A stretch of 64,000 nucleotides of DNA from Candidatus Yonathbacteria bacterium. GTDB lineage: Bacteria; Patescibacteriota; Minisyncoccia; Phycocordibacterales; JACNGX01. Under the pieces are notes generated by a model. That model was not told the origin of the DNA and ran no database searches. It saw only the letters and a list, made by a program, of their open reading frames with translations. Made by a program: the position numbers and the translations under genes. Every line of letters begins with the position of its first letter. Position 1 is the stretch's first letter. The DNA is taken from assembly GCA_013334825.1 (NCBI GenBank), contig JAAXWR010000001.1, positions 11,769-75,768 of the forward strand, in the 5' to 3' direction. Shown here in pieces: positions 1 through 64,000 of this stretch.

Positions 1-1
1 T

Positions 2-1417
2 ATTGATGAGATTGTGTTAGAAAAAGAAGGTAAGGAGTATCGTCGTGTCGTGGATGTCTTTGATTGTTGGTTTGAATCGGGCTCAATGCCGTTTGCGCAA
101 TTTGGATATCCCGCGCGGAACACAGAACTCTTTACCAAAAATTTTCCTGCTGACTTTATTGCTGAAGGAGTGGATCAGACACGTGGGTGGTTTTATTCAC
201 TTCTCATGCTCGGTGTCGGGCTTTTTGACCATGCGCCGTACAAGCATGTTATCGTGAATGGGCTTATTTTGGCAGAAGATGGTAAAAAGATGAGTAAGAA
301 ACTCAAGAATTATCCGGACCCGATGGATGTGGTCGCACGATATGGCGCGGACGCGCTTCGCATGTATCTGTTGGGCTCACCTGCGACACGAGGAGAGGAA
401 CTTCGTTTTTCAGAGAAGGGTGTTGATGAAGTGTATAAAAAGATAATCGCGCGTCTTGAAAACGTCGTGTCGTTTTATACGCTCTATGCTTCGCGTGATA
501 CACTTGGACAGGACACATCACCATCTACACATGTGCTTGATCGTTGGATTATGGCACGACTGTCAGAGGTGGCACGTGAAGTGACTGAGGCACTTGATGC
601 ATATGAACTTGATCGCGCAATACGTCCTTTCGGTGACTTTGTGGATGATGTGTCTACATGGTATGTGCGTCGTAGTCGTGAACGTATCAAAGACGAGAGT
701 GATGACGCGCGCGTCGCGCTCATGACGCTCCGCACGGTACTCCACGAGACGGCAATACTTCTTGCACCGTTTGCGCCATTTCTTGCAGAGCGTGTATATG
801 CGAACGTGCGCGGAGAAAAAGAGAGTGTGCATCTTGAGACATGGCCCCTCACTTCGCCAATACTCCGCGAGGCAGGCGAACAAGAAAGAGAGACTAACGT
901 AGATATTGTTGGAGATATGCAACGAGTGCGTGATATCGTATCACAAGCGCTTGAAGTACGTAAACGCGAAGGTATCAAAGTGCGCCAACCGCTCGCGACG
1001 CTCTATGTATCTTCGGATGAACTGTTTGTAAAAAATCCTGAACTTGCAGGCATCGTTAAAGACGAATTGAATGTGAAGGAAATCATTGCCGATACAGAGA
1101 AGGCGGAGGAGAGTGTTGCGTATGATATGACTATCACACTGGAGCTTCGCCGTGAAGGGCAGATGCGTGAACTTCTCCGTGCTGTGCAGGATGCGCGAAA
1201 AGCGTCAGGTATGTCGCCCGAGGACCGCGCGACTCTTTCGATTGTCGAAACACAGGGTATCCGCGCGATTGTCGAAGAACACAACGAGACAATCATGAAG
1301 ACAGCACTCCTTGACGACATCACACTCGTCCTGTCACTTGAGGGTGGCGCTTCCGCCGATCTTGGTGATGGAGTATCTGTGGTATTTGTGGTGGAGAAAA
1401 AAGAAAAAAGTAAATAA
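2..1417 (+). CDS. ileS: isoleucyl-tRNA synthetase, C-terminal part (5' end outside window)
   Basis: Open frame runs from the window edge. Class I KMSKS motif 'KMSKKLKNYPDP' and 'DCWFESGSMPFAQ' are typical of IleRS (type 2). An anticodon-binding-like tail follows. Confidence 0.8.
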   Translation: MDEIVLEKEGKEYRRVVDVFDCWFESGSMPFAQFGYPARNTELFTKNFPADFIAEGVDQTRGWFYSLLMLGVGLFDHAPYKHVIVNGLILAEDGKKMSKKLKNYPDPMDVVARYGADALRMYLLGSPATRGEELRFSEKGVDEVYKKIIARLENVVSFYTLYASRDTLGQDTSPSTHVLDRWIMARLSEVAREVTEALDAYELDRAIRPFGDFVDDVSTWYVRRSRERIKDESDDARVALMTLRTVLHETAILLAPFAPFLAERVYANVRGEKESVHLETWPLTSPILREAGEQERETNVDIVGDMQRVRDIVSQALEVRKREGIKVRQPLATLYVSSDELFVKNPELAGIVKDELNVKEIIADTEKAEESVAYDMTITLELRREGQMRELLRAVQDARKASGMSPEDRATLSIVETQGIRAIVEEHNETIMKTALLDDITLVLSLEGGASADLGDGVSVVFVVEKKEKSK

Positions 1418-1530
1418 AATGAAAACGAGGAGATTAAAAATTAGGAGATTAAACGAAACATGTTAAATAAAAAATAAACAAAGAATTTCGGTGCAGAGTA
1501 CTGATGTGTGAGGAATACCTATAAAAAAAT

Positions 1531-1564
1531 GGCGCAATAACTTTTCGGGAAAAGTTATTGCGCC
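1531..1564. terminator. GC-rich hairpin GGCGCAATAACTTTTC-GGGA-AAAGTTATTGCGCC, likely bidirectional terminator
   Basis: Perfect 15-bp inverted repeat. An A-run lies on the + side, which is a U-run for the minus-strand gene ending at 1570. It also sits downstream of ileS. Confidence 0.6.
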
Positions 1565-1569
1565 AGTGC

Positions 1570-1821
1570 TCACTCGTTACGACCTCGAATGAATAGCCAT
1601 ATCGCCAAGAGAGCACACAGAAGCGACATCCCGAAATACATCGAAGATGTTTGGGAAGGGATAACCCCGGTAATCAAAACAGGTGCTACTGCTTGTGACT
1701 GGGAAATCCATGAACCAAGGTACAGGGCGCATGAGCTCGCAATAGCCAGTACTAACCCTCTCAAGGTGTTCATTTTCATTAGTTGTGTATTTTTAGTTTT
1801 GTGAGATGACGGAAAAACCAA
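1570..1821 (-). CDS. small hypothetical membrane protein (83 aa)
   Basis: Two hydrophobic segments. Terminator hairpin immediately 3'. No homology recognised. Confidence 0.3.
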   Translation of the reverse strand: MVFPSSHKTKNTQLMKMNTLRGLVLAIASSCALYLGSWISQSQAVAPVLITGVIPSQTSSMYFGMSLLCALLAIWLFIRGRNE

Positions 1822-2045
1822 TTTGATTTATACTATATTGATAATATAAAGTCAATAGTTTCTAAAATATATGCTATTTATTTCTGAGATTTATATCATA
1901 GTAGTGACTTCCGAAAGGATGGTCCTCTTTAAATTGAAAAAAGTGTAGTCTAATAGTATCTCAATATAAACTGTTGGACGAATAGTGGAAAAGAAAAGTA
2001 TAATTCCTACGAACTACGAACTCGCTTTAGTCTCATTCAAACAAC

Positions 2046-2633
2046 TTGAAACTGACAACTCGTATGTACCACATCTACCATACCGAAGGCATCATACTTG
2101 CATCCGTGCCGACAGGGGAATCGGATCGCTTTTTTCATATACTGACACCCGACCTTGGGCTTATCCCCGTTGTTGCGCGTGGCTCGCGCGCGCTTGCCTC
2201 AAAGCTTCGTTATCATCTCGTGGAATATGGACATGTGGGACTCGATCTCGTGCGGGGTAAAGACGTCTGGACACTGACAGGAGTCTTACCGATGGAGGAT
2301 ACGTGTCCTGATGTACGGACTTATCGAGTGATGGCAGACGCATCAGCGTTTCTCAGACGTCTTATTCATGGAAGTGTAGCGTTGCCAGATATGTATACAG
2401 ATGTCCGTACACTTCGCACGCTTGCATCAAAAGTATCAGAAAAAAATATTGATGCGCTTCTTCTTGTGTTTCGTGTGAGAACACTTGCCACTCTTGGGTA
2501 TGGTGCATCTGATGAACTACTCACCCCTCTTATAGTGTCGCCCTTAAATGAAGAAGTGGTGCAGATGACTGCTGCACATGCACCATTCATTCGTGAAGCA
2601 ATCCGTATTGCCCTTGCCGATTCACATCTATAG
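2046..2633 (+). CDS. recO: DNA repair protein RecO-like (short form)
   Basis: N-terminal OB-fold pattern 'YHTEGIILASVPTGESDRFFHILTPDLGLIPVVARGSRALASKL' matches the RecO N-terminus. 'ALLLVFRVRTLATLGYG' resembles the RecO C-terminal helix. Confidence 0.55.
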   Translation: MKLTTRMYHIYHTEGIILASVPTGESDRFFHILTPDLGLIPVVARGSRALASKLRYHLVEYGHVGLDLVRGKDVWTLTGVLPMEDTCPDVRTYRVMADASAFLRRLIHGSVALPDMYTDVRTLRTLASKVSEKNIDALLLVFRVRTLATLGYGASDELLTPLIVSPLNEEVVQMTAAHAPFIREAIRIALADSHL

Positions 2634-4613
2634 ATGCGCGAGGGGCTTTCTATTTGCTATACTATAATTATGAATAGAGAATTTCATTCAGATATTGAAG
2701 AAGACGCGGGACGTATTGACGAAGTAAAAGAACGTCTATATGGGAAGAATTTTACTTCACGAAAAACATCTCTTCGCCCCGCATTTGGAACTCGTGACGC
2801 AGCACTCCCCTCATCTTGGGAAGGGCGTTCTGACGAAGACACTCCGGCTCCGCGTCCACGCAAAAAAGGATTTGGACTCCGTGTATTTTTTGTTACTTCA
2901 ATTATTTTTTTTATCGTTGCGGCAGGGATTGCTGGTGTTATGTTGATATGGGGAGGGAATGGTGTTTCTTCGGAACGGATTGAGATTGTCGTTGATGGCC
3001 CTGTTTCTGTTGCGGGTGGGGATGAGACAGATTTACATATTAAGATTACGAATAACAATCGAATGCCAATATTAGATGGAAATATGGTGATATCTTTCCC
3101 TTCAGGATTTCATGTGAAAGATACTGAAGGAAATGAAATAACCAGTCAATTTTTCTCCATTGGCGTCCTTGGGGCAGGGGAGACGAGTGAGCAGACACTC
3201 AAGGGAAGGATTTTTGGAGGTGAAGATGAAAGGAAACATATTGCCATTGTCATGGAATATCGTGTAGAAGATTCAAATGCCATATACACAAAAGAAGCAG
3301 GGTATGACATTGTGATTGACGCTGCCCCTATTGCGGTTTCGGTGGACACACTTCAGGAAGTAAATACAGGGCAAGAGACGGAGGTTACGATTACTGTGGT
3401 ATCCAATACAGATACGATTGCGGAAGACCTCGTTCTTTCAGTGGAATATCCTTTTGGTTTTGAACCAAAAACAGCAGACCCGAAACCCTTCTCAGGAACT
3501 ACCTTGTGGCGTTTGGGAGATTTACCTCCAGGAGCAGAACGCACCGTGACTATTCGTGGTATTGTACGTGGACAAAATAATGATGAAAAGACGTTTCGCG
3601 CTTTTGTAGGGCAAGAAGATCCTAAAAATCCAGGAGTATTAGGGGTGCTGTATAATGAAGCAGAAACATTTTTTGTCGTGAAAGACTTATTTCTTGGTGT
3701 AGGACTTTCTTTAAATAGTGAAGTAGATGATACCTACACATTTGGACCAGATACTGTCGTGCGTGGAGTTGTTACGTATACAAATAATCTCTCTGTTCCT
3801 CTGCGCAATGTCTCTATCGAAGTTGAACTTGATGGTGAGGCCGTTGATACATACGCCGTGGATGTACGTGATGGATATTACAATCCAACAACAAGCGTGT
3901 TGGTGTGGGATCGAACAACATACGATGAACTTGCATCTCTTGATGCGGGTGGATCGGGGACATTGTCTTTTTCATTCCGCACGCCCGTGCTTTCGAGTGG
4001 CACAAATGTGTTGGTAAAAAATCCTTCTATTGATGTCCGTGTCAACGTTGCGGGTGTCCGTGAAGGAGAAGAGAATGTAAACGAAGAGAGAGTTGGTGCT
4101 GTTGAACGTACTGTGTACGTTTGGTCAGATATGCATCTTGCGGCGCACGCAGTCTATGGAAATGGTCCTTTTAAAAACACAGGGCCTCTTCCACCTGTTG
4201 CGGGAAAAGAGACAACGTATACGGTTATGATGTCCGCGACCAATTCATCGAATAATCTTTCTGAAGTGACTGTGACGGGCGTGTTACCTCAAGGAGTTTC
4301 ATGGAAAGGTGTCATTGATCCTCTTCACGCAGCGGTCTCGTATAATGAATCGACGCGTAGTGTCACGTGGCGTATTGGACGTATGGAAGCGGGCGCGGGT
4401 ATTGCTGGTGCAGGACCTTCTGTTGCTTTTAGCATCGGACTTGTGCCGAGTACAACACAGATAGGAAGTGTTATTCCTTTAGTGTCCGATATTCGTATGA
4501 CTGGATATGATGAATATGCGCGCACACAAATTAGACAAACGGTACGTGATATCACTACCAATATTGTATCTGATCCTTCTTATACGCAAGGATGGGGGAC
4601 AGTGACTCGATAA
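2634..4613 (+). CDS. hypothetical membrane-anchored protein with large beta-rich extracytoplasmic domain
   Basis: 659-aa ORF. About 75-aa cytoplasmic N-terminus, one TM helix (FFVTSIIFFIVAAGIAGVMLIW), then T/V/S-rich repeats. The likely start is the internal M of 'MNREF'. Confidence 0.6.
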   Translation: MREGLSICYTIIMNREFHSDIEEDAGRIDEVKERLYGKNFTSRKTSLRPAFGTRDAALPSSWEGRSDEDTPAPRPRKKGFGLRVFFVTSIIFFIVAAGIAGVMLIWGGNGVSSERIEIVVDGPVSVAGGDETDLHIKITNNNRMPILDGNMVISFPSGFHVKDTEGNEITSQFFSIGVLGAGETSEQTLKGRIFGGEDERKHIAIVMEYRVEDSNAIYTKEAGYDIVIDAAPIAVSVDTLQEVNTGQETEVTITVVSNTDTIAEDLVLSVEYPFGFEPKTADPKPFSGTTLWRLGDLPPGAERTVTIRGIVRGQNNDEKTFRAFVGQEDPKNPGVLGVLYNEAETFFVVKDLFLGVGLSLNSEVDDTYTFGPDTVVRGVVTYTNNLSVPLRNVSIEVELDGEAVDTYAVDVRDGYYNPTTSVLVWDRTTYDELASLDAGGSGTLSFSFRTPVLSSGTNVLVKNPSIDVRVNVAGVREGEENVNEERVGAVERTVYVWSDMHLAAHAVYGNGPFKNTGPLPPVAGKETTYTVMMSATNSSNNLSEVTVTGVLPQGVSWKGVIDPLHAAVSYNESTRSVTWRIGRMEAGAGIAGAGPSVAFSIGLVPSTTQIGSVIPLVSDIRMTGYDEYARTQIRQTVRDITTNIVSDPSYTQGWGTVTR

Positions 4614-4666
4614 CACGTAGTGCATGCACTGTTGTCGGCATGTAGTTTTTTTGATATTGTGGTTAT

Positions 4667-6046
4667 ATGAATACACAAAAAACGATGGAAGATATTGTCG
4701 CATTTGCAAAACGTAAAGGATTCGTGTTTCAAGGATCTGAGATATATGGAGGTGCTGCGGGGTTGTATGATTTTGGTCCACATGGAGTGGAACTCTTGAA
4801 CAATATCAAAGCTTCATGGTGGAAAACGAATGTCCATGATAAACAGCAGTATTATGGACTTGATTCTGCCATGTTTAAAGACCCGCGTGTGTGGGAAGCG
4901 TCGGGACATGTGGGAGGATTTTCAGACCCGCTCGCGGAATGTCGGACTTGCAATACACGTATTCGTGTTGATAAAGAACTTGAACGTATTGGTGTTCATG
5001 CAGATGAAAAAATGAGTGAAGGAGATATTAACGCACTATTTACTCAACACAAAGCGAGCATTTCTTGTCCCAAATGTGGGGGACATGATTTTACAGATGC
5101 ACGTGCGTTTAATCTGCTTGTGAAGTCAAATCTTGGAGATTTTACATCCAAAGGTGATAATCCTGTGTATTTACCAGGAGAAGCGTGTCAGGGTATTTAT
5201 CTCAATTATAAAAATGTTGTTGACTCTATGCATCCGAGTATACCATTCGGTATTGCGCAAATAGGGAAGGCGTTTCGCAATGAGATTTCACCGCGTAATT
5301 TTTTGTTTCGTACTCGTGAATTCGAACAAGCGGATACGCAGTATTTTGTTCGTCCGCATGAAAATAAAGATGCATATGAAACAATTAAAAAAGACCGCTG
5401 GCAGTGGTATCTGTCGCTTGGTATTGATGAAAGCCATTTGCGCTGGAAGCAACATGAGAACCTTGTATTTTATGCTTCAGATGCGTGGGATATTGAGTAT
5501 GACTTTCCTACGTATGGGTTTGATGAAGTGGAGGGTATTCACGATCGTACCGATTATGATTTAACCCAACATACCAAGTATTCTGGTACTGATCTTTCGT
5601 ATAATGATAATGGTGAAAAATTTATTCCGTGGATTTTGGAAACATCGATGGGACTTGGTCGTGTGTTTCTCGCGGTATTGTCCGAGGCGTATGATGTTGA
5701 TGAACTTGGAGGGGAAGCGCGTACTGTCCTCCGCTTGCCGGGGCATGTAGCACCGGTTAAAGTTGCTGTTTTTCCTCTTGTCAAAAATAAGCCAGAGCTT
5801 GTGGAGAAAGCACGTGGAGTCTATAGCGAACTCAAGAAACATATTTCGACGGTTGCGTGGGATGATAATGGTAATGTAGGGAAGCGCTATCGGAGACAAG
5901 ATGAAATAGGAACTCCCTATTGCGTCACAATCGATTATGACACACTTGAGTCAGACACCGTAACCGTACGTGATCGCGATACAGGAGAGCAGATACGGAT
6001 GCCGATTGCGGAACTTGCATCATATATTGCTGAAAACATAAAGTAG
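4667..6046 (+). CDS. glyQS: glycyl-tRNA synthetase (class II, alpha2 type)
   Basis: 'FAKRKGFVFQGSEIYGGAAGLYDFGPHGVELLNNIKASWW' is a near-canonical GlyQS N-terminus. Class II motifs and a C-terminal anticodon-binding domain are present. Confidence 0.9.
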   Translation: MNTQKTMEDIVAFAKRKGFVFQGSEIYGGAAGLYDFGPHGVELLNNIKASWWKTNVHDKQQYYGLDSAMFKDPRVWEASGHVGGFSDPLAECRTCNTRIRVDKELERIGVHADEKMSEGDINALFTQHKASISCPKCGGHDFTDARAFNLLVKSNLGDFTSKGDNPVYLPGEACQGIYLNYKNVVDSMHPSIPFGIAQIGKAFRNEISPRNFLFRTREFEQADTQYFVRPHENKDAYETIKKDRWQWYLSLGIDESHLRWKQHENLVFYASDAWDIEYDFPTYGFDEVEGIHDRTDYDLTQHTKYSGTDLSYNDNGEKFIPWILETSMGLGRVFLAVLSEAYDVDELGGEARTVLRLPGHVAPVKVAVFPLVKNKPELVEKARGVYSELKKHISTVAWDDNGNVGKRYRRQDEIGTPYCVTIDYDTLESDTVTVRDRDTGEQIRMPIAELASYIAENIK

Positions 6047-6057
6047 AAAGAAAAAAG

Positions 6058-6101
6058 ACACAATACCACGGTGGGCTAAATGCCCACCGTGGTATTGTGT
6101 G
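6058..6101 (+). terminator. rho-independent terminator after glyQS
   Basis: 19-bp perfect inverted repeat CACAATACCACGGTGGGC / GCCCACCGTGGTATTGTG. Confidence 0.6.
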
Positions 6102-6157
6102 AGTGGCGTCTTTCTGGTATGGTGCGTAAAGAGAATGTTCAATCAACCAATTGAGAT

Positions 6158-6592
6158 ATGTGGAAAAGATACCAAGAGAATACGTGGCTTCACTACGTTG
6201 ATGCTCTCCGTGAAAAAGCTGATATCGTTGATGTTGTACGGAGTGAACATATCAAGATAAAAAAGTGCGGGAAGGATTGGCTTGGGTGTAGTCCATTTAA
6301 TCGGGAACAGAAACCCTCATTTCGTGTTTCTCAAGAGAAACAGATATTCAAATGTTTTTCTACAGGGAAAGGAGGTAATGTGTTCACATTTTTTATGGAA
6401 ATACGAAAGTGTACATTTAGTGAGGCTGTGGCTATGATTGCGAAGATGTATCATTTTGGATACGTACAGTGGAAGGACGAAAAGAAGAAACGTCCTGGTG
6501 GGACAGAACACCTCCATCATTCCACGGCGACCTCTCAGAACGCATGTCTTGGTCAAAAGATCCACGATGAAGACGATGACTTACCATTTTGA
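6158..6592 (+). CDS. DnaG-type (CHC2) zinc-finger-like protein, stand-alone and degenerate
   Basis: 'CSPFNREQKPSFRVSQEKQIFKCFSTGKGGNVFTFFM' aligns to the primase zinc-binding motif CPFHxEKTPSFxV..CFGCGxGGN, but His is replaced by Asn and Cys-x-Cys by Ser-Thr. No TOPRIM domain follows (144 aa). Confidence 0.5.
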   Translation: MWKRYQENTWLHYVDALREKADIVDVVRSEHIKIKKCGKDWLGCSPFNREQKPSFRVSQEKQIFKCFSTGKGGNVFTFFMEIRKCTFSEAVAMIAKMYHFGYVQWKDEKKKRPGGTEHLHHSTATSQNACLGQKIHDEDDDLPF

Positions 6593-6596
6593 AAGA

Positions 6597-6622
6597 AAGG
6601 CGCCAAAAGTGGCGCCTTTTTG
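6597..6622 (+). terminator. rho-independent terminator
   Basis: AAAGGCGCC-AAAAGT-GGCGCCTTTTT. Confidence 0.7.
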
Positions 6623-6842
6623 TACCCGACATGTTTTCAAAGAGCACATATGCTATTTGAAGCACGTCGCATTAAACGGGAGCGATTCCATTCCGACATC
6701 GCGGGATGTTTTGGTGCGGGAATGGCGCGACTGCACTCAGGAAGATGCGGATAGCATATGAGCTGAGTGCCCCCTTAGAGTTAAGCATATCTGAAACATG
6801 CAGTATGTCAACATATGTCCGCTTGTTCGTATGCTTTAGCAC

Positions 6843-7922
6843 GTGTATGATTGTAGTATGTCTGAAAAACATATCTCCATATCCATCACAACGGGAACGA
6901 TTGTGCATGCGATGCTTATCGGCATACTCTTTTGGCTTGTGTATGTGCTTCGCGATATCGCGCTTGTTGTTCTCTCGGCTGTCGTGATTGCTTCTGCTAT
7001 GGAGCCTGCAATCAAGTGGTTTGGAAGCTTTAAGATTCCACGTGTCGCAGGTGTCCTTCTTACCTATGCGATTGTATTTTTTATTTTGGGCGGTGTGGTG
7101 TATCTTTTTATCCCACTGTTTATCGAACAACTAGGTAATGTAGCAGGACTTCTTCCCAAATATCTTGATATGCTCAGTTCGTGGACGGCGTCACCCGAAG
7201 CTACGGTGTATGCACCCAAGAGCCTTGTGGGTGATTTGTCGGATACGTTTTCTGTAGCAAAATCGATTGAGGCAATGCGCATGTCAATGACATCTGCGAC
7301 GGGGGATATGTTTCATCTCGCAGGGACAGTCTTTGGGGGAGTATTTGGATTTATCTTGGTTGTTGTTCTTTCGTTTTATCTTGCGGTACAAGAGCATGGT
7401 GTTGAGGATTTTCTTCGTTTTGTTGCGCCAGCAAAATATGAACCATATATTGTTGGATTGTGGAAACGTTCTCAAGCAAAAATAGGTAAATGGATGCAGG
7501 GGCAACTTCTTCTCGGTGTACTTATTGGTGTGTTGGTGTATCTCGGACTTACGATTCTTGGTGTAGAGTATGCGCTTGTACTCGCGCTTATCGCCGCAGT
7601 TGCTGAGCTCATCCCGATATTTGGCCCTATCATTTCTGCAGTACCTGCAATTGCCATTGGCTTTCTTGACAGTATGACATCAGGTCTTGTGATTACGGGA
7701 CTCTACGTCATTATTCAACAGTTTGAAAATCATCTGATTTATCCACTTGTGGTGCGTAAGGTTGTGGGAGTACCACCTATTGTATCCATTCTCGCTCTTG
7801 TTATCGGAGGAAATCTCGCGGGATTTGTAGGCATGCTTCTTTCTGTTCCTATTGCGACAGTTATCATGGAACTCATGGATGATATGTATGAACGTAAACG
7901 TTCTCTGCTTACCACTAAATAA
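6843..7922 (+). CDS. AI-2E family transporter (PerM/TqsA-like permease)
   Basis: Multi-pass membrane protein. 'LSAVVIASAMEPAIKW' and the overall TM pattern are typical of UPF0118/AI-2E. Confidence 0.75.
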   Translation: MYDCSMSEKHISISITTGTIVHAMLIGILFWLVYVLRDIALVVLSAVVIASAMEPAIKWFGSFKIPRVAGVLLTYAIVFFILGGVVYLFIPLFIEQLGNVAGLLPKYLDMLSSWTASPEATVYAPKSLVGDLSDTFSVAKSIEAMRMSMTSATGDMFHLAGTVFGGVFGFILVVVLSFYLAVQEHGVEDFLRFVAPAKYEPYIVGLWKRSQAKIGKWMQGQLLLGVLIGVLVYLGLTILGVEYALVLALIAAVAELIPIFGPIISAVPAIAIGFLDSMTSGLVITGLYVIIQQFENHLIYPLVVRKVVGVPPIVSILALVIGGNLAGFVGMLLSVPIATVIMELMDDMYERKRSLLTTK

Positions 7923-7925
7923 CAT

Positions 7926-7990
7926 TGGAAAAACTATAAACGATAAAAAGAAAAAACTATAAACGATGAAATAAGAAAAGAGAAATATGG
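7926..7990 (+). repeat. three direct repeats of AAAACTATAAACGAT(A/G)AAA
   Basis: Seen directly: 'aaaactataaacgataaaaagaaaaaactataaacgatgaaa...aaaactataaatgataaaaa'. Confidence 0.6.
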
Positions 7991-8026
7991 GAAGAGAAAA
8001 CTATAAATGATAAAAATAAAGAAGTT

Positions 8027-8095
8027 ATATTCGTATATTCGTACACATTCGTTATTCGTAACCGTTCTTGAAACTTGAAACTTGAAACTCGTCCA
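8027..8095 (+). repeat. module A of dispersed intergenic element (ATTCGTA heptamer array + CTTGAAACT repeats)
   Basis: 'tattcgtatattcgtacacattcgttattcgtaaccgttcttgaaacttgaaacttgaaactcg'. The same module is at 9582, 10055, 24071, 29079, 30172, 32731, 34008, 34288 and 38800. Confidence 0.8.
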
Positions 8096-8135
8096 TATTG
8101 TCTCGCCTGGCATTTAGGTTTATAGTGGAGAGACT

Positions 8136-9584
8136 ATGCCACACAATAAACCTTTTTATATTACTACCACGCTTCCGTATGTGAACGCCGATCCACATGT
8201 CGGTTTTGCAATGGAGATTATTCGCGCTGATGCTGTTGCGCGATACAAGACACTTCGTGGGTATGATGTATTCTTTAATACAGGCACTGATGAGCACGGG
8301 ATGAAGATGGAACGTGCAGCACGTGATGCGGGCAAGACACCACAAGCGTATGTGGATGCCTACGCGGAACGGTTTCGCGGACTCATTGACCTTCTCGGTA
8401 TTTCACCTGATGTACACTTTATTCGGACAACAGATGAACATCATATGCATGCCGCACAGGCATTTTGGAAGTTGTGTGCGGACAATGGATATATTTATAA
8501 AAAAGAATATGAAGCGAAATATTGTGTTGGGTGTGAATTAGAAAAAACTGACTCTGAATTGGTTGATGGACGATGTCCCGAACATCCAAACAAAGACATT
8601 GAGATTATTAAAGAAGAAAATTACTTTTTTAAATTTTCTGCATTTCAAGAGAAACTTCTTGCCTTGTATGAAGCGCGACCTGATTTTGTTCGTCCTGACG
8701 TACGTTTTAATAATATTAAAAAATTTGTTGAAGGGGGATTGCAAGATTTTAGTATTTCACGGTTGAAAGAAAAAATGTCATGGGGTATTCCTGTCCCTGG
8801 AGATGATGCACATGTGATGTATGTGTGGTTTGATGCACTGGTTAATTATGTTTCAACGCTCGGTTGGCCAGAAGATACAGAAACATTTTATAGATATTGG
8901 GGAGAGGGAAATCCCGTGCAGTATGCGGGCAAAGACAATCTCCGCCAGCAATCTGCTATTTGGCAGGCGATGCTTATGGCAGCAGGACTCCCTAATACAT
9001 ATACCGTCGTGATTGACGGATTTATCACGGGTGGCGGAGGAGTAAAGATGAGTAAATCACTCGGTAATGTGGTGAATCCGTATGATGTTGTGAGTGCGTA
9101 TGGAACAGATGCGCTCCGCTATTTCCTTTTGCGTCATGTGCACCCATTTGAGGATTCTGATTTTACCATGGAGCGATTTGCTGATGATTATACCGCTCAT
9201 TTAGTGAATGGACTGGGAAATCTTACGAATCGTATTCTCAAGATGAGTGAGACGTATGTTGACGAACCCGTACCTGTCATCAAGAAAAGACTCGAAGATT
9301 TTCCTACCTATTGTGAATCTGCCGATATGTTTGAATGGCATAAGGTTGCTGATAGTGTATGGGAAAAAGTGGGTGCAGCTGATGCACGTATTCAAGAATC
9401 TGAACCATTCAAACTGGTAAAGACTGATCCCGAAAAGGCAAAAAAGATTGTCGTGGAACTTGTGCAAGAACTTTCTGATATTGCCGTGCTTCTTGCGCCA
9501 CTTCTTCCTGAAACTGCACGCAAGATAGAGGAGGGGATTGCAAAGAATAAAAAACCAGAGTTACCACTTTTCGCGAGAAAGTAA
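8136..9584 (+). CDS. metG: methionyl-tRNA synthetase (minimal form)
   Basis: 'ADAVARYKTLRGYDVFFNTGTDEHGMKME' and 'KMSKSLGNVVNP' are MetRS signatures. 482 aa, no C-terminal dimerisation domain. Confidence 0.9.
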   Translation: MPHNKPFYITTTLPYVNADPHVGFAMEIIRADAVARYKTLRGYDVFFNTGTDEHGMKMERAARDAGKTPQAYVDAYAERFRGLIDLLGISPDVHFIRTTDEHHMHAAQAFWKLCADNGYIYKKEYEAKYCVGCELEKTDSELVDGRCPEHPNKDIEIIKEENYFFKFSAFQEKLLALYEARPDFVRPDVRFNNIKKFVEGGLQDFSISRLKEKMSWGIPVPGDDAHVMYVWFDALVNYVSTLGWPEDTETFYRYWGEGNPVQYAGKDNLRQQSAIWQAMLMAAGLPNTYTVVIDGFITGGGGVKMSKSLGNVVNPYDVVSAYGTDALRYFLLRHVHPFEDSDFTMERFADDYTAHLVNGLGNLTNRILKMSETYVDEPVPVIKKRLEDFPTYCESADMFEWHKVADSVWEKVGAADARIQESEPFKLVKTDPEKAKKIVVELVQELSDIAVLLAPLLPETARKIEEGIAKNKKPELPLFARK

Positions 9585-9630
9585 TGTTTACGAATAACGA
9601 ATGTTTACGAATATACGAATAATATTTCTT
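9582..9630 (-). repeat. module A, inverted copy (overlaps metG stop)
   Basis: 'gtttacgaataacgaatgtttacgaatatacgaataat' is the reverse complement of the ATTCGTA array. Confidence 0.7.
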
Positions 9631-9645
9631 AATATAAAAGTATAA

Positions 9646-10038
9646 ATGAAAAATCTTATAAAAAAAGAAATTCTCTATCCAGAGCTTAGTTATATTATTA
9701 TGGGCTGTTTATTTAATGTTCATAATGAGATTGGGTCAGGACACAAAGAGAGAATCTACGAGAGGGCGGTTGCTGAAGCTTTTATAGAGAGAGGGCTCTC
9801 TTTTAAGGAACAAGTATACGTCCCTGTTATTTTTCATGATAAGTATGTGGGTAAATATTTTCTCGATTTTCTGGTCGATGGGAAAATTGTTGTTGAATTA
9901 AAAGCGGGCGATCAATTTCTGAAGAAAGATACAGATCAGATATTGAGATATTTGCAGATACATAATATTTCATTAGGTATTCTTGCGCGTTTTACATCTC
10001 GTGGAGTAATTGCAAAAAGGATAATACACATAAAATAA
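9646..10038 (+). CDS. GxxExxY family protein (PD-(D/E)XK nuclease-like)
   Basis: 130 aa. 'SYIIMGCLFNVHNEIGSGHKERIYERAVAEAF...VELKA' fits the GxxExxY architecture, with a variant G-x-x-E motif (GHKERIY). Confidence 0.65.
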   Translation: MKNLIKKEILYPELSYIIMGCLFNVHNEIGSGHKERIYERAVAEAFIERGLSFKEQVYVPVIFHDKYVGKYFLDFLVDGKIVVELKAGDQFLKKDTDQILRYLQIHNISLGILARFTSRGVIAKRIIHIK

Positions 10039-10054
10039 TTTTTTATTTTGTAGA

Positions 10055-10101
10055 GGTAACATAGGTAATTCGTATATTCGTAAACATTCGTTATTCGTAT
10101 G
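10055..10101 (+). repeat. module A copy, supplies the tatD start codon
   Basis: 'ggtaattcgtatattcgtaaacattcgttattcgtATGaaat'. Confidence 0.7.
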
Positions 10102-10866
10102 AAATATATTGACATTCACTCTCATCTTCACGACGAACCATTTGACCACGACCGCATGGAGGTTCTTGGACGTATGCGAGATGAGAGTCTCGGTACGATT
10201 ACTGTTGGGACGGGGCTTGTGTCATCGCGTAAAGCGGTTGCTCTTGCGGAAAAAGAAGCAGATATATGGGCGAGTATCGGGGTGCATCCGAACGATGACC
10301 CATGTGAGGAATTTGATATGGGCGCATTCACAGGTCTTGCGAGTAATCCGAATGTCGTTGCGATTGGAGAGTGTGGATTTGATTTTTTTAAAACCGATAA
10401 GGATATGGATTATGAACGACAAAGAATACTGTTTGAACAGCACCTTGTGCTTGCTGAAAAGACAGGGCTTCCTCTCATGCTTCATGTTCGCGATGCGTAT
10501 GAAGAAACACTCGAAGTGCTGGGGACATGTAAAGGAAACCTGAAAGGAAATGTACACTTTTTTGCTGGAGATATATCTATCGCAAAACGTTTTCTCGATA
10601 TTGGCTTTACATGTTCGTTCACAGGCGTTATCTCGTTTACCCGAGATTATGATGATATCGTTCGATATATCCCTGACGATATGATACATGCTGAAACTGA
10701 CGCGCCGTACGTTACCCCCGTGCCATATCGTGGTAAACGGAATGAACCGGCATATGTCAAGTTTGTTGCTGAACGTATCGGAGAAATAAAAGCGTGGAAA
10801 CCAGAGTATCAAGAAAAAACACTTTTACAAAATGCGACTCGAGTATTTCTTAAAAACATTGAATAA
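10099..10866 (+). CDS. tatD: TatD family metal-dependent hydrolase/DNase
   Basis: 'IDIHSHL', 'GECGFDF' and 'LMLHVRDA' are canonical TatD motifs. Confidence 0.85.
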   Translation: MKYIDIHSHLHDEPFDHDRMEVLGRMRDESLGTITVGTGLVSSRKAVALAEKEADIWASIGVHPNDDPCEEFDMGAFTGLASNPNVVAIGECGFDFFKTDKDMDYERQRILFEQHLVLAEKTGLPLMLHVRDAYEETLEVLGTCKGNLKGNVHFFAGDISIAKRFLDIGFTCSFTGVISFTRDYDDIVRYIPDDMIHAETDAPYVTPVPYRGKRNEPAYVKFVAERIGEIKAWKPEYQEKTLLQNATRVFLKNIE

Positions 10867-11018
10867 TAAAAGGTTTTATAGGTTTCGTGTTCATGCCCCA
10901 TTTTTTATGAGGAGAGGTGTCGTGTGCTAAACATTCATACGTTAACCTCCCGAGAAATGTTGAAATATAAAGAAATCTCGGTCATCCGAGTTATCCACGA
11001 AAAAGGGTCAACAGGGGT

Positions 11019-11858
11019 GTGGAAAAGATATATAATAATGTAATGGAGGAGACTCTGTGTATTGAAGGAAAAACATATATGGCGTCTTCCTCCGCAGCGA
11101 AAATGGTGGGGTATGCTTCTGATTATGTGGGACAACTCTGTCGCGGAGGTAAAGTTGAGGCAATACGTGTTGGACGTGTGTGGTTTGTTAATATTGCATC
11201 TCTTACCGCATATAGCACATCAACTGACATGCGCACGTCGCGTCAGTCTCCTTTATCATCAGAACACATTTCTTCCACAAAAATGTTTTCTGAGAAGAGT
11301 TTTTTGAGTGATGCCGTAAAATCAGGATTTTCGACATGTATTGAAAGCGTCTTTGCAATCCTTGTGTGTTGTGCATTGTTTGTTGTGGGGATGCGTACTT
11401 TCTCGGGAAATAGTGTTATGACACTCCCAACAATACCACCTAATGTATTTGCTTTTTCCGAGCACGTCATTTCAGAGGATGTGTCCGCAATAGTAAGTCT
11501 TTCAGGAGGACAAATGCATTTGGGGTTTGGTCAGAGCATTGCCGTTATGATATATCGAGGCATAGAATTGTTAGCTTCTGGTGTGCGCATTGTACTCGGG
11601 AAGGCGTTGTATGCTTCTTTAAATATTCTTGGTTTTGGAGTTCCAGAAGGTGTCATTTCAGATCATGTGATGGTTGTTGTACCAGCTGCAGTGAGTGAGG
11701 CAGATAATGAAGAGATGAAAGAAAAAATAAAACAATCATTCTCTGACCCTGTGGATGTGGCAGTTGAAGATGATGGAACAGGTATTATTACGCCAGTCTT
11801 TAAGAGCGGTAAGGAAGACAATTATATGTTTGTTATGGTTCCAGTGGGAGGGGAATGA
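11019..11858 (+). CDS. hypothetical membrane-tethered protein with N-terminal HTH-like segment
   Basis: N-terminal 'AAKMVGYASDYVGQLCRGGKVEAIRVGRVWFV' resembles an excisionase/MerR-type HTH. One TM helix (FAILVCCALFVVGM), then an extracytoplasmic domain. First gene of the surface locus. Confidence 0.4.
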   Translation: MEKIYNNVMEETLCIEGKTYMASSSAAKMVGYASDYVGQLCRGGKVEAIRVGRVWFVNIASLTAYSTSTDMRTSRQSPLSSEHISSTKMFSEKSFLSDAVKSGFSTCIESVFAILVCCALFVVGMRTFSGNSVMTLPTIPPNVFAFSEHVISEDVSAIVSLSGGQMHLGFGQSIAVMIYRGIELLASGVRIVLGKALYASLNILGFGVPEGVISDHVMVVVPAAVSEADNEEMKEKIKQSFSDPVDVAVEDDGTGIITPVFKSGKEDNYMFVMVPVGGE

Positions 11859-11860
11859 TT

Positions 11861-11898
11861 CCTCATCGATATGTCTGTGAACAGATATATCGATGAGG
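11861..11898 (+). terminator. hairpin CCTCATCGATAT-loop-ATATATCGATGAGG
   Basis: 12-bp inverted repeat immediately after the stop at 11858. Confidence 0.45.
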
Positions 11899-12055
11899 GT
11901 TCGTTCTACAGAGAAAAATGCAAGGTCGATGCACCAATCTATGAATACCCCCAAAAAATAACGTGAATATTCCGCACCACGAGGGAATGTTCATGTCGCA
12001 TAAGAACACTGTCATTTGTGTGACAGTTATTAATCAAAATATTATTTTTATCGTT

Positions 12056-12697
12056 ATGTATATATTTAAATTATTTTTTTCATCAGCGACGATAATGGCG
12101 CTCATGTTGACGCTAGTGTATCCTGCGCTTGAACCAGTGATTGTACGTGCCCAAGTTACAGATACGGTTGTTGTAACGCAGACAGTTGATGCTGGGATCG
12201 CTATTTCGTCACCAAGTGATATCACGATGACGCATCTCTCTACCACGCAAAATAGTGCTGTGGGGAGTGCTACGTGGACAGTTACGACGAACAATCAAGC
12301 TGGATATACACTTGATGTACACGCATCAACTGATCCAGCACTTCAAAGTGGATCAGAGCAATTTACTGATTATACAGAGACATCCGCAGGTGTTCCTGAA
12401 GTCTGGAATGTGGTTAGTGCATATGAATTCGGGTTCTCCGCGTATGGGACACATGTGCCTGCTGCGTGGGACACTAATACTGCTACAGATTGTATTGAGG
12501 GGGCGAATGTTCCAGGTGTAGACCTTCGATGGTTGGGATTTAATGGGACGACCGATATTGAGGTGGCGTCATCTTCTTCTGAAACAGGAACTTCAGGAAT
12601 TGCATCTACTATATGTGTGGCAACAGAACAAGATGGAGTCTTCGCACCCTCCGGTGTTTACACTGCCACTATCACAGCGACTGCGACAACTCAATAA
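12056..12697 (+). CDS. secreted surface protein, paralog A (WxL-like C-terminus)
   Basis: Signal-peptide-like N-terminus (the true start is one of the in-frame ATGs at 12056 or 12095). C-terminal 'WLGFNGTTDIEV...GVFAPSGVYTATITATATTQ' is paralogous to 13746..14483 and resembles the WxL motif 'P.G.YTG.LTWTL'. Confidence 0.55.
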   Translation: MYIFKLFFSSATIMALMLTLVYPALEPVIVRAQVTDTVVVTQTVDAGIAISSPSDITMTHLSTTQNSAVGSATWTVTTNNQAGYTLDVHASTDPALQSGSEQFTDYTETSAGVPEVWNVVSAYEFGFSAYGTHVPAAWDTNTATDCIEGANVPGVDLRWLGFNGTTDIEVASSSSETGTSGIASTICVATEQDGVFAPSGVYTATITATATTQ

Positions 12698-13669
12698 ATG
12701 TTTACTGATATGAAAACTCATACAGTTTTAAAAAAGAATATGTATTTTTTTGGATTGTTCATCGTAAGTATGTTGTTGTTTCCTGGATTTGTGAGTGCGT
12801 ACACAATTACTCATATAGGTGCTTCAATACGAGGGGACTTTGTCCTTGAGCCAGCAAAGATTGAACTCTTCACTAATCCTGGGCATGAGTCAGTTACTGA
12901 ACTTCAGGTAACGAATCGAACTGATGATACGCTTACTTTCTCTGTATCAATCGAAGACATGTCTGGTTCTGATGATCCGATGCGCCCAGTGCTTTTGCTC
13001 GGTGATAAACAGGGGCCGTACTCTCTTCGTGATTACATTAAGCCAGAGATTGATACCTTTACGCTCAAATCAGGCGAACGGATAACATTACCGGTGACTA
13101 TCTCGATTCCCTTGGATGCCGAGCCAGGGGGATTATATGGCAGTGTGTTGTTCGAAAGTCGAAGTATTGGTCAAAGTGAAGAGGCGTCTCGAACAATATC
13201 GCGTCTCGGAGCACTCCTTTTTGTTCGTGTAAATGGAGATGTTGCAGAGAGCGGTGCACTTGAAGATTTTCGTGTATCGGGTGGATCCCCTGTCTCTTTT
13301 ACACAAGAGCCAATCGGATTTGAAATGTTGTATCGAAACAGCGGATCAGTGCACGTTAACCCGTACGGTATGATTACGGTACGAAATTTGTTCGGACTTA
13401 CTGTTGGAGAAATTGAAGTGACTCCATATTACGCGATGCCAGAATCACTTCGATATCGAAAAGTCATGTGGGAACATGGACCTCTTTTCGGATACTATAC
13501 GGCGACGCTTGAACAAAATCGTGGATACGATGATATCGTTGATACTCGTACACTTTCATTTGGTGTGTTGCCATGGAGAGAATCTCTTATCGCATTTATT
13601 CTTATCCTATTTGTTATCTTTGGAGGACGATGGATAATTACAACATTTGAATTTAAGCGTAAGAAATAA
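12698..13669 (+). CDS. DUF916/DUF3324-like cell-surface protein with C-terminal membrane anchor
   Basis: Signal peptide. 'FVLEPAKIELFTNPGHESVTELQVTNRTDDTLTFSVSIEDM' resembles the DUF916 N-terminus. C-terminal TM helix plus basic tail 'FILILFVIFGGRWIITTFEFKRKK', as in CscA proteins. Confidence 0.5.
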   Translation: MFTDMKTHTVLKKNMYFFGLFIVSMLLFPGFVSAYTITHIGASIRGDFVLEPAKIELFTNPGHESVTELQVTNRTDDTLTFSVSIEDMSGSDDPMRPVLLLGDKQGPYSLRDYIKPEIDTFTLKSGERITLPVTISIPLDAEPGGLYGSVLFESRSIGQSEEASRTISRLGALLFVRVNGDVAESGALEDFRVSGGSPVSFTQEPIGFEMLYRNSGSVHVNPYGMITVRNLFGLTVGEIEVTPYYAMPESLRYRKVMWEHGPLFGYYTATLEQNRGYDDIVDTRTLSFGVLPWRESLIAFILILFVIFGGRWIITTFEFKRKK

Positions 13670-13745
13670 TTGTATTCAAGATTTGGTACACACATTCTTC
13701 ATGACCACATGTATGCACACAGAAATAAAAAGATGTTCCGGACAT

Positions 13746-14483
13746 ATGCATGTACGCATAGCTCTCATCTGCTGTCTTTTGTGTGCTCCTGTTGCGTTTG
13801 CTGCGGTAATGGAAAGTGACTCGTATCGTATGAGTGCGGATAGTGTGAATATCGGAGGGGCGTTTGGTGAGAGTGATTCATATCACATAGAGGATACAGT
13901 CGGTGAGATTGCGACGGGAGATTCGGGAAGTACATCATATCGTCTTCATGCGGGGTATCAACAGATGCATGGATCAATGATATCAGTAACACCTGGATCT
14001 GATGTAAATCTCAGTGCACTTTCTATGGCACAGAACTCGGCTGTTGCGTCAACTTCTTGGGTCGTAACAACTGACAATACTGCAGGATATATATTTTCAG
14101 TTCGAGCTTCTTCCGTTCCAGCACTCATTGATGGAGGAACAAATGAATCATTTACTGATTATACCGATGGGGGAGTTCCCGAGAGTTGGAATGTTACCGG
14201 AGCTTACGAATTTGGTTTTTCGGGATATGGAGGAAATGTTGAAACAGCAACATGGGGAATGGACATAGGGCCTGATTGTATCGAGACTCCCAATGTTCCG
14301 TCCGCAGGACTCAATTGGCTTGGTTTTGAAGGCACAAATGATATTCTTCTTGCATCTTCAGAATATAGAACTGATGAAGCGGGAGAGTCCACTGTTATGT
14401 GTGTTGCCACACAACAGAATGGGGTCTTTGCGCCGTCGGGTACGTATACGGCAACAGTGACAGCTACCGCTGTCGCGCAATGA
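13746..14483 (+). CDS. secreted surface protein, paralog B (WxL-like C-terminus)
   Basis: Signal peptide 'MHVRIALICCLLCAPVAFAAV'. Its C-terminal half is clearly paralogous to 12056..12697 (YEFGFSGYG, NWLGFEGTNDI, GVFAPSGTYTATVTATAVAQ). Confidence 0.6.
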   Translation: MHVRIALICCLLCAPVAFAAVMESDSYRMSADSVNIGGAFGESDSYHIEDTVGEIATGDSGSTSYRLHAGYQQMHGSMISVTPGSDVNLSALSMAQNSAVASTSWVVTTDNTAGYIFSVRASSVPALIDGGTNESFTDYTDGGVPESWNVTGAYEFGFSGYGGNVETATWGMDIGPDCIETPNVPSAGLNWLGFEGTNDILLASSEYRTDEAGESTVMCVATQQNGVFAPSGTYTATVTATAVAQ

Positions 14484-14530
14484 TGACATGTTGTTCTTTG
14501 AGAACTATGGATACCACTTCAAGACAACAC

Positions 14531-15883
14531 ATGAAAAAAAAAGCCATTCATGTGGCCATAAGTTTTTTCTTCGTGTTGAATTACATGGGAATGACCCCAT
14601 TGCATCTTTTTGCCGCAACGGATAGTGACATTCTTCTTATTCGTCAACAGGTGGGGGATAGTATTGTGCCTCCACCACCATCTTCACTGGGAGGGGGTGG
14701 AGGGACATTTCTTGCCCCAGAACTTTCTATCACCAATGTACGTACTGATGCACACACGACGGATGTTGTCGTTTCGTGGACGACAAGCATCTTTTCGACG
14801 GCCGTACTCACATGGGGGACAGAGGGTGTGTATGGCAAAGGACAATCGGCCGAAGTTGTCCCTTCAATGGAACATACGATGTCGATTGATGGGTTGTCAC
14901 CAGGTACTCAATACGCATTGTCTTTGCGAGTGACAGATATATACGGGAGAGTGGTTACTGTTGAAGGAGTGTTATTGAGAACAGAACGTCTTCCTGACAG
15001 TATTCCTCCAGCGAACGTATCTGATTTCACAGCGATATATCAAGATGAAGGGGTCATGCTCTCATGGGATAATCCTCCTGACACTGATTTCAAGCGTGTA
15101 CGCATTGTGCGGTCAGACATGTTTTTCCCTGAGGATCCATATGATGGACTTGTTGTGTATGAGGGGCGTAAGGAATTTGCACGCGATACATGGGTTGACT
15201 TAGGAACGACGTATTATTATACGGCATTTGCAGAAGACAACACAGGGAATTATGCATCGGGCGCACTTGCTCGTATCCGTATTCCACGTTCTCTCGACGA
15301 AGTGTTTGTTCCTGAGACAGATGAGGGTGATATGTTTGGTGGCATTGAGATACTTCCCGAATACGGTGAAGTTCCGGAAGAAATAAAAACACTTTCATTT
15401 CAAGACTTTCGTTTTGTGCAGTTTGGAAAAGACGTAGAAAGAAATGGGAATACACTTGTCATTGATGCGTCAGGAAATCTTCAAATTCTTCTCGGGTATG
15501 ACTCTGTTCCAGAAGTGTTAAAGACAATCGGGGTGACTCTTGTTGATCCAAATGACCCATCGAAAGTATTTCCATTTTTGTTGCGCCGTGACACAGAAGG
15601 TGATGCATACAGCGCGACACTCGCTCCGCTCACGCGTCCAGGCGTATATCGTATTTCTGCGACAGTGCTTGATTATAAACATCAAGTACTCAAACGATTC
15701 GAAGGAAAACTTATTGTTCCTGGGACAATCGAAACAGAGAGCTTTCCCGCGTTTATAGGTGTTTGTGATTATTGTACAAAAGAGCTGAATGGTTGGCGAT
15801 TTCTTTTCTGTTATGGTTGGATAGCTCTCATACTCATATTGATACTCCTTATGCGTCGGAAAAAAAAGAAGAAAAATTATTGA
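14531..15883 (+). CDS. surface protein with fibronectin type III domains and C-terminal TM anchor
   Basis: Signal peptide. FN3/PAP-N-like 'TDVVVSWTTSIFSTAVLTWGTEG...YALSLRVTD', then a second FN3. C-terminal TM helix plus poly-K tail. Confidence 0.6.
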   Translation: MKKKAIHVAISFFFVLNYMGMTPLHLFAATDSDILLIRQQVGDSIVPPPPSSLGGGGGTFLAPELSITNVRTDAHTTDVVVSWTTSIFSTAVLTWGTEGVYGKGQSAEVVPSMEHTMSIDGLSPGTQYALSLRVTDIYGRVVTVEGVLLRTERLPDSIPPANVSDFTAIYQDEGVMLSWDNPPDTDFKRVRIVRSDMFFPEDPYDGLVVYEGRKEFARDTWVDLGTTYYYTAFAEDNTGNYASGALARIRIPRSLDEVFVPETDEGDMFGGIEILPEYGEVPEEIKTLSFQDFRFVQFGKDVERNGNTLVIDASGNLQILLGYDSVPEVLKTIGVTLVDPNDPSKVFPFLLRRDTEGDAYSATLAPLTRPGVYRISATVLDYKHQVLKRFEGKLIVPGTIETESFPAFIGVCDYCTKELNGWRFLFCYGWIALILILILLMRRKKKKKNY

Positions 15884-15901
15884 TGTAGTTTTTACAAGAA
15901 C

Positions 15902-18900
15902 ATGTATATACCACGCACACGATATATAGTAATGTTTGTAACATTTCTCATAGGAGTGAGTGCTTTTGTTGTGGTGCGTGCGGCATTTAATCCAGAGATA
16001 AATTATCAAGGGAAACTTACGAATACGAGTAACGTCGCGGTGAATAATGGAGACTATAATATACGTTTTCGTCTGTATACCGTTCCGTCGGGCGGTTCTC
16101 CACTATGGACGGAGACGCTCTGTTATTCTCCTGATGCGGGAACTACGTGTGACGGAACAGGTGTCGACAATCGTCCTGAGATTTCGAGTGGTTTATTTTC
16201 TGTACTGCTAGGTGCTGTGTCATCGCTCGCGTCTGTTAATTTTGATCAGACACTCTATTTGGGTGTTGAGATTGGAGGATCCAGCTCAACGCCGACCTGG
16301 GACGGCGAAATGACCCCGCGTAAAAAACTCGGTGCGGTCCCTGCTGCATTTGAAGCAGGGAGACTTGATGGAATTGACTCAGCATCGTTCTTGCGTTCAG
16401 ATGAGCCAGATACAATGGCAGTAACGTCTGCATCGACAGCTCTTACTATCACTCAGTCAGGAACAGGAGATATCCTAAATATCAACGACGGCGCAAGTGA
16501 AGTGTTCACCATCCTTGATGGTGGCAATGTCGGCATTGGCACCATTACCCCTGGTCAAAAACTCACCGTTGACGGCACCCTCGGTATTTTGGAAGGAGGC
16601 ACGACCCCGACGTACCACACGATATTCCAAGGGGGAGATCAGGCAGGTGATGTTACGTATACACTACCGACCGCACAAGCAGGAGGGAGCGGCTATGTGC
16701 TTTCTAATAATGGATCAGGAATTTTGTCGTGGGTTGCTGGAGGGGGTGGAGGAGGTATGGCAATCGGCGGAGCAGTGACTTCAGGGACTTTAGGTTCCAT
16801 ACTTTTTGTTGATGCATCGGGAAATCTTGCACAAGACAATACGAATTTCTTTTGGAATAACACTGATAAAAGATTGGGTATCGGGACGAATACGCCAAAC
16901 GAAGCACTGGATGTAAATGGTACGATTCAAGCAAAAAAAATCCTATTTTATGACGATACCATTACAGGCAAAACTCACAGCAACATCTCTTTTTCGGAAA
17001 CGGAAGTATCCCCAACAGTTACAGATCTTTTGCTTGATTCTGATACAGGAACTGACTTTCGGTTTATAATGGATCATGTATATGAGATAGATTTTGGCAC
17101 ACCTCCTGGAGGTATGAGCGGTTTTTCAAATGCTATAACACTTGGGACGACCGGGACTTCGAGTTTGCGCTTTAATAGCGGTCCGCAGATATACGGTGGT
17201 GTCGGGGATGCGTTGTACCTGGATAGCTATCACGGCACTCTTGTTTCTAATAACAGTGGTGATATCGTTCGTTTTGGGACCAGTAGTGCTAATACAGACA
17301 CGTATTTTTATGGAAATGTCGGTATCGGCACCGCCGTCCCCGATCGTCGTCTCGACGTCCTCGATGCCACAAACCCTCAGCTCCGTCTCACCTACACCGA
17401 CGGCTCGGTGTACACTGATTTTCAGACAACTTCTGCTGGTGATTTATATATAAATCCATCGGGTGGTAGTGTTGGTATCGGGACTGCACTCCCGACTTAT
17501 CCACTGGAAGTTAGTGGAGGAAATCTTGGAGCACAAATGAAGATAACACATTCTGGCGTTGGTTATGCCCCCGCAAGTATTTTATTGGAAGAAGAAACTG
17601 ATTTTGGAAGAGGACAAGGCATTTACCAGCATAGTGTTCCCGATGGCGACTCTTGGTTTTCTGGTGTTCCCTATGGAGCTGATGGAGATTTGTGGGGTGT
17701 CTTCTATAAAAATGATGTGGTGTGGGATCCTAGTGTAGCCTCTACCGCATATTCTGTTCTTAGAGTTGAGAAAAGCGGAAACATAGGACTTAATACTTCT
17801 GCTTATTTAAATTGGGGTGAGATTGGAACGAGCGGATATGGTCTTCGAGATAATGGAGGAGTAATGCAATATAAAAATTCTAGTGGTTCATGGACAAATC
17901 TTTCTGCCGGCGGTGGAGGCATGGCAATTGGAAGTGCTGTAACGTCAGGGACTTCTGGCTCTGTACTTTTTGTTGATGCATCGGGAAATCTTGCACAAGA
18001 CAATACGAATTTCTTTTGGAATAACACTGATAAGAGATTGGGTATCGGGACGAATACTCCTGCATATGATTTGGATGTGGCAGGAAGCGGATATTTTAGA
18101 TCAAAGAGCGGATTAAGTACTGTTACAGAAAGTTTTGAAGGGGTGACGTTTCCCCCAACTAGTTGGACAACAGGAGGTGATGCGAACTGGACAAGAACAA
18201 CAGCGGAAGCACAAGAGAGTGCGGCATCCGCAAATTCAGGGACAATAACAAACAGTCAAATTGCATGGATTGATCGTGATTATACATTTACCACAACAGG
18301 GGAGGTAAAATTCTACTGGAAAGTAAGTTCAGAGACAGCATATGATTACCTCTTGTTTTGTGCTGACAACGATTTATCATGTACAGATAGTTCGTATACG
18401 CAGCGTATTTCAGGCGAGGTTGACTGGGTTGAAGTGACATATGTTGTATCAACACCTGGTGTACATAGTTTTCGTTGGGTTTATTCAAAAGATTCTGGAG
18501 ATCCAGGAGTTTTTCCTTGGTCAGATGAAGGATGGATTGATAATGTGCGTTTTATAGAATCAACAGGAATATCTGGTGGTAATGTGTTTGCTGAAGGGTA
18601 TCTTTCCACAGGAGATAGTGGAGTGTTTATAGGATCTTCCACAAATGATCGAGGGAGTATTTTATATGATACAACGAATAATATTCTTGCATTTGATACG
18701 GATTCGGTTACAAATGCTGACGTTTCGTTCTTTTCCGATAATTTATATATTGATAAATCAACAGAATATATCGGCATTGGTGATGTGACACCCGATTCCG
18801 TTCTCGATATCCTCTCTGCCACCGCTTCCAACACCCAACTCTCCATCGGAAACACTAATGCCGGAGACTATGACCCACAAATCGGGTTCCAGCTCGCCGA

Positions 18901-21778
18901 CGGAACGACCAATATCTTCACGATGGGTATTGACGATTCCGACTCCGACAAGTTCAAGATTTCCGGTGGCTCTGCTCTCGGCACGAACGACCGCCTTGTG
19001 ATTGATTCGTCGGGGAATGTCGGACTTGGCACCGCTGGTCCCGATCGTCGTCTCGATGTCCTCGATGCCACGAACCCTCAGCTCCGTCTCACCCATACCG
19101 ACGGCTCGATGTACACTGATTTTCAGACAACATCAGAAGGAGATATTACTGTCACCCCATCGGGCGGGGATTTAACATTTATAGGAAATATTCTCCCAGG
19201 TGGTACATCGGGTGCATATAATCTTGGTTCTGATACTGCACGATGGGGCGATTTTTATCTTGACGGTGAGACAATTCATATTGGTTCATCATTAACGGAT
19301 GAAGGAATTATCTCATATACGTCTGGAAATATTCTCTCTTTTGACACTGACACAACGACAGGTGGTGACATTGCCTTTTTTACTGATGATATTTATCTTG
19401 ATAAATCAACAGGATATGTAGGTTTGAGTGATACTACACCCGATCACACTCTTGATGTCGCAGGCAATATTGGACTTAACACTTCTTCATACATCAACTT
19501 TGGTGACACTGATGGCACCGATGGTTATGGTTTTCGTGATAATGGGGGAACACTTCAGTTCAAGCACAACGGTGGATCATGGACAAATTTTGGAGCATCA
19601 TCGTCCTCGGTGACCCCAAGGGATTTTTGGTCATTCAATCATTTTTATTATAACGGTGTTAGTTCAATGGATCCGTTTTTCGGAGCGGCGATTTCCTCGG
19701 GAACGATAGGTGCTCCGACTGCCGCATCAATGGCGAGTGGTAACCATCCGGGAGCGATTCTTGTCAGCAAAGCAGCAAGTACGACAGCGAACTCGGGATA
19801 TCGTATTACTGGACTCAGTACAGCGATGGTTTTGGGAGGAGGATATCTTTTTGAGGGGGTGATAAACGTGCGCACTCCCGCAGCAGGGACAAACACTATT
19901 TATCTTGGTTTTCATGACGCGACGAGTGTGACTGCTCCGGTGGACGGTGTGTATTTTGATATTGCGGGAACGACGGTAACAGGGCGTTCACGAGGAGGAT
20001 CTGCAACTCTTGCAACAGCGAGCACATACACAGTTTCTACTGGAAACACTGATTGGTATCGCTTTAGAATTGTCATTAATACAGCGGCAACGCGTGCGGA
20101 CTTTTATATTTATGATGACGCTGGCACGCAGGTGTGGACAGATTATGTCAGCGGAAACGCGGGCGATCTTCCAACGGCGACAGCAGACTTGCTCACCGCT
20201 GGATTTCTCGGGGTGAACTCTTCAACCACGGCAACTGCCTATGAAATTGCAAATGTCGATTATATGGGAATGGGAACAGTCGCGGGATATGATGCGTTTA
20301 CAACAGGCGGTTCTGGTCTTTGGACGGTGAATGGATCGAATGTGTATTATAATGCTGGTAATGTCGGTATTGGAACAACAGCACCTTCACAGGCACTTTC
20401 TGTTTCGGGGACATTGGGTATTATTGAAACAGGAACAACACCACAGTATTACAGTATCTTTCAAGGAGGTGACCAAGCTGGCAATATTACCTATACGTTA
20501 CCGACAGCTGTTGGTGGTGCAGGACAACAACTTACCGATGCAGCAGGTAATGGCGTGCTTTCATGGGCGGCAGCTGGTTCAACTCGCAATTTAAAAGATA
20601 TTGATGGATTAATCGAAGATCCGCAAGAAGCTCTTGAGACAATTTTGGAAACAAATATTTATGCCTTTCATTATAAGGAAGGTATGGGAACAGGAGACGC
20701 GCAAACACAATATGTTGGTGTTATGGCGGATGAAGCATCATGGGCAATGCACTATGATGGAAATGTAGTAAACCCTGTGAATACATTGGGGTATATGGTC
20801 CTTGGTATGCAAGCGACAAACAAACGCATTGATGACATTATTGCTGGGTTGGCATCAGTATCGGATAGTGGAGGGAATTCTCTTTCGGATACAGGAATGG
20901 CAGTATTGTATGCGCCAATTACCGCCATGCTCTCAAATGATCCAATGAATGGTATGCGAATTGCCTCAATACTCTCTTCGTTTATTGAAGGAGGGGATGT
21001 CGGTACGTCATTTTGGAATGTAGATGCTGTTACTGGTGTTATTTCACCTCTCGGATCTCTTGATATGGATGGGAATGGTGTGTATGATGTTGCGGAAATT
21101 ATTGGTATCGATGAATCATGGAGTGTTAATCGACAAGGACTTCTTACGGTGAATGGTCTCGTCGTACGGGGAGATATTGAGGTGGGAAGTCGTGAAAAAC
21201 CTTCGGGCATTACACTCTATGATGAAGTGACAGGAGAGCCGTATTGTCTCCGTATGGTTGCGGGAGTGATAGAGTCCACGCTAGGGACATGTGAAAGTTT
21301 ACGGGCGTCTTCATCTGATGGTGGTGATATGGGGGACATCACACCTCCCACCATTGTACTTCGAGGCAATAACCCCGCACGTATTGAAATTGGTGATGAA
21401 TACGGTGATCTTGGCGCAACAGTAACAGATGACAATGATGAATATCCAACACTGGAGATATATATTGAGGGTGAAAAAGTTGATACTGTTCATATTATGG
21501 CAAGAGAAGATGCGACGTATACTATTGAGTATGTTGCCTATGATGATGTAGGAAATACCTCAACCGTAACACGTACCGTGATTGTGGGGAATGGGAGTCC
21601 AGATGCTCAAGAAGAAAGCGAAGTTGAGGATGTTCCTTTAGTCGAAATACCTCCGGTAGCAGAGCCAGACCCCGAACCGTCAGTAGAAGAAGTGATTATT
21701 GATACAGAACCAATACCAGAACCAGTCAGTGGGTCTGGAAATGTTCTCTCAGATGAGCCACAAACTCTTCATGAATAA
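15902..21778 (+). CDS. giant (1958 aa) tail-fibre-like cell-surface protein with internal intramolecular-chaperone (peptidase S74-like) domain
   Basis: N-terminal signal/TM. Repeated 'GNVGIGT..P...LDV' fibre motifs. Two jelly-roll/lectin-like inserts. 'STRNLKDIDGLIEDPQEALETILETNIYAFHYKE...YVGVMADEA' matches the phage endosialidase chaperone domain. A further about 380 aa follow it, including a DUF5011-like Ig segment 'PPTIVLRGNNPARIEIGDEYGDLGATVTDDND' and an acidic P/E-rich tail. Confidence 0.7.
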   Translation: MYIPRTRYIVMFVTFLIGVSAFVVVRAAFNPEINYQGKLTNTSNVAVNNGDYNIRFRLYTVPSGGSPLWTETLCYSPDAGTTCDGTGVDNRPEISSGLFSVLLGAVSSLASVNFDQTLYLGVEIGGSSSTPTWDGEMTPRKKLGAVPAAFEAGRLDGIDSASFLRSDEPDTMAVTSASTALTITQSGTGDILNINDGASEVFTILDGGNVGIGTITPGQKLTVDGTLGILEGGTTPTYHTIFQGGDQAGDVTYTLPTAQAGGSGYVLSNNGSGILSWVAGGGGGGMAIGGAVTSGTLGSILFVDASGNLAQDNTNFFWNNTDKRLGIGTNTPNEALDVNGTIQAKKILFYDDTITGKTHSNISFSETEVSPTVTDLLLDSDTGTDFRFIMDHVYEIDFGTPPGGMSGFSNAITLGTTGTSSLRFNSGPQIYGGVGDALYLDSYHGTLVSNNSGDIVRFGTSSANTDTYFYGNVGIGTAVPDRRLDVLDATNPQLRLTYTDGSVYTDFQTTSAGDLYINPSGGSVGIGTALPTYPLEVSGGNLGAQMKITHSGVGYAPASILLEEETDFGRGQGIYQHSVPDGDSWFSGVPYGADGDLWGVFYKNDVVWDPSVASTAYSVLRVEKSGNIGLNTSAYLNWGEIGTSGYGLRDNGGVMQYKNSSGSWTNLSAGGGGMAIGSAVTSGTSGSVLFVDASGNLAQDNTNFFWNNTDKRLGIGTNTPAYDLDVAGSGYFRSKSGLSTVTESFEGVTFPPTSWTTGGDANWTRTTAEAQESAASANSGTITNSQIAWIDRDYTFTTTGEVKFYWKVSSETAYDYLLFCADNDLSCTDSSYTQRISGEVDWVEVTYVVSTPGVHSFRWVYSKDSGDPGVFPWSDEGWIDNVRFIESTGISGGNVFAEGYLSTGDSGVFIGSSTNDRGSILYDTTNNILAFDTDSVTNADVSFFSDNLYIDKSTEYIGIGDVTPDSVLDILSATASNTQLSIGNTNAGDYDPQIGFQLADGTTNIFTMGIDDSDSDKFKISGGSALGTNDRLVIDSSGNVGLGTAGPDRRLDVLDATNPQLRLTHTDGSMYTDFQTTSEGDITVTPSGGDLTFIGNILPGGTSGAYNLGSDTARWGDFYLDGETIHIGSSLTDEGIISYTSGNILSFDTDTTTGGDIAFFTDDIYLDKSTGYVGLSDTTPDHTLDVAGNIGLNTSSYINFGDTDGTDGYGFRDNGGTLQFKHNGGSWTNFGASSSSVTPRDFWSFNHFYYNGVSSMDPFFGAAISSGTIGAPTAASMASGNHPGAILVSKAASTTANSGYRITGLSTAMVLGGGYLFEGVINVRTPAAGTNTIYLGFHDATSVTAPVDGVYFDIAGTTVTGRSRGGSATLATASTYTVSTGNTDWYRFRIVINTAATRADFYIYDDAGTQVWTDYVSGNAGDLPTATADLLTAGFLGVNSSTTATAYEIANVDYMGMGTVAGYDAFTTGGSGLWTVNGSNVYYNAGNVGIGTTAPSQALSVSGTLGIIETGTTPQYYSIFQGGDQAGNITYTLPTAVGGAGQQLTDAAGNGVLSWAAAGSTRNLKDIDGLIEDPQEALETILETNIYAFHYKEGMGTGDAQTQYVGVMADEASWAMHYDGNVVNPVNTLGYMVLGMQATNKRIDDIIAGLASVSDSGGNSLSDTGMAVLYAPITAMLSNDPMNGMRIASILSSFIEGGDVGTSFWNVDAVTGVISPLGSLDMDGNGVYDVAEIIGIDESWSVNRQGLLTVNGLVVRGDIEVGSREKPSGITLYDEVTGEPYCLRMVAGVIESTLGTCESLRASSSDGGDMGDITPPTIVLRGNNPARIEIGDEYGDLGATVTDDNDEYPTLEIYIEGEKVDTVHIMAREDATYTIEYVAYDDVGNTSTVTRTVIVGNGSPDAQEESEVEDVPLVEIPPVAEPDPEPSVEEVIIDTEPIPEPVSGSGNVLSDEPQTLHE
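16801..16893 (+). repeat. intragenic repeat R1a, near-identical to 17964..18056
   Basis: About 93 nt, identical except one base: 'actttttgttgatgcatcgggaaatcttgcacaagacaatacgaatttcttttggaataacactgataa'. Confidence 0.9.
17327..17432 (+). repeat. intragenic GC-rich repeat R2a, about 93% identical to 19028..19133
   Basis: 'ggcaccgccgtccccgatcgtcgtctcgacgtcctcgatgccacaaaccctcagctccgtctcacc...' is seen twice. Confidence 0.85.
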
Positions 21779-21910
21779 TGCGTGGTGTGGGGGGGGGAGA
21801 CATATATATGAATGTTTTTAAAGAATCTGTAAAAAAGATGATAGTGTACAGGTTATTCTTATGGCAGTTAGTGGGGGGAGCCTACGTCCAACTTCCCATA
21901 GTGATAGTAC

Positions 21911-21916
21911 TATAAT
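21911..21916 (+). promoter_or_regulatory. TATAAT -10 box upstream of rpsF
   Basis: 'gtgatagtacTATAATgcg', about 55 bp upstream of the rpsF ATG. The -35 is weak. Confidence 0.35.
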
Positions 21917-21969
21917 GCGATATATTTTTGGTATTGCGTTCGGGACTGTTTTCTGGTACCATTGCGTGC

Positions 21970-22476
21970 ATGAATACGAAAGATGCACACACTGAAGATG
22001 CGGACGTCCGGCTGTATGAGCTTGGATATATACTTGTTTCCGCTATCCCTGAAGAAAAAGTCGCTGCAGAAGTTGTGGCGATGAAAGATATTATTACCAA
22101 TAACGGTGGTACAGTACAGACAAGTGCCGACCCATCGCTTCGTGATTTGGCATACCCAATGTCAATTTCCCGTGAACACAAAAAGACAACGTATGTTGCA
22201 GGATATTTTGGATGGATTGTCTTTGATGGTACTGCAGATACGGCTCTCGCCGTAGAACAAGCTGCAAAAAAGAGTGATACAGTGTTGCGTCACCTTCTCA
22301 TTAAACGCCCGCCACTTAATGTGAATGCTTCTGCTAAGTCTCAAGCTCCCGGTGTCGGTGCACGCAAAGGCATCAAGAAAAAGAAAGAGGATGTGAATGA
22401 AGAAGAAATTGATAAGACGATTGAGGAACTCGTTGAAGGAAGCGTTGAGAATACTACAGAAAAAACAGAAGCATAA
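21970..22476 (+). CDS. rpsF: 30S ribosomal protein S6 (with K/E-rich C-terminal tail)
   Basis: 'RLYELGYILVS...GGTV....RDLAYPM' is the S6 fold pattern. Position upstream of ssb. Confidence 0.8.
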   Translation: MNTKDAHTEDADVRLYELGYILVSAIPEEKVAAEVVAMKDIITNNGGTVQTSADPSLRDLAYPMSISREHKKTTYVAGYFGWIVFDGTADTALAVEQAAKKSDTVLRHLLIKRPPLNVNASAKSQAPGVGARKGIKKKKEDVNEEEIDKTIEELVEGSVENTTEKTEA

Positions 22477-22501
22477 CCTATAAGCTAATTATTTTATCAT
22501 T

Positions 22502-22972
22502 ATGTACATCAATAAAGTCTTTTTGTATGGAAATCTTACTCGTCAACCGGAACTACGTGTTTCGCCATCGGGTTCAAAAGTATGTTCATTTAGTATTGCG
22601 ACAAATCGTCGTTACAAAGATCAAACGGGTAACTGGAATGAAGCAAGCGAATACCATAGTTTGGTTGCCTTCGGAAGAAGTGCTGAACTCATCGCTCAAT
22701 ATCTGACTACAGGGAGCAGTGCGTTTATCGAAGGACGATTGCAGACGCGTAGTTGGGAAGGTCCTGATGGTAAAAAGAATTTTCGTACAGAAGTTGTTGT
22801 TGAACAAGTGCAATTTGGTCCTCGCCGTACGGGAGAAGGACAGCAGGGGGGTGGGTATCGTAAAGATGCTGGCTCCGCACAAAACGATAGCGGACAACCG
22901 ATGGCACACGAAGAACTTGATACTATCGAATACCCAACAGAAGATATTAATCCTGACGATATTCCATTTTAA
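22502..22972 (+). CDS. ssb: single-stranded DNA-binding protein
   Basis: 'VFLYGNLTRQPELRVSPSGSKVCSFSIATNRRYKD' is an OB fold. Gly/Gln-rich linker. Canonical acidic tail '...PDDIPF'. Confidence 0.9.
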   Translation: MYINKVFLYGNLTRQPELRVSPSGSKVCSFSIATNRRYKDQTGNWNEASEYHSLVAFGRSAELIAQYLTTGSSAFIEGRLQTRSWEGPDGKKNFRTEVVVEQVQFGPRRTGEGQQGGGYRKDAGSAQNDSGQPMAHEELDTIEYPTEDINPDDIPF

Positions 22973-22985
22973 TTAGTAAATCAGT

Positions 22986-23375
22986 ATGATAGGAAATCAG
23001 GAGATAAGTAAGAAAGATAAAGAAAAGGTGTGCTCATATCGCTCTTTGATTGTATGGCAAAAAGGTTTCGAGGTATCTTTAGTTGTGTATCGCCTGACGA
23101 AGACATTTCCTGATGACGAGCGATATGGTCTCGTATCGCAAATGAGAAGAAGTGCAGTTTCTATTCCGTCGAATATTGCAGAAGGATACGCGCGAGGATC
23201 AAAAGCATCATTTCACCAATTTCTGAGAATCGCATACGGTTCAGCTGCTGAGCTTGAGACGCAATTATTATTAGCAAAAGAATTGAAATACCATAAAGAA
23301 ACAGACATTGAAGAATTGTTGATTGAGGTTATGAAGATGATTAACGCAATTCTTTCAAAAGGAAAATATACATGA
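22986..23375 (+). CDS. four-helix-bundle protein (TIGR02436 / 23S rRNA IVS-protein family, Avd-like)
   Basis: 'SLIVWQKGFEVSLVVYRLTKTFPDDERYGLVSQMRRSAVSIPSNIAEGYARGSKASFHQFLRIAYGSAAELETQLLLAKEL' is diagnostic. Inserted between ssb and rpsR. Confidence 0.85.
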   Translation: MIGNQEISKKDKEKVCSYRSLIVWQKGFEVSLVVYRLTKTFPDDERYGLVSQMRRSAVSIPSNIAEGYARGSKASFHQFLRIAYGSAAELETQLLLAKELKYHKETDIEELLIEVMKMINAILSKGKYT

Positions 23376-23416
23376 GTTATGTTTAGAGCCCGAGATATCT
23401 TCATAGTAATCTCATC

Positions 23417-23492
23417 ATATACTAACCTCCTAATCTCCTAGTTTACTAACTTCCTAACGTACTAACCTCCTAACTTACTAATCTTCTAACTT
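23417..23492 (+). repeat. degenerate tandem repeat of a 13-mer (ACTAACCTCCTAA-like), about 6 units
   Basis: 'tactaacctcctaatctcctagtttactaacttcctaacgtactaacctcctaacttactaatcttctaacttcctatcc'. Related to the AGGAGATTA motifs flanking the other four-helix-bundle copies. Confidence 0.7.
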
Positions 23493-23499
23493 CCTATCC

Positions 23500-23697
23500 A
23501 TGCAATGCTACTTTACCGCAAATAATATTAAATACATCGATTATAAAGATGTAGAGACGCTCAAGAAATTTGTAAATCAACATGGGCGTATTCAAAATAG
23601 TCGTTATTCGGGTGTTTCGGCGAAGCATCAACGACAACTTGCAACGGCAATCAAGCGCGCTCGTTACATGGGACTTCTTGCATACGTTTCTCAATAA
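23500..23697 (+). CDS. rpsR: 30S ribosomal protein S18
   Basis: '[50 protein letters not shown]' is canonical S18. Confidence 0.9.
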
Positions 23698-23712
23698 GAT
23701 ACAAAAGAAAAC

Positions 23713-23743
23713 AAAAACACGGACAGAGAGTCCGTGTTTTTGT
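23713..23743 (+). terminator. rho-independent terminator after rpsR
   Basis: AAAAACACGGAC-AGAGAG-TCCGTGTTTTTGTTTT. Confidence 0.7.
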
Positions 23744-23905
23744 TTTATGTTGTTTCATCAGTTGTTTTTTGGAACATAACTATGTTACAAAAGAGTTGAA
23801 AAACCAATACTCAGTCTCTTTTTTCGGGCGCGGACACGCACACTTCGTGTAACGGAGACGCTGCGGGAGAACTACGAATTCAGTAAAGTCTGTTTTTTAA
23901 ATTAT

Positions 23906-24110
23906 TCCGTCTGTCACCCTCAACCCTCCCGTCCGTCATCCTAAACCCTCTCGTCTGTCATCCTGAACTTTTACCTTGTCGAAGGAAGGTGATTCAATAT
24001 CTTGCCGTTGCAAGCCATCGAAACATTAGGTTAAACCTAGCGGAATACCGCTAGGTTTAACCTAATGTTTTTATTCGTACATTTGTGCATATTCGTTATT
24101 CGTAACCGTG
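23906..24110 (+). repeat. composite intergenic element copy 1 (modules B + C + A)
   Basis: B: 'gtcatcctgaacttttaccttgtcgaaggaaggtgattca', with three 21-bp direct repeats before it. C: the palindrome 'ttaggttaaacctagcggaataccgctaggtttaacctaa'. A: the ATTCGTA array. Confidence 0.8.
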
Positions 24111-25409
24111 TTATCTCTTTGCCCACTCTTCTTCTTGTCGCACAAGTAAATGAGAAGCTTGTTTTGGGTGTGCAAGAAGTGCTTTGACGATACGTTCCAT
24201 ACGGACACCTTGTGATCCTTTGACAAAAACAGTTGCCCCGTCAGGAATAAGATTTGATAGTTGTGTTGTCGCTTCTTGTGCGTCAGCAAATATGTGCATA
24301 TGTGCATGGTCTACACCTGCTTCCTGGGCGCCTTGTGCGAACAGCTTTGCATTGTCTCCAACAAAAATAAGTATATCGGCAGAGATGGCAGCGTCTTTTC
24401 CGGCGTCTTTATGTGCGGATTCCGTCATGTCTCCGAGCTCGCGCATGTCTCCCAAGATTGCAACTTTGATACCTGCGCTTGTGATATCGCGAAGTGTAGA
24501 AAGACCTGCGGCAACGGCGAGAGGGGACGCATTGTATGTGTCATCAATAAGACAGATGTTGCGTATGCCCTCAAGAAGATGTAATCGTCCTGGGGTAGGA
24601 CTGATATGGGAGAGACGCATAGCAGCGTCTTGAGGGGAAATACCTGCGGATACCCCAGCTGCAAAGGCGGCAAGCGCGGTATATGCGTGGTGCGCGCCTA
24701 TGGTGTGCGAAAGAGTAACGGGGTACATGTCGTCTTTGGTAATGAGTGAAAAAGCAAGACCAGACGGTATATTGTTTTCATACACAATATGTATGTTTTC
24801 TGCGCATACAGTATTCTCTGGATGTGTGCCATAGAGAATGACTGTCTTGTTGGAAAGCGTTTTCGCAAGAGGGGCAATACGTGTATCATCTCCGTTTAAA
24901 ATAGCTGTTCCCTCCAAGCGTAACGCATCAAGGAGAGATGCTTTCTCATGAAGGACAGCATCAACAGAAGGAAAAAACTCAACATGTACAGGAATGTCGC
25001 CGACGCGCGTGAGTATCGCGATATCAAGAGATATCCCCGCGAGTGAACGCGCGATATCCCCCGGATGATCAGCGCCGACTTCAAGGATAAGCCATGCGGG
25101 ATAGGGGGCACGAGAAATGACACGCAAGGCGCCTCTATAGAGGGTGAGCATCCACGCACGTGGGCTATTCCATCCTGTAGGCAAATCAAGAATGGTCAAA
25201 GGAACACCAAATTCACTGTTGAAACTTTTTTTGTTTTTTCGCACCGTATACGATTCTTTCATAATGTCATACAAGGCATCTTTCACGGATGTTTTTCCTA
25301 CACTTCCTGTAACGGCGATAATACGCGGACGATGTTTTTTGATAACGAGACGCGCCTCAAATGAAAGTATACTGATCACGATTTGTTTAATGAGTGTGCG
25401 AAGAGACAT
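24111..25409 (-). CDS. murF: UDP-N-acetylmuramoyl-tripeptide--D-alanyl-D-alanine ligase
   Basis: 'IIAVTGSVGKTS', 'DDTYNASP' and 'GDMRELG' are Mur ligase motifs in the MurF arrangement. Confidence 0.8.
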   Translation of the reverse strand: MSLRTLIKQIVISILSFEARLVIKKHRPRIIAVTGSVGKTSVKDALYDIMKESYTVRKNKKSFNSEFGVPLTILDLPTGWNSPRAWMLTLYRGALRVISRAPYPAWLILEVGADHPGDIARSLAGISLDIAILTRVGDIPVHVEFFPSVDAVLHEKASLLDALRLEGTAILNGDDTRIAPLAKTLSNKTVILYGTHPENTVCAENIHIVYENNIPSGLAFSLITKDDMYPVTLSHTIGAHHAYTALAAFAAGVSAGISPQDAAMRLSHISPTPGRLHLLEGIRNICLIDDTYNASPLAVAAGLSTLRDITSAGIKVAILGDMRELGDMTESAHKDAGKDAAISADILIFVGDNAKLFAQGAQEAGVDHAHMHIFADAQEATTQLSNLIPDGATVFVKGSQGVRMERIVKALLAHPKQASHLLVRQEEEWAKR

Positions 25410-25411
25410 AA

Positions 25412-25933
25412 TTACGCGTGATGAGAATGAGTAATGGGGGAGAGTAGTGTCGCGACAATAGCAACCAAAACAAAGCGTATCGAAGAAAGAAAGAGTATGG
25501 CGTACGGTATCATGCCAATGCGAGAGTCAAGCGTGAATGAGTCGGGAAGAAAAAGAAAAATGATTGATTCAACGACAAATGAGGTGAGCGCAATAATGAT
25601 GAGTGGACGATCAAGTCCGCGAGGTAAACGAAATCGTGTTCGTGTACACGAGCACATGTTATTGCTCAAGGAGAGAAGAAGGATAAACAGTATACCAATA
25701 TGGAGTGTCTGCGCGGTCATACCAAGCATGATATATGCGATGCCCGCAGAAAATATCATACGTCCTCCCACAGGGAAACTTTTCAAGACTTCTTTGCCAA
25801 ATGTTGTAGGAAGCCATGCAAAAAACGCTTTTGGGTCATATGCGCGCTCTTTCCATACGGTAGCAAAAATGACACTTTCATACAGCGCGGAAATACCGTA
25901 AAGCATAATAATCACCAAAAGAAGCATGTCCAT
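25412..25933 (-). CDS. hypothetical polytopic membrane protein
   Basis: 173 aa with 4-5 predicted TM segments. Couples directly to the murF start. Confidence 0.4.
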   Translation of the reverse strand: MDMLLLVIIMLYGISALYESVIFATVWKERAYDPKAFFAWLPTTFGKEVLKSFPVGGRMIFSAGIAYIMLGMTAQTLHIGILFILLLSLSNNMCSCTRTRFRLPRGLDRPLIIIALTSFVVESIIFLFLPDSFTLDSRIGMIPYAILFLSSIRFVLVAIVATLLSPITHSHHA

Positions 25934-25995
25934 AGTGCCCAGTATAGCAAGTTTTTTCTCCTCAGGAAACGTAACATCTGTAATAAAAAATCGTC

Positions 25996-26083
25996 TATAC
26001 CAAGGTTAAACCTAATCTATACCAACATTAAGAGTTGGTATAAGAGTCGGCATTTTATACCAAGGTTTAACCTTGGGAGCATA
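25996..26083. repeat. REP-like palindrome pair (REP1 'TACCAAGGTTTAACCTTGG' + REP2 'ATACCAACATTAAGAGTTGGTAT')
   Basis: Seen directly. Same families as at 29004, 38689, 39468, 43677 and 44945-45172. Confidence 0.75.
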
Positions 26084-26266
26084 ATATTTCCTTGTTCCTG
26101 TCAAGTTTTGTATGATACAAATGTTTAACTTCAGTGTTTCTATTGTTTTATGAGTCCGCGTTCCATAAAAGGTTAGGTTGAAAGTAATATTTCTTTTTTG
26201 ATAGTTTGTGTTAAATGAACTATCTCACAGTGGCTGTGTGGAATTGAATTTCAAAATAGATTAAAA

Positions 26267-26290
26267 ATCAGGGGGTATACTCCCCCCTGA
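26267..26290 (-). terminator. rho-independent terminator for minus-strand gene
   Basis: TCAGGGGG-TATAC-TCCCCCCTGA, with a T-run on the minus strand (TTTTTAA). Confidence 0.6.
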
Positions 26291-26301
26291 TATGAAACGT
26301 G

Positions 26302-26688
26302 TTATTGTTGAAAAGTTTCTACAATTTTTTCGAGAAAATTACATCGGAAATCTTTGTCGATAATCGTCACTCCTCTTTCTGAGGGTGAGGGAGCGCCTGT
26401 CAAAACGATGACTGAGGTGTTTTGACACATATGTTTTACCTCAATTGCCGTCTCGAGTTCACCTCTGGTAAGAAAAATCACCCCGCTATACTGCTCGTAG
26501 TCATCCGCTGACTGAGGACGCTCGGTGATAACTGTAACAGAAAATTCATTATCAAGATGTTCTTTGATAATCTCTGCCTGCTGGTTATAACACTGAGCAT
26601 CAGAAGGGTCTCTTCTGTCCATGAATCCCCAATCACCAAAATTGCAAATGAGGATGTTGCGCTGTACAGGTTTGTCTGCGTTTTCCAT
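26302..26688 (-). CDS. hypothetical protein (alternating hydrophobic strands and helices, suggestive of a flavodoxin-like fold)
   Basis: 128 aa. No motif confidently recognised. Confidence 0.35.
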   Translation of the reverse strand: MENADKPVQRNILICNFGDWGFMDRRDPSDAQCYNQQAEIIKEHLDNEFSVTVITERPQSADDYEQYSGVIFLTRGELETAIEVKHMCQNTSVIVLTGAPSPSERGVTIIDKDFRCNFLEKIVETFQQ

Positions 26689-26807
26689 AACGTCCTTTTC
26701 CTTTGTTTAATTTTTGATATTTTTGACGAAAAAACTTTATCATATAAAATACATCCCTGTCTGTCTTTTGTCAAGCACTCCGTCCGTGATATAAACTAAA
26801 AACTCAC

Positions 26808-27386
26808 CTACGCTCGTTCCACGTAACTCTTGGTCGTCGTATTGATGCGAATAACGTCGCCTTGTGCGATAAACATCGGTACGTTGATTGTAGCACCTGT
26901 CTCAACAGTTACTTCTTGCGTTGCGTTTTGCGCAGTGTTCCCACGCACCGCAGGCGTTGCTTCTGTTACTTTCAGGTCCACCTTGATTGGGGGATTGATA
27001 CCAATAATGCTTGCATCATCATCGCGACCAAACAACAGCGCTTCAAGTTCGCTGTTTTCTTTGACGAAGAGTAGTTTATCGGCAACGGTTTCAGAGGGAA
27101 GGGTAAAACGGTTTTTCGCGTCATCCTTTTTGTGGAACCAATATTCACCTTTACGCGGATCTTTGTAGAGATACACAATAGTTCCTTTTTCGATAATTGC
27201 TTCATCAAATGAATCGGACTGGTGAAATGTCTTATCCACTGTCTTACCCGAAATCATATTGCGCACCTTTGTTTGATTGGTCGCTTTTTGACGATTCTTC
27301 TTGGCGGTTTGGGAAAAAACCACTTCATAAGGCTGCCCGTCCATGACGAAGTAGGTGCCCACGGTGAGTTCATTGTAGTCTAACAT
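26808..27386 (-). CDS. efp: elongation factor P
   Basis: 'GTYFVMDGQPYEVV...KTVDKTF' and the three-domain length are typical of EF-P. Confidence 0.85.
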   Translation of the reverse strand: MLDYNELTVGTYFVMDGQPYEVVFSQTAKKNRQKATNQTKVRNMISGKTVDKTFHQSDSFDEAIIEKGTIVYLYKDPRKGEYWFHKKDDAKNRFTLPSETVADKLLFVKENSELEALLFGRDDDASIIGINPPIKVDLKVTEATPAVRGNTAQNATQEVTVETGATINVPMFIAQGDVIRINTTTKSYVERA

Positions 27387-27490
27387 TGTACAATAAAAAG
27401 ATTATGAATAAAGAAATGATTTAAAGAGAATTATACTCGCTTTGTAAGAGGAGATTAAAAATTAGGAGATTAAAAAAGCGAAAAACACCC

Positions 27491-27856
27491 TCAATGGTCT
27501 GAATATAACATAGTATTTAACATTTTCATAACTTCCTGAAGAAGGGTATCGGTTTCTTGATAAGCAGACAAAGGATAATCAAATATTTCCTTAGCGAGTG
27601 CGATTTGTGTTTCAGGTTCTGCACCAGAGGCATAAGCGATACGAAGGAAGTGATGAAATTCTTTTTTTGAGCCCCGAGCATATCCCTCTGCTATATTTGA
27701 AGGAATAGAGACAGACGAACGACGCATTTGGCTTGTGAGACCGAATCTTTCATCTGGAGGAAAAGACTGTGACAATTTGTATATTGATACGCTGAGTCGA
27801 AAACCTTTTTTCCAAGCGGTGATGTTTTGATAGGAACCTTTTATTGTGTCACTCAT
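27491..27856 (-). CDS. four-helix-bundle protein (TIGR02436 family), copy 2
   Basis: 'ITAWKKGFRLSVSIYKLSQSFPPDERFGLTSQMRRSSVSIPSNIAEGYARGSKKEFHHFLRIAYASGAE'. Flanked by AGGAGATTA motifs at 27440-27470 and 27862-27890. Confidence 0.85.
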   Translation of the reverse strand: MSDTIKGSYQNITAWKKGFRLSVSIYKLSQSFPPDERFGLTSQMRRSSVSIPSNIAEGYARGSKKEFHHFLRIAYASGAEPETQIALAKEIFDYPLSAYQETDTLLQEVMKMLNTMLYSDH

Positions 27857-27888
27857 AGAAAGGATATTAATCTCCTAATCTCCTTTAA

Positions 27889-28932
27889 CTATTTCTCTTT
27901 CTGCTTCTCATCAAGCGCTTTTCCAATTGCTTTTGCAATCTCATTACCAATTTTTTTGTTTTCTTTCAAAAACTCACGCGCCGCGTCATATCCGCGACCA
28001 AGTTTTTCTTCACCATACGCATATGATGAACCAGATTTATCGACGATACCAAATTGCTCTCCCAACATGAGCATCTCGCCTTCACGAGAAATCCCTTCGC
28101 CATAAACAATGTCAAACTCCGTCTGACGGAACGGGGCTGCGACTTTATTTTTGACAATCTTTACACGTGTCCGTGACCCAATCACTTCATCACCCTTTTT
28201 TACTTGCGCGATGCGACGGATATCCACGCGTACCGAAGTATAGAATTTGAGTGCTTTGCCACCTGGTGTTGTCTCAGGATTGCCAAACATCACACCGATT
28301 TGCATGCGGATTTGATTGATGAAGATGACGACCGTTTTTGTCTTGTCTACGATGGCGGTCAATTTGCGAAGCGCTTGACTCATGAGACGAGCTTGTTTGC
28401 CGACATGTTGTGCGCCCATGTCTCCTTCGATTTCATCACGTGGGGTGAGTGCCGCGACAGAGTCAATGACAATCACATCCATTTTACCTGAACGTACCAA
28501 ACTCTCGGCAATTTCAAGCGCTTGTTCACCGTTGTCTGGTTGGGCGATGAGAAGCTCATTTGTTTTGACTCCCAATTTGCGTGCGTAATCAGGGTCCATG
28601 GCATGTTCCGCATCAATAAATGCACAGAGGCCACCTTTCTTTTGTGCTTCGGCGACAACATGAAGTGCGAGCGTTGTTTTTCCAGATGATTCTGGACCAA
28701 AAATTTCAATGATACGACCACGAGGGAATCCACCCACACCGAGCGCATGGTCAATACCGATGGATCCAGAAGGAATAACGTCCACGTCCACGCGTGGTTT
28801 GTCACCGAGTTTCATGATGGCACCTTCGCCAAATTTCGTCTGAATCGCTTTGATCGTATCAGCAATATCGGTGTTGCCGTCACGTGAGGGGATCTCTGGA
28901 CGGGCTACTTTTGCTTTTTTGGGTGCAGGCAT
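27889..28932 (-). CDS. recA: recombinase RecA
   Basis: '[36 protein letters not shown]' with Walker A, L1/L2 loops and C-terminal tail. Confidence 0.95.
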
Positions 28933-29003
28933 AGTATTGAGAAAATAAATGAGTATCTGTGTATTATATCACGAGATATCCGAATGCGAATACAGCACAA
29001 GTC

Positions 29004-29190
29004 ATACCAGGGTTTAACCTTGGGAGCATATGCTATACCACCACTAAGAGTTGGTATAAAACGTAGGGTGCTGGATATACGTACGTATTCGTTATTCGTA
29101 AGCATTCTTGAAACTCGTCCGCCCCGTCCTTTCTTAAGAAAGGACGGGGCGGACGCGCGTGCTCCGCGTAGCGGAAACATCGCGGGAAAC
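29004..29190 (+). repeat. composite intergenic element copy 2 (REP1 + REP2 + module A + 40-bp GC palindrome + hairpin)
   Basis: Includes the perfect palindrome CGTCCGCCCCGTCCTTTCTT|AAGAAAGGACGGGGCGGACG at 29116..29155. A second copy of that palindrome is at 34875..34912. Confidence 0.8.
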
Positions 29191-29202
29191 TTGTCTTCTG
29201 CG

Positions 29203-29694
29203 TCAGTTCCGCGTTTCTTCTGTGTCGTTTTCTATTTCTTGCGTCTCAACATCCGAATCGTCGCCCAACGTCTCTTCCGTGTCAGTTTGGTGACTTTCAG
29301 CTCTGTCTTCTGTCTCTCGCAGCTCGACACTCGACACTCGCGATTCATCCATTTTTCCTATTATCTCTCGTGTCTCCGCGCATTCATTACCAAAACGGTC
29401 TCGCGCGTAGAGTGTAATGATATTAAGCCCAGGGGAGAGGATGTATGTCTCGTTAAAGTGTCCCTGCTCATCAATGAAAATCGGCCGACCGTTCATAGCG
29501 ATAAACGTCGCATTTGTCGCGACACCAAATATATGAATCATTGGTTCCTCAAACGTCGCCCCATTTCCGGGGCCTTCGAGCGCGATACGTGGACCAAGCA
29601 TGAGTGCCCATGCCTGATGTACGACATACACAACTAAGAGAATGCCCAAAAGCACCCACCCCACGCGTATAAATATGTCTTTTAAGGTTACCAT
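29203..29694 (-). CDS. hypothetical membrane-anchored protein with acidic C-terminus
   Basis: N-terminal TM helix, then a beta-rich domain, then a D/E/T-rich tail. Confidence 0.45.
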   Translation of the reverse strand: MVTLKDIFIRVGWVLLGILLVVYVVHQAWALMLGPRIALEGPGNGATFEEPMIHIFGVATNATFIAMNGRPIFIDEQGHFNETYILSPGLNIITLYARDRFGNECAETREIIGKMDESRVSSVELRETEDRAESHQTDTEETLGDDSDVETQEIENDTEETRN

Positions 29695-29741
29695 GAAGAA
29701 AGTGTTCAGTTATCAGTTTCAAGCATTGCCTATTCGCTATT

Positions 29742-30126
29742 TTAATGAGAAGAAAGAGATTGAATAAGTGCATTTAACATTTTTTCAATCTCTGTTATTT
29801 TTGAAATAATTTGCTCATAGTCACTATCTTTTATAAAAGATAATTCTTTTGCGAGGATAATTTCAGTTTTCAATTCAGCAGCTGAGCCATATGCGATACG
29901 AAGAAACTGTGTAAAGTCTTTTTTTTGTACCGCGACACTGTCCCTCGGCAATATTGGAAGAAATTGAAATTGCTGCCCGTTTTATTTGAGAGATCAGTCC
30001 GAATCTTTCATCAAGAGGAAAATATTTTGTTACTGCGTAAACTTCTTTTGCGAGCTGAATGCCTTTTTGCCATACCAAGAGATCTTGATATGAGATACTG
30101 CGTTTATTGTTTAGATACTCAGGCAT
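29742..30126 (-). pseudogene. four-helix-bundle protein (TIGR02436 family), copy 3, frameshifted
   Basis: Two overlapping ORFs in different frames (29875..30126 and 29742..29951) together cover one family member: 'LLVWQKGIQLAKEVYAVTKYFPLDERFGLISQIKRAAISISSNIAEGQCRG' plus 'FTQFLRIAYGSAAELKTEIILAKEL'. Confidence 0.65.
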
Positions 30127-30171
30127 ATATGTTATGGAGTTTTGTTAACCATCTTTTTGGATATAGGGTGT

Positions 30172-30234
30172 GGGGCAAGCGTACGTATTCGTTATTCGTA
30201 AGCATTCTTGAAACTGACAACTTGAAACTCGTTC
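30172..30234 (+). repeat. module A copy at the 3' end of ftsK
   Basis: 'ggggcaagcgtacgtattcgttattcgtaagcattcttgaaactgacaacttgaaactcg'. Confidence 0.8.
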
Positions 30235-32549
30235 TACTCCCCATACCCTTCAGACTCAACACCCTTTCCCTCCAGCACTTCTCGTGGCTTTGCGCCTTCT
30301 CCCGGTCCCACGACACCACGTTCTTCAAGCATATCCATGAGACGTGCTGCGCGCGCGTATCCAACCTTCAGTTTGCGTTGCAAAAATGATGTGGATGCTT
30401 TTCCTGCTTCAATGACCGTTTGTCGCGCTTCTTCATACATGTCGTCATCGTCATCATCACCAAAGCCACCACCTGCGCCACCACGTTCATCAAGCGACCC
30501 ACTCATGATATCAGCGAGTGAGGATAAGGGCGATACGCCCGAAGGGTCAGAAATGGTAATGTCGTCAAAGTCTCCGCCAGAATACTCTTTGCGCAAGTAT
30601 GACACAATACGTTTGATTTCGTTTTCTGTGACGAATGCCGATTGAATACGCTGTGGTTGAGACATGTCACTTGAAAGATAGAGCATATCACCTGCGCCAA
30701 GAAGTTTTTCTGCGCCACCAGTATCAAGAATGGTACGTGAATCAATCTGCGATGAAACTTGAAGCGCGATACGTCCCGGAACGTTTGCCTTGATAAGACC
30801 GGTGATAACATTGACCGACGGACGCTGTGTGGAGAGAATAAGATGAATACCCACGGCGCGACTCATCTGCGCGAGACGAACAATTGCCGATTCCAATTCA
30901 CGCGGATACGTGGTCATGATGTCAGCGAGCTCATCAATAACGACAACAATATAGGGCATTGCTTCGGGAAGAGCGGCGCCATCGGGTGCGCCGTCATTCT
31001 GAGCAGCTTTATACGCGGGGGCAACAATATTTTCATGGTATGACGCGATATCTCGAACAGACTCTGATTCAAGAATGTCATAGCGACGATCCATTTCCTT
31101 GGCTGCCCATTTGAGAGCGAGGATAGCTTTTTTGGGTTCGGTAATGACAGGCGTCAGTAAGTGGGGGATGCCATTGTACATCGTGAGTTCGACGCGCTTT
31201 GGGTCAATCATGATAAAACGCATGCGCTCTGGACCATTCCTATATATAAGAGAAGCGAGAATGGCATGAATAGTTACCGACTTTCCCGAGCCAGTGGTTC
31301 CCGCGATAAGCATGTGGGGGAGTTTTGCGAGGTTTGCAAAGAACGATTGTCCCGAGATGCCACGTCCAAGAGCAAAGAGGAGAGGCTTTTCCGAACCGAC
31401 AAATTCAGGCGCGGAAAGAAGTTTTGCCAAGCCGATAGTACTGCGTGCCGAGTTAGGAACTTCAATACCGACAAGAGACTTGCCGGGAATAGGTGCTTCG
31501 ATACGTACAGGATGTGCCGCCAGAGCGAGACCGAGGTCGTTTTGGAGTCCGACAATGCGCGAGAGCTTGACCCCTTCGGCAGGTTTCAAAGCGTAACGAG
31601 TAACAGTTGGACCAACAGAAATTTCATCCATCTCAACGGTGATACCAAAGTTTTGCAGTGTGCGTTTGATGATGTTGGCGTTTGCCTTGATGTCTCCAAC
31701 TTCTGGTTTACCCTTGTCTACCGAAAGGAGAGAGACGGGTGGAGGAAGATACGTGCGATTCTGAAGAGGGTATGCACTCGTTGCCATTTTAGGAAGTTCT
31801 TCTTCGTCTTTTTTCTTTTTTCCAAAAAATCCTTGTGTGGGAGATGGTTCTTCCGGTGGAGTGTGCTCATCAGCAACTGGCGTAGGGGGGACGGGAGTGA
31901 GGGTATCTTCTTCTGTATCAGGGACAGTGATGAATGTGCCATCCTCTTCGTCCGACTTGGTACGGTTGCGAAAACGAAGAAGCCATGAGAGGGGAGGTCG
32001 TTCGGGTGAGAGCGGTTTATCAAAGATGAGGAGAAGAGAGATGATGATAAATGCAATGAGAAAGACCGATGCTGCGACCGCGTCAAAAAGTTTTACGAGA
32101 GGAGAGGCGAGCACTTTTCCAAGCCATCCACCGCCGGTGTTTCCTGAAAGAATGGAAGTGAGTCCAAGCGCAGAGACGAAGAAGAGAACTGCTCCCAGAG
32201 TTTTTGGCAGTGCAATGTGTTCGCGGGCATCTTCTGCGTCAAAGAGAGATGCTCCAACGAGGAAAAAGATGATAGGGAGGAACACATACCCTAACCCAAA
32301 GAATGCATCAAGTTCATCGAATGTAAATGTTCCCGCCATGCCTGCGATACCGAGTGCTGCGAGAATAAAAAAAACGCCGAGCACAAAAAAAAGAATACCG
32401 AGCATGCTACGTTTTGTCTCGCGTTTGATATTGAGACGAGGAGTTTTTTCTCCATTTGTATCAGATGATGTTCCGCGTTTTTTGACCGGAACGGGCGCCG
32501 GTTTCTTTTTTGGGGATTGTTTTTTAGAATCGTTTTTTGCCATATACAC
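30234..32549 (-). CDS. ftsK: DNA translocase FtsK/SpoIIIE
   Basis: N-terminal TM helices. 'LIAGTTGSGKSVTIHAILASLIYRNGPERMRFIMIDPKRVEL' is the FtsK motor. C-terminal gamma-like wHTH. Confidence 0.9.
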   Translation of the reverse strand: MYMAKNDSKKQSPKKKPAPVPVKKRGTSSDTNGEKTPRLNIKRETKRSMLGILFFVLGVFFILAALGIAGMAGTFTFDELDAFFGLGYVFLPIIFFLVGASLFDAEDAREHIALPKTLGAVLFFVSALGLTSILSGNTGGGWLGKVLASPLVKLFDAVAASVFLIAFIIISLLLIFDKPLSPERPPLSWLLRFRNRTKSDEEDGTFITVPDTEEDTLTPVPPTPVADEHTPPEEPSPTQGFFGKKKKDEEELPKMATSAYPLQNRTYLPPPVSLLSVDKGKPEVGDIKANANIIKRTLQNFGITVEMDEISVGPTVTRYALKPAEGVKLSRIVGLQNDLGLALAAHPVRIEAPIPGKSLVGIEVPNSARSTIGLAKLLSAPEFVGSEKPLLFALGRGISGQSFFANLAKLPHMLIAGTTGSGKSVTIHAILASLIYRNGPERMRFIMIDPKRVELTMYNGIPHLLTPVITEPKKAILALKWAAKEMDRRYDILESESVRDIASYHENIVAPAYKAAQNDGAPDGAALPEAMPYIVVVIDELADIMTTYPRELESAIVRLAQMSRAVGIHLILSTQRPSVNVITGLIKANVPGRIALQVSSQIDSRTILDTGGAEKLLGAGDMLYLSSDMSQPQRIQSAFVTENEIKRIVSYLRKEYSGGDFDDITISDPSGVSPLSSLADIMSGSLDERGGAGGGFGDDDDDDMYEEARQTVIEAGKASTSFLQRKLKVGYARAARLMDMLEERGVVGPGEGAKPREVLEGKGVESEGYGE

Positions 32550-32599
32550 ATCATGATACCATAAATAGGGAAGAGAATGAAAAAACAGTGTTATCCGTT

Positions 32600-32785
32600 T
32601 TCGCCCGTCATCCCGAGCTCCACGCCTTGCCGAAGCCTTGGCGAAGGAAGGTAATGTAAGATTTAGAGTTGCAAGTCGCCAAAACGTTAGGTTAAACCTA
32701 GCGGCGCTCCGCTAGGTTTAACCTAACGTTTTTATTCGTATATTCGTTCGTAAGCATTCTTGAAACTGACAACTTGAAACTCATC
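32600..32785 (+). repeat. composite intergenic element copy 3 (B + C + A)
   Basis: 'cgtcatcccgagctccacgccttgccgaagccttggcgaaggaagg', then 'ttaggttaaacctagcggcgctccgctaggtttaacctaa', then the ATTCGTA array. Confidence 0.8.
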
Positions 32786-32860
32786 CACACTCATTCCCCT
32801 TGCCCCTCTCGATTCACTGTGTTCCACTCCATGCAATGCTCTTGAATCAATTGAGAACGC

Positions 32861-33862
32861 ATGTATAATGGACAAGTCTTTAAGTGTCCGAGAACGTCCG
32901 TAAGAGCTCACGGACACAATTTCTCAAGGACACAGACACTAACGGACATTATGGATACAAAAAAGGACATGAGAGAAACGGACTCATATCGTCGTGATAC
33001 GATGTCCGATATAAATACTCAATCTCCCGTTGCGTACAATAACCGCAATGAGTTTTCGCTTCTCTGTCTCAAAAGGACAGAACGTCTTTCCGCCGCGCTC
33101 TACATGGTAACGGGACTCATCCCCGATGCAGAACCTCTCAAATGGCGTCTTCGTGAAAAGACACTTGTCCTTTTGACTGACATGGCAATCATCCGCGAAA
33201 CACTTACTGCCGATAGAATGTCCGTTATGAATCGCGCGCGTGACACCATCACTGAACTCGCAACACTTCTCAATGTTGCATTTGCAGGAGACCTTTTATC
33301 AGAAATGAATGTTGCGGTACTCAAAAAAGAATATATGATACTCAACGATATATTAGAAGAAGGGAGACAGATGGCATCAAGCACCGAACGAGTAGTGGGC
33401 GATTTATTTAAAGAGCAATACACAATGACATCGCTCAATAATACCGAGCGTGCGACGGAGTCTGTTATCCTCAAAGCCGAAACTCTTAAAGGACATATAA
33501 AGGACATTGAAAGAATGTCCGATAGAAAAATGTCCGATAGAAAAGATGTCCTTTATACAAAAGAACGTCCGATAATGTCCTTTACGAAAGAGACAAACGC
33601 ACATGAAGAATATACAACACACCAGCCTGTAATAGAAAAAGAGATAGAAAAAACAAAGCCAATAGCAGATATCAAAAATCAAAGGCGAAATGAAATTATT
33701 GCCGTCATAAAGAAAAAGAAACACGTCGCTATAAAGGACATTACACTTCTTGTCCGTAATGTCGGTGAAAAGACAATACAGCGCGAAATCACTGCAATGG
33801 TCGAAGAAGGTGTCCTTAAGAAGCAGGGAAGTAAACGTTGGAGCACCTACTCCCTCGCGTAA
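32861..33862 (+). CDS. hypothetical protein with C-terminal winged-helix DNA-binding domain
   Basis: C-terminus 'RRNEIIAVIKKKKHVAIKDITLLVRNVGEKTIQREITAMVEEGVLKKQGSKRWSTYSL' is DeoR/wHTH-like. Tandem 'MSDRK MSDRK' at 33520-33550. The true start is probably the internal M of 'MDTKK'. Confidence 0.45.
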   Translation: MYNGQVFKCPRTSVRAHGHNFSRTQTLTDIMDTKKDMRETDSYRRDTMSDINTQSPVAYNNRNEFSLLCLKRTERLSAALYMVTGLIPDAEPLKWRLREKTLVLLTDMAIIRETLTADRMSVMNRARDTITELATLLNVAFAGDLLSEMNVAVLKKEYMILNDILEEGRQMASSTERVVGDLFKEQYTMTSLNNTERATESVILKAETLKGHIKDIERMSDRKMSDRKDVLYTKERPIMSFTKETNAHEEYTTHQPVIEKEIEKTKPIADIKNQRRNEIIAVIKKKKHVAIKDITLLVRNVGEKTIQREITAMVEEGVLKKQGSKRWSTYSLA

Positions 33863-33894
33863 ATGATAAGTATAAAAACTGTCGTTCTAAACCC

Positions 33895-34380
33895 ACTCGT
33901 TCGTCATCCATTCCAGTCTGTCATCCCGGGCTCCGTGCCTTGCCGAAGCCTTGGCGAAGGAAGGTGACACGGGATCCAGAGTCGTCAGTTTCATCCATCT
34001 TAGTTTAGTTGTATTCGTACATTCGTACGTATTCGTTATTCGTAACCATTCTTGAAACTCGTCATGGAACTCGTTTCATTGACTTTATACCATAAAAAAA
34101 CTATAATAAAAGGAGATATTTTGTTGTTTAAAAACCACATCATTTTCGTGTCATAACAAACTCGTTTCATCATTCGTCGAGTCGTCCTTGAGAGTCTGTC
34201 GTTCTGAACTTTTTACCTTCCCGAAGCCTTGGCGAGGGAAGGTGATTCAGGATCCAGAGTCATCAGTTTCATCTATCGTAGTCTAGTCGTATTCGTACAT
34301 TCGTACGTATTCGTTATTCGTAAGCATTCTTGAAACTTGAAACTTGAAACTGACAACTGACAACTCGTCTTCATTGCACA
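33895..34380 (+). repeat. tandem array: B-A, then B-A composite elements (copies 4 and 5)
   Basis: B copies at about 33895-33990 and 34190-34285. A copies at 34008-34075 and 34288-34375 (the latter with CTTGAAACT x3 and GACAACT x2). Confidence 0.8.
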
Positions 34381-34774
34381 AGTGCGATGAAGAATGTAGT
34401 TATCCACACGAAAATCTTTGCGGTATAACGAACGGCAAAATATAATGTATACAGATACACATTGTTCCATTTTCTCTCGACGGATGCTCTGCATCCGTGT
34501 GTGGTCGTAGGGGACGATGTGTATGCACGGGATGCTCGTTGACAACAGAACAAACGGCGCTACCAAAGAGTAACAGCGACTGTCATCCGATTGCGCAAGC
34601 AATCGTGTTGTCATCGTCATCCGCGCCGACTCGTCTTACGACGGTCGCCGTGTATGTCATTATTATCAAACTCTTTTATTATCAGCTGTAACTGATATCG
34701 GTAAGTCGCGCCACCGCATAAGCGAAGGACAAAGAAAAGACCAACACTTAATGTTGGTCTCAAAGAAGTCTCAG

Positions 34775-34970
34775 CGAAGTCTGTCATCCTGAACTTTTTA
34801 CCTTGCCGAAGCCTTGGCGAAGGAAGGTGATTCAGGATCCACGGAGTCGTCCGTCGTTTCGTTTCTTGAAACTTGTCCGTCCCGCCCTTTCTTAAGAAAG
34901 GGCGGGACGGACCCGCGCGCTCTGCGTAGCAGAGACGTCGCGGGAAACTGACAACTTGAAACTCGTCAAG
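34775..34970 (+). repeat. composite element copy 6 (B + 38-bp GC palindrome + hairpin + partial A)
   Basis: 'gtcatcctgaactttttaccttgccgaagccttggcgaaggaaggtgattcaggatcc', then 'gtccgtcccgccctttcttaagaaagggcgggacggac', then 'gaaactgacaacttgaaactcg'. Confidence 0.8.
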
Positions 34971-35145
34971 TCATTCGCTCATGCGGTGTCGCGATGCACA
35001 CCGAACTAATTAGTTACAGGTAAGTGTGCACGGAATCATCGACAATGTCGAAGTCGACCTTCTCCGTACACATGTGCTCTTCACCTGCGCGCGTCTCGCA
35101 AGAAACGCGCGTCCGAAGATCATCGCATTATCATCAATCTATCAT

Positions 35146-38100
35146 ATGAGTACTCAATCCAAATTCTCGAAGTTGGTTGCAGGTCTCGTGGGGTTTTCTA
35201 CAGCCTTCATGATGATCGGCACCGCTTCAGTTGCGGAAGCTGCTGCTTTGACACAGAGCCAAATTGACGCCATCGTCTCTTTGCTCCAGTCATTCGGCGC
35301 GGACTCGCAAACCATTGCGAACGTCCAAGCTTCTCTTTCAGGTGGCACTCCGACCGGCGGTTCTACTACCGGCGGAACCACAACAGGTACGTGTGCGTAC
35401 ACATTCGCCACGAACTTGAAACAAGGTATGACAAGCACCGATGTGATGAACCTCCAAAAGGTTCTGAACAAAAACGCTGCCACCCAAGTTGCCGCCACGG
35501 GCGTCGGCTCAGCGGGTAATGAATCCACGTACTTTGGTGCAATGACCAAAGCCGCCGTTGTAAAGTTCCAAGAACTTTACGCAGCTGACATTCTTACACC
35601 GGTCGGTTTGACCGCGGGTAACGGATATGTCGGTGCGGGCACACGTGCCAAATTGAACGCGGTATGCGCGGGTGGCTCCACAACAGGTGGTTCCACTACG
35701 ACCGGTACAGGCGTGACGGTTTCTTCCGCCACCCAGCCGGCAAACTCGCTCGCGATTGAAAACGCGGCAAATCTTCCGTTTACCAAATTTACGCTCACCA
35801 ACAACGGTTCGTCCGATGCAACGGTGAACAGCGTAACAGTTGAACTCCAAGGTTTGGCTCAAAAGAGCGCGTTTGACAGCGTTGTCCTCTTGGACAATGA
35901 TGGTCAACGCATCGGTCGCGCGCGTTCGTTGAATTCCAACGATCAAGCGACCATCGGCGAAGCAGTCGTCATCAAGGCGGGTGCTTCCAAAACATTCACC
36001 GTCGCTGCAAATATGGATGCAGACCTTGCTTCTGAAGCAGGTGAAGTCGCCAATTTTGCGGTTGTTGCCGTGAATACGAGTGCAACCGTTTCTGGTTCAC
36101 TCCCGATCGTCGGTGCAAGCCACACAACTAACGCGACACTCGCGATGGGAACGGCTGTTATCGATGAAGGTTCCAACCAACCGAATGACAACGATGACGT
36201 TGAAGTTGGTGACGAGAAAGAAGTTCTCGCCTCTGTTCAAGTTGAAGCTGGTTCTGCTGAAGACGTTTCTGTCAAGAGCATCCGCTTCTACCAAACAGGT
36301 TCCGTTTCTTCCTCTGACCTTTCAGGTTTGAAGATTGAAGCAGATGGCGATGACTACACCGTTTCTGTATCATCTGACGGCAAGTACTACACCGCTACTT
36401 TTGGAAATGGTATCACCATTGAAGAAGGTCGTGATTTGGACTTCAAGCTCGTTGGAGATATTGACTCCGGTTCTGGTCGCACGATTGAATTCGAAATCGA
36501 TGAAAACACTGACGTCGTTGTTGTAGGCAAGACCTATGGCTACGGTATCACCCCGACGGGAACATTTACGTCTTCAACACTCGATATTACGGGTGGAGAA
36601 TTCCAATCGTTCTCTCGCGACAATGAAACATCTTCGGCAAATGTTGCCGTTGAGAAGTCTGGTGAAGTGCTCGGTGGATTCCTTATCGAACTCACTGGTG
36701 AAGCCATCAATGTTGATGACATGACGATCTATGTTGATCTTACCAATGCCGGTGGCGCAGCTGCCGATGTTGCAGACATCACAAACGTCAAACTCGTTGA
36801 CGAAGACGGTACTGTCCTTGCTGGACCAGTTGATGGTGATTCCACCAACTCTGGTGCACATGAAGGTTCCATTCTCTTTACAAACGTTACTATCCCGTCC
36901 GGTGAGACTCGTCTTATCGTAACAGGAGAACTCGGTGACGCGTTTGGAACAAACGAAACTGTTATCCTTTCTACAAATCCTTCAACGGATTGGGACGATG
37001 TCCGCGGTGAAGACACCAACGATGCCGCCACCTTGCCGAACGTAACCGTAAGCGCCCACACCATGACGGTGAAAGCCGCTTCTCTTACCGTACGCAATCT
37101 TGCCACACCGGCCGCGCAAAACGTGGTTGCTGGTATGAAGGACTTCGTCTTTGCCAAGGCAGCGCTTGACGCGCAGGATTCTGGTGAAGATGTCGAAGTA
37201 ACAAGCATTACTGTTGATGTTGCAGTTGCCGATGACGCCACTGTTGGTGATCTCGACAATATGGAAATCTGGACATTGAAGTCCGACGGTTCCCTCAATG
37301 TCAAAGTATCTGATACCAAGAACATCACCGCAGCTTCAACTGCATTCGATCTCCGCAGCGACATCGTTGTTGCCAAGGGAACGACTGTAAACGTTGCAAT
37401 CGTTGCCGACATTTCAAGCGGTGCGACACGTAACGGTGATGCAGGTGATACATGGACTGTTGACGTTTCTGACGCTGAAGCCGAAGGTGCCACATCCAAT
37501 GTGGATGCCGACCCGTCTTCAATCGGTGGTACGAACGGTCAAGCAATGACGCTTGCCGAGAATGCTACTGTTGCAGTAACTATCGACTCTACATCTCCTG
37601 AAGCAACCTTCGTACTTGATGGTTCTGAAACAACTCTTGCAGTCTTCCAATTCGAAGAAACTGCGAACGTTGAAGATGTTAACCTCGAGAAGATTACCCT
37701 CGATGTAAACCCAGGTGTTGATGATGCCGTGGATACCTACAAGGTATACAAGGGCTCAACACTTGTTGGTGAAGCTTCCGGCGGTTCTGCTGACGTTGCA
37801 ATCACATTGAACAATGTGGTCATCGCCAAGAACAGCAAGGTTGATCTCACCATCAAGGGTGTGATGGCAGATGTTGACGGAACAACCGTACAAAACGGTG
37901 ATACTGTCGCCCTCTACGTCACTGCGTACGAAGCAACAGGCAAGACTTCTGGAACGTCTCTTGACTCTTCCGCGAACTCTTCCTCTGCTGCAACGCACAC
38001 CTTGTACGAAGCATACCCGACCGTTGCCTTTGACAACACGGGTGTGAGCACGACTCTTGTGAACAATGCCAATCATTTGCTCGCCAAGATCAAAGTAACG

Positions 38101-38517
38101 AACAATGGTTCTGAAGATGTCACGTTCAACAACGCTGACACGAACACATTGACCGTTCAGATCAACAGCGTCAGCGATGACTCTGACACTGCCGCAGCCG
38201 AAGCGCTTTCTCTCCGCGATGAGAATGGAAACATTCTTGACAGCAACCAGACGTTCAACAACGTCACTGGTGCGGAAGTAACCTTCAACCTCGACGGTGC
38301 CTACACGGCAGGACTCACAGTTGGTCCGAACTCGTCCAAGTACTTCTACCTCTACGCTGATACCTCTGATCATGAAGATGACGGAGACAGCATCCAGGTA
38401 TGGCTTGACGACACCGCTGGTGACCTCGTCTTCGGTATTGACAGCACGGGTGCTTACAACGCTGGAGCGGTTGCCTTCAAGGGTGATCTCTACGGTCCGA
38501 CCCACGTCAATCCGTAA
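35146..38517 (+). CDS. S-layer-like major surface protein with peptidoglycan-binding (PG_binding_1) domain
   Basis: Signal peptide 'MSTQSKFSKLVAGLVGFSTAFMMIGTASVAEAA'. 'LKQGMTSTDVMNLQKVLN...YFGAMTKAAVVKFQELY' is a PGBD fold. Over 900 aa of T/S/G/D/V-rich beta repeats. Markedly more GC-rich, with strong codon bias typical of highly expressed genes. Confidence 0.7.
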   Translation: MSTQSKFSKLVAGLVGFSTAFMMIGTASVAEAAALTQSQIDAIVSLLQSFGADSQTIANVQASLSGGTPTGGSTTGGTTTGTCAYTFATNLKQGMTSTDVMNLQKVLNKNAATQVAATGVGSAGNESTYFGAMTKAAVVKFQELYAADILTPVGLTAGNGYVGAGTRAKLNAVCAGGSTTGGSTTTGTGVTVSSATQPANSLAIENAANLPFTKFTLTNNGSSDATVNSVTVELQGLAQKSAFDSVVLLDNDGQRIGRARSLNSNDQATIGEAVVIKAGASKTFTVAANMDADLASEAGEVANFAVVAVNTSATVSGSLPIVGASHTTNATLAMGTAVIDEGSNQPNDNDDVEVGDEKEVLASVQVEAGSAEDVSVKSIRFYQTGSVSSSDLSGLKIEADGDDYTVSVSSDGKYYTATFGNGITIEEGRDLDFKLVGDIDSGSGRTIEFEIDENTDVVVVGKTYGYGITPTGTFTSSTLDITGGEFQSFSRDNETSSANVAVEKSGEVLGGFLIELTGEAINVDDMTIYVDLTNAGGAAADVADITNVKLVDEDGTVLAGPVDGDSTNSGAHEGSILFTNVTIPSGETRLIVTGELGDAFGTNETVILSTNPSTDWDDVRGEDTNDAATLPNVTVSAHTMTVKAASLTVRNLATPAAQNVVAGMKDFVFAKAALDAQDSGEDVEVTSITVDVAVADDATVGDLDNMEIWTLKSDGSLNVKVSDTKNITAASTAFDLRSDIVVAKGTTVNVAIVADISSGATRNGDAGDTWTVDVSDAEAEGATSNVDADPSSIGGTNGQAMTLAENATVAVTIDSTSPEATFVLDGSETTLAVFQFEETANVEDVNLEKITLDVNPGVDDAVDTYKVYKGSTLVGEASGGSADVAITLNNVVIAKNSKVDLTIKGVMADVDGTTVQNGDTVALYVTAYEATGKTSGTSLDSSANSSSAATHTLYEAYPTVAFDNTGVSTTLVNNANHLLAKIKVTNNGSEDVTFNNADTNTLTVQINSVSDDSDTAAAEALSLRDENGNILDSNQTFNNVTGAEVTFNLDGAYTAGLTVGPNSSKYFYLYADTSDHEDDGDSIQVWLDDTAGDLVFGIDSTGAYNAGAVAFKGDLYGPTHVNP

Positions 38518-38606
38518 TCCGTTTGTTCATGATACGAAACGCGCAAGCGTAACGTAACAGAGCAATATTCCTTGCCCTAAAAAGCAGGAAGGGGAGCAAT
38601 CCCCAA

Positions 38607-38635
38607 CAAAAACCCCCGCAAGGGGGTTTTTGTTA
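38607..38635 (+). terminator. rho-independent terminator after S-layer-like gene
   Basis: AAAAACCCCC-GCAA-GGGGGTTTTTGTT. Confidence 0.8.
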
Positions 38636-38639
38636 TGTC

Positions 38640-38895
38640 CCAATCTGCCATACCAAAGCCCACACCAACTCTTCCAACAGTCTGTTTCCCGTACCAAGGT
38701 TAAACCTTGGTAGCGTCGTCCGTCATCCTGAAAAAAGGAGTGTCATCCTGAACTCGATTCAGGATCCACGAAGTCGTCAGTTTCATCTATCGTAGTCTAG
38801 TCGTATTCGTACATTCCCCAGCACCACGTAGGGCGCGGGGCAGGCGTACGTATTCGTTATTCGTTTCCCGTATCAAGGTTAAACTTTGGTAAAAA
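38640..38895 (+). repeat. composite element copy 7 (REP2-like + REP1 + B + A + REP1-like)
   Basis: 'ccgtaccaaggttaaaccttggtagcg' at 38689, B module from 38715, A module from 38800. Confidence 0.75.
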
Positions 38896-38960
38896 TTCTT
38901 TGACATCCTTAAAATATATGGTAATATGGTAGACGGTAAATAGTACATAACATAAAAAAA

Positions 38961-39413
38961 TTGCAAATCATGGATAATCTATTGTTGCTCGCTGTACAGG
39001 CGATTGTTGGAGGTATTCTCTATTGTGTGAGATTCCCTCAAAAAAAGTATGACATGGCACGCGTTATTACGTATGCCATAGTGTACGTTGCAATGGTCGG
39101 GGAAGCCCTGGGACTTCTCTTTGGACTTTTTTTAGAGGGGGCAATTTTTTCCTCCATGACAATGTTGCTCTTTATCGTCTTCGCATTTTCAATGCGGGGA
39201 TGGGACATTGTCGCCAACGATATCATGGCGAAAACGGGTGCAAATTTTTTTTCCGTGCATATGTGCATGGGAAGCATCGCACTCATTTCGCTCACTGGAA
39301 CTATCCTTGGTCCGGTGATCATGATTATGTTTGCAGCAATTTTTACAGGGGCCATCGTGTTTTTCATGGTGATGCTCTCTGCATTTATCGCCCCGCATAT
39401 TGCGGGGAAGTGA
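38961..39413 (+). CDS. hypothetical 4-TM membrane protein
   Basis: 150 aa, four hydrophobic helices. Same terminator-plus-repeat module downstream as the S-layer gene. Confidence 0.5.
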   Translation: MQIMDNLLLLAVQAIVGGILYCVRFPQKKYDMARVITYAIVYVAMVGEALGLLFGLFLEGAIFSSMTMLLFIVFAFSMRGWDIVANDIMAKTGANFFSVHMCMGSIALISLTGTILGPVIMIMFAAIFTGAIVFFMVMLSAFIAPHIAGK

Positions 39414-39427
39414 AGAGTATGAAATAC

Positions 39428-39452
39428 CAAACCCCCGTCCGCGGGGGTTTTT
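39428..39452 (+). terminator. rho-independent terminator
   Basis: AAACCCCC-GTCCGC-GGGGGTTTTTGTT. Shares the 'gggggtttttgttatgtcccaa' tail with 38620-38645. Confidence 0.8.
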
Positions 39453-39640
39453 GTTATGTCCCAACCCGCAATACCAACATTTCTGTACCAACTCTTAATG
39501 TTGGTACAGAGTTGGTATCCTATACCAAGGTTAAACCTCGGGAGTATCTTCTGTCATCCTGAACTTTTTACCTTGCTGAAGCCTTGGCGAAGGAAGGTGA
39601 TTCAGGATCTATGGAGCCGTCCGTCATCTGTTCGTCTCTC
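39452..39640 (+). repeat. composite element copy 8 (REP2 + REP1 + B)
   Basis: 'gtaccaactcttaatgttggtac' palindrome, then 'tataccaaggttaaacctcggg', then 'gtcatcctgaactttttaccttgctgaagccttggcgaaggaaggtgattcaggatc'. Confidence 0.8.
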
Positions 39641-39755
39641 GACATTCGACACTTGTAACTCGTCTTCCGCGCTTCGTTATACACACCCACACCATCCACA
39701 AAATAAATGAGCAGCGATATACTAGAAGTATTATTCGTCGTTATGGTATCTCCCT

Positions 39756-42700
39756 ATGACTACGTATCATCTCACATCTTTTGCTACAATAATCCGTCGT
39801 ATGACAGGTGTTTTCTCGACCGTTTTCGCGGTCTTTTTTATTGTTGCCTTTGGTGTATACAGACCGGGGATATTGGTATATGCGCAATCATCTGATGAGG
39901 TATCTTTTTCTGTGGAAACATTTGGTGCATTTCTTGTTTCAGAATCTTCAGCATTAATCGAGTGTCATATTTCTGGAGCGATACCTGATGAAATACACAT
40001 GTTTGTTCTTCAAAAAGATGAGACATCATCTCAAGAGATAGAGTCAGTTTTTGTTGAGAGATCTATATATCAGTCACCGTTGTTGTATATACAAGCAAAT
40101 CATTCTTATACCTATCAGTGTATTGGGCGAAGTGATGCGGGGGAAGTACGTGGAGAAGAAAAGACATTCATGACGAAAGGGAATGCAACCGTTCTGGCGA
40201 TAACGCATCAAGGAAAGGAAATTCACGAAGGAGATATTCTTTATACGGAAGATTTTCTCTTCCCGACCGATTCGTATGGCATGGTAATGCAGATGCAATT
40301 TTATTGGCCAGTCTGGGTTGAAAATGGGAGAACACTTTTTGCATTGGTAAGGGGTGTCCCAGGACACCTTGAAGGGGGGAGTCCTCTTGATGATGTAAAT
40401 TATGTGTCCAGTATGCAGGTGTGGGGTGAGGGAGTAAACGGTATTACAAAATATATGGGTCAATACGGGTATGATAATAACAAAGTTTCAATGTTAGCTG
40501 ATGCACGTACGATGCCATCTCTTTACACATTCTTCATTGCTGAACGTCCTCCGAGAGACCAATATGTTACAGATGATGAAATAATGACATGGTTCGCTTC
40601 AGGGGGAAGTGAAGGTGTTGCTCCTATACGCCATGCCACAATGACTTTTGAGTATCGTGGTACACGTCGTCACGATACACCTCCAACCCTCAACTATATC
40701 CCTAATGACTCCTATGCCACCGACGCACACATAGCAGGTAGGGGAGTTGAACCCAACAAAGGTGTCGCGGACAAAGACCCGCTCACGTTCGCCACTCTCT
40801 ATACTGACCAAGACGGTGACACCCCCGCTTACGTTCGTCTATGGGTCAAAGACGCGACAGGCACAGACACCTTTTATGACATGACACGCGAAACGGGCGC
40901 TCACGCGCCCGCCCCCCACACCGACGGCAATACCCAAAACGGCGAATGGTACACATTCACTGGCACATTCCCCAAAGGTATATACTCCTACGCATTTCTT
41001 ACTGCCGACACACATGACGGTAACCCCGGTGAAGAAGTGTCATTCCCCGCGCCACTTTCAGGGACACCCACAGACAATCCGCTTTCCTTCACCACCGGCT
41101 ACAGCAATGTCGCATTCCTGCCGGGGATTGGTGGCAGTCGTCTGTATGCGGATTATGGCGTAGGTGAAATGGTGTGGGAACCAAATGACCTTGCGGATGT
41201 TGCGGAAATTCGTTTGGATACAGACACGCATGAAAGCGCCAATCCGTCTATTGTCGTGTCGGGTATCACCGATGAGATACTCCTTCGTCTTGATGCGTGG
41301 CCAACAACGAATGTTTACAAAACGTTCATGCAGTTCATGGATACACAAGTCGTCGGTGCAGGTATCATCAACACATGGAAGCCACTTGCCTATGACTGGC
41401 GCTTAGGTCTTGATACACTTGTTACGCGTGGAACACATATTGATACACGAAATGGCAATGACGTCATTTCATATAACATAACGACAGAGGGGACAAGTAC
41501 TCCGTATCTTCTTTCAGAACTGCGTCATCTCGCCGACACATCTGATTCGGGCAAGGTGTCTCTCATCGCCCATAGTAATGGCGGGCTCCTCGCCAAATAT
41601 ATACTGAAGCATCTCGTGGATACACACGACCCGCTTCTTGACCGTATTGATACTGTCATGCTTGTCGCTTCGCCACAGTGGGGCACACCAGAAGCTGCCG
41701 CGACACTGTTGCATGGCACAACAAAGATTGGCAAAGGCATGGAACGCGACACCGCCGAAACACTGCCGTCCGCGTATCACTTATTGCCGTCAGAAGCGTA
41801 TCTCGAACATGTGCAAACGCCCGTTTTTGTTTTTGACCCCGAAGTATCTTCCATCTCCGACCTTGTTGATTTCGCGGGTCGCGCAATCGGGGGAAGTGGT
41901 GCGTATGAAGCGTTCACTGACTTTATGACGGGACATGCGGGGACATGGACAGAACCAATCGATGTTGATGCCCCCAATGTCCTTGATACAGAACTTCTTG
42001 CCTATGCCAAAGATGTACACGAAGCACTCGACACGTGGACACCACCCGCGCATGTACGAGTTGTACAAATCGCCGGATGGGGTGTTGATACCATACGAGG
42101 CATCGCATACGACAATTGCGATATTCCGTTTTGTCCGCAAACACTGAGCACACTCGACAGGACATTGCAAAAGACAACACTCGGCGACGGCACCGTCGTT
42201 CTTCCCAGCGCGATTGCGATGTCTGGTGGTGTGGAGACGTATTTTTTGAATTTAGATGCATATAATCATTCGGGACTTCTTTATAGTACTCGAAACAGAA
42301 AACATGCTGGAATCTTAGAAGTTGATATCTTAAAAGACTTTCTCAAAAATATCTTTACAAATACAGACCTTCTTCCCGCATATATTTCTACAATAGAGCC
42401 AACGTCTCCTTTGGCAAGCAAAGCATTACATTTCACCATGCACTCTCCCGTTGCCGTGCATCTCTATGACACGGAAGGAAATCATACAGGCATCATCCCC
42501 AATCCCAATAGTGCATCGGACATTCGCGTCTATGAAGAAAACATTCCCAATTCATATTACGAAGAATGGGGTGAAACGAAATACATCGGTGCATCAGATG
42601 ATGGTCCAATCACACTCGTCCTTGATGGCGAAGGAAGTGGTACCTTTACACTTGAGATAGAAGAAACGCAAGGGAACGAGACAACAGCATATACCGTCTT

Positions 42701-43178
42701 TACAGACATTCCTGTCTCTACAACAAGCGCGGGATCACTCACGATTGCCTCTGTATCTGATGTTGGCGCTCTCACGCTCGACAACAATGGGGACGGTACT
42801 CCCGACGTCTATGCATTCACCGACGAGATGAAAGAGGTGATTGATTACGGTATACTAAAAGAAGCGGTACAGGCACTTTCTTCAAATCAAAAGAAAACGC
42901 TTTTGACACAAATCACCCTCATGGAAGCACTTCACAAACGTGGCGCCGTCATCGCCGAAAAAGCACTTCTTCGTGTATTTGATAAGCAAATTGAGACATT
43001 GGTGAATCCAAAACTTCCCGCAAAGGCACGTATAACCATGGCAGAAAAGGTAAAAATTGACGCGATTGTTACTGTATTATTTGAACAACTTGAGGAACCT
43101 GTAAAAAAGAGAAAGAACGATATCCAAGAAAACATAAAGAAATTGAGAGAACGGATAGTGAATGAATTGCGTAAATAA
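39756..43178 (+). CDS. large secreted protein with LCAT-family (lecithin:cholesterol acyltransferase-like) alpha/beta-hydrolase lipase/phospholipase domain
   Basis: Signal/TM N-terminus. 'PGIGGSRLYADYG', 'YDWRLGLD' (LCAT YDWRL motif) and 'VSLIAHSNGGLLAKYIL' (GxSxG nucleophile elbow). Flanking beta domains. A helical K-rich C-terminal tail about 75 aa long. Confidence 0.7.
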   Translation: MTTYHLTSFATIIRRMTGVFSTVFAVFFIVAFGVYRPGILVYAQSSDEVSFSVETFGAFLVSESSALIECHISGAIPDEIHMFVLQKDETSSQEIESVFVERSIYQSPLLYIQANHSYTYQCIGRSDAGEVRGEEKTFMTKGNATVLAITHQGKEIHEGDILYTEDFLFPTDSYGMVMQMQFYWPVWVENGRTLFALVRGVPGHLEGGSPLDDVNYVSSMQVWGEGVNGITKYMGQYGYDNNKVSMLADARTMPSLYTFFIAERPPRDQYVTDDEIMTWFASGGSEGVAPIRHATMTFEYRGTRRHDTPPTLNYIPNDSYATDAHIAGRGVEPNKGVADKDPLTFATLYTDQDGDTPAYVRLWVKDATGTDTFYDMTRETGAHAPAPHTDGNTQNGEWYTFTGTFPKGIYSYAFLTADTHDGNPGEEVSFPAPLSGTPTDNPLSFTTGYSNVAFLPGIGGSRLYADYGVGEMVWEPNDLADVAEIRLDTDTHESANPSIVVSGITDEILLRLDAWPTTNVYKTFMQFMDTQVVGAGIINTWKPLAYDWRLGLDTLVTRGTHIDTRNGNDVISYNITTEGTSTPYLLSELRHLADTSDSGKVSLIAHSNGGLLAKYILKHLVDTHDPLLDRIDTVMLVASPQWGTPEAAATLLHGTTKIGKGMERDTAETLPSAYHLLPSEAYLEHVQTPVFVFDPEVSSISDLVDFAGRAIGGSGAYEAFTDFMTGHAGTWTEPIDVDAPNVLDTELLAYAKDVHEALDTWTPPAHVRVVQIAGWGVDTIRGIAYDNCDIPFCPQTLSTLDRTLQKTTLGDGTVVLPSAIAMSGGVETYFLNLDAYNHSGLLYSTRNRKHAGILEVDILKDFLKNIFTNTDLLPAYISTIEPTSPLASKALHFTMHSPVAVHLYDTEGNHTGIIPNPNSASDIRVYEENIPNSYYEEWGETKYIGASDDGPITLVLDGEGSGTFTLEIEETQGNETTAYTVFTDIPVSTTSAGSLTIASVSDVGALTLDNNGDGTPDVYAFTDEMKEVIDYGILKEAVQALSSNQKKTLLTQITLMEALHKRGAVIAEKALLRVFDKQIETLVNPKLPAKARITMAEKVKIDAIVTVLFEQLEEPVKKRKNDIQENIKKLRERIVNELRK

Positions 43179-43206
43179 ATGTATTTAATCATTTTATTAT
43201 TTTCTT

Positions 43207-43641
43207 ATGCAGAAAAAACAAAAAGGAATTATCATTATTATAGGATCATTTTTTTTAGGACTCTTTCTTACAAGTTTGTATAATCTTCACATATGTCAGT
43301 CGCGGGGTGTCTTTTGTGGAGATATTCTTGGTGAAATGATTGGGCAGACGTTGGGATTCTTCTCCCTTGCCGCACTCCTTCCCGTCATCATCCTCTCTTT
43401 TATGAAAGAAGAGGTCTATGAAAGATGGTGGAAATTCGCAAAAAAATATCTTATCATTTCCGCAATTCTTATCGTCATTACTCCTTCAACAAGTAGTGGT
43501 ATGCTTGGGGGTCTTGGCGCGGGTGGGGGATATGACCGCGAAGGAATGATATGGTTTCTCACGGGACTCTTTTTCGTCATTTCCGTGATCCTTATTCCTG
43601 TCAAAGCGTGGCAATTACGAAACACGTCATCGAAAAAATAA
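43207..43641 (+). CDS. small 4-TM membrane protein, paralog 1
   Basis: Shares 'WWKFAKKYLIISAILIV...GGLGAGGGYDRE...WFLTGLFFVISVILIPVKAW' with 43693..44178. More distantly related to 44447..44905. Confidence 0.6.
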   Translation: MQKKQKGIIIIIGSFFLGLFLTSLYNLHICQSRGVFCGDILGEMIGQTLGFFSLAALLPVIILSFMKEEVYERWWKFAKKYLIISAILIVITPSTSSGMLGGLGAGGGYDREGMIWFLTGLFFVISVILIPVKAWQLRNTSSKK

Positions 43642-43676
43642 ACTATTTCCGTGATGATTGATGTCCTTATTGTTTC

Positions 43677-43702
43677 GTACCAAGGTTAAACCTTGGTAGC
43701 GT
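43677..43702. repeat. REP1 palindrome CGTACCAAGGTTAAACCTTGGTAGCG
   Basis: Seen directly, between paralogs 1 and 2. Confidence 0.8.
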
Positions 43703-44178
43703 TATTACCAATTTATTTTTTTACCAATATGAAATTAAAACCTCTTTCTAACAGACATTCTGGCTATTTGATGTTGATATCTCTTGTTTTGTTTTTTGCG
43801 GGAATGGTTACAGGGGCTCCTCAGTGGTTCGGGCTGTGTCGGATGTTTGATTTTGGGTGTTATGACTTCTATAGATATCATTTTAGTTATCTCTGGTGGT
43901 TCTCCATCTTTATGCCCGTTCCGTTCCTTCTTGGTCTCATGTCATGGGTAAAAAACAAATCTGAAAAAGTATTCATGGCATGGTGGAAATTTGCTCGCGT
44001 CTATATACCCATAGCGCTCATCCTTATCGTCCTCTCTGACGGAGGCGGAGCACTCAGTGGACTTGGCGCCGGAGGTGGTTTTGACCGTGAGATAACTATC
44101 TGGGTTACTGCAGTTATTTTCTTTCTCATTACCTTCATCCTCCTTCCACTCAAATTCAAAACATATAAAAACGCTTAA
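43693..44178 (+). CDS. small 4-TM membrane protein, paralog 2
   Basis: 'WWKFARVYIPIALILIVLSDGGGALSGLGAGGGFDREITIW'. Confidence 0.6.
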   Translation: MVALLPIYFFTNMKLKPLSNRHSGYLMLISLVLFFAGMVTGAPQWFGLCRMFDFGCYDFYRYHFSYLWWFSIFMPVPFLLGLMSWVKNKSEKVFMAWWKFARVYIPIALILIVLSDGGGALSGLGAGGGFDREITIWVTAVIFFLITFILLPLKFKTYKNA

Positions 44179-44184
44179 CTGAAA

Positions 44185-44442
44185 AAAGCGCCGTCATCGC
44201 CGAAAAAGCACTTCTCTTTGCAATAAAAAAAGAAATAGAGAAACATGATTGTGAATTAGTAAAAGTAAAGAAAGGAAGGAAGCCAGTATGTATTGAAAAA
44301 ACAGATGTGCTTGAGCTTTCTGCCCTTCTTGATGCCATGATAGAGAATATAGAGACACCAATAAAAGAAAGAAGAGTTGAATTGAGAAAAAATATTAGTA
44401 ATATAATCAATAATCTAAAGAAATTATTCAAGTAATACTTAT
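44185..44442 (+). other. orphan start-less C-terminal module homologous to the 3' end of the lipase gene
   Basis: Frame reads 'AVIAEKALLFAIKKEIEKHDCELVKVKK...NNLKKLFK*'. It begins with the same 28 nt (gcgccgtcatcgccgaaaaagcacttct) as 42944-42972 inside 39756..43178, then diverges. No start codon. Confidence 0.55.
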
Positions 44443-44446
44443 TTTT

Positions 44447-44905
44447 ATGAAACATAAAAAACAACTGAAAATTATTGAAGGACTTTTGTTTATCTCTTTC
44501 ATTTTTATTGGTGGGATTAGATTTTGGAATGAGGTTTTTGTGAATGACTGTATGTCAATATACAGAAATATCTTTCGCTGTGCTGATGTTTCTCTTTTTG
44601 GTGAACACGCTGAGTATATGCTCATATCTCTTTCTTTGTTTTTCTCCATCTTACCACTCCTCTTTCTAAAAGAGACGATATATAATATTTGGAAAAATTT
44701 TGCAGTTGTTGCTTTTCCTCTCCTTTTGCTTCTCGTCTTCACAACACCAGAATCAAGTGGGGGATTGTTCGGACACACAAGTCTCTTTATTCGTGAAGAG
44801 ATTGCTCTCTACTGCTCCATCCTCTTTCTCATCCTTTCCTACATCATTATTGCCGTACAAGCGTGGAGACACGGGGGGAATAAAAGCACTTCTTCGTGTA
44901 TTTAA
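44447..44905 (+). CDS. small 4-TM membrane protein, paralog 3 (divergent)
   Basis: 'WKNFAVVAFPLLLLLVFTTPESSGGLFGH...IIIAVQAWRHGG' parallels paralogs 1 and 2. The 3' end overlaps a second duplicated fragment of the lipase gene tail. Confidence 0.5.
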   Translation: MKHKKQLKIIEGLLFISFIFIGGIRFWNEVFVNDCMSIYRNIFRCADVSLFGEHAEYMLISLSLFFSILPLLFLKETIYNIWKNFAVVAFPLLLLLVFTTPESSGGLFGHTSLFIREEIALYCSILFLILSYIIIAVQAWRHGGNKSTSSCI

Positions 44906-44950
44906 AAAACACATTGAGACATTGGTGAATCCAAAACTTCCCGCATTTCC
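44880..44950 (+). other. second duplicated fragment of the lipase gene 3' region (about 70 nt)
   Basis: 'aaagcacttcttcgtgtatttaaaaaacacattgagacattggtgaatccaaaacttcccgca' matches 42960-43025 (encodes KALLRVF.K.IETLVNPKLPA). Confidence 0.7.
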
Positions 44951-45175
44951 GTACCAAGGTTTTCCGTACCAAGGTTAAACCTTGGTAGCGCCTCACCCAT
45001 CTTTGTATGTCAAGTATGTTTACGCAGGTTAAACCTTGGTATAAATACCAAGGTTTAACCTGCGTAAACTATCGCGAATCATTTTCGTCTTCTGTACCAA
45101 GGTTAAACCTCGGTGACGGATTTTTGTCTGTCAACATGTTGAATGTTTATACCAAGGTTTAACCTTGGTATAATG
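44945..45175. repeat. cluster of 5 REP1 palindromes immediately upstream of the RAYT gene
   Basis: Copies at about 44950, 44965, 45018-45071 (nested 52-bp perfect palindrome GTTTACGCAGGTTAAACCTTGGTATAAATACCAAGGTTTAACCTGCGTAAAC), 45093 and 45147. The last carries a TATAAT -10 eight bp before the ATG. Confidence 0.85.
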
Positions 45176-45180
45176 CGTGT

Positions 45181-45900
45181 ATGTTAAGAGATGCTCCCTT
45201 TGTTGAAGGAGAAATATACCATCTATATACGCGTGGTGTTGAAAAAAGAGAGATATTTCTTTCTGATTTTGATCGTAAGAGATTTCAATTATCATTATTT
45301 CTTTCAAATAACAATCATGCAGGGATGCAGATAAGAAATACAATAAAGATTTTTGAAGATAATGGCGCCACTAGTTGGGGAAAGATTTATCAAGAATACG
45401 AAAAAGGGGAGCCATTTGTGGATATTCTCGCCTATGTTCTTATGCCTAATCATTTTCACATACTCGTAAAAGAGCATATACCTGAGGGTGGTGGAATTTC
45501 AAAGTTTATGCAGAAAATCATGAATAGTCATACAGGATATTTTAATAAAGCTAATGAGCGTACAGGTGCATTATTTGAAGGGACGTTCAAGAGTAAACAT
45601 GTAAATGACGAGGCATATTTTCGTTGGTTGTTTTCATATATTCATCTCAATCCACTCAAGTTAATTGAACCCGGATGGCGGGAAGGTATTATTCGCGATA
45701 TGCCCCGCGCGATCCAATTTTTGAATAATTACGCGTGGTCAAGTTTCCCCGACTACGCCGGAGTGGAACGCCCCGAAGGTGTTATTCTTACCAAAGATGC
45801 TCTGCCAGAATATGTTACATTAGTAAAAGACGTTGAAGGTCTTATTGCTGAACGTGCGACACATATACCAAGTGATACAAGGCGTATGCGTTTTTCATGA
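45181..45900 (+). CDS. REP-associated tyrosine transposase (RAYT; IS200/IS605 Y1 HUH transposase-like)
   Basis: 'ILAYVLMPNHFHILVKEHIPEGGGISKFMQKI' holds the HUH motif (HFH). 'YFRWLFSYIHLNPLKLIEPGW...YAWSSFPDY' holds the catalytic Tyr motif. This closely parallels E. coli YafM 'LPEHMHCIWTLPEGDDDFS...YIYINPVKHGW...WPFSSF'. Confidence 0.85.
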   Translation: MLRDAPFVEGEIYHLYTRGVEKREIFLSDFDRKRFQLSLFLSNNNHAGMQIRNTIKIFEDNGATSWGKIYQEYEKGEPFVDILAYVLMPNHFHILVKEHIPEGGGISKFMQKIMNSHTGYFNKANERTGALFEGTFKSKHVNDEAYFRWLFSYIHLNPLKLIEPGWREGIIRDMPRAIQFLNNYAWSSFPDYAGVERPEGVILTKDALPEYVTLVKDVEGLIAERATHIPSDTRRMRFS

Positions 45901-46023
45901 TCATATTTTTTCATTGGTATATGTTTTTGTTAGATGGGCTATCAAGTTATGTTTAGTGAGATATTATCTTTCGATTGAAATGAAGAATGGTATGAATTTG
46001 TTGTAAGTTGGTAGCGCGGCGGG

Positions 46024-46060
46024 CATGCGTGCCCGCCGCGCCGCTTTGTTATGGTCAGAA
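46024..46060 (+). terminator. rho-independent terminator after RAYT
   Basis: GCGCGGCGGGC-ATGCGT-GCCCGCCGCGC, followed by TTTGTT. Confidence 0.65.
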
Positions 46061-46165
46061 TGTCTCGTCCAAATACTTCTGTGGATAACCTCTTGACAAA
46101 CAGAACATGTCATATACTATGGAAATAGGAATTTCTTTTCTAACACTATAACCCTTGGAGAAGTT

Positions 46166-46750
46166 ATGAAGCGAGTCTATTTGCTGTACCTCATAGGGTT
46201 GTTGATGACAACTTTTATGGGGATACCGACAGTTCTTTTGGGGACTGTGGGTGCGATAAAAACAGTTTTTTTGATAACATTTGTTTGCGGTCTCTTTTTT
46301 GCTCTCATAAAAAAGAGCGAGACTGCGCAGATGTTTGCGATATTTTTTCTCGCCTCAGCGCTTGGTGTCGCAACGGCACTTGGTGTGAAGGGAGATGTGA
46401 ATGGTATCTTGATGTTTGGGGTTGCTTGTATTACTGCGTTTCTTGGAGCAGTTCCTAAACATCTTGTGCATCTGTCTCGAGTGAATATTCGAAAAGAGTA
46501 TAATTCGATGTTTGCTCCCGACAATCCGTTCACGGTATCGCAGGTGCTCGTGTATGCCTTTGCACAGTTTGCCACTGTTGCAATCGCATGTGCACCTAAT
46601 GCACTTACTTTTTCGGTCGTCGCGTTTGGTGGTCTTCTCCTTGTGTTGTATTCAGGGGAAAGAGCGCTGTCGCGCATGCAAAAGAAAAAAAAGGTTATCA
46701 ACTGTCCCGCTTGTTTGGGACGGGGAAATATCCATCATCATGCCGCCTGA
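46166..46750 (+). CDS. hypothetical polytopic membrane protein with C-terminal CPxC-like motif
   Basis: 194 aa, 5-6 TM segments, ends '...INCPACLGRGNIHHHAA'. A promoter-like TTGACA...TATACT lies at about 46095-46125. Confidence 0.5.
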   Translation: MKRVYLLYLIGLLMTTFMGIPTVLLGTVGAIKTVFLITFVCGLFFALIKKSETAQMFAIFFLASALGVATALGVKGDVNGILMFGVACITAFLGAVPKHLVHLSRVNIRKEYNSMFAPDNPFTVSQVLVYAFAQFATVAIACAPNALTFSVVAFGGLLLVLYSGERALSRMQKKKKVINCPACLGRGNIHHHAA

Positions 46751-46765
46751 AATAGGGCGGCTTTT
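46741..46765 (+). terminator. rho-independent terminator
   Basis: GCCGCC-TGAAATAG-GGCGGCTTTTTG. Confidence 0.6.
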
Positions 46766-46841
46766 TGTTTGCTTTACAAATAGTGATAAATATGTTTAAA
46801 TATAAACAGGGTCTTTTGTAACATATAAAAATGGAAAAGAA

Positions 46842-47099
46842 ATGAAAAAATCATCTTTGATTTTCTGGGCACTCGTTTTTGGAGTGTCCGTTGCCCTTTC
46901 TGCCATTGAGGGTGGGGGGACGACGATGCAGAACGTCCTTTCGGGCACTCTGAGTTTTTTCGGAATAATTTCTTTCGCTATTGCGCGCCACAACTTGCAC
47001 GCAATACGTAGTGCGTGGAGTTGTGCTTCGTCGGCATATGCCGAAGCGCTCCGTGGAGTAAACACAGAACTTCATGCACGAAATAGGTATCGTTTTTGA
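46842..47099 (+). CDS. small hypothetical membrane protein (85 aa)
   Basis: Two hydrophobic helices. Followed immediately by a strong terminator. Confidence 0.4.
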   Translation: MKKSSLIFWALVFGVSVALSAIEGGGTTMQNVLSGTLSFFGIISFAIARHNLHAIRSAWSCASSAYAEALRGVNTELHARNRYRF

Positions 47100-47123
47100 C
47101 CGCCCTTCGGGGCGGCTTTTTTG
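47100..47123 (+). terminator. rho-independent terminator
   Basis: CCGCCC-TTCG-GGGCGGCTTTTTTG. Confidence 0.8.
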
Positions 47124-47205
47124 TCTAAAAAACTTTCGTACAACACGTCTTTCGGTTATCCACAGGGGTAGGTGGCACTTGCTTGAGAATGGTAAAATAG
47201 AAAAC

Positions 47206-47448
47206 ATGATTACGGAAGCATTACACAGTGCGGCACGCTTTACGATGGGCTTTGCCACAATCGTAGGTGTGAGCGCAGGGCTTACGCTCGCAGTTAATCA
47301 TCTTGCGGCGCAAGCGCCGAATAATGATAAAGCTATTGCGAGTCCCGCGGCCGTTGGGTCTCTCGGTCCGGACGCGTTGGGAACGGCATCTGCTCCTGTC
47401 GCGGACAATACATCATTTGCCTCGGAAGAGGATTCGGTGGTGAGATAA
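47206..47448 (+). CDS. small hypothetical secreted/membrane protein (80 aa)
   Basis: 'MITEALHSAARFTMGFATIVGVSAGLTLAVNHLAAQA' is signal-like. Weak call. Confidence 0.25.
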   Translation: MITEALHSAARFTMGFATIVGVSAGLTLAVNHLAAQAPNNDKAIASPAAVGSLGPDALGTASAPVADNTSFASEEDSVVR

Positions 47449-47503
47449 TTAATGTACACTGAGAACACTATGTCCAGATGATAGAGTCTTGGATTTGTAT
47501 ACT

Positions 47504-47533
47504 CAGCGCGCGCCATTGCTATGGCGCGCGCTG
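47504..47533 (+). other. 13-bp perfect GC-rich inverted repeat CAGCGCGCGCCAT-TGCT-ATGGCGCGCGCTG
   Basis: Seen directly. No T-tract follows. Lies just upstream of the rplJ promoter. Confidence 0.5.
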
Positions 47534-47548
47534 AACGTATATAGCACT

Positions 47549-47750
47549 TGCAAAACATCCTATTTTTGCGTATAGTATCGTCCATAAGCCGAAGAAAGTG
47601 GGGGTCTGCATACAGACTTAAGTGAGGGATATAGTCCCAAACCCTGCCGAGGTCGAAATCTGCGGAACGCACAATCTGCGTTTTGTATACGGCTTACAGC
47701 CGTTTTTATATTGTCCATAGTGGCGGTATAAAAACATTTAACAGTTACTT
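47549..47750 (+). promoter_or_regulatory. rplJ promoter (TTGCAA-17-TATAGT) and candidate L10 leader RNA
   Basis: 'cTTGCAAaacatcctatttttgcgTATAGTat', followed by an about 170-nt structured leader (hairpins such as GGCTTACAGCC and CGCAGATTGTGCGTTCCGCAGAT) directly before rplJ. This is the known genomic context of the L10 leader. Confidence 0.4.
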
Positions 47751-47753
47751 TGT

Positions 47754-48242
47754 ATGGCAATTACACAACAAAAGAAAGAGACGATTGTTGGTTCGTTAAA
47801 GGATGGTTTGAAGGACGCACAATCCGCGGTATTCGTTGGATTTCGTGGACTTTCCGTTGCTGATACAACCGAACTTCGTCGAGCATTGCGTGCTGAAGGT
47901 GTGAAGTATACCGTTGCCAAGAAGACGCTCATGCGTCGGGCACTTGAAGAAACCGCCCCTAAGGGTGAACTTCCTGAACTTCCTGGAGAAGTGGCTATCG
48001 CGTATGGAACCGATCTTCTCACGCCTGCTCGTGAAGTATATGCCTTTGAAAAAAGGTTTAAAGAAAAAGTAAAGATTCTCGGAGGTATCTTTGATGGTAC
48101 GTACAAGAATCAGGCAGACATGTTGTCTATCGCGGCAATTCCTTCACCGGAAGTTCTCCGTGGCATGTTTGTCAATGTTATCAACAGCCCGATTCAAGGT
48201 CTGGTCATTGCACTAGATCAAATCGCGCAAAAGAAAGGATAA
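47754..48242 (+). CDS. rplJ: 50S ribosomal protein L10
   Basis: 'KKETIVGSLKDGLKDAQSAVFVGFRGLSVADTTELRRALRAEGVKYTVAKKTL' is canonical L10. Confidence 0.9.
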   Translation: MAITQQKKETIVGSLKDGLKDAQSAVFVGFRGLSVADTTELRRALRAEGVKYTVAKKTLMRRALEETAPKGELPELPGEVAIAYGTDLLTPAREVYAFEKRFKEKVKILGGIFDGTYKNQADMLSIAAIPSPEVLRGMFVNVINSPIQGLVIALDQIAQKKG

Positions 48243-48308
48243 GGATATACGTACGTATGTGCGTATAACCAACGCTTATTTATCTCATTTATTATTTATA
48301 CATATTGT

Positions 48309-48815
48309 ATGGCAGATGAACTATTGAATGATACAGTGGATACAACTGAAGAAGTATCTACTCCGGAAGTTGTTACAGAAACAGCAGCTCCCGCCGCTCC
48401 GGTGCAAGACGCTCCTGTTGCCGATCTTGGCGAAGAGGTGGAAGTTCCGGAAAAATTTAAAAAGATTGTTTCGGCAATCGAAGATATGTCCGTGCTTGAT
48501 TTGCACGAATTGGTAAAAGTATTTGAAAAGAAATTTGGTGTATCTGCTGCCGCAGTCGCGGTTGCTGGTGCTGGCGCAGGTGCAGCTGATGCTGCTGATG
48601 AGCAGACATCATTCACTGTTGAGCTTTCTGATGCGGGGGCATCCAAGATTGCCGTCATCAAGGTGGTGAAAGAAGCTCTTGGCCTCGGTCTTAAGGAAGC
48701 GAAAGATATGGTAGATGCCGCTCCGGCCGAACTCAAGAAAGATATGAAAAAGGAAGACGCCGAAGCACTCAAGAAACAACTTGAAGAAGCAGGTGCAAAA
48801 GTGAACTTGAAATAA
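48309..48815 (+). CDS. rplL: 50S ribosomal protein L7/L12 with about 45-aa acidic N-terminal extension
   Basis: '[30 protein letters not shown]', an Ala/Gly hinge, and '[27 protein letters not shown]...[10 protein letters not shown]' are canonical. The only upstream in-frame ATG gives the acidic N-terminal extension. Confidence 0.85.
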
Positions 48816-48849
48816 TAGAAAACGACAAAAATAAAAAAGAAAATTATAT

Positions 48850-48885
48850 AACGTAAGCGCGGCCCTTCGGGCCGCGCTTACGTTA
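48850..48885 (+). terminator. rho-independent terminator after rplL
   Basis: AACGTAAGCGCGGCCC-TTCG-GGCCGCGCTTACGTT. Confidence 0.7.
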
Positions 48886-48918
48886 TCTCTGAAAAGATAT
48901 GTTCTTCATGATAGAATA

Positions 48919-50835
48919 GTGTATATGAAATATCCTTTTCTTTCTGTCCTGCGAATAGTAAGTATATGTTTCTTTGTGCTGACTTGCAGTGTCCCTATCA
49001 CATTTGCCCAAACAGAATCTTCGCGTTCATACACATATGAACATATTGCCACCATGTTTACACTTCATGCGGACGCCAGTATGTCGGTGGAAGAGACACA
49101 GACGTATCGTTTCGTAGGGGAGTATCATCAAGGGTGGCGAGATATTCCGCGTAGCGGATATGATGATATTTCCGTTCGAGGTGTGGCGGATGCGGACACC
49201 GGAGAACTATACATGTATAGTTCGTCGCGTCTAGAAAAGACTGATCCAGCAAACTGGGGCAAGTACACAACATTCATACAAGACGGCGCAACGGTGATTG
49301 AATGGTATTACAATGCAAAAGACACAGAAAAAACGTTCGTACTTTCGTATGACGTAACAGGTGTTGTTGGTTTTTATTCTGATCATGATGAATTGTACTG
49401 GAATCTGTTTACTGACTATGATGTCCCTGTGCATATCGCCGAAGCGACGGTCATACTTCCTACTGAAGCATCGCTCGCGTCTCTTACGACGATGGCGTAT
49501 GTATCAGGAGGAACACTCGAGCATGCACGTGTCGTGGATGGACGTACAATTAATTACATATTTAGAGAGCTTGCACCAGATGCCGATGTTACGATTGCTC
49601 CGGGATGGCAAAAAGATATTATCTCGGCCTCGGCATATCGCATGTCATGGTTCGCACGCAATTGGGGATATGTTGGCACATGGATTGTAAGTATACTTTT
49701 TCCCATCGTGCTGTTTATCAGATGGTATCTCAATGAACGATACAAAAAGGGAAGAGGAACGATTATTCCACAGTACGAACCGCCGCGAAATCTTCGTCCA
49801 GCGATGGCAGATATTGTCATGCATGAACATCTCTCACAAAAAGCATGGTCAGCGACCATTGTCGATTTGGCAGTGCGTGGGTATTGTTCTATAGAGGAAA
49901 TACCTCTATCGGAGTTAGCACAACGTGTCCTTTGGGGTATCGCCAGTGTATCACTCGGTATCTTTTCTCTCGTTATATGGTTGTCTGACCCATCCCTTTT
50001 GTGGATTGTTGCTATACCACTTATGGTGATTATCTTTTTATCTTTCAAACAAAAAACAGGAACACCGACAAGTGTTGGCACTGAATACATTATCCGTCGA
50101 AAAGAGGATGGAGATATATCTCTTCTTGAAACATATGAGACAGATGTGTTAAATGCACTCTTTTCTGGTACAGACACATTTTCCACAAAAGAGATGAAAC
50201 GAAACGTAACAAAAGCACAGACACTCTCAAAAAGACTTATTGAAATTGCAAAAAATGTGGCGAAAGAGACTGCCGATGATACACGTGTATATGAAGTAGG
50301 TTTTCGTACATGGCAAAAGATACTCCCTCTGCTTATTGTTGTCGGCGTGGTGTTATACATATTCATCATCCCTGCCGGCATTCCTCACTGGGTGATATTC
50401 TTCCTTGTACTTATGTACGCAGGTGCGACTGTCTATATATATGATACATATAACCCACGTCTCAATGCCGAGGGGCATGTTCTTCGCGAAGAGATTCTCG
50501 GTTTTAAGATGTATCTTGAAACGGCCGAGCGATATCGTTTAGAGAATTTGACTCCTGAAACATTTGAAAAGTTTTTACCCTATGCCATGATATTTGGAGT
50601 TGAGAAAAAATGGGGAAAGGCATTTGAACATATTGCCATGGATGCTCCTCATTGGTATGTATCGCACAGTGTCGTTGCGGGCAGTATGTCGAATACACCA
50701 TTTTCTCCCAGTGCGTTTTCTGCATCGTTTGGTACCGCATTTACATCGTCATTTGCTTCGTCAGGAGGGGGAGGTGCAGGAGGTGGCGGTGGAGCTGGCG
50801 GCGGGGGAGGTGGCGGAGGTGGCGGCGCAAGCTAG
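48919..50835 (+). CDS. DUF2207 domain-containing membrane protein
   Basis: Signal peptide, then a beta-rich ectodomain, then TM helices, then the characteristic Gly-only tail 'SSGGGGAGGGGGAGGGGGGGGGGAS'. Confidence 0.65.
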   Translation: MYMKYPFLSVLRIVSICFFVLTCSVPITFAQTESSRSYTYEHIATMFTLHADASMSVEETQTYRFVGEYHQGWRDIPRSGYDDISVRGVADADTGELYMYSSSRLEKTDPANWGKYTTFIQDGATVIEWYYNAKDTEKTFVLSYDVTGVVGFYSDHDELYWNLFTDYDVPVHIAEATVILPTEASLASLTTMAYVSGGTLEHARVVDGRTINYIFRELAPDADVTIAPGWQKDIISASAYRMSWFARNWGYVGTWIVSILFPIVLFIRWYLNERYKKGRGTIIPQYEPPRNLRPAMADIVMHEHLSQKAWSATIVDLAVRGYCSIEEIPLSELAQRVLWGIASVSLGIFSLVIWLSDPSLLWIVAIPLMVIIFLSFKQKTGTPTSVGTEYIIRRKEDGDISLLETYETDVLNALFSGTDTFSTKEMKRNVTKAQTLSKRLIEIAKNVAKETADDTRVYEVGFRTWQKILPLLIVVGVVLYIFIIPAGIPHWVIFFLVLMYAGATVYIYDTYNPRLNAEGHVLREEILGFKMYLETAERYRLENLTPETFEKFLPYAMIFGVEKKWGKAFEHIAMDAPHWYVSHSVVAGSMSNTPFSPSAFSASFGTAFTSSFASSGGGGAGGGGGAGGGGGGGGGGAS

Positions 50836-50916
50836 AAATGCTTCCGCTTATACTCCCTTCATGATACACTTTGGCATATCGCGTATGCACGCGTCCCAAT
50901 AATCTTTTTTACTTGT

Positions 50917-51531
50917 ATGGATATTCTCGCAACACTTTTCGGTAACAAACAAATTATTAAACTCATGCGCCTGTTTCTTATGAATGCTGAGACCGGGTTT
51001 GATACGGACGATATTTCTTTGCGAACAAAAATTGCTAAAACGGCACTTCGCTCTGACATGACGCGACTAAAAAACATTGGCTTTATTAAGCAGACATCTG
51101 TCACAAAAGATGTCCCTGCGAAATCAAAAAAGGGAAAGCCAACAAAGAAACGCGTTGAAGGGTTTATCCTTAATCAAGACTTCCCATTTCTTTCCGGTCT
51201 TCGCCTCATGCTTATGAGCGATCATATGGTAAACCGAACAGAAGTAGTGGGACGTATCAAGAAAGCAGGACAAATTAAACTCATCGTCCTTTCGGGAGTT
51301 TTTATCCGTGAAAATGAGGGAAGGGTAGACCTGCTTGTTGTGGGAGACAATATAAAAAAAGCGTCTTTGGATAGTGCTTTGAAAACACTCGAATCTGAGG
51401 TGGGTAAAGAACTTTCCTATGCCGTTATGGATACCAATGAATTCAACTACCGTCTGAGTATGTATGACAAGTTCATCCGTGATATTCTCGATTATCCGCA
51501 TGAAAAGCTCATTGACCGAATAGGATTGTAG
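50917..51531 (+). CDS. hypothetical protein
   Basis: 204 aa, soluble. N-terminal region is possibly wHTH. No confident motif. Confidence 0.45.
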   Translation: MDILATLFGNKQIIKLMRLFLMNAETGFDTDDISLRTKIAKTALRSDMTRLKNIGFIKQTSVTKDVPAKSKKGKPTKKRVEGFILNQDFPFLSGLRLMLMSDHMVNRTEVVGRIKKAGQIKLIVLSGVFIRENEGRVDLLVVGDNIKKASLDSALKTLESEVGKELSYAVMDTNEFNYRLSMYDKFIRDILDYPHEKLIDRIGL

Positions 51532-51547
51532 ATGTCTCTTTATCCAC

Positions 51548-51575
51548 ACCCCGCGCCCTTCTTTTGGGCGCGGTC
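51548..51575 (+). terminator. candidate terminator hairpin
   Basis: CCGCGCCC-TTCTTTT-GGGCGCGG. Confidence 0.4.
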
Positions 51576-51712
51576 TTGGTATAATAGATATACAGCTTTA
51601 TCACGGTCGAAACATTGGTGAAGCTTACGCGTAAGCGCTTTTACCCACCGACCCGTGCGTGGGACAAAGAGCTCATTTTATTCATCTCGTTTAATGGAAT
51701 TCCAATATCAGT

Positions 51713-52396
51713 ATGTTACTGCAAACATGGAGTGATGTGCTCACTCAATCGTTTCAGGGATTGTGGCTCGGTGTGGTGGCATTCGTGCCGAACATCATCG
51801 TTGCCGTTATCATTTTCATCATCGGCTGGGTTCTCGGCTCACTCATCGGCAAGGTGGTTGCACAAATCATCAGTGCGGTGAAAGTCGACCGTGCGCTTGA
51901 AAGCGCCGGTGCCAAAGAATTGCTCTCGAAGGCGGGCTTCAAGCTCGATGCGGGTGCGTTCGTAGGAGGACTCATCAAGTGGTTTGTGATTATTGCGTCA
52001 CTCGTCGCTGTGTTCGATGTTCTTGGTTTGTACCAAGTAAACATCTTCCTTCAGACGGTCGTTCTTGCATATTTGCCGAACGTCATTGTCGCCGCGCTTA
52101 TTATTCTTGTTGCCGCAGTTATTGCTGACGCAATGCAAAAGGTTGTCGTCGGTTCTGCCAAAGCCGCGGAAATGCGCCATGCGTATTTCCTCGGTGGTAT
52201 GACTCGCTGGGCTATTTGGATCTTCGCCATTATTGTGGCGCTCGATCACTTGGGTATCGCCGCGTTTTACATGCAGACGATTTTCGTCGGTGTTATCGTG
52301 ATGCTCTCGCTTGCCGGAGGTCTTGCCTTTGGTCTTGGTGGCAAGGATGCCGCGGATCGTGCAATCGAAAAGATGCGCAAAGAAATCTCTGAGTAA
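51713..52396 (+). CDS. conserved TM-helix repeat protein (MscS N-terminal-like small membrane protein)
   Basis: Six TM helices in repeated units 'VPNIIVAVIIFIIGWVLGSLIGKVV...' with repeated LPN/IIxA patterns. This is memory-based family recognition. Confidence 0.5.
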   Translation: MLLQTWSDVLTQSFQGLWLGVVAFVPNIIVAVIIFIIGWVLGSLIGKVVAQIISAVKVDRALESAGAKELLSKAGFKLDAGAFVGGLIKWFVIIASLVAVFDVLGLYQVNIFLQTVVLAYLPNVIVAALIILVAAVIADAMQKVVVGSAKAAEMRHAYFLGGMTRWAIWIFAIIVALDHLGIAAFYMQTIFVGVIVMLSLAGGLAFGLGGKDAADRAIEKMRKEISE

Positions 52397-52432
52397 TTGA
52401 TTTCATTCTCCTTTTTCAGGATGATGAAAAAG

Positions 52433-52467
52433 AAAAAAGCGCGGACATTCGTCCGCGCTTTTTTTGT
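52433..52467 (+). terminator. rho-independent terminator
   Basis: AAAAAAGCGCGGAC-ATTC-GTCCGCGCTTTTTTTG. Confidence 0.8.
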
Positions 52468-53401
52468 ATGTGTATGAACATTTCACGTATCGATAAAACA
52501 TCACGAAAGTGGTAGTAACGCAAATTAATATAGCGGTATATTATTTTTGAATAGTAACATATTGGATATTGAAAATTGTTTGTGATTTGGTATTTTGCAT
52601 TTGTCATTTCAATCACGAGTGATAGAGAAGATTTGATAAGAGAAAAAGAATTTTTTTTTACACACCTCTTTTCTTGTAACATGATAGTCATGTTCTCTAT
52701 AGTTTCGTGTATGTCTATGTTCGTTCTACATGCATGTTGCATGGTTTCCGCATGGTCTTTGAGAGTCATATCGATTTAAAAATTAACACTGTATATACGC
52801 TATCTTTGAAGTTTCGTCTATAACCGATGACCTCTTACCTATTTCCTAAACAAAACGCTTGACATTATTTTTCATTCGATTATACTAGCCGGTACGTATG
52901 GTAATGAACTTCACACGCAGGCGGCAATAAGAACACCGACTCGGGGTTCCTATTGTCCGCCCTCGCGGCGGTTTTTCATTATCAGACGGGCTCGTTGTCA
53001 ACTGAAGAAGATATCAAGAGTCTTAATCGTCTAGGGGAAATGTGAAGCGCTTCGTGCGTCGACATTTCCCGAACAAAGGAATGTATCCTTTGCAACACGC
53101 CAAGCGCGACGCATTGCTTCGCGCTTGGCGTAAAAAGAAACGCGGTTAAGGGCATACGGTGGATGCCTAGACTCTCAGAGGCGATGAAGGACGTGGCATG
53201 GCTGCGATAATCTTCGGCGAGGTGCCCAGCAACCTACGACCCGGAGGTCTCCGAATGGGGAAACCCTATCCGGTAAACCCGGATAGTCTCGGTATTATAT
53301 CGAGACGCAAACCAGGGGAAGTGAAACATCTCAGTACCCTGAGGAAAAGAAACCAATAGGAATTCCCTAAGTAGCGGCGAGCGAAACGGGAAGAGCCCAA
53401 A

Positions 53402-53726
53402 CCGAGCACCACTCTTTGATTTTAAGGTATACTATTCACATGTGGGTGGTATACATCATTCAGCAATCTTTTTCCAAAGAGATATATGTAGGAGTGACGA
53501 GTGATTTAACCAGAAGAATGGAAGAACATAACTCTCACAGAAAAGGATCCTATACGCGGAGAAAGAATGAATATGAATGGGTTCTTGTTTATGCCGAAGC
53601 ATATCGGGATAAACAAGATGCATATGTACGTGAGTTTCGTTTGAAACAACGTGGACGTGCAAAACAGGAAGTCCTTAAGAGAGCAGCACGAAGTCTGCTT
53701 CCTTAAAATCAAAGAGTGGTGCTCGG
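53402..53726 (+). other. 23S IVS 1 (domain I) bounded by 25-bp perfect inverted repeat, encoding a GIY-YIG protein
   Basis: CCGAGCACCACTCTTTGATTTTAAGG ... CCTTAAAATCAAAGAGTGGTGCTCGG. Confidence 0.8.
53440..53706 (+). CDS. GIY-YIG nuclease family protein (YhbQ-like), encoded inside 23S IVS 1
   Basis: 'MWVVYIIQQSFSKEIYVGVTSDLTRRMEEHNSHRKGSYTRRK...WVLVYAEAY' matches small GIY-YIG proteins (GIY...YVG, R, E, N). Confidence 0.8.
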   Translation: MWVVYIIQQSFSKEIYVGVTSDLTRRMEEHNSHRKGSYTRRKNEYEWVLVYAEAYRDKQDAYVREFRLKQRGRAKQEVLKRAARSLLP

Positions 53727-53941
53727 GGTCGTAAGGCGGTAATGTCGCTTTTATAGTGAGAGATACGTGTGAAGGTTAATGGAACCGACTGGGAAGTCGG
53801 ACCCTAGAGGGTAATAGTCCCGTACATGAAAACCAGATCCGATCTTTGTTACCGTTCTTGAGTACTCCAAGACACGAATAGCTTGGGGGAATTCGCCGGA
53901 ACTAACCGGCAAGGCTAAATACTCTGAGAGATCGATAGTGA

Positions 53942-53975
<34 letters not shown>

Positions 53976-54026
53976 GGAGAGGGGAGTGAAATAGATCTGA
54001 AACCGTATGCCTACAAGGAGTCGGAG

Positions 54027-54131
54027 CCGAGCACCACTTTTGCTAAAGATGTGTTTATTCGAAATGTTATTGTGAGAAATTACAATATGTTTTTGTATTG
54101 AAATAACATCAGAAGTAAAAGTGGTGCTCGG
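54027..54131 (+). other. 23S IVS 2 at the helix-25 site, ORF-less
   Basis: 'ccgagcaccacttttgc' ... 'agtaaaagtggtgctcgg', inserted between UACAAG..GGAGC and GUGAC. This is a classic IVS site. Confidence 0.75.
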
Positions 54132-54744
54132 TGACGGCGTGCCTATTGAAGAATGAGCCAACGAGTTGATGTATGCGGCTTGGCTAAGTCCTTGTCGGAC
54201 GGAGCCGTAGGGAAACCAAGTGTGAATAGCGCGTATTTGGTCGTATACATCAGACCCGAAGCCAGATGAGCTTGCCATGAGCAGGGTGAACGCAACGGAG
54301 ACGTTGCGGGAGGCCCGAACCAGTTGGTCGTGCAATTCCATTGGATGACTTGTGGTAAGGAGTGAAAAGCTAATCGAATCTGGTAATAGCTGGTTCTCTC
54401 CGAAACAGCTTTAGGGTTGGCGTCGCGTGATCCTTCCGGGGGTAGAGCACTGGAAGGAACAAACAGGGGGAAACCTCGTTGTTCCTATCAAACTCCGAAT
54501 ACCGGAAATTATAGCGCGGCAGTTAGACTCCGGGGGCGAAGCTCCGGTGGTCGAAAGGGAAACAGCCCAGATCGCAATCTAAGGTCCCTAAATCTATACT
54601 CAGTACACTTAAGGAGGTGAAATTTCTCAGACAATGAGGAGGTTGGCTTAGAAGCAGCCATCCTTTAAAGAAAGCGTAACAGCTCACTCATTCAGAGATC
54701 TTGCGCCGCAGATGATCGGGGTTAAGTATAGTACCGAAGGTGCG

Positions 54745-54846
54745 GGCCCAGCTCCACTTTTGTTTATGACTTGTTGTACATCATATCGTCTTCCAAGATG
54801 TTATATATGTATGAACAAAAAGTCATGAGTAAAAGTGGGGCTGGGC
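54745..54846 (+). other. 23S IVS 3 at the helix-45 site, ORF-less
   Basis: 'cccagctccacttttg' ... 'taaaagtggggctggg', inserted after GUACCGAAGGUGCGG. Confidence 0.7.
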
Positions 54847-55556
54847 GGTAGGAGAGCGTTCCTGTCCGCGATGAAGCCCAAGCGTGAGCTTTTGGGTGGA
54901 GCGTCAGGAAGTGAGAATGTTGGCACAAGTAACCGCAAGGAAGGTGAAATCCCTTCCCGCCGAAATACCGAGGTTTCCTTCGCAATGTTAATCAACGAAG
55001 GGTTAGTCGGGCCTAAGGAGATGGTGAAAACCGTATCCGATGGACACATGGTTAATATTCCATGACCCGCATGCGTTCCGATGGAGTGACGGAGCGTTGT
55101 ACTGTGAGCAAATAATCGGATTTTTGTCCGTGCCGTGAGGATGGTTCCATAGGTAAATCCGGGAACCGCTAGTCCAAGCGGAGCGGAAATTCTGCGGTTC
55201 GCCGTAGGAGATTCACAGGAGCACGCTTCCAAGAAAAACTTCTCAGGTTAAACGTATGCGGACCGTACCGCAAACCGACACAGGTGGTAGAGTCGAGAAG
55301 ACTAAGGCGAACGAGTGATAATTCCCCAAGGAACTCGGCAAAAAAGCAGCCGTAACTTCGGAATAAGGCTTTCCAGCTCTTTCTTCGGAAAGGGCTGGAT
55401 GCAGCGAAAGTATCTCTGGCGACTGTTTATCAAAAACACAGCTCCCTGCGAACTCGCAAGAGGATGTATAGGGGGTGACGCCTGACCAATGCCGGAAGGT
55501 CAAACATGGATGGTCCAAGGGACGCAAGTTTTTTGGGCTGGGCTATGTAAGCCCCG

Positions 55557-55607
<51 letters not shown>

Positions 55608-55920
55608 TGGTAAGTTCAGACCCGCACGAATGGCGCAACGATCAGAGAACTGTCTCGGGGAACAGCTCGGTGAAAATACAGTACCGGTGAAGATGCCGGT
55701 TACCTACAGCTAGACGAAAAGACCCCAGGAGCTTTACTGCAACTTCATATTGGGTATGTGCTCTTACTGCGTAGAATAGGTGGGAGGCTTTGAAGCGGTT
55801 CTTTTGGGAGCCGTGGAGCCGACAGTGAAATACCACTCTGTAAGGGGGCATATTCTAACCCGTACGGCAAAACCGTGCGGAGACAGTGTGTGGTGGGTAG
55901 TTTGAGTGGGGCGCTCTCCT

Positions 55921-56288
55921 TCGGGATGGCATATGTGTAAACATATGGTATCCCGAAACAGGAGCGCCTCCGAGGTATCATCCGGTACCTGAAACAAATA
56001 AATGAGGGGGACGCCATACGGTAACGTATGTGTCGTGAACCAAGCTATATGCCGGAATATCCGAGTATCTTTTGTGTCGTTCTTCTCATTATGAAGAGAA
56101 CGGAACAGTACAAAAGTGCGGACAATCGGCAGGGAAGATGTATATGACAACATGTCTACATCCCCTCAGAGGCCATACGCTTGGATTCCTTGTTAAACAA
56201 GGAATAAGAGATGGTCCGATCTTCATGGCGACATGGAGTGTATATCAACCCGTTGATATACGGCCACTATTCATACTAGTGGTACCAG
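55921..56288 (+). mobile_element. about 370-nt insertion in 23S domain V (between GGGGCG.UCUCC and CCUAAA..UAACGGAGGAG), possible ORF-less group I intron
   Basis: The flanking exon sequence is continuous with the canonical 23S. The insert ends in G. No credible ORF. Confidence 0.45.
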
Positions 56289-56624
56289 TATGCCTAAACT
56301 GTAACGGAGGAGTCTAAAGGTTGGCTAGGCGCGAATGGACACCGTGCCGATAGTGTAATGGCACAAGCCAGCTTGATTGCGAGGCGTACATGCCGAGCAG
56401 GTGCGAAAGCAGAGCATAGTGAACCGATGGTTCGCTTTAGACGCGGCCAGAGATTAACGGATAAAAGCTACCCTGGGGATAACAGGCTAGTTCCGCCTAA
56501 GCGTTCAGAGCGACGGCGGAGTTCGGCACCTCGATGTCGGCTCAACTTATCCCGGGGCTGGAGAAGGTCCCAAGGGTTTGGCTGTTCGCCAATTAAAAAG
56601 TTACGCGAGCTGGGTTCAGACCGT

Positions 56625-56975
56625 TCAGGGGCGTATGATATGCGTATGCATGTCATAGGCCTCTGAACCAATCTGAACCCGAGGAAGACATCAATACGGC
56701 GGCATCATATAGCAATATATGATGAGAAGTTAACTGATATCGGTGAAATCCTTTTCACATGACCAGAAAAGGACAATACCGAGGGAATTATATTGTTTAC
56801 AATATATGCCCGTAGAGACTGCACGTTAACCGCCCAGCTTCATTTTTATCGCAAGGTGAGAGTGAATAAACCATGTTAAAAAGTGGTGCTGGGATGAAGA
56901 TATAGTCCGATCCCGTTGGTAACAGCGGTGTCATTCATAAAATCATATAAAGTATCTATGAATGGCTACATCATG
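56625..56975 (+). mobile_element. about 350-nt insertion at the L2593 (I-CreI-type) site of 23S, probable ORF-less group I intron
   Basis: 5' exon '...gggttcagaccgT', then the insert, which ends in G, then 3' exon 'cgtaagacaggttggtctcctatctgc' (= CGUGAGACAGUUCGGUCCCUAUCUGC). The upstream exon nucleotide is U and the terminal nucleotide is G, consistent with group I. Confidence 0.5.
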
Positions 56976-57412
56976 CGTAAGACAGGTTGGTCTCCTATCT
57001 GCTGTAGGCGTTGATTCTTGAGAAGATCCGTTCGTAGTACGAGAGGACCCGAATGGACTAACCTCTGGTGTACCGGTTGTTCCGCCAGGAGCACGGCCGG
57101 GTAGCTATGTTGGGAATGGATAACCTCTGAAAGCATCTAAGAGGGAAGCCAACTTCAAGATGAGGAATCGTTTGAAACTCCTCAGAGATGATGAGGTTGA
57201 TAGGCACCAGGTGGAAGCGCAGTGATGCGTTGAGCCGAGGTGTACTAATGCGTTGACGCGTTTCTTCTTGCGCCAAGCGCGGTTTGATGCCGCGCGGCGT
57301 GTTGCAAGCACTCTTTTTGTTCGGGAAATGCCGGCGTATGCCGCGTTTCCCAGACGTTGATTTTTTGATATCTTTTTCAGGGCACTTACGATTATTATAT
57401 AGTCGCATGTTG

Positions 57413-57526
57413 TGTTCCGGTGATTCGTCGGAGGGGTCACACCCGGTCTCATTCCGAACCCGGCAGTTAAGCTCTCTTGAGGCGATGATACTCCTTCGGG
57501 GGGAAAGTAGCTCGTCGCCGGAACAC
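57413..57526 (+). rRNA. rrf: 5S ribosomal RNA
   Basis: 'gttccggtgattcgtcggaggggtcacacccggtctcattccgaacccggcagttaagc...gtcgccggaac' with a terminal helix and the loop C/E pattern. Confidence 0.8.
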
Positions 57527-57537
57527 ACTATACGACA

Positions 57538-57578
57538 CAAAAAACAGTTCGCGTTACGTGGACTGTTTTTTGTTTTTA
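57538..57578 (+). terminator. rho-independent terminator after 5S
   Basis: AAAAAACAGT-TCGCGTTACGTGG-ACTGTTTTTTGTTTTT. Confidence 0.65.
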
Positions 57579-57618
57579 GAGTCTTTCTCGTAGATACATG
57601 GTATAATATAGGGCATAT

Positions 57619-58404
57619 ATGTCATCATGGTCTGGAAAAAGAAGATCGATGTATCTCCTTGTTGCGGTGGGTATAGTTATTGCGGCAGTATCAATACCAA
57701 TCTTTTTATATGTGAATCGTCCTGAAACATGTACAGATGGTTTGAAAAATCAAAATGAAGAAAATGTAGATTGTGGAGGTGTGTGTACCGCAGTGTGTCA
57801 GACGGGGTCGCGAAGTCTCGTTGTTGATTGGGCGAGAGCGTTTAAAGTTGGTGATGGATTGTATGACCTTGGTGCACTCATTGAAAATGCCGATGTGGAA
57901 ACAGGTGCGAAAGAAGCGGTGTATCATTTTAAATTATACGATGATATGAATGTCCTCGTTGCGGAACGTTTTGGCAAGACGTTCGTTCTTCCGGGAAGCA
58001 AATGGGTTATCTTTGAGGGAAATATTAATACAGGAGAACGAACACCGCGTCACGCTTTTATTGAATTTTCTGATACTATTGCATGGATGCGTGTCGATAC
58101 GTCAGCCCCGTCTGTTCCTGATGTAGGTGTTCGTGATCAAGTATATATCGAACGAGAAGGGAAGCCCCGCCTCACTGCAACATTGGTAAATCGTTCGCCG
58201 TTTCCTGTAGAAAATATTGAAGTTGTTGCACTTTTGTCAGGAGCAGATGATACAGCGATAGGAGTAAGCCGAACGATTATTCCTCGTCTCGAGAAATATG
58301 GTTCCGTTGAACTCGTATTTACCTGGAGGGGAACATTCGACACTACCCCGGTAAAAATAGATATTATTCCGCGTGTCAATTATATTGCATCACCGGCACA
58401 ATAA
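57619..58404 (+). CDS. hypothetical membrane-anchored protein with Cys-rich juxtamembrane motif
   Basis: N-terminal TM helix, then 'CTDGLKNQNEENVDCGGVCTAVC', then a beta-rich domain. Confidence 0.5.
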   Translation: MSSWSGKRRSMYLLVAVGIVIAAVSIPIFLYVNRPETCTDGLKNQNEENVDCGGVCTAVCQTGSRSLVVDWARAFKVGDGLYDLGALIENADVETGAKEAVYHFKLYDDMNVLVAERFGKTFVLPGSKWVIFEGNINTGERTPRHAFIEFSDTIAWMRVDTSAPSVPDVGVRDQVYIEREGKPRLTATLVNRSPFPVENIEVVALLSGADDTAIGVSRTIIPRLEKYGSVELVFTWRGTFDTTPVKIDIIPRVNYIASPAQ

Positions 58405-59551
58405 ATGTATGTTTGGAAAAGATATACGACATATGTATGACTGGCCACTTCTGGGCGCAATGTTAGGGCTTTTTTCTATGGGGCTGGTGACGATGTATGG
58501 GTTTACAGGAGAAAGTGCTTTTTTTATGAGACAACTCATTTGGGTTATCGTCGGATTTATTGCGTGCTTTATAACTGCATCGGTTGATGTACGTTTTCTC
58601 AAAAAGACAAGCATTCTCGTCGGACTTTTTTTGTTTTTTAATGTCATCTTTATATTGCTTCTTGCATTCGGTGTTGCGACAAAAGGAGCGCAGAGCTGGC
58701 TTTCATTTGGTGGACTTGGCATACAGCCCGCAGATCCGATGAAGCTTGTTCTTATTCTCATGTTTGCGAAATATTTTTCTCGTAGACATGTTGAAATCGC
58801 CCACATCAGACATATTTTAGTTTCGGGATTGTATGTACTGGTTCCTTTTCTTCTCGTGTTTTTACAACCGGACTTTGGCTCGGCAATCATCTTTTTTGCA
58901 ATATGGTTTGGTATGGTTGTAGTATCGGGTATCTCTAAAAAACATTTATTTGCAGTTCTTGGTCTGGGTATCGTGTCATTCGCGATATTGTGGCAATTTG
59001 TATTTTTGCCACACCAAAAAGAACGTATAATGACGTTTCTCCATCCGCTTACGGACATTCAAGGAGCAGGATACAATGCATTCCAGTCTACGGTGGCAGT
59101 TGGTTCAGGACAATTTCTAGGAAAAGGAATTGGTTATGGAACACAATCACGATTGGAGTTTCTTCCTGAATATGAGACAGACTTTATTTTTGCCGCATTT
59201 GCTGAAGAGTGGGGTTTTGTCGGATCACTTCTTTTGTTCGGATTGTTTGCTGTTGTGTTTGGGCGTATTATCAGTATCGCGTCGCGTGGAGCAGGAAATT
59301 TTGAAACATTATATGGACTCGGGTTGGTTGTGTTTTTGGGAAGTCATGTGATAGTGCATGTAGGTATGAATATTGGATTATTGCCAGTGACGGGGTTGCC
59401 GCTTCCTTTTGTGTCGTATGGAGGTTCACATGTATTGACTGAATGTGTTGGTGTGGGAATATTACTTGCTCAAAAGAAATATGCGCGAGCGGCTCACAAA
59501 GACGCATTATCGAGAGAAATCGTCGGAGTAGGGGATGCCCCCATTATGTAG
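58373..59551 (+). CDS. SEDS family peptidoglycan glycosyltransferase (RodA/FtsW)
   Basis: 'GAQSWLSFGGLGIQPADPMKL', 'LPEYETDFIFAAFAEEWGFVG' and 'LPFVSYGGS' are SEDS signatures. The start is probably at M-9 (58397) or M-17 (58421). Confidence 0.85.
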   Translation: MSIILHHRHNKCMFGKDIRHMYDWPLLGAMLGLFSMGLVTMYGFTGESAFFMRQLIWVIVGFIACFITASVDVRFLKKTSILVGLFLFFNVIFILLLAFGVATKGAQSWLSFGGLGIQPADPMKLVLILMFAKYFSRRHVEIAHIRHILVSGLYVLVPFLLVFLQPDFGSAIIFFAIWFGMVVVSGISKKHLFAVLGLGIVSFAILWQFVFLPHQKERIMTFLHPLTDIQGAGYNAFQSTVAVGSGQFLGKGIGYGTQSRLEFLPEYETDFIFAAFAEEWGFVGSLLLFGLFAVVFGRIISIASRGAGNFETLYGLGLVVFLGSHVIVHVGMNIGLLPVTGLPLPFVSYGGSHVLTECVGVGILLAQKKYARAAHKDALSREIVGVGDAPIM

Positions 59552-59767
59552 TGGTATTGAAAAACCCTTATATTGCAACATATATAAAGCACTTGCTTTT
59601 TTTGTCTTTTTCTGCTATAATACTGATGTGAGTGCTGTAAAGGCGCTTCCAAAAACAACGAATGTCTGCGTAAGTCCCGCCCTTGTGGCGGGATTTGCGT
59701 GTTTGTGTTTTTTGTTTTTCTGGTGGATATAGACATATCCGTCAATATTGATTGACAGGCATTTGGG

Positions 59768-61189
59768 GTGTATACTCTCGGCTATATGTGGAAAACTCGT
59801 ATCGCCGCACTTTTTATTCTTCTTGCCGGGTCGGCTCTTGGCTATGTTGTATATTCATCAGAAATCAATCCAGAGAGTACATTTCCGTTTCGTTACGGTC
59901 TTGATCTTTCAGGTGGCACGCACTTGACCTATACCGCGGATGTCTCCGCCGTAACGCCAGGTGAAGAAACGGTTGCTATGGATTCACTTCGTGATGTTAT
60001 TGAACGTCGCGTCAATCTCTTTGGGGTCTCTGAACCGATTGTTCAGACTGAACGGGGGAGTATGCTTGCGGGTACCGCCGATGATTATCGTCTCGTTGTT
60101 GAGTTGCCAGGTATTACCGATGTTGATGCGGCAGTCGACATGATTGGGCAGACGCCATTTCTTGATTTTCGTTTGGAGCAAGCAAACACAGAAGCGATTA
60201 TTAATGCAAAAATTGCGGCGCAACAGACACTCCAAGAAGGAGGTGCCATCGCTTCGGTTGACCCGCTTGCATTCGAGGAGCCGTACGCTGATACTGGTTT
60301 GACGGGTCGCTATGTAGAGCGCGCACAACTTGAATTTGACCCAACGACAGGTGAACCGGTTGTGAGTCTCAAGTTTAACGCGGAGGGGTCTACTCTTTTT
60401 GCTACGATTACGCGCGAAAATACAGGGAAGGCGCTTGCTATCTATCTCGACGGGTCACCTATTTCTACTCCCGTGATTCGTGAAGAAATTACGGGTGGAA
60501 GTGCGCAGATTTCAGGTTCAATGAATCCAGAAGAAGCAAAACTTCTTGTGGGACGTCTCAATTCTGGTGCATTGCCTGTACCTATTACGCTTGCATCAAC
60601 ACAATCCGTAGGCCCATCGCTCGGTATGGAAGCACGTGATGCGGGTGTCTTCGCGGGGATTATCGGACTTCTCGCAGTTATTGCGTTTATGATTCTTTGG
60701 TACCGTTTGCCCGGATTTGTCGCAGCGATTGCTCTCGTTTTGTATACCGTTGTGATGCTTGCCGTCTTTAAATTTGTTCCCGTCACCCTTACTGCTGCGG
60801 GTATCGCTGGATTTATTCTCTCTGTTGGTATGGCAGTCGATGCGAATATTCTTATCTTTGAACGCATGAAGGAAGAACTCCGTCGCTCGCATGCATTCAA
60901 CGATGGTCGGGGAGAAGATGTGATGCTTGATGCCGCGGTGAAAGAAGGATTCGCTCGCGCATGGACATCTATTCGTGATGGTAATATCTCGAGTATGATT
61001 ACCGCAGTGATTCTCTTTTGGTTCGGGACGTCAATGGTCCAAGGGTTCGCGCTTACGTTTGGACTCGGGGTACTTTTCTCTATGATTTCAGCCATTAGTG
61101 TCTCGCGCACGCTCCTTGTGTCCATTGCTCCGCGTCTTCACAAAGGAGCTGCACGTTTTCTCTTTAATAGTGGTTTGTCGCTCCGTTAA
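59768..61189 (+). CDS. secD: protein translocase subunit SecD
   Basis: 'YGLDLSGGTHLTY' and the periplasmic domain. 'VGPSLG' and six C-terminal TM helices. Confidence 0.9.
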   Translation: MYTLGYMWKTRIAALFILLAGSALGYVVYSSEINPESTFPFRYGLDLSGGTHLTYTADVSAVTPGEETVAMDSLRDVIERRVNLFGVSEPIVQTERGSMLAGTADDYRLVVELPGITDVDAAVDMIGQTPFLDFRLEQANTEAIINAKIAAQQTLQEGGAIASVDPLAFEEPYADTGLTGRYVERAQLEFDPTTGEPVVSLKFNAEGSTLFATITRENTGKALAIYLDGSPISTPVIREEITGGSAQISGSMNPEEAKLLVGRLNSGALPVPITLASTQSVGPSLGMEARDAGVFAGIIGLLAVIAFMILWYRLPGFVAAIALVLYTVVMLAVFKFVPVTLTAAGIAGFILSVGMAVDANILIFERMKEELRRSHAFNDGRGEDVMLDAAVKEGFARAWTSIRDGNISSMITAVILFWFGTSMVQGFALTFGLGVLFSMISAISVSRTLLVSIAPRLHKGAARFLFNSGLSLR

Positions 61190-61213
61190 TCGACGTTCAT
61201 TTTCTCCATCATC

Positions 61214-62143
61214 ATGTTTATTATTTCATACAAACATATCTTCTTTTCGCTCTCGACTCTTTTTGTTGTCGCGGCAATAGGATCGATTGCGTATTTTGGT
61301 TTGCGTCCAGGTATCGATTTCGCGGGAGGAAGCGTTACGGAAGTTCGATATACTGATACGCGTCCTGAAACATCCGTCCTTGTTACCTCACTTGAAACAG
61401 CAGGTTTTACCGGTGCAGTCGTGCGCGATATTGGCAATAATGCAGTATCTGTTCGCACAACGCATGTGACTGATGAAGATGAACATAGCAAGCTCGAAAA
61501 AGCACTTTCACTTAACGGCTCGGTTTCATATGAAGAGACAAACTTTTCCTTTGTTGGTCCTGTTGTTGGTCAAGAGCTTCGTCAAAAGGCATGGATTGCT
61601 ATTATGGCAGTCATTGTAGCAATCATTTTGTTTATTGCATTCGCGTTCCGTCAGGTCTCCAAACCAGTCTCCTCGTGGGTGTATGGAGGTGTTGCCATTG
61701 TTGCGCTCATTCATGATGTCATCGTCCCCACAGGGGCATTTGCAGCGATGGGGGCACTGTTCCCCGGGTATGAACTTGATGTACTTTTTGTGACGGCACT
61801 TCTTTCAATTCTTGGTTTTTCTATTCACGATACCATTGTCATTTTTGATCGTGTGCGTGAAAATCTCAAAAGAGATAATCGTGAACATACAGGAAAGAGT
61901 TTTGCGGAAACTGTTGCCTTGAGTTTGAAAGAAACTATGACACGATCTATCAATACATCACTCACTGTTCTTATTGTCATTGCGGCGCTCTATTTCTTTG
62001 GAGGCGCAGCGACCAAGCCGTTTGCCTTTACATTGTTTGTGGGTATCATCGCGGGAACGTATTCATCAGTATTCCTCGCCGCACCACTTTTGGTGACGAT
62101 TAATGATATGCAGGAGAGAAAGATGACGACAAAAAAACGATAA
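61214..62143 (+). CDS. secF: protein translocase subunit SecF
   Basis: 'GIDFAGGSVTEVRY' and 'VGPVVGQELRQKA' are SecF motifs. Follows secD. Confidence 0.9.
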   Translation: MFIISYKHIFFSLSTLFVVAAIGSIAYFGLRPGIDFAGGSVTEVRYTDTRPETSVLVTSLETAGFTGAVVRDIGNNAVSVRTTHVTDEDEHSKLEKALSLNGSVSYEETNFSFVGPVVGQELRQKAWIAIMAVIVAIILFIAFAFRQVSKPVSSWVYGGVAIVALIHDVIVPTGAFAAMGALFPGYELDVLFVTALLSILGFSIHDTIVIFDRVRENLKRDNREHTGKSFAETVALSLKETMTRSINTSLTVLIVIAALYFFGGAATKPFAFTLFVGIIAGTYSSVFLAAPLLVTINDMQERKMTTKKR

Positions 62144-62240
62144 ACGGTAAACTATAAAAACGATAAACTACAAAACGAGAATTATGAAGCAAGAAAAAAT
62201 GGTAAACTATGAAAGAGATAGATAACATTATTTCTTATCT

Positions 62241-62825
62241 ATGGAGCAGATTCCAGAACATCTCAATACTCCTGAACATCTTACCTTTCATAAAGAAACA
62301 GGATGTTTATTGCTTGATATCAATCAAGATATCTTTTCTTCTGAACGAAATATTCTCGAAGGTATCGCTTCTGAGTATGGGCTTGTACCGAAAGAAGATT
62401 TGCATATCACTGTTATTGGAAACCAAAATGGTCAAAAAATAATGAGCATCTTGAATAAAAAACCAGAACATGAAAAAGATGCACTTCTTGAAGAGATGCA
62501 TGTTGTAGCAGAACAAACGGATTGGAGTTTTTCCCTTCTTCCCACTGATGTATATCGTGTGGAAAAGGGGTATGCCTATAAAGATCCAGAAACAAAAGAA
62601 CCAAAAAAAGAACATCGTATTGCAATTGTTCAAGCAGTCTCTGTTCCTGGTGTCGATTCTTTTTTCAAAAAGTTGAATGATATGTTGGGAACTGAAATGG
62701 CTCCGCAACCCATGCATGTTACCTTGTACACAGGTGGTACCGACCCTGAACGTTCAAAGAAAGGTATCGGCGTCAATTCAATAGAGGAATTTTTTGCACT
62801 GCGCCCAGCACAGATATTGGTGTAG
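62241..62825 (+). CDS. 2H phosphoesterase superfamily protein (LigT/2'-5' RNA ligase-like)
   Basis: Two H-x-T-x motifs, 'LHITVIG' and 'MHVTLYT', spaced as in 2H enzymes. Confidence 0.55.
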   Translation: MEQIPEHLNTPEHLTFHKETGCLLLDINQDIFSSERNILEGIASEYGLVPKEDLHITVIGNQNGQKIMSILNKKPEHEKDALLEEMHVVAEQTDWSFSLLPTDVYRVEKGYAYKDPETKEPKKEHRIAIVQAVSVPGVDSFFKKLNDMLGTEMAPQPMHVTLYTGGTDPERSKKGIGVNSIEEFFALRPAQILV

Positions 62826-62924
62826 GGGTATTCTTTTTAAGAGGAGATAAACTGTCAAGAAATTAGAAAATAAAAAAGCTCCACGGAAGGAGCTTTGTAG
62901 TTCGGAAATGTTTTTTGTTTCAAT

Positions 62925-63440
62925 TCAGTACCATCCCCATATTCGTGACTCCTCTTGTGCTCTCTCCATTGCCTCTTTCGTATTCTTTGTCATACGGAGT
63001 TCAATGCATTTGAGGATTGTTTCTTTTTCATAGAGTGGCATGAAAAGTCCAACCATTTCTTTCCAGTGACCACTGAGAAGATATCCTGAAACATGTTCTC
63101 TGATGGGAATATGTGTAATGGGGGTATCTCTATCCCATTGTCTGGCAACGACAATGACATCACCGGGGCGCATAGACATTGCCAGATATCCCTCTGTATC
63201 GAATATCCTCCCAGCGCGAAGCGCAAGCCATGCCATGTGTCTATCCCATTTTCGATCAGGACGTGAAATCTGGTGTATTGTCCCAGTTGTGTGTGCCTCT
63301 TCCATAAGCATACACATTTTTGTTGAGAGAGGTGAACTTTCATCCGTGACGAATCTTGTAAGATGGTCAGGATGACAAAATTCATCATAAAGATTCCAGA
63401 ATTTTGTACTACCGATTTGCGGAAGGATTTCTTTATCCAT
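62925..63440 (-). CDS. hypothetical protein
   Basis: 171 aa, soluble, no motif recognised. Confidence 0.4.
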   Translation of the reverse strand: MDKEILPQIGSTKFWNLYDEFCHPDHLTRFVTDESSPLSTKMCMLMEEAHTTGTIHQISRPDRKWDRHMAWLALRAGRIFDTEGYLAMSMRPGDVIVVARQWDRDTPITHIPIREHVSGYLLSGHWKEMVGLFMPLYEKETILKCIELRMTKNTKEAMERAQEESRIWGWY

Positions 63441-63762
63441 GATGTTGATTTTTTTGATTATTCAAATTTGTTTCCGTGTCGGATAATACCACAGATAATT
63501 GGATTATTCAATGATATAGATTTTGATAATGCGTGGAGTTTTTATCCATCACAAAATTACGTTTTTTTGATGCATCTGTTGTCTTTCCTAAATCGCTTGA
63601 CTCTGAACTCGACCTGTGTATAATAGGGTGACGCTCGAATACGGGCGGCTCTTTGACAAGAGAATAAGCCAACGTCTATTAAGTAGTAGAGACAAAGAAA
63701 TGCCCTTTCTTTTGTCTCGTTCGTGTGAGTGTATCGACTTCGGTCGACACATTCATTTTTAA

Positions 63763-64000
63763 CTAGAGTTTGATCCTAGCTCAGGATGAACGCTGGCGAC
63801 GTGGATAAGGCATGCAAGTCGAGTGGGTTTAGACCCACGGCAGACGAGGTAGTAACACGTAGGAACATTCCCCATAGTCGGGCATAATCCGGAGAAATCC
63901 GGAATAATTCTCGATGGTCCGAGCACCACTTTTGCTTATAACGTCATATCGCTCATTGATGAAAAATCAGTGAAGACCTGATGTGATGATATAAGTTGTG
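63763..64000 (+). rRNA. rrs: 16S ribosomal RNA, 5' part (continues beyond window), with an insertion starting about 63919
   Basis: 'AGAGTTTGATCCTAGCTCAGGATGAACGCTGGCG...' is the canonical 16S 5' end. At 63919 the 'cgagcaccacttttgc' stem motif of the 23S IVS recurs. Confidence 0.85.

Follow-up and report, generated by a model that had tools for sequence, protein, structure and literature searches.

Gene content and organization of the locus

Six tightly spaced genes, named A to F here, lie on the + strand of the window (the whole stretch of 64,000 nucleotides that was analysed) and make up a cassette that spans positions 11019-21778 (Table 1). An earlier sequence-only reading had described five of them, A to E, and all five (5/5) are present on this strand. 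The locus does not end at 15883, as that reading had it, since gene F starts 18 bp past E and is syntenic in relatives. The source is a CPR genome: the product of gene C has a counterpart of 100% identity in a Candidatus Yonathbacteria MAG, whose lineage falls in the Patescibacteria/Parcubacteria group.

Table 1. Positions of the genes and the hairpin of the cassette in the window.
Feature	Position	Strand	Size	Basis
Gene A, membrane-tethered HTH protein	11019..11858	+	279 aa	ORF
Perfect hairpin	11860..11899	+	18-bp stem	Terminator-like scan
Gene B, putative major pilin	12056..12697	+	213 aa	ORF, alignment, AF2 model
Gene C, membrane-anchored chaperone-like WxLIP-family protein	12698..13669	+	323 aa	Pfam, hhalign, AF2/Foldseek
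Gene D, PamT-like minor or tip subunit (putative)	13746..14483	+	245 aa	ORF, NCBIfam match
Gene E, PamR-like tether (putative)	14531..15883	+	450 aa	fn3 matches, TM, tail
Gene F, giant secreted tail-fibre-like protein	15902..21778	+	1958 aa	Domain and PHROG matches

The order B-C-D-E on one strand was found in 61 of 80 species-level Patescibacteria genomes, and because it recurs to this extent the grouping of the genes is not due to chance. Expressed as putative roles, the order in these 61/80 genomes is major subunit, chaperone, minor subunit, anchor and fibre. Genes of the B type and the D type are split strictly by position around C in 77 loci: B is upstream of C in every case and lacks the D-type module throughout; this module occurs in the gene downstream of C in 77 of the 80 loci and in no upstream gene. 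No further gene of the B/D type exists within the window. The cassette is flanked here by housekeeping genes (aminoacyl-tRNA synthetases, TatD, S6, SSB, Mur ligase and RecA), and in other species it adjoins different core genes (rpoBC, gatB/obg). The 10 flanking ORFs that were scanned contained no ATP synthase domain; a motif scan found no LPx[TSA]G motif anywhere in A to F, and an usher domain is absent from these six genes.

Properties of the gene products

The product of gene A comprises an N-terminal HTH, a single central TM-like segment (residues 102-120) and a C-terminal part of about 140 aa. This agrees with its earlier description as a membrane-tethered HTH protein, with a weak match to HTH_17 (E = 0.26). 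In about 30 of 80 related loci a homologue of A precedes B, and locus L010 also has one (BLASTP, 1e-24); A is a variable component at the upstream end of the cassette and may be a regulator. Immediately 3' of the A stop codon and 5' of B lies a perfect hairpin, whose RNA fold has a dG of -37.7 kcal/mol (z = -7.9) and was equalled in stability by 0 of 200 shuffles. The U tract 3' of the hairpin is weak, and, judged from sequence, possible roles of the element are those of a terminator or attenuator, of a stem that stabilises the transcript, or of an operator.

Genes B and D encode paralogues (49% identity, alignment A2). Each product begins with a hydrophobic signal segment and has a single conserved Cys pair; they end in GVFAPSGVYTATITATATTQ and GVFAPSGTYTATVTATAVAQ, respectively. 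The two small secreted proteins of the earlier reading were recovered. In B, the signal peptide is followed by TDTVVVTQTV, the predicted donor-type strand at the N-terminus, and by a single predicted acceptor domain of the beta-sandwich type, and the conserved pair is Cys146-Cys187. Its homologues (n = 185) all belong to Patescibacteria wherever the source names the organism. The AF2 model of B (pLDDT 92) is a single beta domain, in which residues ~26-47 are unstructured and of lower confidence and the first ~20 mature residues lie outside the fold. The best Foldseek match of this model in the PDB is the pilin domain of PapG (2wmp_B, E = 2e-3), and CS17, CfaE, FimF, PapE, TasA and CfaB are among the further top matches, nearly all of which are donor-strand fibre subunits; the probabilities reach 1.0, but the E-values are weak (2e-3 at best) and the TM-scores are about 0.5. 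The model of B weakly resembles chaperone-usher pilins and TasA.

It had been proposed that B and D are degenerate WxL domains, and this was not supported. Pfam WxL (PF13731) matched 0 of 41 B/D family members at E <= 0.1, an HMM of 11 Firmicute WxL proteins matched nothing within the window, and profile comparison of the trimmed B/D domains with WxL by hhalign gave the values of the negative controls (Prob 0.3%, E = 0.2). Likewise, no WxL chain was among the 50 best PDB matches that Foldseek gave for the B model. Only two beta-strand motifs are alike, T-[DN]-x-x-G-[WY]-x-L-x-V and G-x-Y-x-T-[IL]-T-[WA]-T, with Y-x-L and A-T-A where WxL has W-x-L.

D differs from B in an N-terminal module, made up of three SxxYx-hydrophobic repeats and closed by AGYQQM, between the signal peptide and an acceptor domain that is the same as that of B. 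D matched the NCBIfam model NF058579 (CPR_pilus_PamT) with an E-value of 1.6e-12 and 47.3 bits, far under the 240-bit cut-off of this equivalog model; residues 4-122, in the N-terminal half of D only, align to profile positions 9-128, and ten relatives of D scored 28-49 bits or gave no match. For these reasons the relationship of D to PamT is one of homology, not of orthology; the size of D (245 aa) is near that of PamT (25.6 kDa). The D-type module occurs in 530 representative clusters, and some homologues of E (P0419, P0435) have it at their N-terminus, which suggests that D may donate a strand too and makes its assignment to the tip uncertain.

In C, a signal peptide precedes a DUF916-like and a DUF3324-like domain, both Ig-like, and the protein ends in a TM helix (293-316 in the AF2 model) with a basic tail, FEFKRKK. 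It matched Pfam WxLIP_PGBD (DUF916, PF06030) with an E-value of 3.7e-5 and 24.2 bits, just below the cut-off of 27.3, and the same model matches 30 of 36 members of the C family; the Pfam DUF3324 model gave no match to C at E <= 1. When the family profile was searched against PDB sequences, EfmWxLIP1 was found (E = 1.7e-6), and hhalign against seven Firmicute WxLIPs gave Prob 98.1% (E = 9.6e-14), the 210 aligned columns covering both Ig-like domains. The AF2 model of C (pLDDT 89) has its best PDB match in 9i25_C, the E. faecium WxLIP bound to a long WxL (Foldseek, E = 1.6e-13), followed by the chaperone-usher chaperones CfaA, CsuC, Caf1M, FimC, SafB and DraB (E = 1e-10 to 1e-7); the target-normalised TM-score is about 0.5 for these chaperones versus about 0.35 for RbmA. 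C is a true, though distant, homologue of Firmicute WxLIP/CscA (DUF916 + DUF3324 + TM), and the fold of its model is similar to that of the chaperone-usher chaperones. Homologues of C number more than 919, and the gene was found in 124 species-level genomes. Fusions of C with D exist as well; they fall into five clusters at 50% identity, and their TM hairpin makes sense topologically. Relatives of about 530 aa, considered as two-domain pilins, were rejected as such and are C-D fusions.

The ORF of E opens at 14399, and the ATG at 14531 (MKKK...) is the plausible start. The product consists of a signal peptide, an N-terminal strand (SDILLIRQQV), a PPPPSSLGGGGG linker, tandem FN3, another beta domain, and a C-terminal TM segment with a poly-Lys tail (RRKKKKKNY). 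Its family profile matches tandem FN3 structures (E = 1e-12), and the description of E as a C-terminally anchored FN3 protein holds. An E homologue follows D in 70 of 80 loci. The mature N-terminal strands of B and E have the same motif (T-D-x-V-x-V-x-Q/L-x-V in B) and track each other across genomes. At the Q/L position there are 18 QQ, 4 QL, 0 LQ and 21 LL genomes, and F at its position is present in both strands in 8, in B only in 2, in E only in 0 and in neither in 33; same-genome pairs are identical at 3.7 of 7 residues versus 2.38 +/- 0.15 when permuted, with the 43 genomes, which fall into clades, counted as independent. The same Q/L split is also followed by many columns of all four proteins. 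No NCBIfam model matched B, C or E at E <= 1.

F contains SO2946-like_C (3e-22), Bact_surface_Ig-like (3e-10) and, weakly, Peptidase_S74 domains, and matches PHROG tail-fibre families. Profile searches found neither a B/D-type nor a WxL domain in it, and in most of the loci that extend far enough, E is followed by an F homologue; F is likely an adhesin or fibre of the system. In short, the Csc/WxL interpretation of the locus was partly right. It is correct for C, the proposed DUF916-like, TM-anchored protein of the CscA type, both by profile and by structural comparison, and not for B and D; the gene set is Csc-like in its WxLIP, small beta-proteins, anchor and giant protein, and not in WxL domains or an LPXTG protein.

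A putative donor-strand fibre and its alternatives

The Pam pilus of the CPR bacterium Candidatus Mycosynbacter amalyticus (Saccharimonadia) has PapD/FimC-like chaperones with a C-terminal TM helix (PamC, PamD), subunits that define the solved filament and consist of an NTD, a donated linker strand and a truncated Ig CTD (PamA, PamB), and a protein with FnIII domains, an extra N-terminal strand and a C-terminal TM helix (PamR); a tail-fibre-like gene and ATP synthase genes are conserved in pam neighbourhoods (Troman et al., bioRxiv 10.64898/2026.03.03.709456). Most likely, the conserved six-gene operon of Parcubacteria builds a thin surface fibre in which strands are swapped between small subunits, and it is probable that the cassette represents an usher-less donor-strand-exchange fibre of monoderm cells and a distant, single-domain-pilin variant of Pam. 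In such a fibre, all cassette products would be exported by Sec, and the membrane-held C would supply a beta-strand to B and D, whose sandwich would be incomplete on export, as a PapD/FimC chaperone does or as a WxLIP does on a WxL domain. The PamT-like D may start or cap the distal end, and B would polymerise, each N-terminal strand filling the groove of the preceding subunit. E would terminate the chain by inserting its N-terminal strand into the last B, and would tie the fibre to the membrane via its Pro/Gly linker, FN3 stalk and TM helix. F would be a co-expressed adhesin or fibre, and A may regulate the operon.

Support for a fibre comes from C, which is homologous to WxLIP and combines a chaperone-like fold with a TM anchor, as PamC/PamD are described to do; from the model of B, which resembles donor-strand fibre subunits and has its N-terminus outside the fold; from D, which matches the PamT model, and E, which has the PamR architecture; and from the co-varying strands of B and E, the conserved gene order, the existence of C-D fusions and the tail-fibre-like neighbour. 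Against it stand the score of D (47 bits versus 240), the lack of NCBIfam matches for B, C and E, the lack of a PamA/PamB counterpart, the absence of ATP synthase genes among the 10 neighbours scanned, the weak Foldseek values of B and, for the co-variation, the clade structure of the 43 genomes and the wider spread of the Q/L split. The C-D fusions would also fit a lasting pair, that is, a static complex of the Csc/WxL type in which C is strand-bound to B and/or D at the membrane, like WxLIP to WxL in the E. faecium crystal structure, and the complex presents or organises F on the cell surface, with E an independent FN3 protein. Such a complex is rather unlikely, although, among solved structures, a WxLIP in complex with a long WxL is nearest to C, the homology to WxLIP extends over both domains, one WxLIP plus two small paralogues is the commonest make-up of WxL clusters (PMC10599100), and the MAC alignment of B and D to WxL is collinear with the two motif strands paired. 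It is opposed by B and D being undetectable as WxL with Pfam, HMM, hhalign and the top 50 Foldseek matches, by the locus having neither an LPXTG protein nor a large protein that ends in a B/D domain, and by the common, co-varying N-terminal strand of B and E outside the folded domain, which it leaves unexplained.

This strand, together with the D-PamT match, also argues against a group of secreted or envelope proteins that are co-regulated and exchange no strands (a surface layer, cell-wall scaffold or host-attachment patch, with C, E and F separately anchored). Every domain of the cassette is a generic beta-sandwich surface module, the structural matches of C include RbmA and other Ig tandems, and the pilin matches of B are weak; however, the matches of C rank WxLIP and then chaperone-usher chaperones over RbmA, and the order is strict with a positional split of the B and D types in 77 loci, so that we consider such a set quite improbable. 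Least credible, and very improbable indeed, is a prophage or phage-derived tail-fibre module. F has its PHROG tail-fibre and weak Peptidase_S74 matches, and for E there is a weak match to the phage tail fibre J family, within the fn3 part of that family, but A to D match no PHROG family, the neighbours are housekeeping genes that in other species are replaced by different core genes, and the cassette, traced by gene C, is spread over 124 species-level genomes.

Comparison with known systems

The Pam pilus is a closer described system than the Csc/WxL clusters. Both this cassette and pam are CPR operons without an usher that encode small secreted Ig-like subunits with paired cysteines. C, like PamC/PamD in their published description, is a PapD-like chaperone (putative in the case of C) on a C-terminal TM helix; E shares the PamR architecture (N-terminal strand, Pro/Gly linker after it, FN3 and TM), a match by architecture; and a PamT-like protein (D, by NCBIfam match) and a tail-fibre-like neighbour (F) are common to both. 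However, this locus has no two-domain pilin of the PamA/PamB type, B being of a single domain in 213 aa (AF2), and the predicted donor strand of B is N-terminal, as in classical chaperone-usher pilins, whereas that of Pam is an inter-domain linker. There is one putative chaperone gene here and two in Pam, no ATP synthase gene is present here among the 10 neighbours scanned, and the similarity to PamT is far under the NCBIfam family cut-off. This locus belongs to the Parcubacteria group, and Pam to Saccharimonadia or Microgenomatia.

With the chaperone-usher pili (Pap, Fim, CFA/I, Csu, Caf1), the cassette shares the structural matches of the C model to chaperones and, weakly, of the B model to pilins, a predicted N-terminal donor strand, and an order in which the major subunit precedes the chaperone. 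It differs from them in having no usher or outer membrane, in the membrane tether of its chaperone-like protein, where theirs is a soluble periplasmic chaperone, and in having no detectable sequence similarity; CPR cells are not known to have an outer membrane. Among the donor-strand fibres of monoderm cells and archaea are those of TasA, which are built by strand complementation and need no usher. This protein of Bacillus fibres (PDB 8aur) is among the top structural matches of B, but its system has no dedicated two-domain TM-anchored chaperone, no FN3 tether and no sequence relationship to this cassette.

Csc/WxL clusters are known from Lactobacillales, Enterococcus and Listeria (Siezen 2006, PMC1534035; Hassan and Williamson, PMC9772566, PMC10599100; PDB 9i25, 9i1y). 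Their hallmarks include at least two adjacent WxL-domain proteins (PF13731, with two Trp-x-Leu motifs on neighbouring strands), a small LPXTG-anchored protein (CscD), a large protein with a WxL domain at its C-terminus, and attachment to peptidoglycan that is not covalent. Like them, the cassette has a single WxLIP gene, C, homologous to WxLIP/CscA, with one of two small secreted paralogues on either side, and it also encodes a surface anchor and a very large surface protein; in both a WxLIP-type strand is seen or predicted to complete the incomplete sandwich of a partner. In contrast to the clusters, B and D have no detectable WxL domain or Trp-x-Leu motifs, the giant F has no C-terminal copy of the small-protein domain, and the cassette has an FN3 tether and a PamT-like module. 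The anchor here is a TM helix instead of the LPXTG sortase signal of Csc, and through it E may be a functional stand-in for CscD. By its kinship with WxLIP, C links the Csc/WxL clusters of Firmicutes to the Pam pilus of CPR bacteria.

Gene content of the locus

Six ORFs, A to F, lie on one strand within 11019-21778 of the window, with gaps of 0 bp between B and C, 76 bp between C and D, 47 bp between D and E and 18 bp between E and F. All of the genes that the sequence-only reading had placed here were found as ORFs on that strand; the end of the unit, which it had set at 15883, has to be moved, because the cassette runs on through F. The paralogy claimed for B and D also holds, since the two are 49% identical and both carry the C-terminal motif that had been likened to that of WxL proteins; a pair of cysteines is invariant in their alignment (A2). 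C starts with a signal segment, and at its C-terminus a TM helix precedes FEFKRKK; E matches fn3, and its C-terminal end is made up of a TM segment and RRKKKKKNY. The anchors and basic tail described for these two proteins are indeed present. No LPXTG motif was found in the cassette proteins.

Features of the cassette and of its flanks
Feature	Position in the window	Strand	Description
PDDEXK_3 gene	9646-10038		PD-(D/E)XK nuclease family; flanks the cassette
A	11019-11858	+	HTH/TM protein; ORF, 279 aa
Hairpin	11860-11899		Perfect, 18-bp stem; directly 3' of the A stop codon, about 150 bp before B
B	12056-12697	+	Small secreted protein; ORF, 213 aa
C	12698-13669	+	WxLIP-like protein; ORF, 323 aa
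D	13746-14483	+	Small secreted protein, paralogue of B; ORF, 245 aa
E	14531-15883 (ORF opens at 14399)	+	FN3/TM protein; ORF, 450 aa
F	15902-21778	+	Giant tail-fibre-like protein; ORF, 1958 aa
23S rRNA-intervening sequence protein gene	22986-23375		Flanks the cassette

The genes around the cassette are housekeeping genes (aminoacyl-tRNA synthetases, TatD, S6, SSB, a Mur ligase and RecA), and a Candidatus Yonathbacteria MAG, of the Patescibacteria/Parcubacteria group, has a protein 100% identical to C. The two small flanking genes listed in the table seem unconnected to the cassette. The hairpin between A and B (RNA dG -37.7 kcal/mol, z = -7.9), which is followed by a weak U tract, may act as a terminator or attenuator or stabilise the transcript; alternatively, it may serve the HTH protein A as an operator. 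In B-type signal peptides, a Glu-Pro pair located 5-8 residues ahead of the predicted A-x-A cleavage site is nearly invariant (as in ...YPALEPVIVRA|Q; alignment A2, B at window 12056-12160), an uncommon feature in the c-region of Sec signal peptides.

Homology of C to WxLIP proteins

The 323-aa protein had been described as DUF916-like and comparable to CscA, and this description is correct. C matches the Pfam family WxLIP_PGBD (formerly DUF916) with an E-value of 3.7e-5, slightly below the gathering score; the same family is matched by 30 of the 36 aligned C homologues (best E-value 5.5e-7), and the profile of the C family reaches EfmWxLIP1 (PDB 9i25, 9i1y; E-value 1.7e-6). Seven WxL clusters (L001-L007) were gathered from plasmid records of Enterococcus, Listeria and Lactococcus, and their WxLIPs (DUF916 and DUF3324 domains plus a TM segment) were aligned by hhalign with the CPR C family at Prob 98.1% (E-value 9.6e-14) over 210 columns spanning both Ig-like domains, whereas unrelated control pairs gave less than 3%. 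The WxLIP HMM, in turn, picks out C among the 602 ORFs of the window (E-value 2.5e-6). Judged by sequence, C is demonstrably a homologue of the WxLIPs of Enterococcus, Listeria and lactobacilli.

The predicted structure points the same way. The AF2 model of C (pLDDT 89) consists of two beta domains and a C-terminal helix, and its top Foldseek match in the PDB is 9i25_C (E-value 1.6e-13), the WxLIP of E. faecium locus A in complex with the long WxL protein. The next matches are the chaperones CfaA, CsuC, Caf1M, FimC, SafB and DraB (1e-10 to 1e-7), with a target-normalised TM of about 0.5 to chaperone-usher chaperones and about 0.35 to RbmA, so the modelled C appears structurally close to chaperones of the chaperone-usher type.

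A Prob of 86% was also obtained by hhalign for the E family against the Firmicute WxLIP alignment (A4), and it was not read as evidence of homology. The match covers the last 90 or so columns, with the TM segment and basic tail among them, the E family scores only 9.5% against the CPR C family, and the value probably reflects composition, not homology.

Fold of B and D

The suggestion that B and D are degenerate WxL proteins was not borne out. Pfam WxL matched none of 41 members of the B/D family, PDB sequence searches with B, D and the B/D profile yielded no usable match, and an HMM built from 11 Firmicute WxL proteins found no match among the 602 window ORFs. Comparisons by hhalign were negative with full alignments and, under four settings, with trimmed domains; even the trimmed and broadened B/D profile (229 sequences, Neff 4.8) gave Prob 0.3% (E-value 0.2), as the controls did. 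What stands of the proposed C-terminal motif is a resemblance: in a forced alignment the two families are collinear, with TTNNxAGYxLxV opposite VTDxRGxxGWxLxV and GxYTATITATA opposite YxTTLTWxL, and the Prob of the comparison lends this pairing no statistical weight.

The AF2 model of B (pLDDT 92) is a single beta domain, with mature residues of roughly 26-47 lying outside the fold at lower confidence. Its Foldseek matches in the PDB are weak (E-values from 2e-3), and nearly all are fibre subunits assembled by donor strands: the PapG pilin domain, CS17, CfaE, FimF, PapE, TasA, CfaB and CS20. No WxL chain occurs among the top 50.

Conservation of the cassette

Homologues number more than 919 for C, 185 for B and 57 for E, and wherever the source is named it is a Patescibacteria lineage. 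Relatives of C were found in at least 124 species-level genomes in a scan of one genome per species. In the best 80 of the 124 C-bearing loci, which come from Falkow-, Campbell-, Taylor-, Zambryskii-, Nealson-, Jackson- and Kaiserbacteria and 'Paceibacterota', a B-type gene is located upstream of C in 71, a D-type gene downstream of C in 73 and E downstream of D in 70, and all four genes are present in 61. F follows E in most loci with a sufficiently long contig, and a homologue of A precedes B in about 30 of the 80. Three metagenome contigs have an identical gene order with differing core-gene neighbours. In the related locus L009, four small genes with Pfam T4SS_pilin matches (13257-14986) take the place of F.

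About half of the records with C homologues (L011-L090) are titled 'uncultured Candidatus Saccharibacteria bacterium', including that of the closest relative of the window's C protein (61% identity), and one is titled 'uncultured archaeon'. The Saccharibacteria titles seem generic and are not evidence for Saccharimonadia.

At its N-terminus D has a module of three SxxYx-hydrophobic repeats that end in AGYQQ; this module is found in 77 of these 80 loci, always in the gene downstream of C and never in the upstream one. Five protein clusters of about 450-580 aa (P0246, P0247, P0259, P0305 and P0272) are fusions of C and D, composed of a WxLIP-like ectodomain, a TM helix, a short basic loop, the D signal peptide, the module and an acceptor domain, so that the D signal peptide forms a second TM segment behind the C anchor. 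As predicted proteins, these fusions tie C and D functionally. Elsewhere, a D-type module stands in for the simple N-terminal strand of the E homologues P0419 and P0435, heads a 2220-aa E+F-like protein (P0359), lies behind lectin-like DUF2341/Laminin_G_3 domains in P0283 and P0357, in the manner of a two-domain tip adhesin, and is located with an acceptor domain at the end of P0381 (2187 aa), which resembles a large WxL protein. We could not find any B/D-type domain in F itself. By these predicted layouts the D-type module is portable, so that D could serve as tip, adaptor or donor.

N-terminal strands of B and E

After the predicted signal-peptidase site, B begins with ...TDTVVVTQTV, outside the fold, and E starts with ...SDILLIRQQV, followed by PPPPSSLGGGGG and then FN3. 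Homologues of E have the same strand, which varies along with the B strand of the same genome (B/E pairs such as EDQFIVSQTI/EDQFIVSQLI, SSVVVTLNV/GSVNVNLNV and SDLITVTQAV/SDSIVVTQMV). In 43 genomes, the Q/L position (B, E) is QQ in 18, QL in four, LQ in none and LL in 21 (Fisher 1.4e-8), and the F position has F in both in eight, in B only in two, in E only in none and in neither in 33 (Fisher 3e-7); these p-values overstate the case, since the genomes lack independence and one clade split is shared by many columns in each of the four proteins. Of the four QL cases, three or more come from mis-picked segments. Acceptor-groove columns were also searched for covariation with the Q/L or V/F of the donor strand, which was uninformative, as many columns in the four proteins share that clade split. 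The informative remainder is that the B and E strands have identical residues: of seven positions, 3.7 are identical in the same genome, against 2.38 +/- 0.15 in permuted pairs. Identity of this kind is expected if both strands fit one groove, and the N-terminal strands of B and E would then occupy the same acceptor groove, as proposed for the N-terminal strand of PamR (see below).

In the Firmicute clusters L001-L007, the small WxL and small LPXTG (CscD) proteins, once past the signal peptide, also open with a brief strand-like segment ahead of an acidic or Pro-rich linker, in parallel to B and E. Examples of WxL against CscD are YTSNGAITFE and YDSNGVTSFF (L005) and SKGIVKFD and SKAGVIFT (L002); the similarity within a cluster is not significant (n = 6; 19% of permutations were equally high).

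Comparison with pili and surface complexes

The pam operon of Ca. Mycosynbacter amalyticus encodes a CPR pilus in which the Ig-like pilins PamA, PamB and PamE are linked by donor-strand exchange, PamT is a tip pilin with a single domain, PamC and PamD are PapD/FimC-like chaperones with a TM helix at the C-terminus, and the tether, PamR, combines FnIII domains with an additional N-terminal strand and a TM helix at the C-terminus; Pam pilins occur mostly in Saccharimonadia and Microgenomatia (bioRxiv 10.64898/2026.03.03.709456). By described architecture, C fits the role of PamC/PamD and E, the family profile of which reaches tandem FN3 structures (1e-12), that of PamR; D fits that of PamT, and F, which matches PHROG tail-fibre families and, weakly, Peptidase_S74, fits the tail-fibre neighbour. 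The only NCBIfam match in the locus is that of D to NF058579, 'CPR-type pilus protein PamT' (E-value 1.6e-12), which aligns just the N-terminal half of D and reaches 47 bits where the equivalog cut-off is 240. The present locus differs in having no two-domain pilin, a single chaperone gene, no ATP synthase genes among the flanking neighbours scanned, and a sequence similarity far under family level. Proteins of about 530 aa with the D module were considered as PamA-like two-domain pilins and dropped, since inspection identified them as C-D fusions. Given the PamT score and the absence of two-domain pilins, the locus does not qualify as a set of Pam orthologues; in its architecture and inferred mechanism it nevertheless matches Pam. 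In placing the putative major subunit first and the chaperone next, the operon also agrees with chaperone-usher systems.

The chief alternative is a static WxL-like complex, close to the Csc/WxL assignment made earlier for this locus. Of that assignment the WxLIP component is retained, in the form of C, and the defining WxL domains are not detectable. We regard a static complex as unlikely. [quoted passage not shown]

The homology of C to WxLIPs, together with the similarity of its fold to chaperone-usher chaperones, suggests that the systems are related. We could not find a link of WxLIP, Pam and chaperone-usher systems in the searchable literature, and the Pam preprint does not mention WxL, DUF916 or Csc (bioRxiv 10.64898/2026.03.03.709456). 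Tentatively, the Firmicute Csc/WxL clusters, the Saccharimonadia Pam pilus and the Parcubacteria cassette might be three branches of one ancient monoderm system for building fibres or adhesins. If so, a membrane-anchored chaperone of the WxLIP family would replace the periplasmic chaperone and usher of Gram-negatives, the WxL domain would be a diverged acceptor domain of the pilin type, CscD (LPXTG) and E/PamR (TM) would be counterparts of each other as base anchors, each plugging in by an N-terminal strand, and WxL clusters would assemble by donor-strand exchange, not by peptidoglycan binding alone.

Parcubacteria/Paceibacteria belong to the commonest and most poorly understood lineages of the CPR, the host attachment of which is largely unknown, and the cassette is a candidate attachment fibre. 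Its simpler design combines one chaperone with a putative pilin of a single domain, in which the donor strand is N-terminal, and should ease in vitro testing. As a WxLIP homologue that is structurally close to chaperone-usher chaperones, C connects systems hitherto handled apart, and strand exchange is suggested as a concrete mechanism for the WxL virulence and adhesion clusters.

Follow-up and report, generated by a model that had tools for sequence, protein, structure and literature searches.

The gene discussed here lies in the chromosome of a tiny symbiotic Parcubacteria bacterium (CPR/Patescibacteria) and encodes a protein built like the tail fibre of a phage, which raises the question of what a bacterium would do with such a fibre when its S74/ICA (intramolecular chaperone auto-processing) domain, instead of closing the protein as in phages, is followed by further modules. 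To our knowledge, host recognition and attachment in these bacteria are largely unknown beyond type IV pili, and a literature search on S74 domains or tail fibres in Patescibacteria found nothing relevant.

The open reading frame starts with an ATG and runs on the forward strand from 15902 to 21778 (1958 codons plus the stop, 1958 aa), exactly as the first-pass annotation had given it; in the NCBI record GCA_013335985.1 the same gene is called from an ATG ten codons downstream, resulting in 1948 aa. The parts of the protein are collected in Table 1. Its predicted signal peptide is the sole Kyte-Doolittle hydrophobic segment above 1.6 in the whole sequence, and secretion through the Sec pathway is to be expected because, in about 100 homologues, an A-x-A site stands 4-6 residues ahead of INYQGKL, the conserved mature N-terminus, and because the protein has three Cys pairs. 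No transmembrane segment, LPXTG, sorting motif or other anchor was found after residue 100 (no segment above KD 1.6). The N-terminal domain was modelled well by AF2 (mean pLDDT 84.5) and, against PDB folds, returned generic Ig and macroglobulin folds only, without a specific relative; by analogy with the mosaic adhesive trimeric (MAT) fibres used by predatory bacteria for prey recognition, it would be the probable cell-proximal docking domain. NCBIfam gave no useful match, and the promoter scan stayed at chance level.

Table 1. Parts of the fibre-like protein and their coordinates in the window.
Feature	Residues	Nucleotides	Strand	Evidence and remarks
Sec signal peptide	1-27	15902..15982	+	charged n-region (R5, R7); 17-residue h-region; predicted site between VRA and AF; putative cleavage
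N-terminal beta-sandwich domain (INYQGKL...LWTE...PRKKLGAVPAAFEA)	~28-160	15983..16381	+	homologues, AF2
Fibre shaft, ending ...LSWAAAG1559	161-1559	16382..20578	+	repeats, PHROG matches
Unknown-fold insert (TESFEGVTFPPTSW...WIDNVRFIE), Cys820 and Cys827	742-886	18125..18559	+	
SO2946-like C-terminal domain PF22237 (SO2946-like_C)	1289-1445	19766..20236	+	Pfam E 3.2e-22
S74/ICA core	1560-1650	20579..20851	+	Pfam, dyad, GVMADE motif, fold matches
Ser1560 codon	1560	20579-20581	+	
Lys1565 codon	1565	20594-20596	+	
GVMADE motif		from 20717	+	
Helical stalk/linker	1651-1703	20852..21010	+	AF2 secondary structure
Undescribed 2-Cys beta module	1704-1800	21011..21301	+	alignment, AF2
Bacterial surface Ig-like domain PF16403	1819-1895	21356..21586	+	Pfam E 3.3e-10
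Acidic P/E-rich tail	1896-1958	21587..21775	+	composition

The repeats of the shaft, together with the ICA domain, suggest a homotrimeric surface fibre. The GNVGIGT..P...L repeats reported by the first-pass annotation are indeed there: the pattern G.[VI]G[IL][GN]T..P...L occurs five times in the protein (at 208, 471, 522, 1038 and 1486), with none expected by chance, and PHROG tail-fibre profiles are matched as well (phrog_9942, E 1e-10; phrog_5906, E 2e-20). Repeats, located by exact-string search, also include the duplications 282-332 with 670-720 and 482-497 with 1049-1064, and self-BLAST returned the identity match only. Relatives of the shaft are found in Patescibacteria, Bdellovibrionales, Micavibrio and Omnitrophota. 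The shaft had also been credited with two lectin- or jelly-roll-like inserts, of which one holds up as a defined domain, SO2946-like_C, near the mature tip (79.7 bits against a Pfam cut-off of 27), and the other, at residues 742-886, matches no Pfam family and no PDB sequence; searched with phmmer against PDB sequences, both inserts and the C-terminal 458 aa gave nothing meaningful.

The identity of the internal domain rests on several lines of evidence. In the Pfam scan of the full-length protein, Peptidase_S74 (PF13884) appears at 1564-1612 with 17.8 bits (E 0.004), under the cut-off of 22, whereas the isolated 112-aa module reaches a borderline 23.3 bits, over that cut-off, and 20 of the 21 homologous modules match S74 (best E 4.3e-8). 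The Ser-Lys dyad is intact, since Ser1560 and Lys1565 (GS-TRNL-K, with the canonical Ser+5 spacing) are invariant in all 21 aligned modules, with Thr at +1 in place of the Asp of the canonical SDxxxK, and GVMADE aligns with GVIAQE of the eukaryotic protein MYRF. The C-terminal region was modelled by AF2 as a monomer, with a low mean pLDDT of 59 overall and values of 73-82 in the ICA region; this model was compared with known structures by Foldseek, which returned the MyRF ICA (7dc3) as the top three PDB matches (probability 0.97-0.99, E ~0.05). The named high-probability viral matches of the BFVD fold search are nearly all ICA, endosialidase-chaperone, L-shaped-tail-fibre or neck-appendage proteins, and the A2 profile, run against the PDB, found MYRF alone (E 0.61). 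The weak Pfam match being backed by the family-wide matches, the dyad, the GVMADE motif and the modelled fold, the assignment of residues 1560-1650 to the S74/ICA family, proposed by the first-pass annotation, is confirmed at the level of sequence and model, and the bond between G1559 and S1560 is its predicted scissile bond.

This domain does not hold the C-terminal position typical of phages, as 308 residues lie beyond its core, which ends at ~1650. In the AF2 model, helices extend to about residue 1695 and are probably the helical part of the ICA domain itself; some 263 residues remain after them, and 399 when counting from the scissile Ser. The extension of about 380 residues described earlier is therefore real, with a length that varies with the reference point and for which 380 is an approximation. 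The helical stalk is 47-55% identical to the closest relatives, and the beta module after it 70-77% (AF2 pLDDT up to 86). The latter reads FWNVD...LDMDGN...WSVN...EVGSREKPSGITLYDEVTGEPYC1782...GTC1797, with the motif ITLYDEVTGEPYC...C, and its alignment has 13 invariant columns, both Cys included. It corresponds to no Pfam family, and a profile of the 55-aa ITLYD module found nothing significant among 5.8 billion proteins, the query being too short. The ITLYD module of P0029-P0032, where no ICA is visible, probably belongs to fragments, so that we do not claim an independent module. The Ig domain behind it, read earlier as DUF5011-like, was found as PF16403 (40.3 bits against a cut-off of 27, E 3e-10); it is optional, as P0045 and P0001 lack it, and shows 83% identity to its counterpart in P0003. 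The last segment is P/E-rich and acidic as described, with 11 P, 13 E, 5 D and no K or R. In P0003 the same post-ICA cassette is joined to a canonical S74. This region is a conserved, transferable cassette rather than a random extension.

The internal position is no singular oddity: among the best 150 representatives of the ICA subfamily, 26 continue for more than 100 residues beyond the module (123 of the 150 are terminal), and the eukaryotic MYRF is internal too. All the named internal-type representatives belong to the Parcubacteria, and the extensions can be sorted into three recurrent classes. At the level of sequence, the internal layout is a real, recurrent and modest variant. P0002, considered as a stand-alone chaperone gene, was rejected, its contig being a frameshift-ridden assembly.

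Two other explanations have to be weighed here. An assembly or annotation artefact could have fused two genes, given that assemblies often break within long, repetitive fibre genes, that most homologues carry the label 'partial' and that L068 is riddled with frameshifts; however, the reading frame is unbroken and identical in the NCBI record, the layout is seen in the 26 representatives mentioned above, and the protein P0045, from an independent MAG of Yonathbacteria, is collinear over all junctions at 77-92% identity (80-92% across the fibre/ICA junction, 77% in the beta module), which leaves this explanation scarcely credible. The other possibility, a prophage or phage-remnant tail fibre gene, would account for the PHROG tail-fibre matches and for the presence of the ICA subfamily in viral contigs of IMG/VR (32 in number, of which two were verified to be tailed phages), but we consider it very improbable. 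In those contigs the module is terminal in 32 of 32 cases, with 0-36 residues after the match. In the window, that is, the whole 64 kb of DNA analysed, no phage genes were found, in agreement with the first-pass annotation; the neighbours encode IleRS, a ProRS-like protein, MetRS, TatD, S6, SSB, RecA, FtsK and a Mur ligase, and the unannotated upstream ORFs gave no PHROG match other than a fn3-type match to tail fibre J. The signal peptide, a Sec one, and the N-terminal domain are common to at least 156 cellular proteins (E<=1e-3, 42-65% identity), of which the named ones are all from Patescibacteria, and 50,697 cultured-phage records gave no match. A cellular rather than a phage gene is thus indicated by the housekeeping neighbours, the uniform GC (0.44-0.47), the CPR-type rRNA with group I introns found in the same window and the Patescibacteria homologues of the N-terminal domain. 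The suggestion that a phage fibre had been domesticated is not borne out by this membership of a large cellular family.

Among known systems, the MAT fibres come close in general layout. Like them, the protein is encoded by a cellular gene and starts with a signal peptide, followed by a conserved N-terminal domain rich in beta structure; it would form a phage-like trimeric fibre of ~1000-2000 aa whose capping repeats are G-rich, whose tip domains vary and whose S74 domain carries the Ser-x4-Lys dyad. Both come from organisms living on other cells. At the N-terminus, the analysis showed a signal peptide and a well-modelled beta domain. The strict MAT capping motif V-G-[GN]-pi-x-x-P-x-x-x-L is absent, whereas a form one residue longer, VG[IL]GT..P...L, occurs five times against none expected. 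Bd3182, a MAT from Bdellovibrio, self-cleaves at S782 (Caulton et al. 2024, PMC10769870), and the 13 MATs of the S74 type end with that domain (PMC10769870); contrary to these, ~260-310 residues of conserved modules follow S74 here, the dyad reads S-T-R-N-L-K instead of SDxxxK, and the bacterium that carries the gene is a monoderm-like member of the CPR. The taxa of that study include Bdellovibrionales, Micavibrio and Omnitrophota, and CPR bacteria are not among them (PMC10769870). With the chaperones of phages (K1F endosialidase 3GW6, T5 pb1, GA-1 neck appendage; MEROPS S74/PF13884) the domain shares its family, the Ser/Lys dyad and the position right after a triple beta-helical fibre unit, and contigs of uncultivated tailed phages carry members of this same subfamily; whereas the phage domain is terminal and its fibres fold in the cytoplasm, here it would be exported and is internal. 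The well-studied case of an internal ICA is MYRF/MrfA (PDB 7DC3), with the dyad S587/K592 (Bujalka et al. 2013, PMC3742440). The two proteins have in common the internal ICA, the dyad spacing, a GVIAQ-like motif and a coiled coil plus a further C-terminal region after the ICA, and MYRF is the best match in the PDB both by profile and by structure. However, MYRF has a downstream TM helix that tethers it to the ER and an N-terminal Ndt80-type DNA-binding domain, neither of which is seen here (KD, Pfam), and the N-terminal part of this protein would be an extracellular fibre.

On this basis, the reading that we favour, with slightly better than even confidence, is that of a Sec-secreted, homotrimeric, MAT-like surface fibre which cuts itself between G1559 and S1560 and sheds a C-terminal piece of 399 aa. 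The protein would be exported and lose its signal peptide, and the N-terminal beta domain would dock the fibre on the cell surface, as in MAT fibres, with the long shaft keeping the SO2946-like domain, along with the last beta-helical unit, away from the cell. The internal S74/ICA, by homology with its family, would nucleate the folding of the trimer; once this is formed, Ser1560 and Lys1565 would cut the predicted bond, leaving a mature fibre (~A28-G1559), presumably adhesive by analogy with known fibres, and a trimeric piece made of the ICA, the helical stalk, the putatively disulfide-containing beta module, the Ig domain and the acidic tail. While the fibre is assembled outside the cell, this piece might keep the three C-termini bound to one another or close to the envelope; it might instead cap the tip before cleavage, or act separately after its release. 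As S.R..K is kept in all internal-type representatives whose module is present up to its N-terminal edge, proteolysis seems to be under selection beyond trimerisation, and the conservation of the Ser/Lys dyad in every internal-type relative examined makes release of the C-terminal fragment the best-supported reading of the sequence. Against it stand the Thr at +1, the sub-threshold full-length Pfam score, the PDB profile E value of 0.61, the mean pLDDT of the model and the missing strict MAT capping motif, as well as a beta module as conserved as the shaft, which would be unexpected in a discarded piece, and a signal peptide that looks cleavable in a protein with no TM segment or sorting motif, that is, with no evident cell anchor.

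Some of these same observations would fit an ICA-like domain that clamps the trimer without ever cutting, with the beta module and the Ig domain forming a distal ligand-binding tip. The shaft-like conservation of both, the frequency of Ig-like domains (PF16403) in adhesins and the replaced Asp at +1 speak for such a clamp, which we nevertheless regard as fairly unlikely. Trimerisation alone has no need of Ser or Lys, as endosialidase mutants indicate. The S782A (PMC10769870) and S587A (PMC3742440) results support trimerisation without the dyad as well, and yet both residues are invariant in terminal and internal members; besides, close relatives do without the Ig domain, and an acidic low-complexity tail would make an odd tip. 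Another alternative would be a release resembling that of MYRF, where the C-terminal piece, with its Ig domain and acidic tail, holds the protein at the envelope and cleavage sheds the finished fibre trimer. The P/E-rich segments that recur at the C-termini of internal-type proteins resemble the wall-spanning regions of monoderm surface proteins, a cleavable signal peptide would leave no N-terminal membrane anchor, and the MyRF ICA is the best structural match. However, no anchor was found towards the C-terminus, conservation across the family is widest in the N-terminal domain, as expected for the docking end in MAT and phage fibres, and the variable domains lie toward the C-terminal side of the shaft, which makes this release improbable.

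Whatever the fate of the C-terminal piece, the gene is one of a very large family, found in Patescibacteria, that encodes secreted proteins resembling phage fibres; these proteins parallel the prey-recognition MAT fibres, which makes them candidates for host recognition. Within the literature searched, an internal ICA with conserved cassettes has been described for the eukaryotic MYRF only; if the favoured reading of a self-cut fibre is true, this bacterial counterpart would extend the principle of trimerising and then self-cutting into two products beyond phages and eukaryotes. A bolder proposal, which we hold to be rather unlikely, is that the ICA acts as an internal switch by which one precursor gives rise to a host-binding fibre trimer and a functional trimer of the post-ICA cassette; the cassette would then serve, with the same low likelihood, either as an envelope tether until assembly, in a controlled release as in MYRF, or in an action of its own on the host. 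Under such a switch, the three classes of post-ICA cassettes would represent an unrecognised toolkit of CPR episymbiosis. P/E-rich tails are present in about half of the internal-type relatives.

The fibre gene (15902..21778, +) starts with ATG and comprises 1958 codons, a position and a length that the first-pass annotation had given correctly. An identical gene is present in the public assembly GCA_013335985.1 (contig JAAXUO010000004.1), where the ATG is called ten codons downstream; the longer start places a positively charged n-region ahead of the hydrophobic segment at residues 1-27, the sole one in the protein, and no obvious Shine-Dalgarno sequence was found before either candidate ATG. 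Since an A-x-A motif lies 4-6 residues ahead of the conserved mature N-terminus INYQGKL in about 100 homologues, the junction between VRA and AFNPEINYQGKL reads as the site of a cleavable Sec signal peptide. Three cysteine pairs (74/83, 820/827, and 1782/1797) fit an extracellular location.

Even though the Peptidase_S74 match of the self-cleaving intramolecular chaperone (S74/ICA) is marginal on its own in the full-length Pfam scan (17.8 bits, cut-off 22), the assignment was accepted on sequence and model grounds because five more lines of evidence point the same way. The module alone reaches 23.3 bits, 20 of the 21 homologous modules match Peptidase_S74 (best E 4e-8), and both Ser and the Lys at Ser+5, S1560 and K1565 here, are invariant across the 21-sequence module alignment. 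This spacing is also that of SDxxxK in the Bdellovibrio mosaic adhesive trimeric (MAT) fibres (PMC10769870), and of S587/K592 in the eukaryotic protein MYRF (PMC3742440). Direct PDB sequence searches gave no match, and the sole PDB profile match of the module was the MYRF ICA, with GVMADE aligned to GVIAQE, the trimerisation motif of MYRF (PMC3742440). The AF2 model (pLDDT 59 on average, 73-82 in the ICA core) retrieved the MyRF ICA 7dc3 as its top three Foldseek matches in the PDB (probability 0.97-0.99), and the named high-probability matches in a viral structure library were almost all ICA auto-processing, endosialidase chaperone, L-shaped tail fibre, and neck appendage entries. The S74 homology and the Ser-Lys dyad proposed for checking in the first-pass annotation were thus both found, as was the internal position of the domain, whose core is followed by helices, a beta module, an Ig domain, and the acidic P/E-rich tail.

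Features of the fibre protein (residues) and of its genomic surroundings (nucleotide positions)
Feature	Position	Strand	Evidence or composition
Beta-sandwich domain	residues ~28-160	+	AF2 mean pLDDT 84.5
Fibre shaft	residues 161-1559	+	repeats, internal duplications, PHROG tail-fibre matches
Insert, fold unassigned	residues 742-886	+	no Pfam or PDB sequence match
SO2946-like_C domain	residues 1289-1445	+	Pfam E 3e-22
S74/ICA core (accepted)	residues 1560-1650	+	Pfam, dyad, PDB profile, fold matches
Predicted helices after ICA core	to ~residue 1695	+	AF2 model
Beta module	residues 1704-1800	+	alignment with relatives
PF16403 Ig domain	residues 1819-1895	+	Pfam E 3e-10
Tail	63 residues	+	11 P, 13 E, 5 D, 0 basic
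Two paralogous secreted proteins	11963-12697; 13647-14483	+	
DUF916/WxLIP-like protein	12698-13669	+	C-terminal TM helix, KRKK tail
fn3 protein	14399-15883	+	C-terminal TM helix, poly-K tail
Group I introns in 23S (n=2)	55967-56238; 56671-56929		

The N-terminal beta domain has at least 156 significant homologues, all named ones from Patescibacteria (Taylor-, Kaiser-, Nomura-, Vogel-, and Nealsonbacteria, and Paceibacteria), and its PDB matches are limited to generic Ig or macroglobulin-like folds. The shaft holds five G.[VI]G[IL][GN]T..P...L units against none expected by chance, in agreement with the fibre repeats first noticed. Of the two lectin/jelly-roll-like inserts claimed there, one stands as an SO2946-like_C domain, and the other drew a blank in the Pfam scan and the PDB sequence search. 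Two near-exact duplications were observed, 16745-16897 with 17909-18061 (residues 282-332 and 670-720, including the identical 22-aa stretch QDNTNFFWNNTDKRLGIGTNTP) and 17345-17392 with 19046-19093 (residues 482-497 and 1049-1064). The unit preceding the ICA, TYTLPTA..G...L....G.LSW, is repeated at residues ~250-277, where a poly-Gly run follows instead. These repetitions suggest modular accretion.

Post-ICA extensions sort into three classes. The first, to which our protein belongs together with P0045, P0047, P0048, P0067, P0079, P0001, and P0003 (related proteins), consists of a beta module built around the invariant core GS..K..G[IV]TLYDE.TG.PYC...G...G.C, a PF16403 Ig domain that is optional among close relatives, and a P/E/T-rich tail; the second, of a short 2-Cys hairpin and a P/E tail; and the third (P0038, P0049, P0065, P0069, P0071, P0073, P0096, P0106, and P0019), of a long coiled coil (~100-150 aa) and a beta domain ending in F[ND]WWIV, with a sub-threshold resemblance to PF24146, the C-terminal domain of a phage K1 capsule lyase (24 bits, cut-off 27). 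The cassette as such matched no Pfam family. Because the beta module is 70-77% identical to those of the closest relatives (ICA core 80-86%, shaft 82%), and because in P0003 the same beta module and Ig (83% identity) are attached to an S74 that is canonical and of another subtype, the cassette is conserved and portable, accompanying ICA domains in general.

An exhaustive profile search with the ICA module returned 713 proteins at E<=1e-3. The top 150 representatives show a bimodal distribution in the number of residues after the module (<=45 in 123, >100 in 26), and S.R..K is kept in the internal type, whose named sources are Nomurabacteria, Yonathbacteria, and Paceibacterota; the Paceibacterota contig L001 encodes a layout like the one described here. 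Internal ICA is thus a recurrent trait of cellular Parcubacteria proteins rather than a one-off. The module was also found in 32 IMG/VR viral contigs, C-terminal in all of them (0-36 residues after the match), and the two contigs checked are genuine tailed phages; a search of cultured-phage genomes gave no match. Since it occurs in cellular proteins and in tailed-phage contigs, the ICA subfamily is common to both. In two tailed-phage contigs, the genes for the head protease and major head protein immediately precede an ICA-ending fibre gene (L040 3484-6303, L043 4804-6363), and those for the head-tail adaptor and tape measure come after it; this position is unusual for a tail fibre, and the product may be a head fibre. 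P0006 and P0012 carry tandem ICAs (the subfamily module, one GNVGIGT fibre unit, and a canonical S74, SSRAYKQDI...), implying two possible self-cleavage sites per chain. P0002 and the other proteins of contig L068 (ENA ERZ1286166 contig_978) were rejected as fragments because many housekeeping genes there, such as Amidase and SecDF, are split; this is probably an uncorrected long-read assembly.

Beside the domain identities, dyad conservation, secretion-signal features, cellular context, and recurrent architecture that this analysis establishes, a mechanism can be proposed by analogy. For the role of the ICA in folding and cleavage we draw on the endosialidase CIMCD, as well as on the MAT and MYRF papers. 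The ICA would nucleate the folding of the beta-helical fibre ahead of it into a trimer and then cut N-terminal to Ser, so that G1559 would be the last residue of the mature fibre and the ICA plus cassette (399 residues) would be split off as a trimer; as in MAT and phage fibres, the conserved N-domain would be proximal and the variable parts distal. We lean towards cleavage, since internal-type proteins strictly conserve the dyad, and this same conservation makes it rather unlikely that the ICA acts as a clamp leaving the protein uncut. Less probable still is a MYRF-like arrangement in which the C-terminal piece tethers the precursor and cleavage frees the fibre, a reading kept in consideration because the signal peptide seems cleavable and the whole protein lacks an anchor.

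Functionally, the nearest counterparts are the MAT fibres: they are built to the same overall plan, and their S74, terminal rather than internal, cleaves experimentally (PMC10769870). The MAT paper names no CPR members (PMC10769870), and the strict MAT capping motif is absent here, where a one-residue-longer variant is present; full membership is unproven. MYRF is a known case of internal ICA, but the downstream TM helix and Ndt80-type DNA-binding domain that define it (PMC3742440) are both lacking in our protein. A literature search for S74 fibres in Patescibacteria found nothing, and one relative bears the automatic UniRef label 'Peptidase S74 domain-containing protein'. An internal-ICA fibre is not categorically new, and its key step, cleavage, is one that we infer. 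The first-pass observation held, whereas its interpretation of a domesticated fibre serving as adhesin or releasing a fragment is supported in part only. The protein is best described as a cellular ICA-containing fibre with conserved post-ICA cassettes, recurrent in Parcubacteria; it stands as a concrete candidate for a role in CPR host recognition and would be a bacterial parallel to MYRF-type processing.

The window is bacterial chromosome, not phage. The gene is surrounded by aminoacyl-tRNA synthetases, TatD, S6, SSB, RecA, FtsK, and a Mur ligase; along it GC content stays level, and the unannotated upstream ORFs gave no phage-family matches except one of fn3 type, as the reported lack of nearby phage genes would have it. 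Just ahead of the fibre gene, in the same orientation, is a cluster of genes (11963-15883) for surface proteins that are secreted or anchored at the C-terminus; no strong terminator-like hairpin was found between this cluster and the fibre gene, and the two may be co-transcribed as a putative operon. The 23S rRNA gene (53136-57523 region) measures 4132 nt, where the model has 2925 nt, and ORFs within its insertions (e.g., 56358-56666, +) could encode homing endonucleases; 5S follows it, and 16S starts ~6 kb downstream (63758-64000) with protein-coding genes between. Such unlinked, intron-bearing rRNA genes are typical of CPR. Two more very large ORFs were noticed, one of 1163 aa (35026-38517) with zero Pfam matches and another of 1140 aa (39756-43178) with only weak alpha/beta-hydrolase (LCAT-like) ones. 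Among the aminoacyl-tRNA synthetase genes, 2634-4613 encodes a protein of 659 aa that carries a DUF11 repeat domain and is probably another cell-surface protein.

Follow-up and report, generated by a model that had tools for sequence, protein, structure and literature searches.

What places three related small genes in the operon spacers of a single 64,000-nt stretch of Candidatus Yonathbacteria DNA (the window, below), one of them splitting the rpsF-ssb-rpsR operon? The first-pass annotation had proposed three TIGR02436 four-helix-bundle genes, two intact and one frameshifted, and profile matches bore this out (copy 1, PF05635 E 1.7e-38 and TIGR02436 126 bits; copy 2, PF05635 E 6e-34 and TIGR02436 114 bits; TIGR02436 cut-off 24; Table 1), with copy 1 also matching PDB 2GSC (XCC0516, 5 chains; E 8.6e-25). 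The proposed interruption of rpsF-ssb-rpsR was confirmed as well, copy 1 lying between ssb (22502-22972) and rpsR (23500-23697) with rpsF upstream. Copy 3, in the spacer between ftsK and the next gene (ATG at 29694), is split in two: its N-terminal half (model positions 1-57) is encoded at 29875-30126 and its C-terminal half (model positions 54-106) at 29742-29951. One surplus A in an A8 run (a T-run on the + strand, 29919-29926) puts the halves out of frame, and repairing the frame gave a full-length protein of 127 aa. A tblastn search of the window for further copies found no fourth, and the reported absence of a reverse transcriptase (RT) held for the called genes near the three copies and for the larger ORFs scanned.

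Table 1. Positions of the genes, arrays and cassettes in the window
Feature	Position	Strand	Content	Setting or remark
Copy 1	22986-23375	+	intact S23p / 23S_rRNA_IVP gene, 129 aa	between ssb and rpsR
Copy 1 5' array	22973-23012	+	five 8-nt units: TTAGTAAA TCAGTATG ATAGGAAA TCAGGAGA TAAGTAAG	
Copy 1 3' array	23420-23499	+	~10 tandem 8-nt units TNCTAANN	complementary to 5' array
Copy 2	27491-27856	-	intact four-helix-bundle gene, 121 aa	between recA and efp
Copy 2 5' array	27865-27886	-	(GGAGATTA)x2 and a degenerate unit	directly 3' of recA stop
Copy 2 3' array	27446-27473	-	gene sense TAATCTCC TAATTTTT AATCTCC	
Copy 3	29742-30126	-	four-helix-bundle pseudogene	83-aa and 69-aa ORFs
Copy 3 5' array	30204-30229	-	gene sense AGTTTCA AGTTGTC AGTTTCA AG	TRF period 7
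Copy 3 3' array	29701-29726	-	gene sense TGAAACT GATAACT GAACACT	TAACTGA type
Fourth cassette	9589-10099	+	GxxExxY / PD-(D/E)XK gene 9646-10038	between metG and tatD
Solo array	1428-1454	+	AGGAGATTAAAAATTAGGAGATTAAA	after class I (Ile-type) tRNA synthetase gene; no four-helix-bundle gene adjacent

Each of the three genes is bracketed by inverted arrays of tandem 7-8-nt units, which are 8 nt long and of the TTAGGAGA type for copies 1 and 2 and 7 nt long and of the AGTTTCA type for copy 3. Thus, motifs of the AGGAGATTA type, earlier ascribed to all copies, do border copies 1 and 2, whereas copy 3 has different heptamers. The 5' array of copy 1, which extends over the copy 1 start codon and the last part of the ssb stop, forms a 25-nt inverted repeat (84%) with 23474-23498 and is kept in orthologues. 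Downstream of copy 1, what had been read as six tandem 13-mers (23417-23492) proved to be about ten octamers (TRF period 8, 9.4 copies) that stop exactly at the rpsR ATG without a Shine-Dalgarno sequence; judged from flank sequences, the orthologues carry ~6 (L001), 7 (L008) or 9-10 (L005 and L006) units. The two arrays of copy 2 are complementary in 13/13 and 14-nt arms and are both kept in the related locus L155, the 5' array even though the spacer around it has diverged, and the 3' array enters the closing stem of the predicted RNA fold. The arms of copy 3 form a 26-nt inverted repeat (81%); its 5' array belongs to a composite repeat (30180-30232) in which ACGAATA units occur as well and which has further copies elsewhere in the window, while its 3' array contains (TAACTGA)x2 and ends 7 nt short of the next gene's ATG. 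The copies have an architecture in common but no common boundary sequence. Throughout the window, AGGAGATTA occurs seven times, confined to four sites (0.49 expected from shuffles), and the octamer pattern has 14 matches against 0.18 expected. When 53 genes were ranked by flank complementarity, the three copies and a fourth cassette gene took ranks 1, 2, 4 and 12 (jointly), copy 3 ranking low because most of its 5' array falls beyond the stretch scanned.

The fourth cassette holds a GxxExxY gene (TIGR04256 104 bits, PF13366 E 7e-30) that is unrelated to the four-helix-bundle genes and sits in the same architecture. Its 43-nt inverted arrays of ACGAATA / TATTCGT units (9589-9631 and 10057-10099) form the longest inverted repeat in the window (88%). 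Arrays without any gene are abundant. The motif-only instance noted earlier after ileS was located (Table 1) and is 27/27 identical to 27447-27473, in the array downstream of copy 2. For every array type dispersed in the window there is a cognate cassette, many solo arrays have unit types in common with cassettes, and the most widely dispersed type is that of copy 3, itself a pseudogene here. Solo arrays favour one DNA strand whatever the gene direction, which is unexpected for a purely RNA-level element. ORF-less arrays were also present in ~7/35 uninterrupted ssb-rpsR spacers, and in several other lineages this spacer holds unrelated arrays, with or without a gene.

The three insertions are old and vertically inherited in this lineage. 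All three are syntenic in L155 (RecA 88%, SSB 78% identity), and the ssb-rpsR insertion divides the loci by SSB identity: all those at 74% or more have it, and all those at 67% or less that extend to rpsR lack it. The L155 orthologue of copy 2 occupies the same position (68% identity), and at the copy 3 site L155 has an intact ORF running through the four-helix-bundle domain to TAG, of which the gene caller gave only 79 aa; a conserved upstream array in L155 ends 28 nt ahead of the ATG. The copy 1 protein is under strong purifying selection (dN/dS 0.08-0.12 against orthologues). Pseudogenes are frequent (window copy 3, L006/L007, L012), and the arrays persist beside them. The closest paralogue of copy 1 is copy 2 and vice versa (63% identical), and both have the same octamer type, which implies that the cassette as a whole was duplicated into another operon. 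At orthologous sites the arrays co-vary between arms, cassettes with different arrays occur, and reciprocal best matching fails for the proteins at the copy 1 and copy 3 sites; across phyla, protein identity is 50-59%. The idea of a small mobile cassette of gene plus motif therefore survives in part: the unit is real in all three copies and the GxxExxY gene, but, with all three insertions syntenic in L155, nothing points to recent mobility. No transposition mechanism was evident, and close relatives yielded no recent copies, target-site duplications or presence/absence polymorphism.

We further surveyed 80 loci from Patescibacteria, Bacteroidota, Acidobacteriota, Planctomycetota, Firmicutes and others. 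In this sample, which consists of the best matches to copy 1, so that distant family members may differ, 47% of family genes had a flank duplex with z < -2 compared with 12% of controls (p = 7e-13), and period-7 arrays reached 3.25 per kb in flanks versus 0.11 per kb elsewhere (30-fold). Arrays of period 5 and 6 were absent from these flanks and period 9 was represented by one array. Both sides carried arrays in 44/77 genes, with period 7 in 42/44, and among these two-sided genes the upstream units contained AG in 38/44 (chance ~36%; logo A-G-T-G-R), the conserved core being nAGTGrn upstream and its complement downstream, with the consensus units of the two arms 78% complementary. Most family members, like copy 3, have units without AGGAG, and the period differs by cargo, being 7 for the four-helix bundle and 8-11 for GxxExxY. 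The genes were co-oriented with both neighbours in 78% of cases versus 53% in controls (p = 2e-4), with gaps of ~50 nt, and the arrays ended a median of 10 nt before their own ATG and before that of the next gene. Neighbours were housekeeping genes, including sdhB, atpA, groEL and gatB; the downstream neighbours of the 80 loci matched 73 families, the 25 commonest of which include no RT or transposase, and none of 154 loci examined lay inside a 23S gene. We are highly confident in the cassette architecture and in the family-wide association with arrays.

Intervening sequences (IVS) in the 23S genes of Coxiella burnetii, Leptospira, Xanthomonas and Brucella carry an S23p ORF of the same PF05635 family. 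Like the cassettes described here, they place the ORF within terminal inverted repeats that give a long stem and a strain-variable number of tandem heptamers directly 5' of the ATG, depend on the host gene for transcription, as proposed for the cassettes too, and tend to lose the ORF to decay while the RNA element stays (PMC4990558). In Coxiella, the S23p ORF lies within a 28-bp terminal stem cut by RNase III, 2-3 tandem GACAGAT heptamers stand ahead of the ATG, and the protein is probably not made (PMC4990558). By contrast, the hosts here are protein-coding operon spacers (rpsF-ssb-rpsR, recA-efp, ftsK-next gene) instead of rRNA, and purifying selection acts on the window protein; in the 23S gene of the window itself there are group I introns and ORF-less hairpins and no S23p gene. 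Arrays of 7-nt units in intra-operon spacers are also known as cyanobacterial STRR, the TAACTGA repeats of Beggiatoaceae, cyanobacteria and Bacteroidetes, and Xanthomonas GGGAATC; as here, their ends often lie only a few nt from the start codon of a gene that lacks a Shine-Dalgarno sequence, and they have stop codons in three frames, sometimes form hairpins from convergent pairs, and show a patchy distribution suggesting horizontal spread, their function being unknown (PMC2670836, PMC4679880, PMC4692102). TAACTGA repeats, units of which recur in the 3' array of copy 3, end ~1 nt before starts with Shine-Dalgarno sequences rare and stops in three frames, and their binding protein is unknown (PMC4679880). 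In their reports such repeats are tied to no gene family (PMC2670836, PMC4679880, PMC4692102), with S23p or four-helix-bundle genes mentioned in neither PMC4679880 nor PMC4692102, whereas the present arrays bracket a specific small gene at 30 times background and have 8-nt units in a Patescibacteria subset. Similarly, MITEs, REP-type repeats and integron cassettes are small promoter-less units with hairpin-capable bounds whose ORF-less derivatives outnumber ORF-bearing ones, but the ends here are 7-8-nt tandem arrays varying in sequence by copy, with no associated transposase or integrase and no target-site duplication seen.

On balance, we lean slightly towards each gene being the cargo of an IVS-type cassette that depends on read-through, stem processing and recognition of the arrays by a pentamer. 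Such a cassette, a promoter-less small ORF between two inverted arrays of 7-8-nt tandem repeats, would have been inserted co-directionally into a short spacer of a housekeeping operon and would be transcribed by read-through from that operon. The two arrays would pair into a long stem around the ORF, which RNase III may cut as in the 23S intervening sequences carrying the same gene, releasing the cassette RNA and turning the neighbouring cistrons into separate mRNAs with short leaders, which would make the insertion tolerable. An array-array stem closes the predicted fold in each of three cassettes (copies 1 and 2 and GxxExxY), and in GxxExxY it is 32 bp long (z = -7.5); whole-cassette fold energies of copies 1 and 2 were no better than shuffles (z = +0.3 and -1.0). 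Arm mismatches showed no G:U excess (54 G:U-compatible versus 72 A:C), which indicates that arm complementarity is not visibly kept by selection on a sense-strand RNA helix. RNase III-type processing is put forward as possible rather than probable. The S23p-family four-helix bundle forms homopentameric rings, and we know of no demonstrated catalytic or nucleic-acid-binding activity for S23p-type proteins. Because the period is fixed per cargo family and the core is conserved across phyla, the pentamer may recognise the arrays beside its own gene as well as cognate solo arrays, each subunit taking one unit; this step is somewhat more tentative than the processing. Spread would be historical, through cassette duplication, horizontal transfer and repeated colonisation of the same spacers.

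The arrays might instead be host translation or stability elements and the pentamer a domesticated TRAP- or CsrA-like RNA-binding regulator, making a regulon and not a selfish element; we consider this rather unlikely. The repeats would then act just 5' of start codons, as in Beggiatoaceae, cyanobacteria and Bacteroidetes, with the protein also binding the arrays of its own gene. Consistent with host regulation, 3' arrays end 0-10 nt before the next ATG without a Shine-Dalgarno sequence, the TAACTGA repeats, two units of which occur in the copy 3 3' array, have the same geometry (PMC4679880), ORF-less arrays precede rpsR in other lineages, many solo arrays and cassettes have unit types in common, copy 1 is strongly constrained, and STRR hairpins within operons have been proposed to act on stability or translational coupling (PMC2670836). 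A regulator fits poorly, however, with the frequent pseudogenes, with three to four diverged paralogues in one small genome, each with another array type, with the cross-phylum protein identity, which suggests horizontal spread, with the family gene being found inside 23S rRNA too, and with solo arrays following DNA strand and not transcription direction. The same strand bias, taken relative to replication, agrees better with an element acting on DNA, a less probable alternative still, in which the arrays would be terminal inverted repeats, each offering several sites for protein binding to double-stranded or hairpin DNA, likened to heptad operators bound cooperatively by small oligomers or to multi-site transposon ends. 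The cassette would be copied or moved by its cargo protein or by a recombinase of the host, with GxxExxY as a homing-type PD-(D/E)XK nuclease. The DNA-like mismatch spectrum of the arms, the cargo-specific period, the duplication of copies 1 and 2 as cassettes and the nuclease fold in one cargo family favour such an element, and the differing arrays and non-reciprocal proteins at orthologous sites are compatible with replacement. Nevertheless, close relatives lack the signs of recent movement, no catalytic motif is known in the four-helix-bundle protein, the neighbourhood contains no recombinase, and the co-orientation of gene and operon suggests reliance on host transcription.

A diversity-generating retroelement with these genes as its Avd accessory proteins, or as its remnants, is effectively refuted already as an explanation. 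Avd, a four-helix bundle that likewise forms pentamers, binds nucleic acid and a partner enzyme. Its remote homology to the S23p family is seen in weak matches to bAvd PF22296 and DivGenRetAVD and in the fold that it has in common with 2GSC (PMC10053308), but scores on these Avd-specific models are far under their cut-offs (18-19.5 bits versus 40, and 18.8 versus 80). There are no template/variable repeats, no RT occurs in the neighbourhood, the scanned ORFs or the 25 most frequent downstream-neighbour families of the survey, the only long direct repeats nearby lie within a surface-protein gene and lack adenine-specific differences, and there were no phage matches. Equally improbable is that the flanks are ordinary ribosome-binding-site-like sequences, an objection raised in the first-pass annotation, or chance low-complexity sequence. 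Although the octamer core of copies 1 and 2 is AGGAG, this reading is refuted by the motif excess at only four sites, the antisense (reverse-complement) units of the downstream arrays, the 28-nt distance to the start codon in L155, and the units of copy 3 and most family members. The layout around S23p-type genes in many phyla ties this family to the long-unexplained heptamer repeats of bacteria.

Profile searches placed all three genes in the S23p-type four-helix-bundle family: copy 1 scored 131.5 bits against PF05635 (Pfam cut-off 33.8) and 126.1 bits against TIGR02436 (cut-off 24), copy 2 reached 116.9 and 113.7 bits, above both cut-offs, and the two halves of copy 3 gave 74.4 and 52.6 bits with the family models. 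The sequence matched the solved structure PDB 2GSC (XCC0516; E = 8.6e-25, residues 18-112), which has five chains, as has 2RLD, and a homopentameric four-helix bundle has been described for an S23p-type protein (PMC4990558). As the first-pass annotation had stated, copy 1 splits the rpsF-ssb-rpsR cluster, and the third copy is frameshifted by a single extra A in an A8 run, whose removal gives a full-length 127-aa protein; the extra base may have arisen by recent mutation, may mark a site prone to slippage or may be an error of sequencing. Each copy is co-oriented with both neighbor genes within this 44% GC segment of a Patescibacteria (CPR) genome. Assembly GCA_013335985.1 carries copy 2 with exactly identical sequence, and its surrounding called genes match the gene order of the window.

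The proposed Avd-like identity failed, with scores of 18-19.5 bits against PF22296 (cut-off 40) and 18.8 bits against NF033474 (cut-off 80). Reverse transcriptases were absent from the called neighbors and scanned ORFs, as already noted from the sequence, no template/variable repeat pair was present, and the repeats of the window show no adenine-specific differences. The S23p genes are not an Avd or DGR component. The same lack of adenine specificity indicates that the internal repeats of the surface protein gene next to rpsF are not template/variable repeats. For a defence system, PADLOC gave no matches; for a phage origin, the four-helix-bundle gene had no phage match, and a GxxExxY scan of viral contigs returned one locus. 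IS or MITE identity was rejected, given that no transposase or recombinase lies nearby, the copies are 46-63% identical in pairwise comparison, and a diverged relative has all three at syntenic positions.

We found that copies 1-3 share an architecture, namely inverted short-tandem arrays on both sides of the gene, and not one motif. The 3' array of copy 1, previously described as six 13-mers at 23417-23492, is actually built of octamers (table) and ends exactly at the rpsR ATG, and the 5' array covers the ssb stop codon and the start codon of copy 1. At copy 2, (GGAGATTA)x2 immediately follows the recA stop codon, with complementary TAATCTCC units on the 3' side (13/13 and 14-nt arms). The motif AGGAGATTA had 7 matches at four window sites against 0.49 expected; flanks of this type, ascribed earlier to every copy, hold as octamers for copies 1 and 2 but not for copy 3, which has period-7 AGTTTCA/TGAAACT units, and the solo motif reported after ileS is indeed an ORF-less array. 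The flanks of copy 3 and the dispersed arrays are thus tandem, intergenic 7-nt units in the manner of heptamer repeats, and those of copies 1 and 2 have period 8, not 7. The earlier observation is therefore real, though misdescribed in detail. Ribosome-binding sites, which the first pass had set against a cassette, do not account for the arrays: the 3' arrays are antisense to AGGAG, and the copy 2 array as conserved in L155, a distant relative, stops 28 nt before the start codon. Both rpsR (23500) and the 163-aa gene (29694) start 0-7 nt past a pyrimidine-rich array without a Shine-Dalgarno sequence, the 3' arrays of copies 1 and 3 ending at or within a few nucleotides of such a start.

Features of the window (nucleotide positions)
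Feature	Position	Strand	Description
Copy 1	22986-23375	+	S23p/TIGR02436 gene between ssb and rpsR, 3' of rpsF
Copy 1 5' array	22973-23012		five octamers, reverse complement of 3' type
Copy 1 3' array	23420-23499		~10 tandem octamers TNCTAANN; TRF period 8, 9.4 copies
Copy 2	27491-27856	-	S23p/TIGR02436 gene between recA and efp
Copy 3	29742-30126	-	S23p/TIGR02436 gene in two ORFs, between ftsK and 163-aa gene
Copy 3 5' array	30204-30229		AGTTTCA AGTTGTC AGTTTCA; period 7
Copy 3 3' array	29701-29726		TGAAACT GATAACT GAACACT; ends 7 nt before next gene's ATG
GxxExxY cassette	9589-10099		gene 9646-10038 between metG and tatD; TIGR04256, PD-(D/E)XK, PF13366
Inverted repeat of GxxExxY cassette	9589-9631, 10057-10099		43 nt, 88% complementary
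Solo AGGAGATTA array	1428-1454		ORF-less, after ileS
Composite repeat	8026-8092, 24085-24105, 29083-29118, 30180-30232, 32741-32787, 34011-34060, 34288-34365, 38851-38865	+	ORF-less
AGGTTWAACCT-centred palindromes	24021-24070, 32681-32732, 44967-45170, 11 further sites		perfect, 23-25-nt arms, intergenic
22-nt tandem repeat	23907-23968		CCGTCTGTCATCCTAAACCCTC, 2.8 copies, intergenic
GCCGAAGCCTTGGCGAAGGAAGGTGA element	32629, 33942, 34220, 34805, 39575		intergenic, five sites
Surface protein gene	15902-21778		1958 aa, directly 5' of rpsF; internal 115-155-nt repeats, 71-89% identity
144-aa ORF	6158-6592		partial match to DnaG primase model
23S rRNA gene	53136-57267		4.1 kb
Group I introns in 23S gene	55967-56238, 56671-56929
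IVS-like hairpins in 23S gene	53402-53726, 54027-54131		ORF-less, stem CCGAGCACCAC in both; first has 26/26 bp around 273-nt loop
16S rRNA gene	63758 (start)

The same layout surrounds the GxxExxY gene, which is bracketed by the strongest and longest inverted repeat of the window, with arrays of ACGAATA/TATTCGT units. Ranking of the 53 genes by flank complementarity placed this gene first, copy 1 second, copy 2 fourth and copy 3 tied tenth (twelfth as listed). GxxExxY genes of other phyla had inverted arrays of period 8-11 in 5/8 further loci and a short inverted repeat in one more. We also detected dispersed ORF-less arrays of ATTCGTTATTCGT (9 window sites), TTCTTGAAACT (~9 sites; 13 matches at one mismatch) and GAAACTGACAACT (9 sites), often joined in a composite element in the order TATTCGT array, CTTGAAA array, CTGACAA array. 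All composite copies lie on the + strand, which GC skew identifies as leading, irrespective of how the adjacent genes are oriented. The window contains a cognate cassette for each type of dispersed array: copies 1 and 2 for GGAGATTA, copy 3 for AGTTTCA/TGAAACT, and the GxxExxY cassette for ACGAATA. The window holds other repeats as well, including palindromes that form a five-fold cluster around 45 kb and are unrelated to the heptamer arrays. Elsewhere, the 144-aa ORF covers only the first ~100 of 414 DnaG primase model positions (113 bits, cut-off 284) and may, judging from this match, represent a primase gene that is truncated or split.

A genome scan yielded 80 loci with family members 43-75% identical to copy 1, distributed across Patescibacteria, Bacteroidota, Acidobacteriota, Planctomycetota, Firmicutes, Proteobacteria and other phyla. 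Flank duplexes with z < -2 were found for 47% of family genes against 12% in the control set (p = 7e-13). Period-7 arrays of at least four units were 30-fold denser beside the gene than elsewhere (3.25 vs 0.11 per kb), whereas arrays of period 5 or 6 numbered none beside it and 14 elsewhere. Arrays stood on both sides in 44/77 genes, with period 7 in 42 and period 8 in two; the proteins of 8-mer cassettes group only weakly as a clade (mean identity 50.4% vs 47.5%). The period is specific to the cargo, and the units share a conserved core: AG occurs in the upstream consensus unit of 38/44 genes (~36% expected by chance), and alignment on AG gives A-G-T-G-R-N-T. The arms comprise 4-10 units each, and their consensus units are 78% complementary, as in (GAGTGAT)n/(ATCACTC)n, (AGATGCC)n/(CTGGCAT)n and (TAGCGTC)n/(CTAGACG)n. 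Stop codons in three frames were considered as the reason for the arrays and set aside, as a stop in the upstream unit is only modestly enriched (33/44 vs ~50% expected). For the window copies the duplex z is weak (~-1), because shuffling periodic, strand-skewed arrays keeps their pairing potential, and these copies were judged by periodicity and pattern statistics instead.

The polar cassettes are embedded in operons. Family genes are co-oriented with both neighbors in 78% of cases (controls 53%, p = 2e-4), gaps to the neighbor genes are ~50 nt, and a median of 10 nt separates the array end from the gene's own ATG and likewise from the ATG of the next gene. The 3' neighbors are housekeeping genes (sdhB, seven times; T4SS pilin/PrgI, five times; atpA, groEL, gatB, aspS, ftsW and others), and the 25 most frequent families matched by them include no reverse transcriptase or transposase. 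None of 154 related loci contained 23S sequence, so that for most members the name '23S rRNA IVS protein' misleads. The layout recurs on Nostoc plasmids, e.g., (TCAGGAG)x5-ATG...TCCTGAC. ORF-less 7-nt arrays occurred in ~7 of 35 distinct uninterrupted ssb-rpsR spacers of other Patescibacteria, two of which hold hairpins of an upstream-type plus a downstream-type array ('empty cassettes'). Such ORF-less hairpins, with an upstream-type heptamer array followed directly by its complement, were seen between operon genes in both Planctomycetota and Patescibacteria (locus L094, 5694-5748; ssb-rpsR spacers of L022 and L035).

An SSB-based metagenome scan (65 loci) revealed a gene between ssb and rpsR in 5/5 loci with SSB at least 74% identical, and likewise in seven contigs obtained through copy 1 orthologues. 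At SSB identity of 67% or less the gene was absent, with ~40 such loci reaching rpsR directly after ssb; the uninterrupted cluster sought by the first-pass annotation in related genomes thus exists in distant loci, and the closer ones are all interrupted. All carriers have arrays, with unit number ranging from ~6 to 10. In L155 (RecA 88%, SSB 78%), a family member occupies all three positions, which together with the ssb-rpsR carriers indicates old, vertically inherited insertions without recent transposition here. The earlier gene-plus-motif cassette consequently stands as an architecture and an evolutionary history; its shared motif breaks down at copy 3, whose unit differs, and its current mobility is at odds with old, syntenic insertions.

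The dN/dS of copy 1 (0.08-0.12; 10 synonymous vs 3 non-synonymous changes in the closest pair) places this protein under purifying selection. Despite this, decay is frequent: broken genes with well-formed arrays include window copy 3, L006/L007 (TAG at codon 100) and L012 (TGA at an invariant Trp). L155 keeps copy 2 and its arrays while the surrounding spacer has diverged. At its copy 1 and copy 3 sites the units differ from those of the window (ATAGCTT/CTATAAG and AAGAGTT/AACTCTT), again complementary within the genome, and the proteins are not reciprocal best matches of the window proteins; either compensatory change or cassette replacement would produce such differences. Copies 1 and 2 are mutual closest paralogues (63%) with a common octamer type, which indicates that gene and arrays were duplicated as a unit. 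In the ssb-rpsR spacer of L155 (11700-12360; GCA_964621395.1), the 5' heptamer array also contains a ~270-nt insert that has terminal inverted repeats of its own (AACCAGTCTCACTGAAAA) and a ~25-nt array copy on either side, suggesting that arrays may themselves be insertion targets.

One of the two closest known systems is the 23S rRNA intervening sequence (IVS), whose terminal inverted repeats stem around the ORF as in the window cassettes. S23p-bearing intervening sequences have gene, stem and heptamers in common with the cassettes, but the host molecule differs: the former lie inside the 23S gene (helix 25 or 45), whereas the window copies lie in mRNA operon spacers. In Coxiella, 2-3 tandem GACAGAT heptamers precede the ATG of the S23p ORF in the 23S IVS, and RNase III excision has been described for Coxiella, Leptospira and Salmonella only (PMC4990558). 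The 23S gene of the window contains no S23p-type gene; it has two IVS-like hairpins and two group I introns (table), and the rRNA genes are unlinked in the window, 23S-5S being followed later by 16S. The other, the heptamer repeats, are known as STRR in cyanobacteria (PMC2670836; also Vioque 1997), as TAACTGA repeats in Beggiatoaceae, cyanobacteria and Bacteroidetes (PMC4679880), and as 70-75 convergent pairs of GGGAATC repeats in Xanthomonas (PMC4692102). The S23p family is not mentioned in PMC4679880 and PMC4692102. Beyond one Coxiella IVS description, the literature searched contained no link between the gene and heptamer arrays, with subscription-only literature and curated family descriptions outside its scope.

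For the mechanism, we infer that the cassettes, being co-oriented with their hosts and without room for a promoter, would be transcribed by read-through of the host operon, and that the two arrays would pair into a stem enclosing the ORF. In both MFE and centroid predictions, copy 1, copy 2 and the GxxExxY cassette fold into structures closed by an array-array stem; the GxxExxY cassette has a 32-bp closing stem and the sole significant whole-cassette z (-7.5), those of copies 1 and 2 being not significant. By analogy with 23S intervening sequences, RNase III would cut this stem and release the cassette RNA. The mRNAs of rpsR and the other 3' genes would thereby become separate molecules whose leaders are very short, which would also explain the missing Shine-Dalgarno sequences. 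Mismatches between the arms carry no RNA-helix signature (54 G:U-compatible vs 72 A:C), and with no G:U excess the RNase III model rests on analogy rather than such covariation. Pairing into a simple stem does not require the period to be fixed at 7 or an AGTG core to be conserved, which suggests that a protein recognises the arrays; the simplest candidate would be the pentameric ring that the cassette itself encodes, each subunit contacting one unit.

That mismatch spectrum, the unremarkable fold z-scores of copies 1 and 2 and the orientation of solo arrays, which follow the DNA strand and not gene direction, all count against an RNA-only view and lead us to keep two rivals. The heptamers may be regulatory, as translation elements bound by the protein, or may act at the DNA level, as multi-site terminal repeats or operators, with the GxxExxY protein as a homing nuclease. 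More broadly, we put forward, as a tentative idea that may well prove wrong, that STRR/TAACTGA/GGGAATC arrays find their missing protein partners in S23p-type pentamers and, in parallel, in GxxExxY PD-(D/E)XK proteins, forming widespread elements of an array and its cognate small protein. Such elements would colonise stable-RNA helices and the spacers of operons with high expression, where they would undergo RNA-level excision or insulation, and the ORF-less arrays left behind may be co-opted by the host for translation control.

To our knowledge, 23S IVS S23p ORFs, heptamer repeats and the paralogous 'four helix bundle' and 'GxxExxY' families have been described separately, with function not known. 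Here one polar architecture, common to many phyla, joins them physically, and the cassettes have stable positions within essential operons (ribosomal protein, recA, sdh, atp). For annotation, this explains 'interrupted' conserved operons in candidate-phyla-radiation (CPR) genomes and warns against calling such genes DGR Avd. Two orphan protein families are tied to unexplained heptamer repeats by a directly testable link, which offers concrete, testable candidates for a repeat-binding factor and what may be a bacterial parallel to mRNA insertions that are tolerated at the RNA level. If true, the partner-protein reading would bring together, under one explanation, 23S intervening sequences, heptamer repeats and two large protein families of unknown function.
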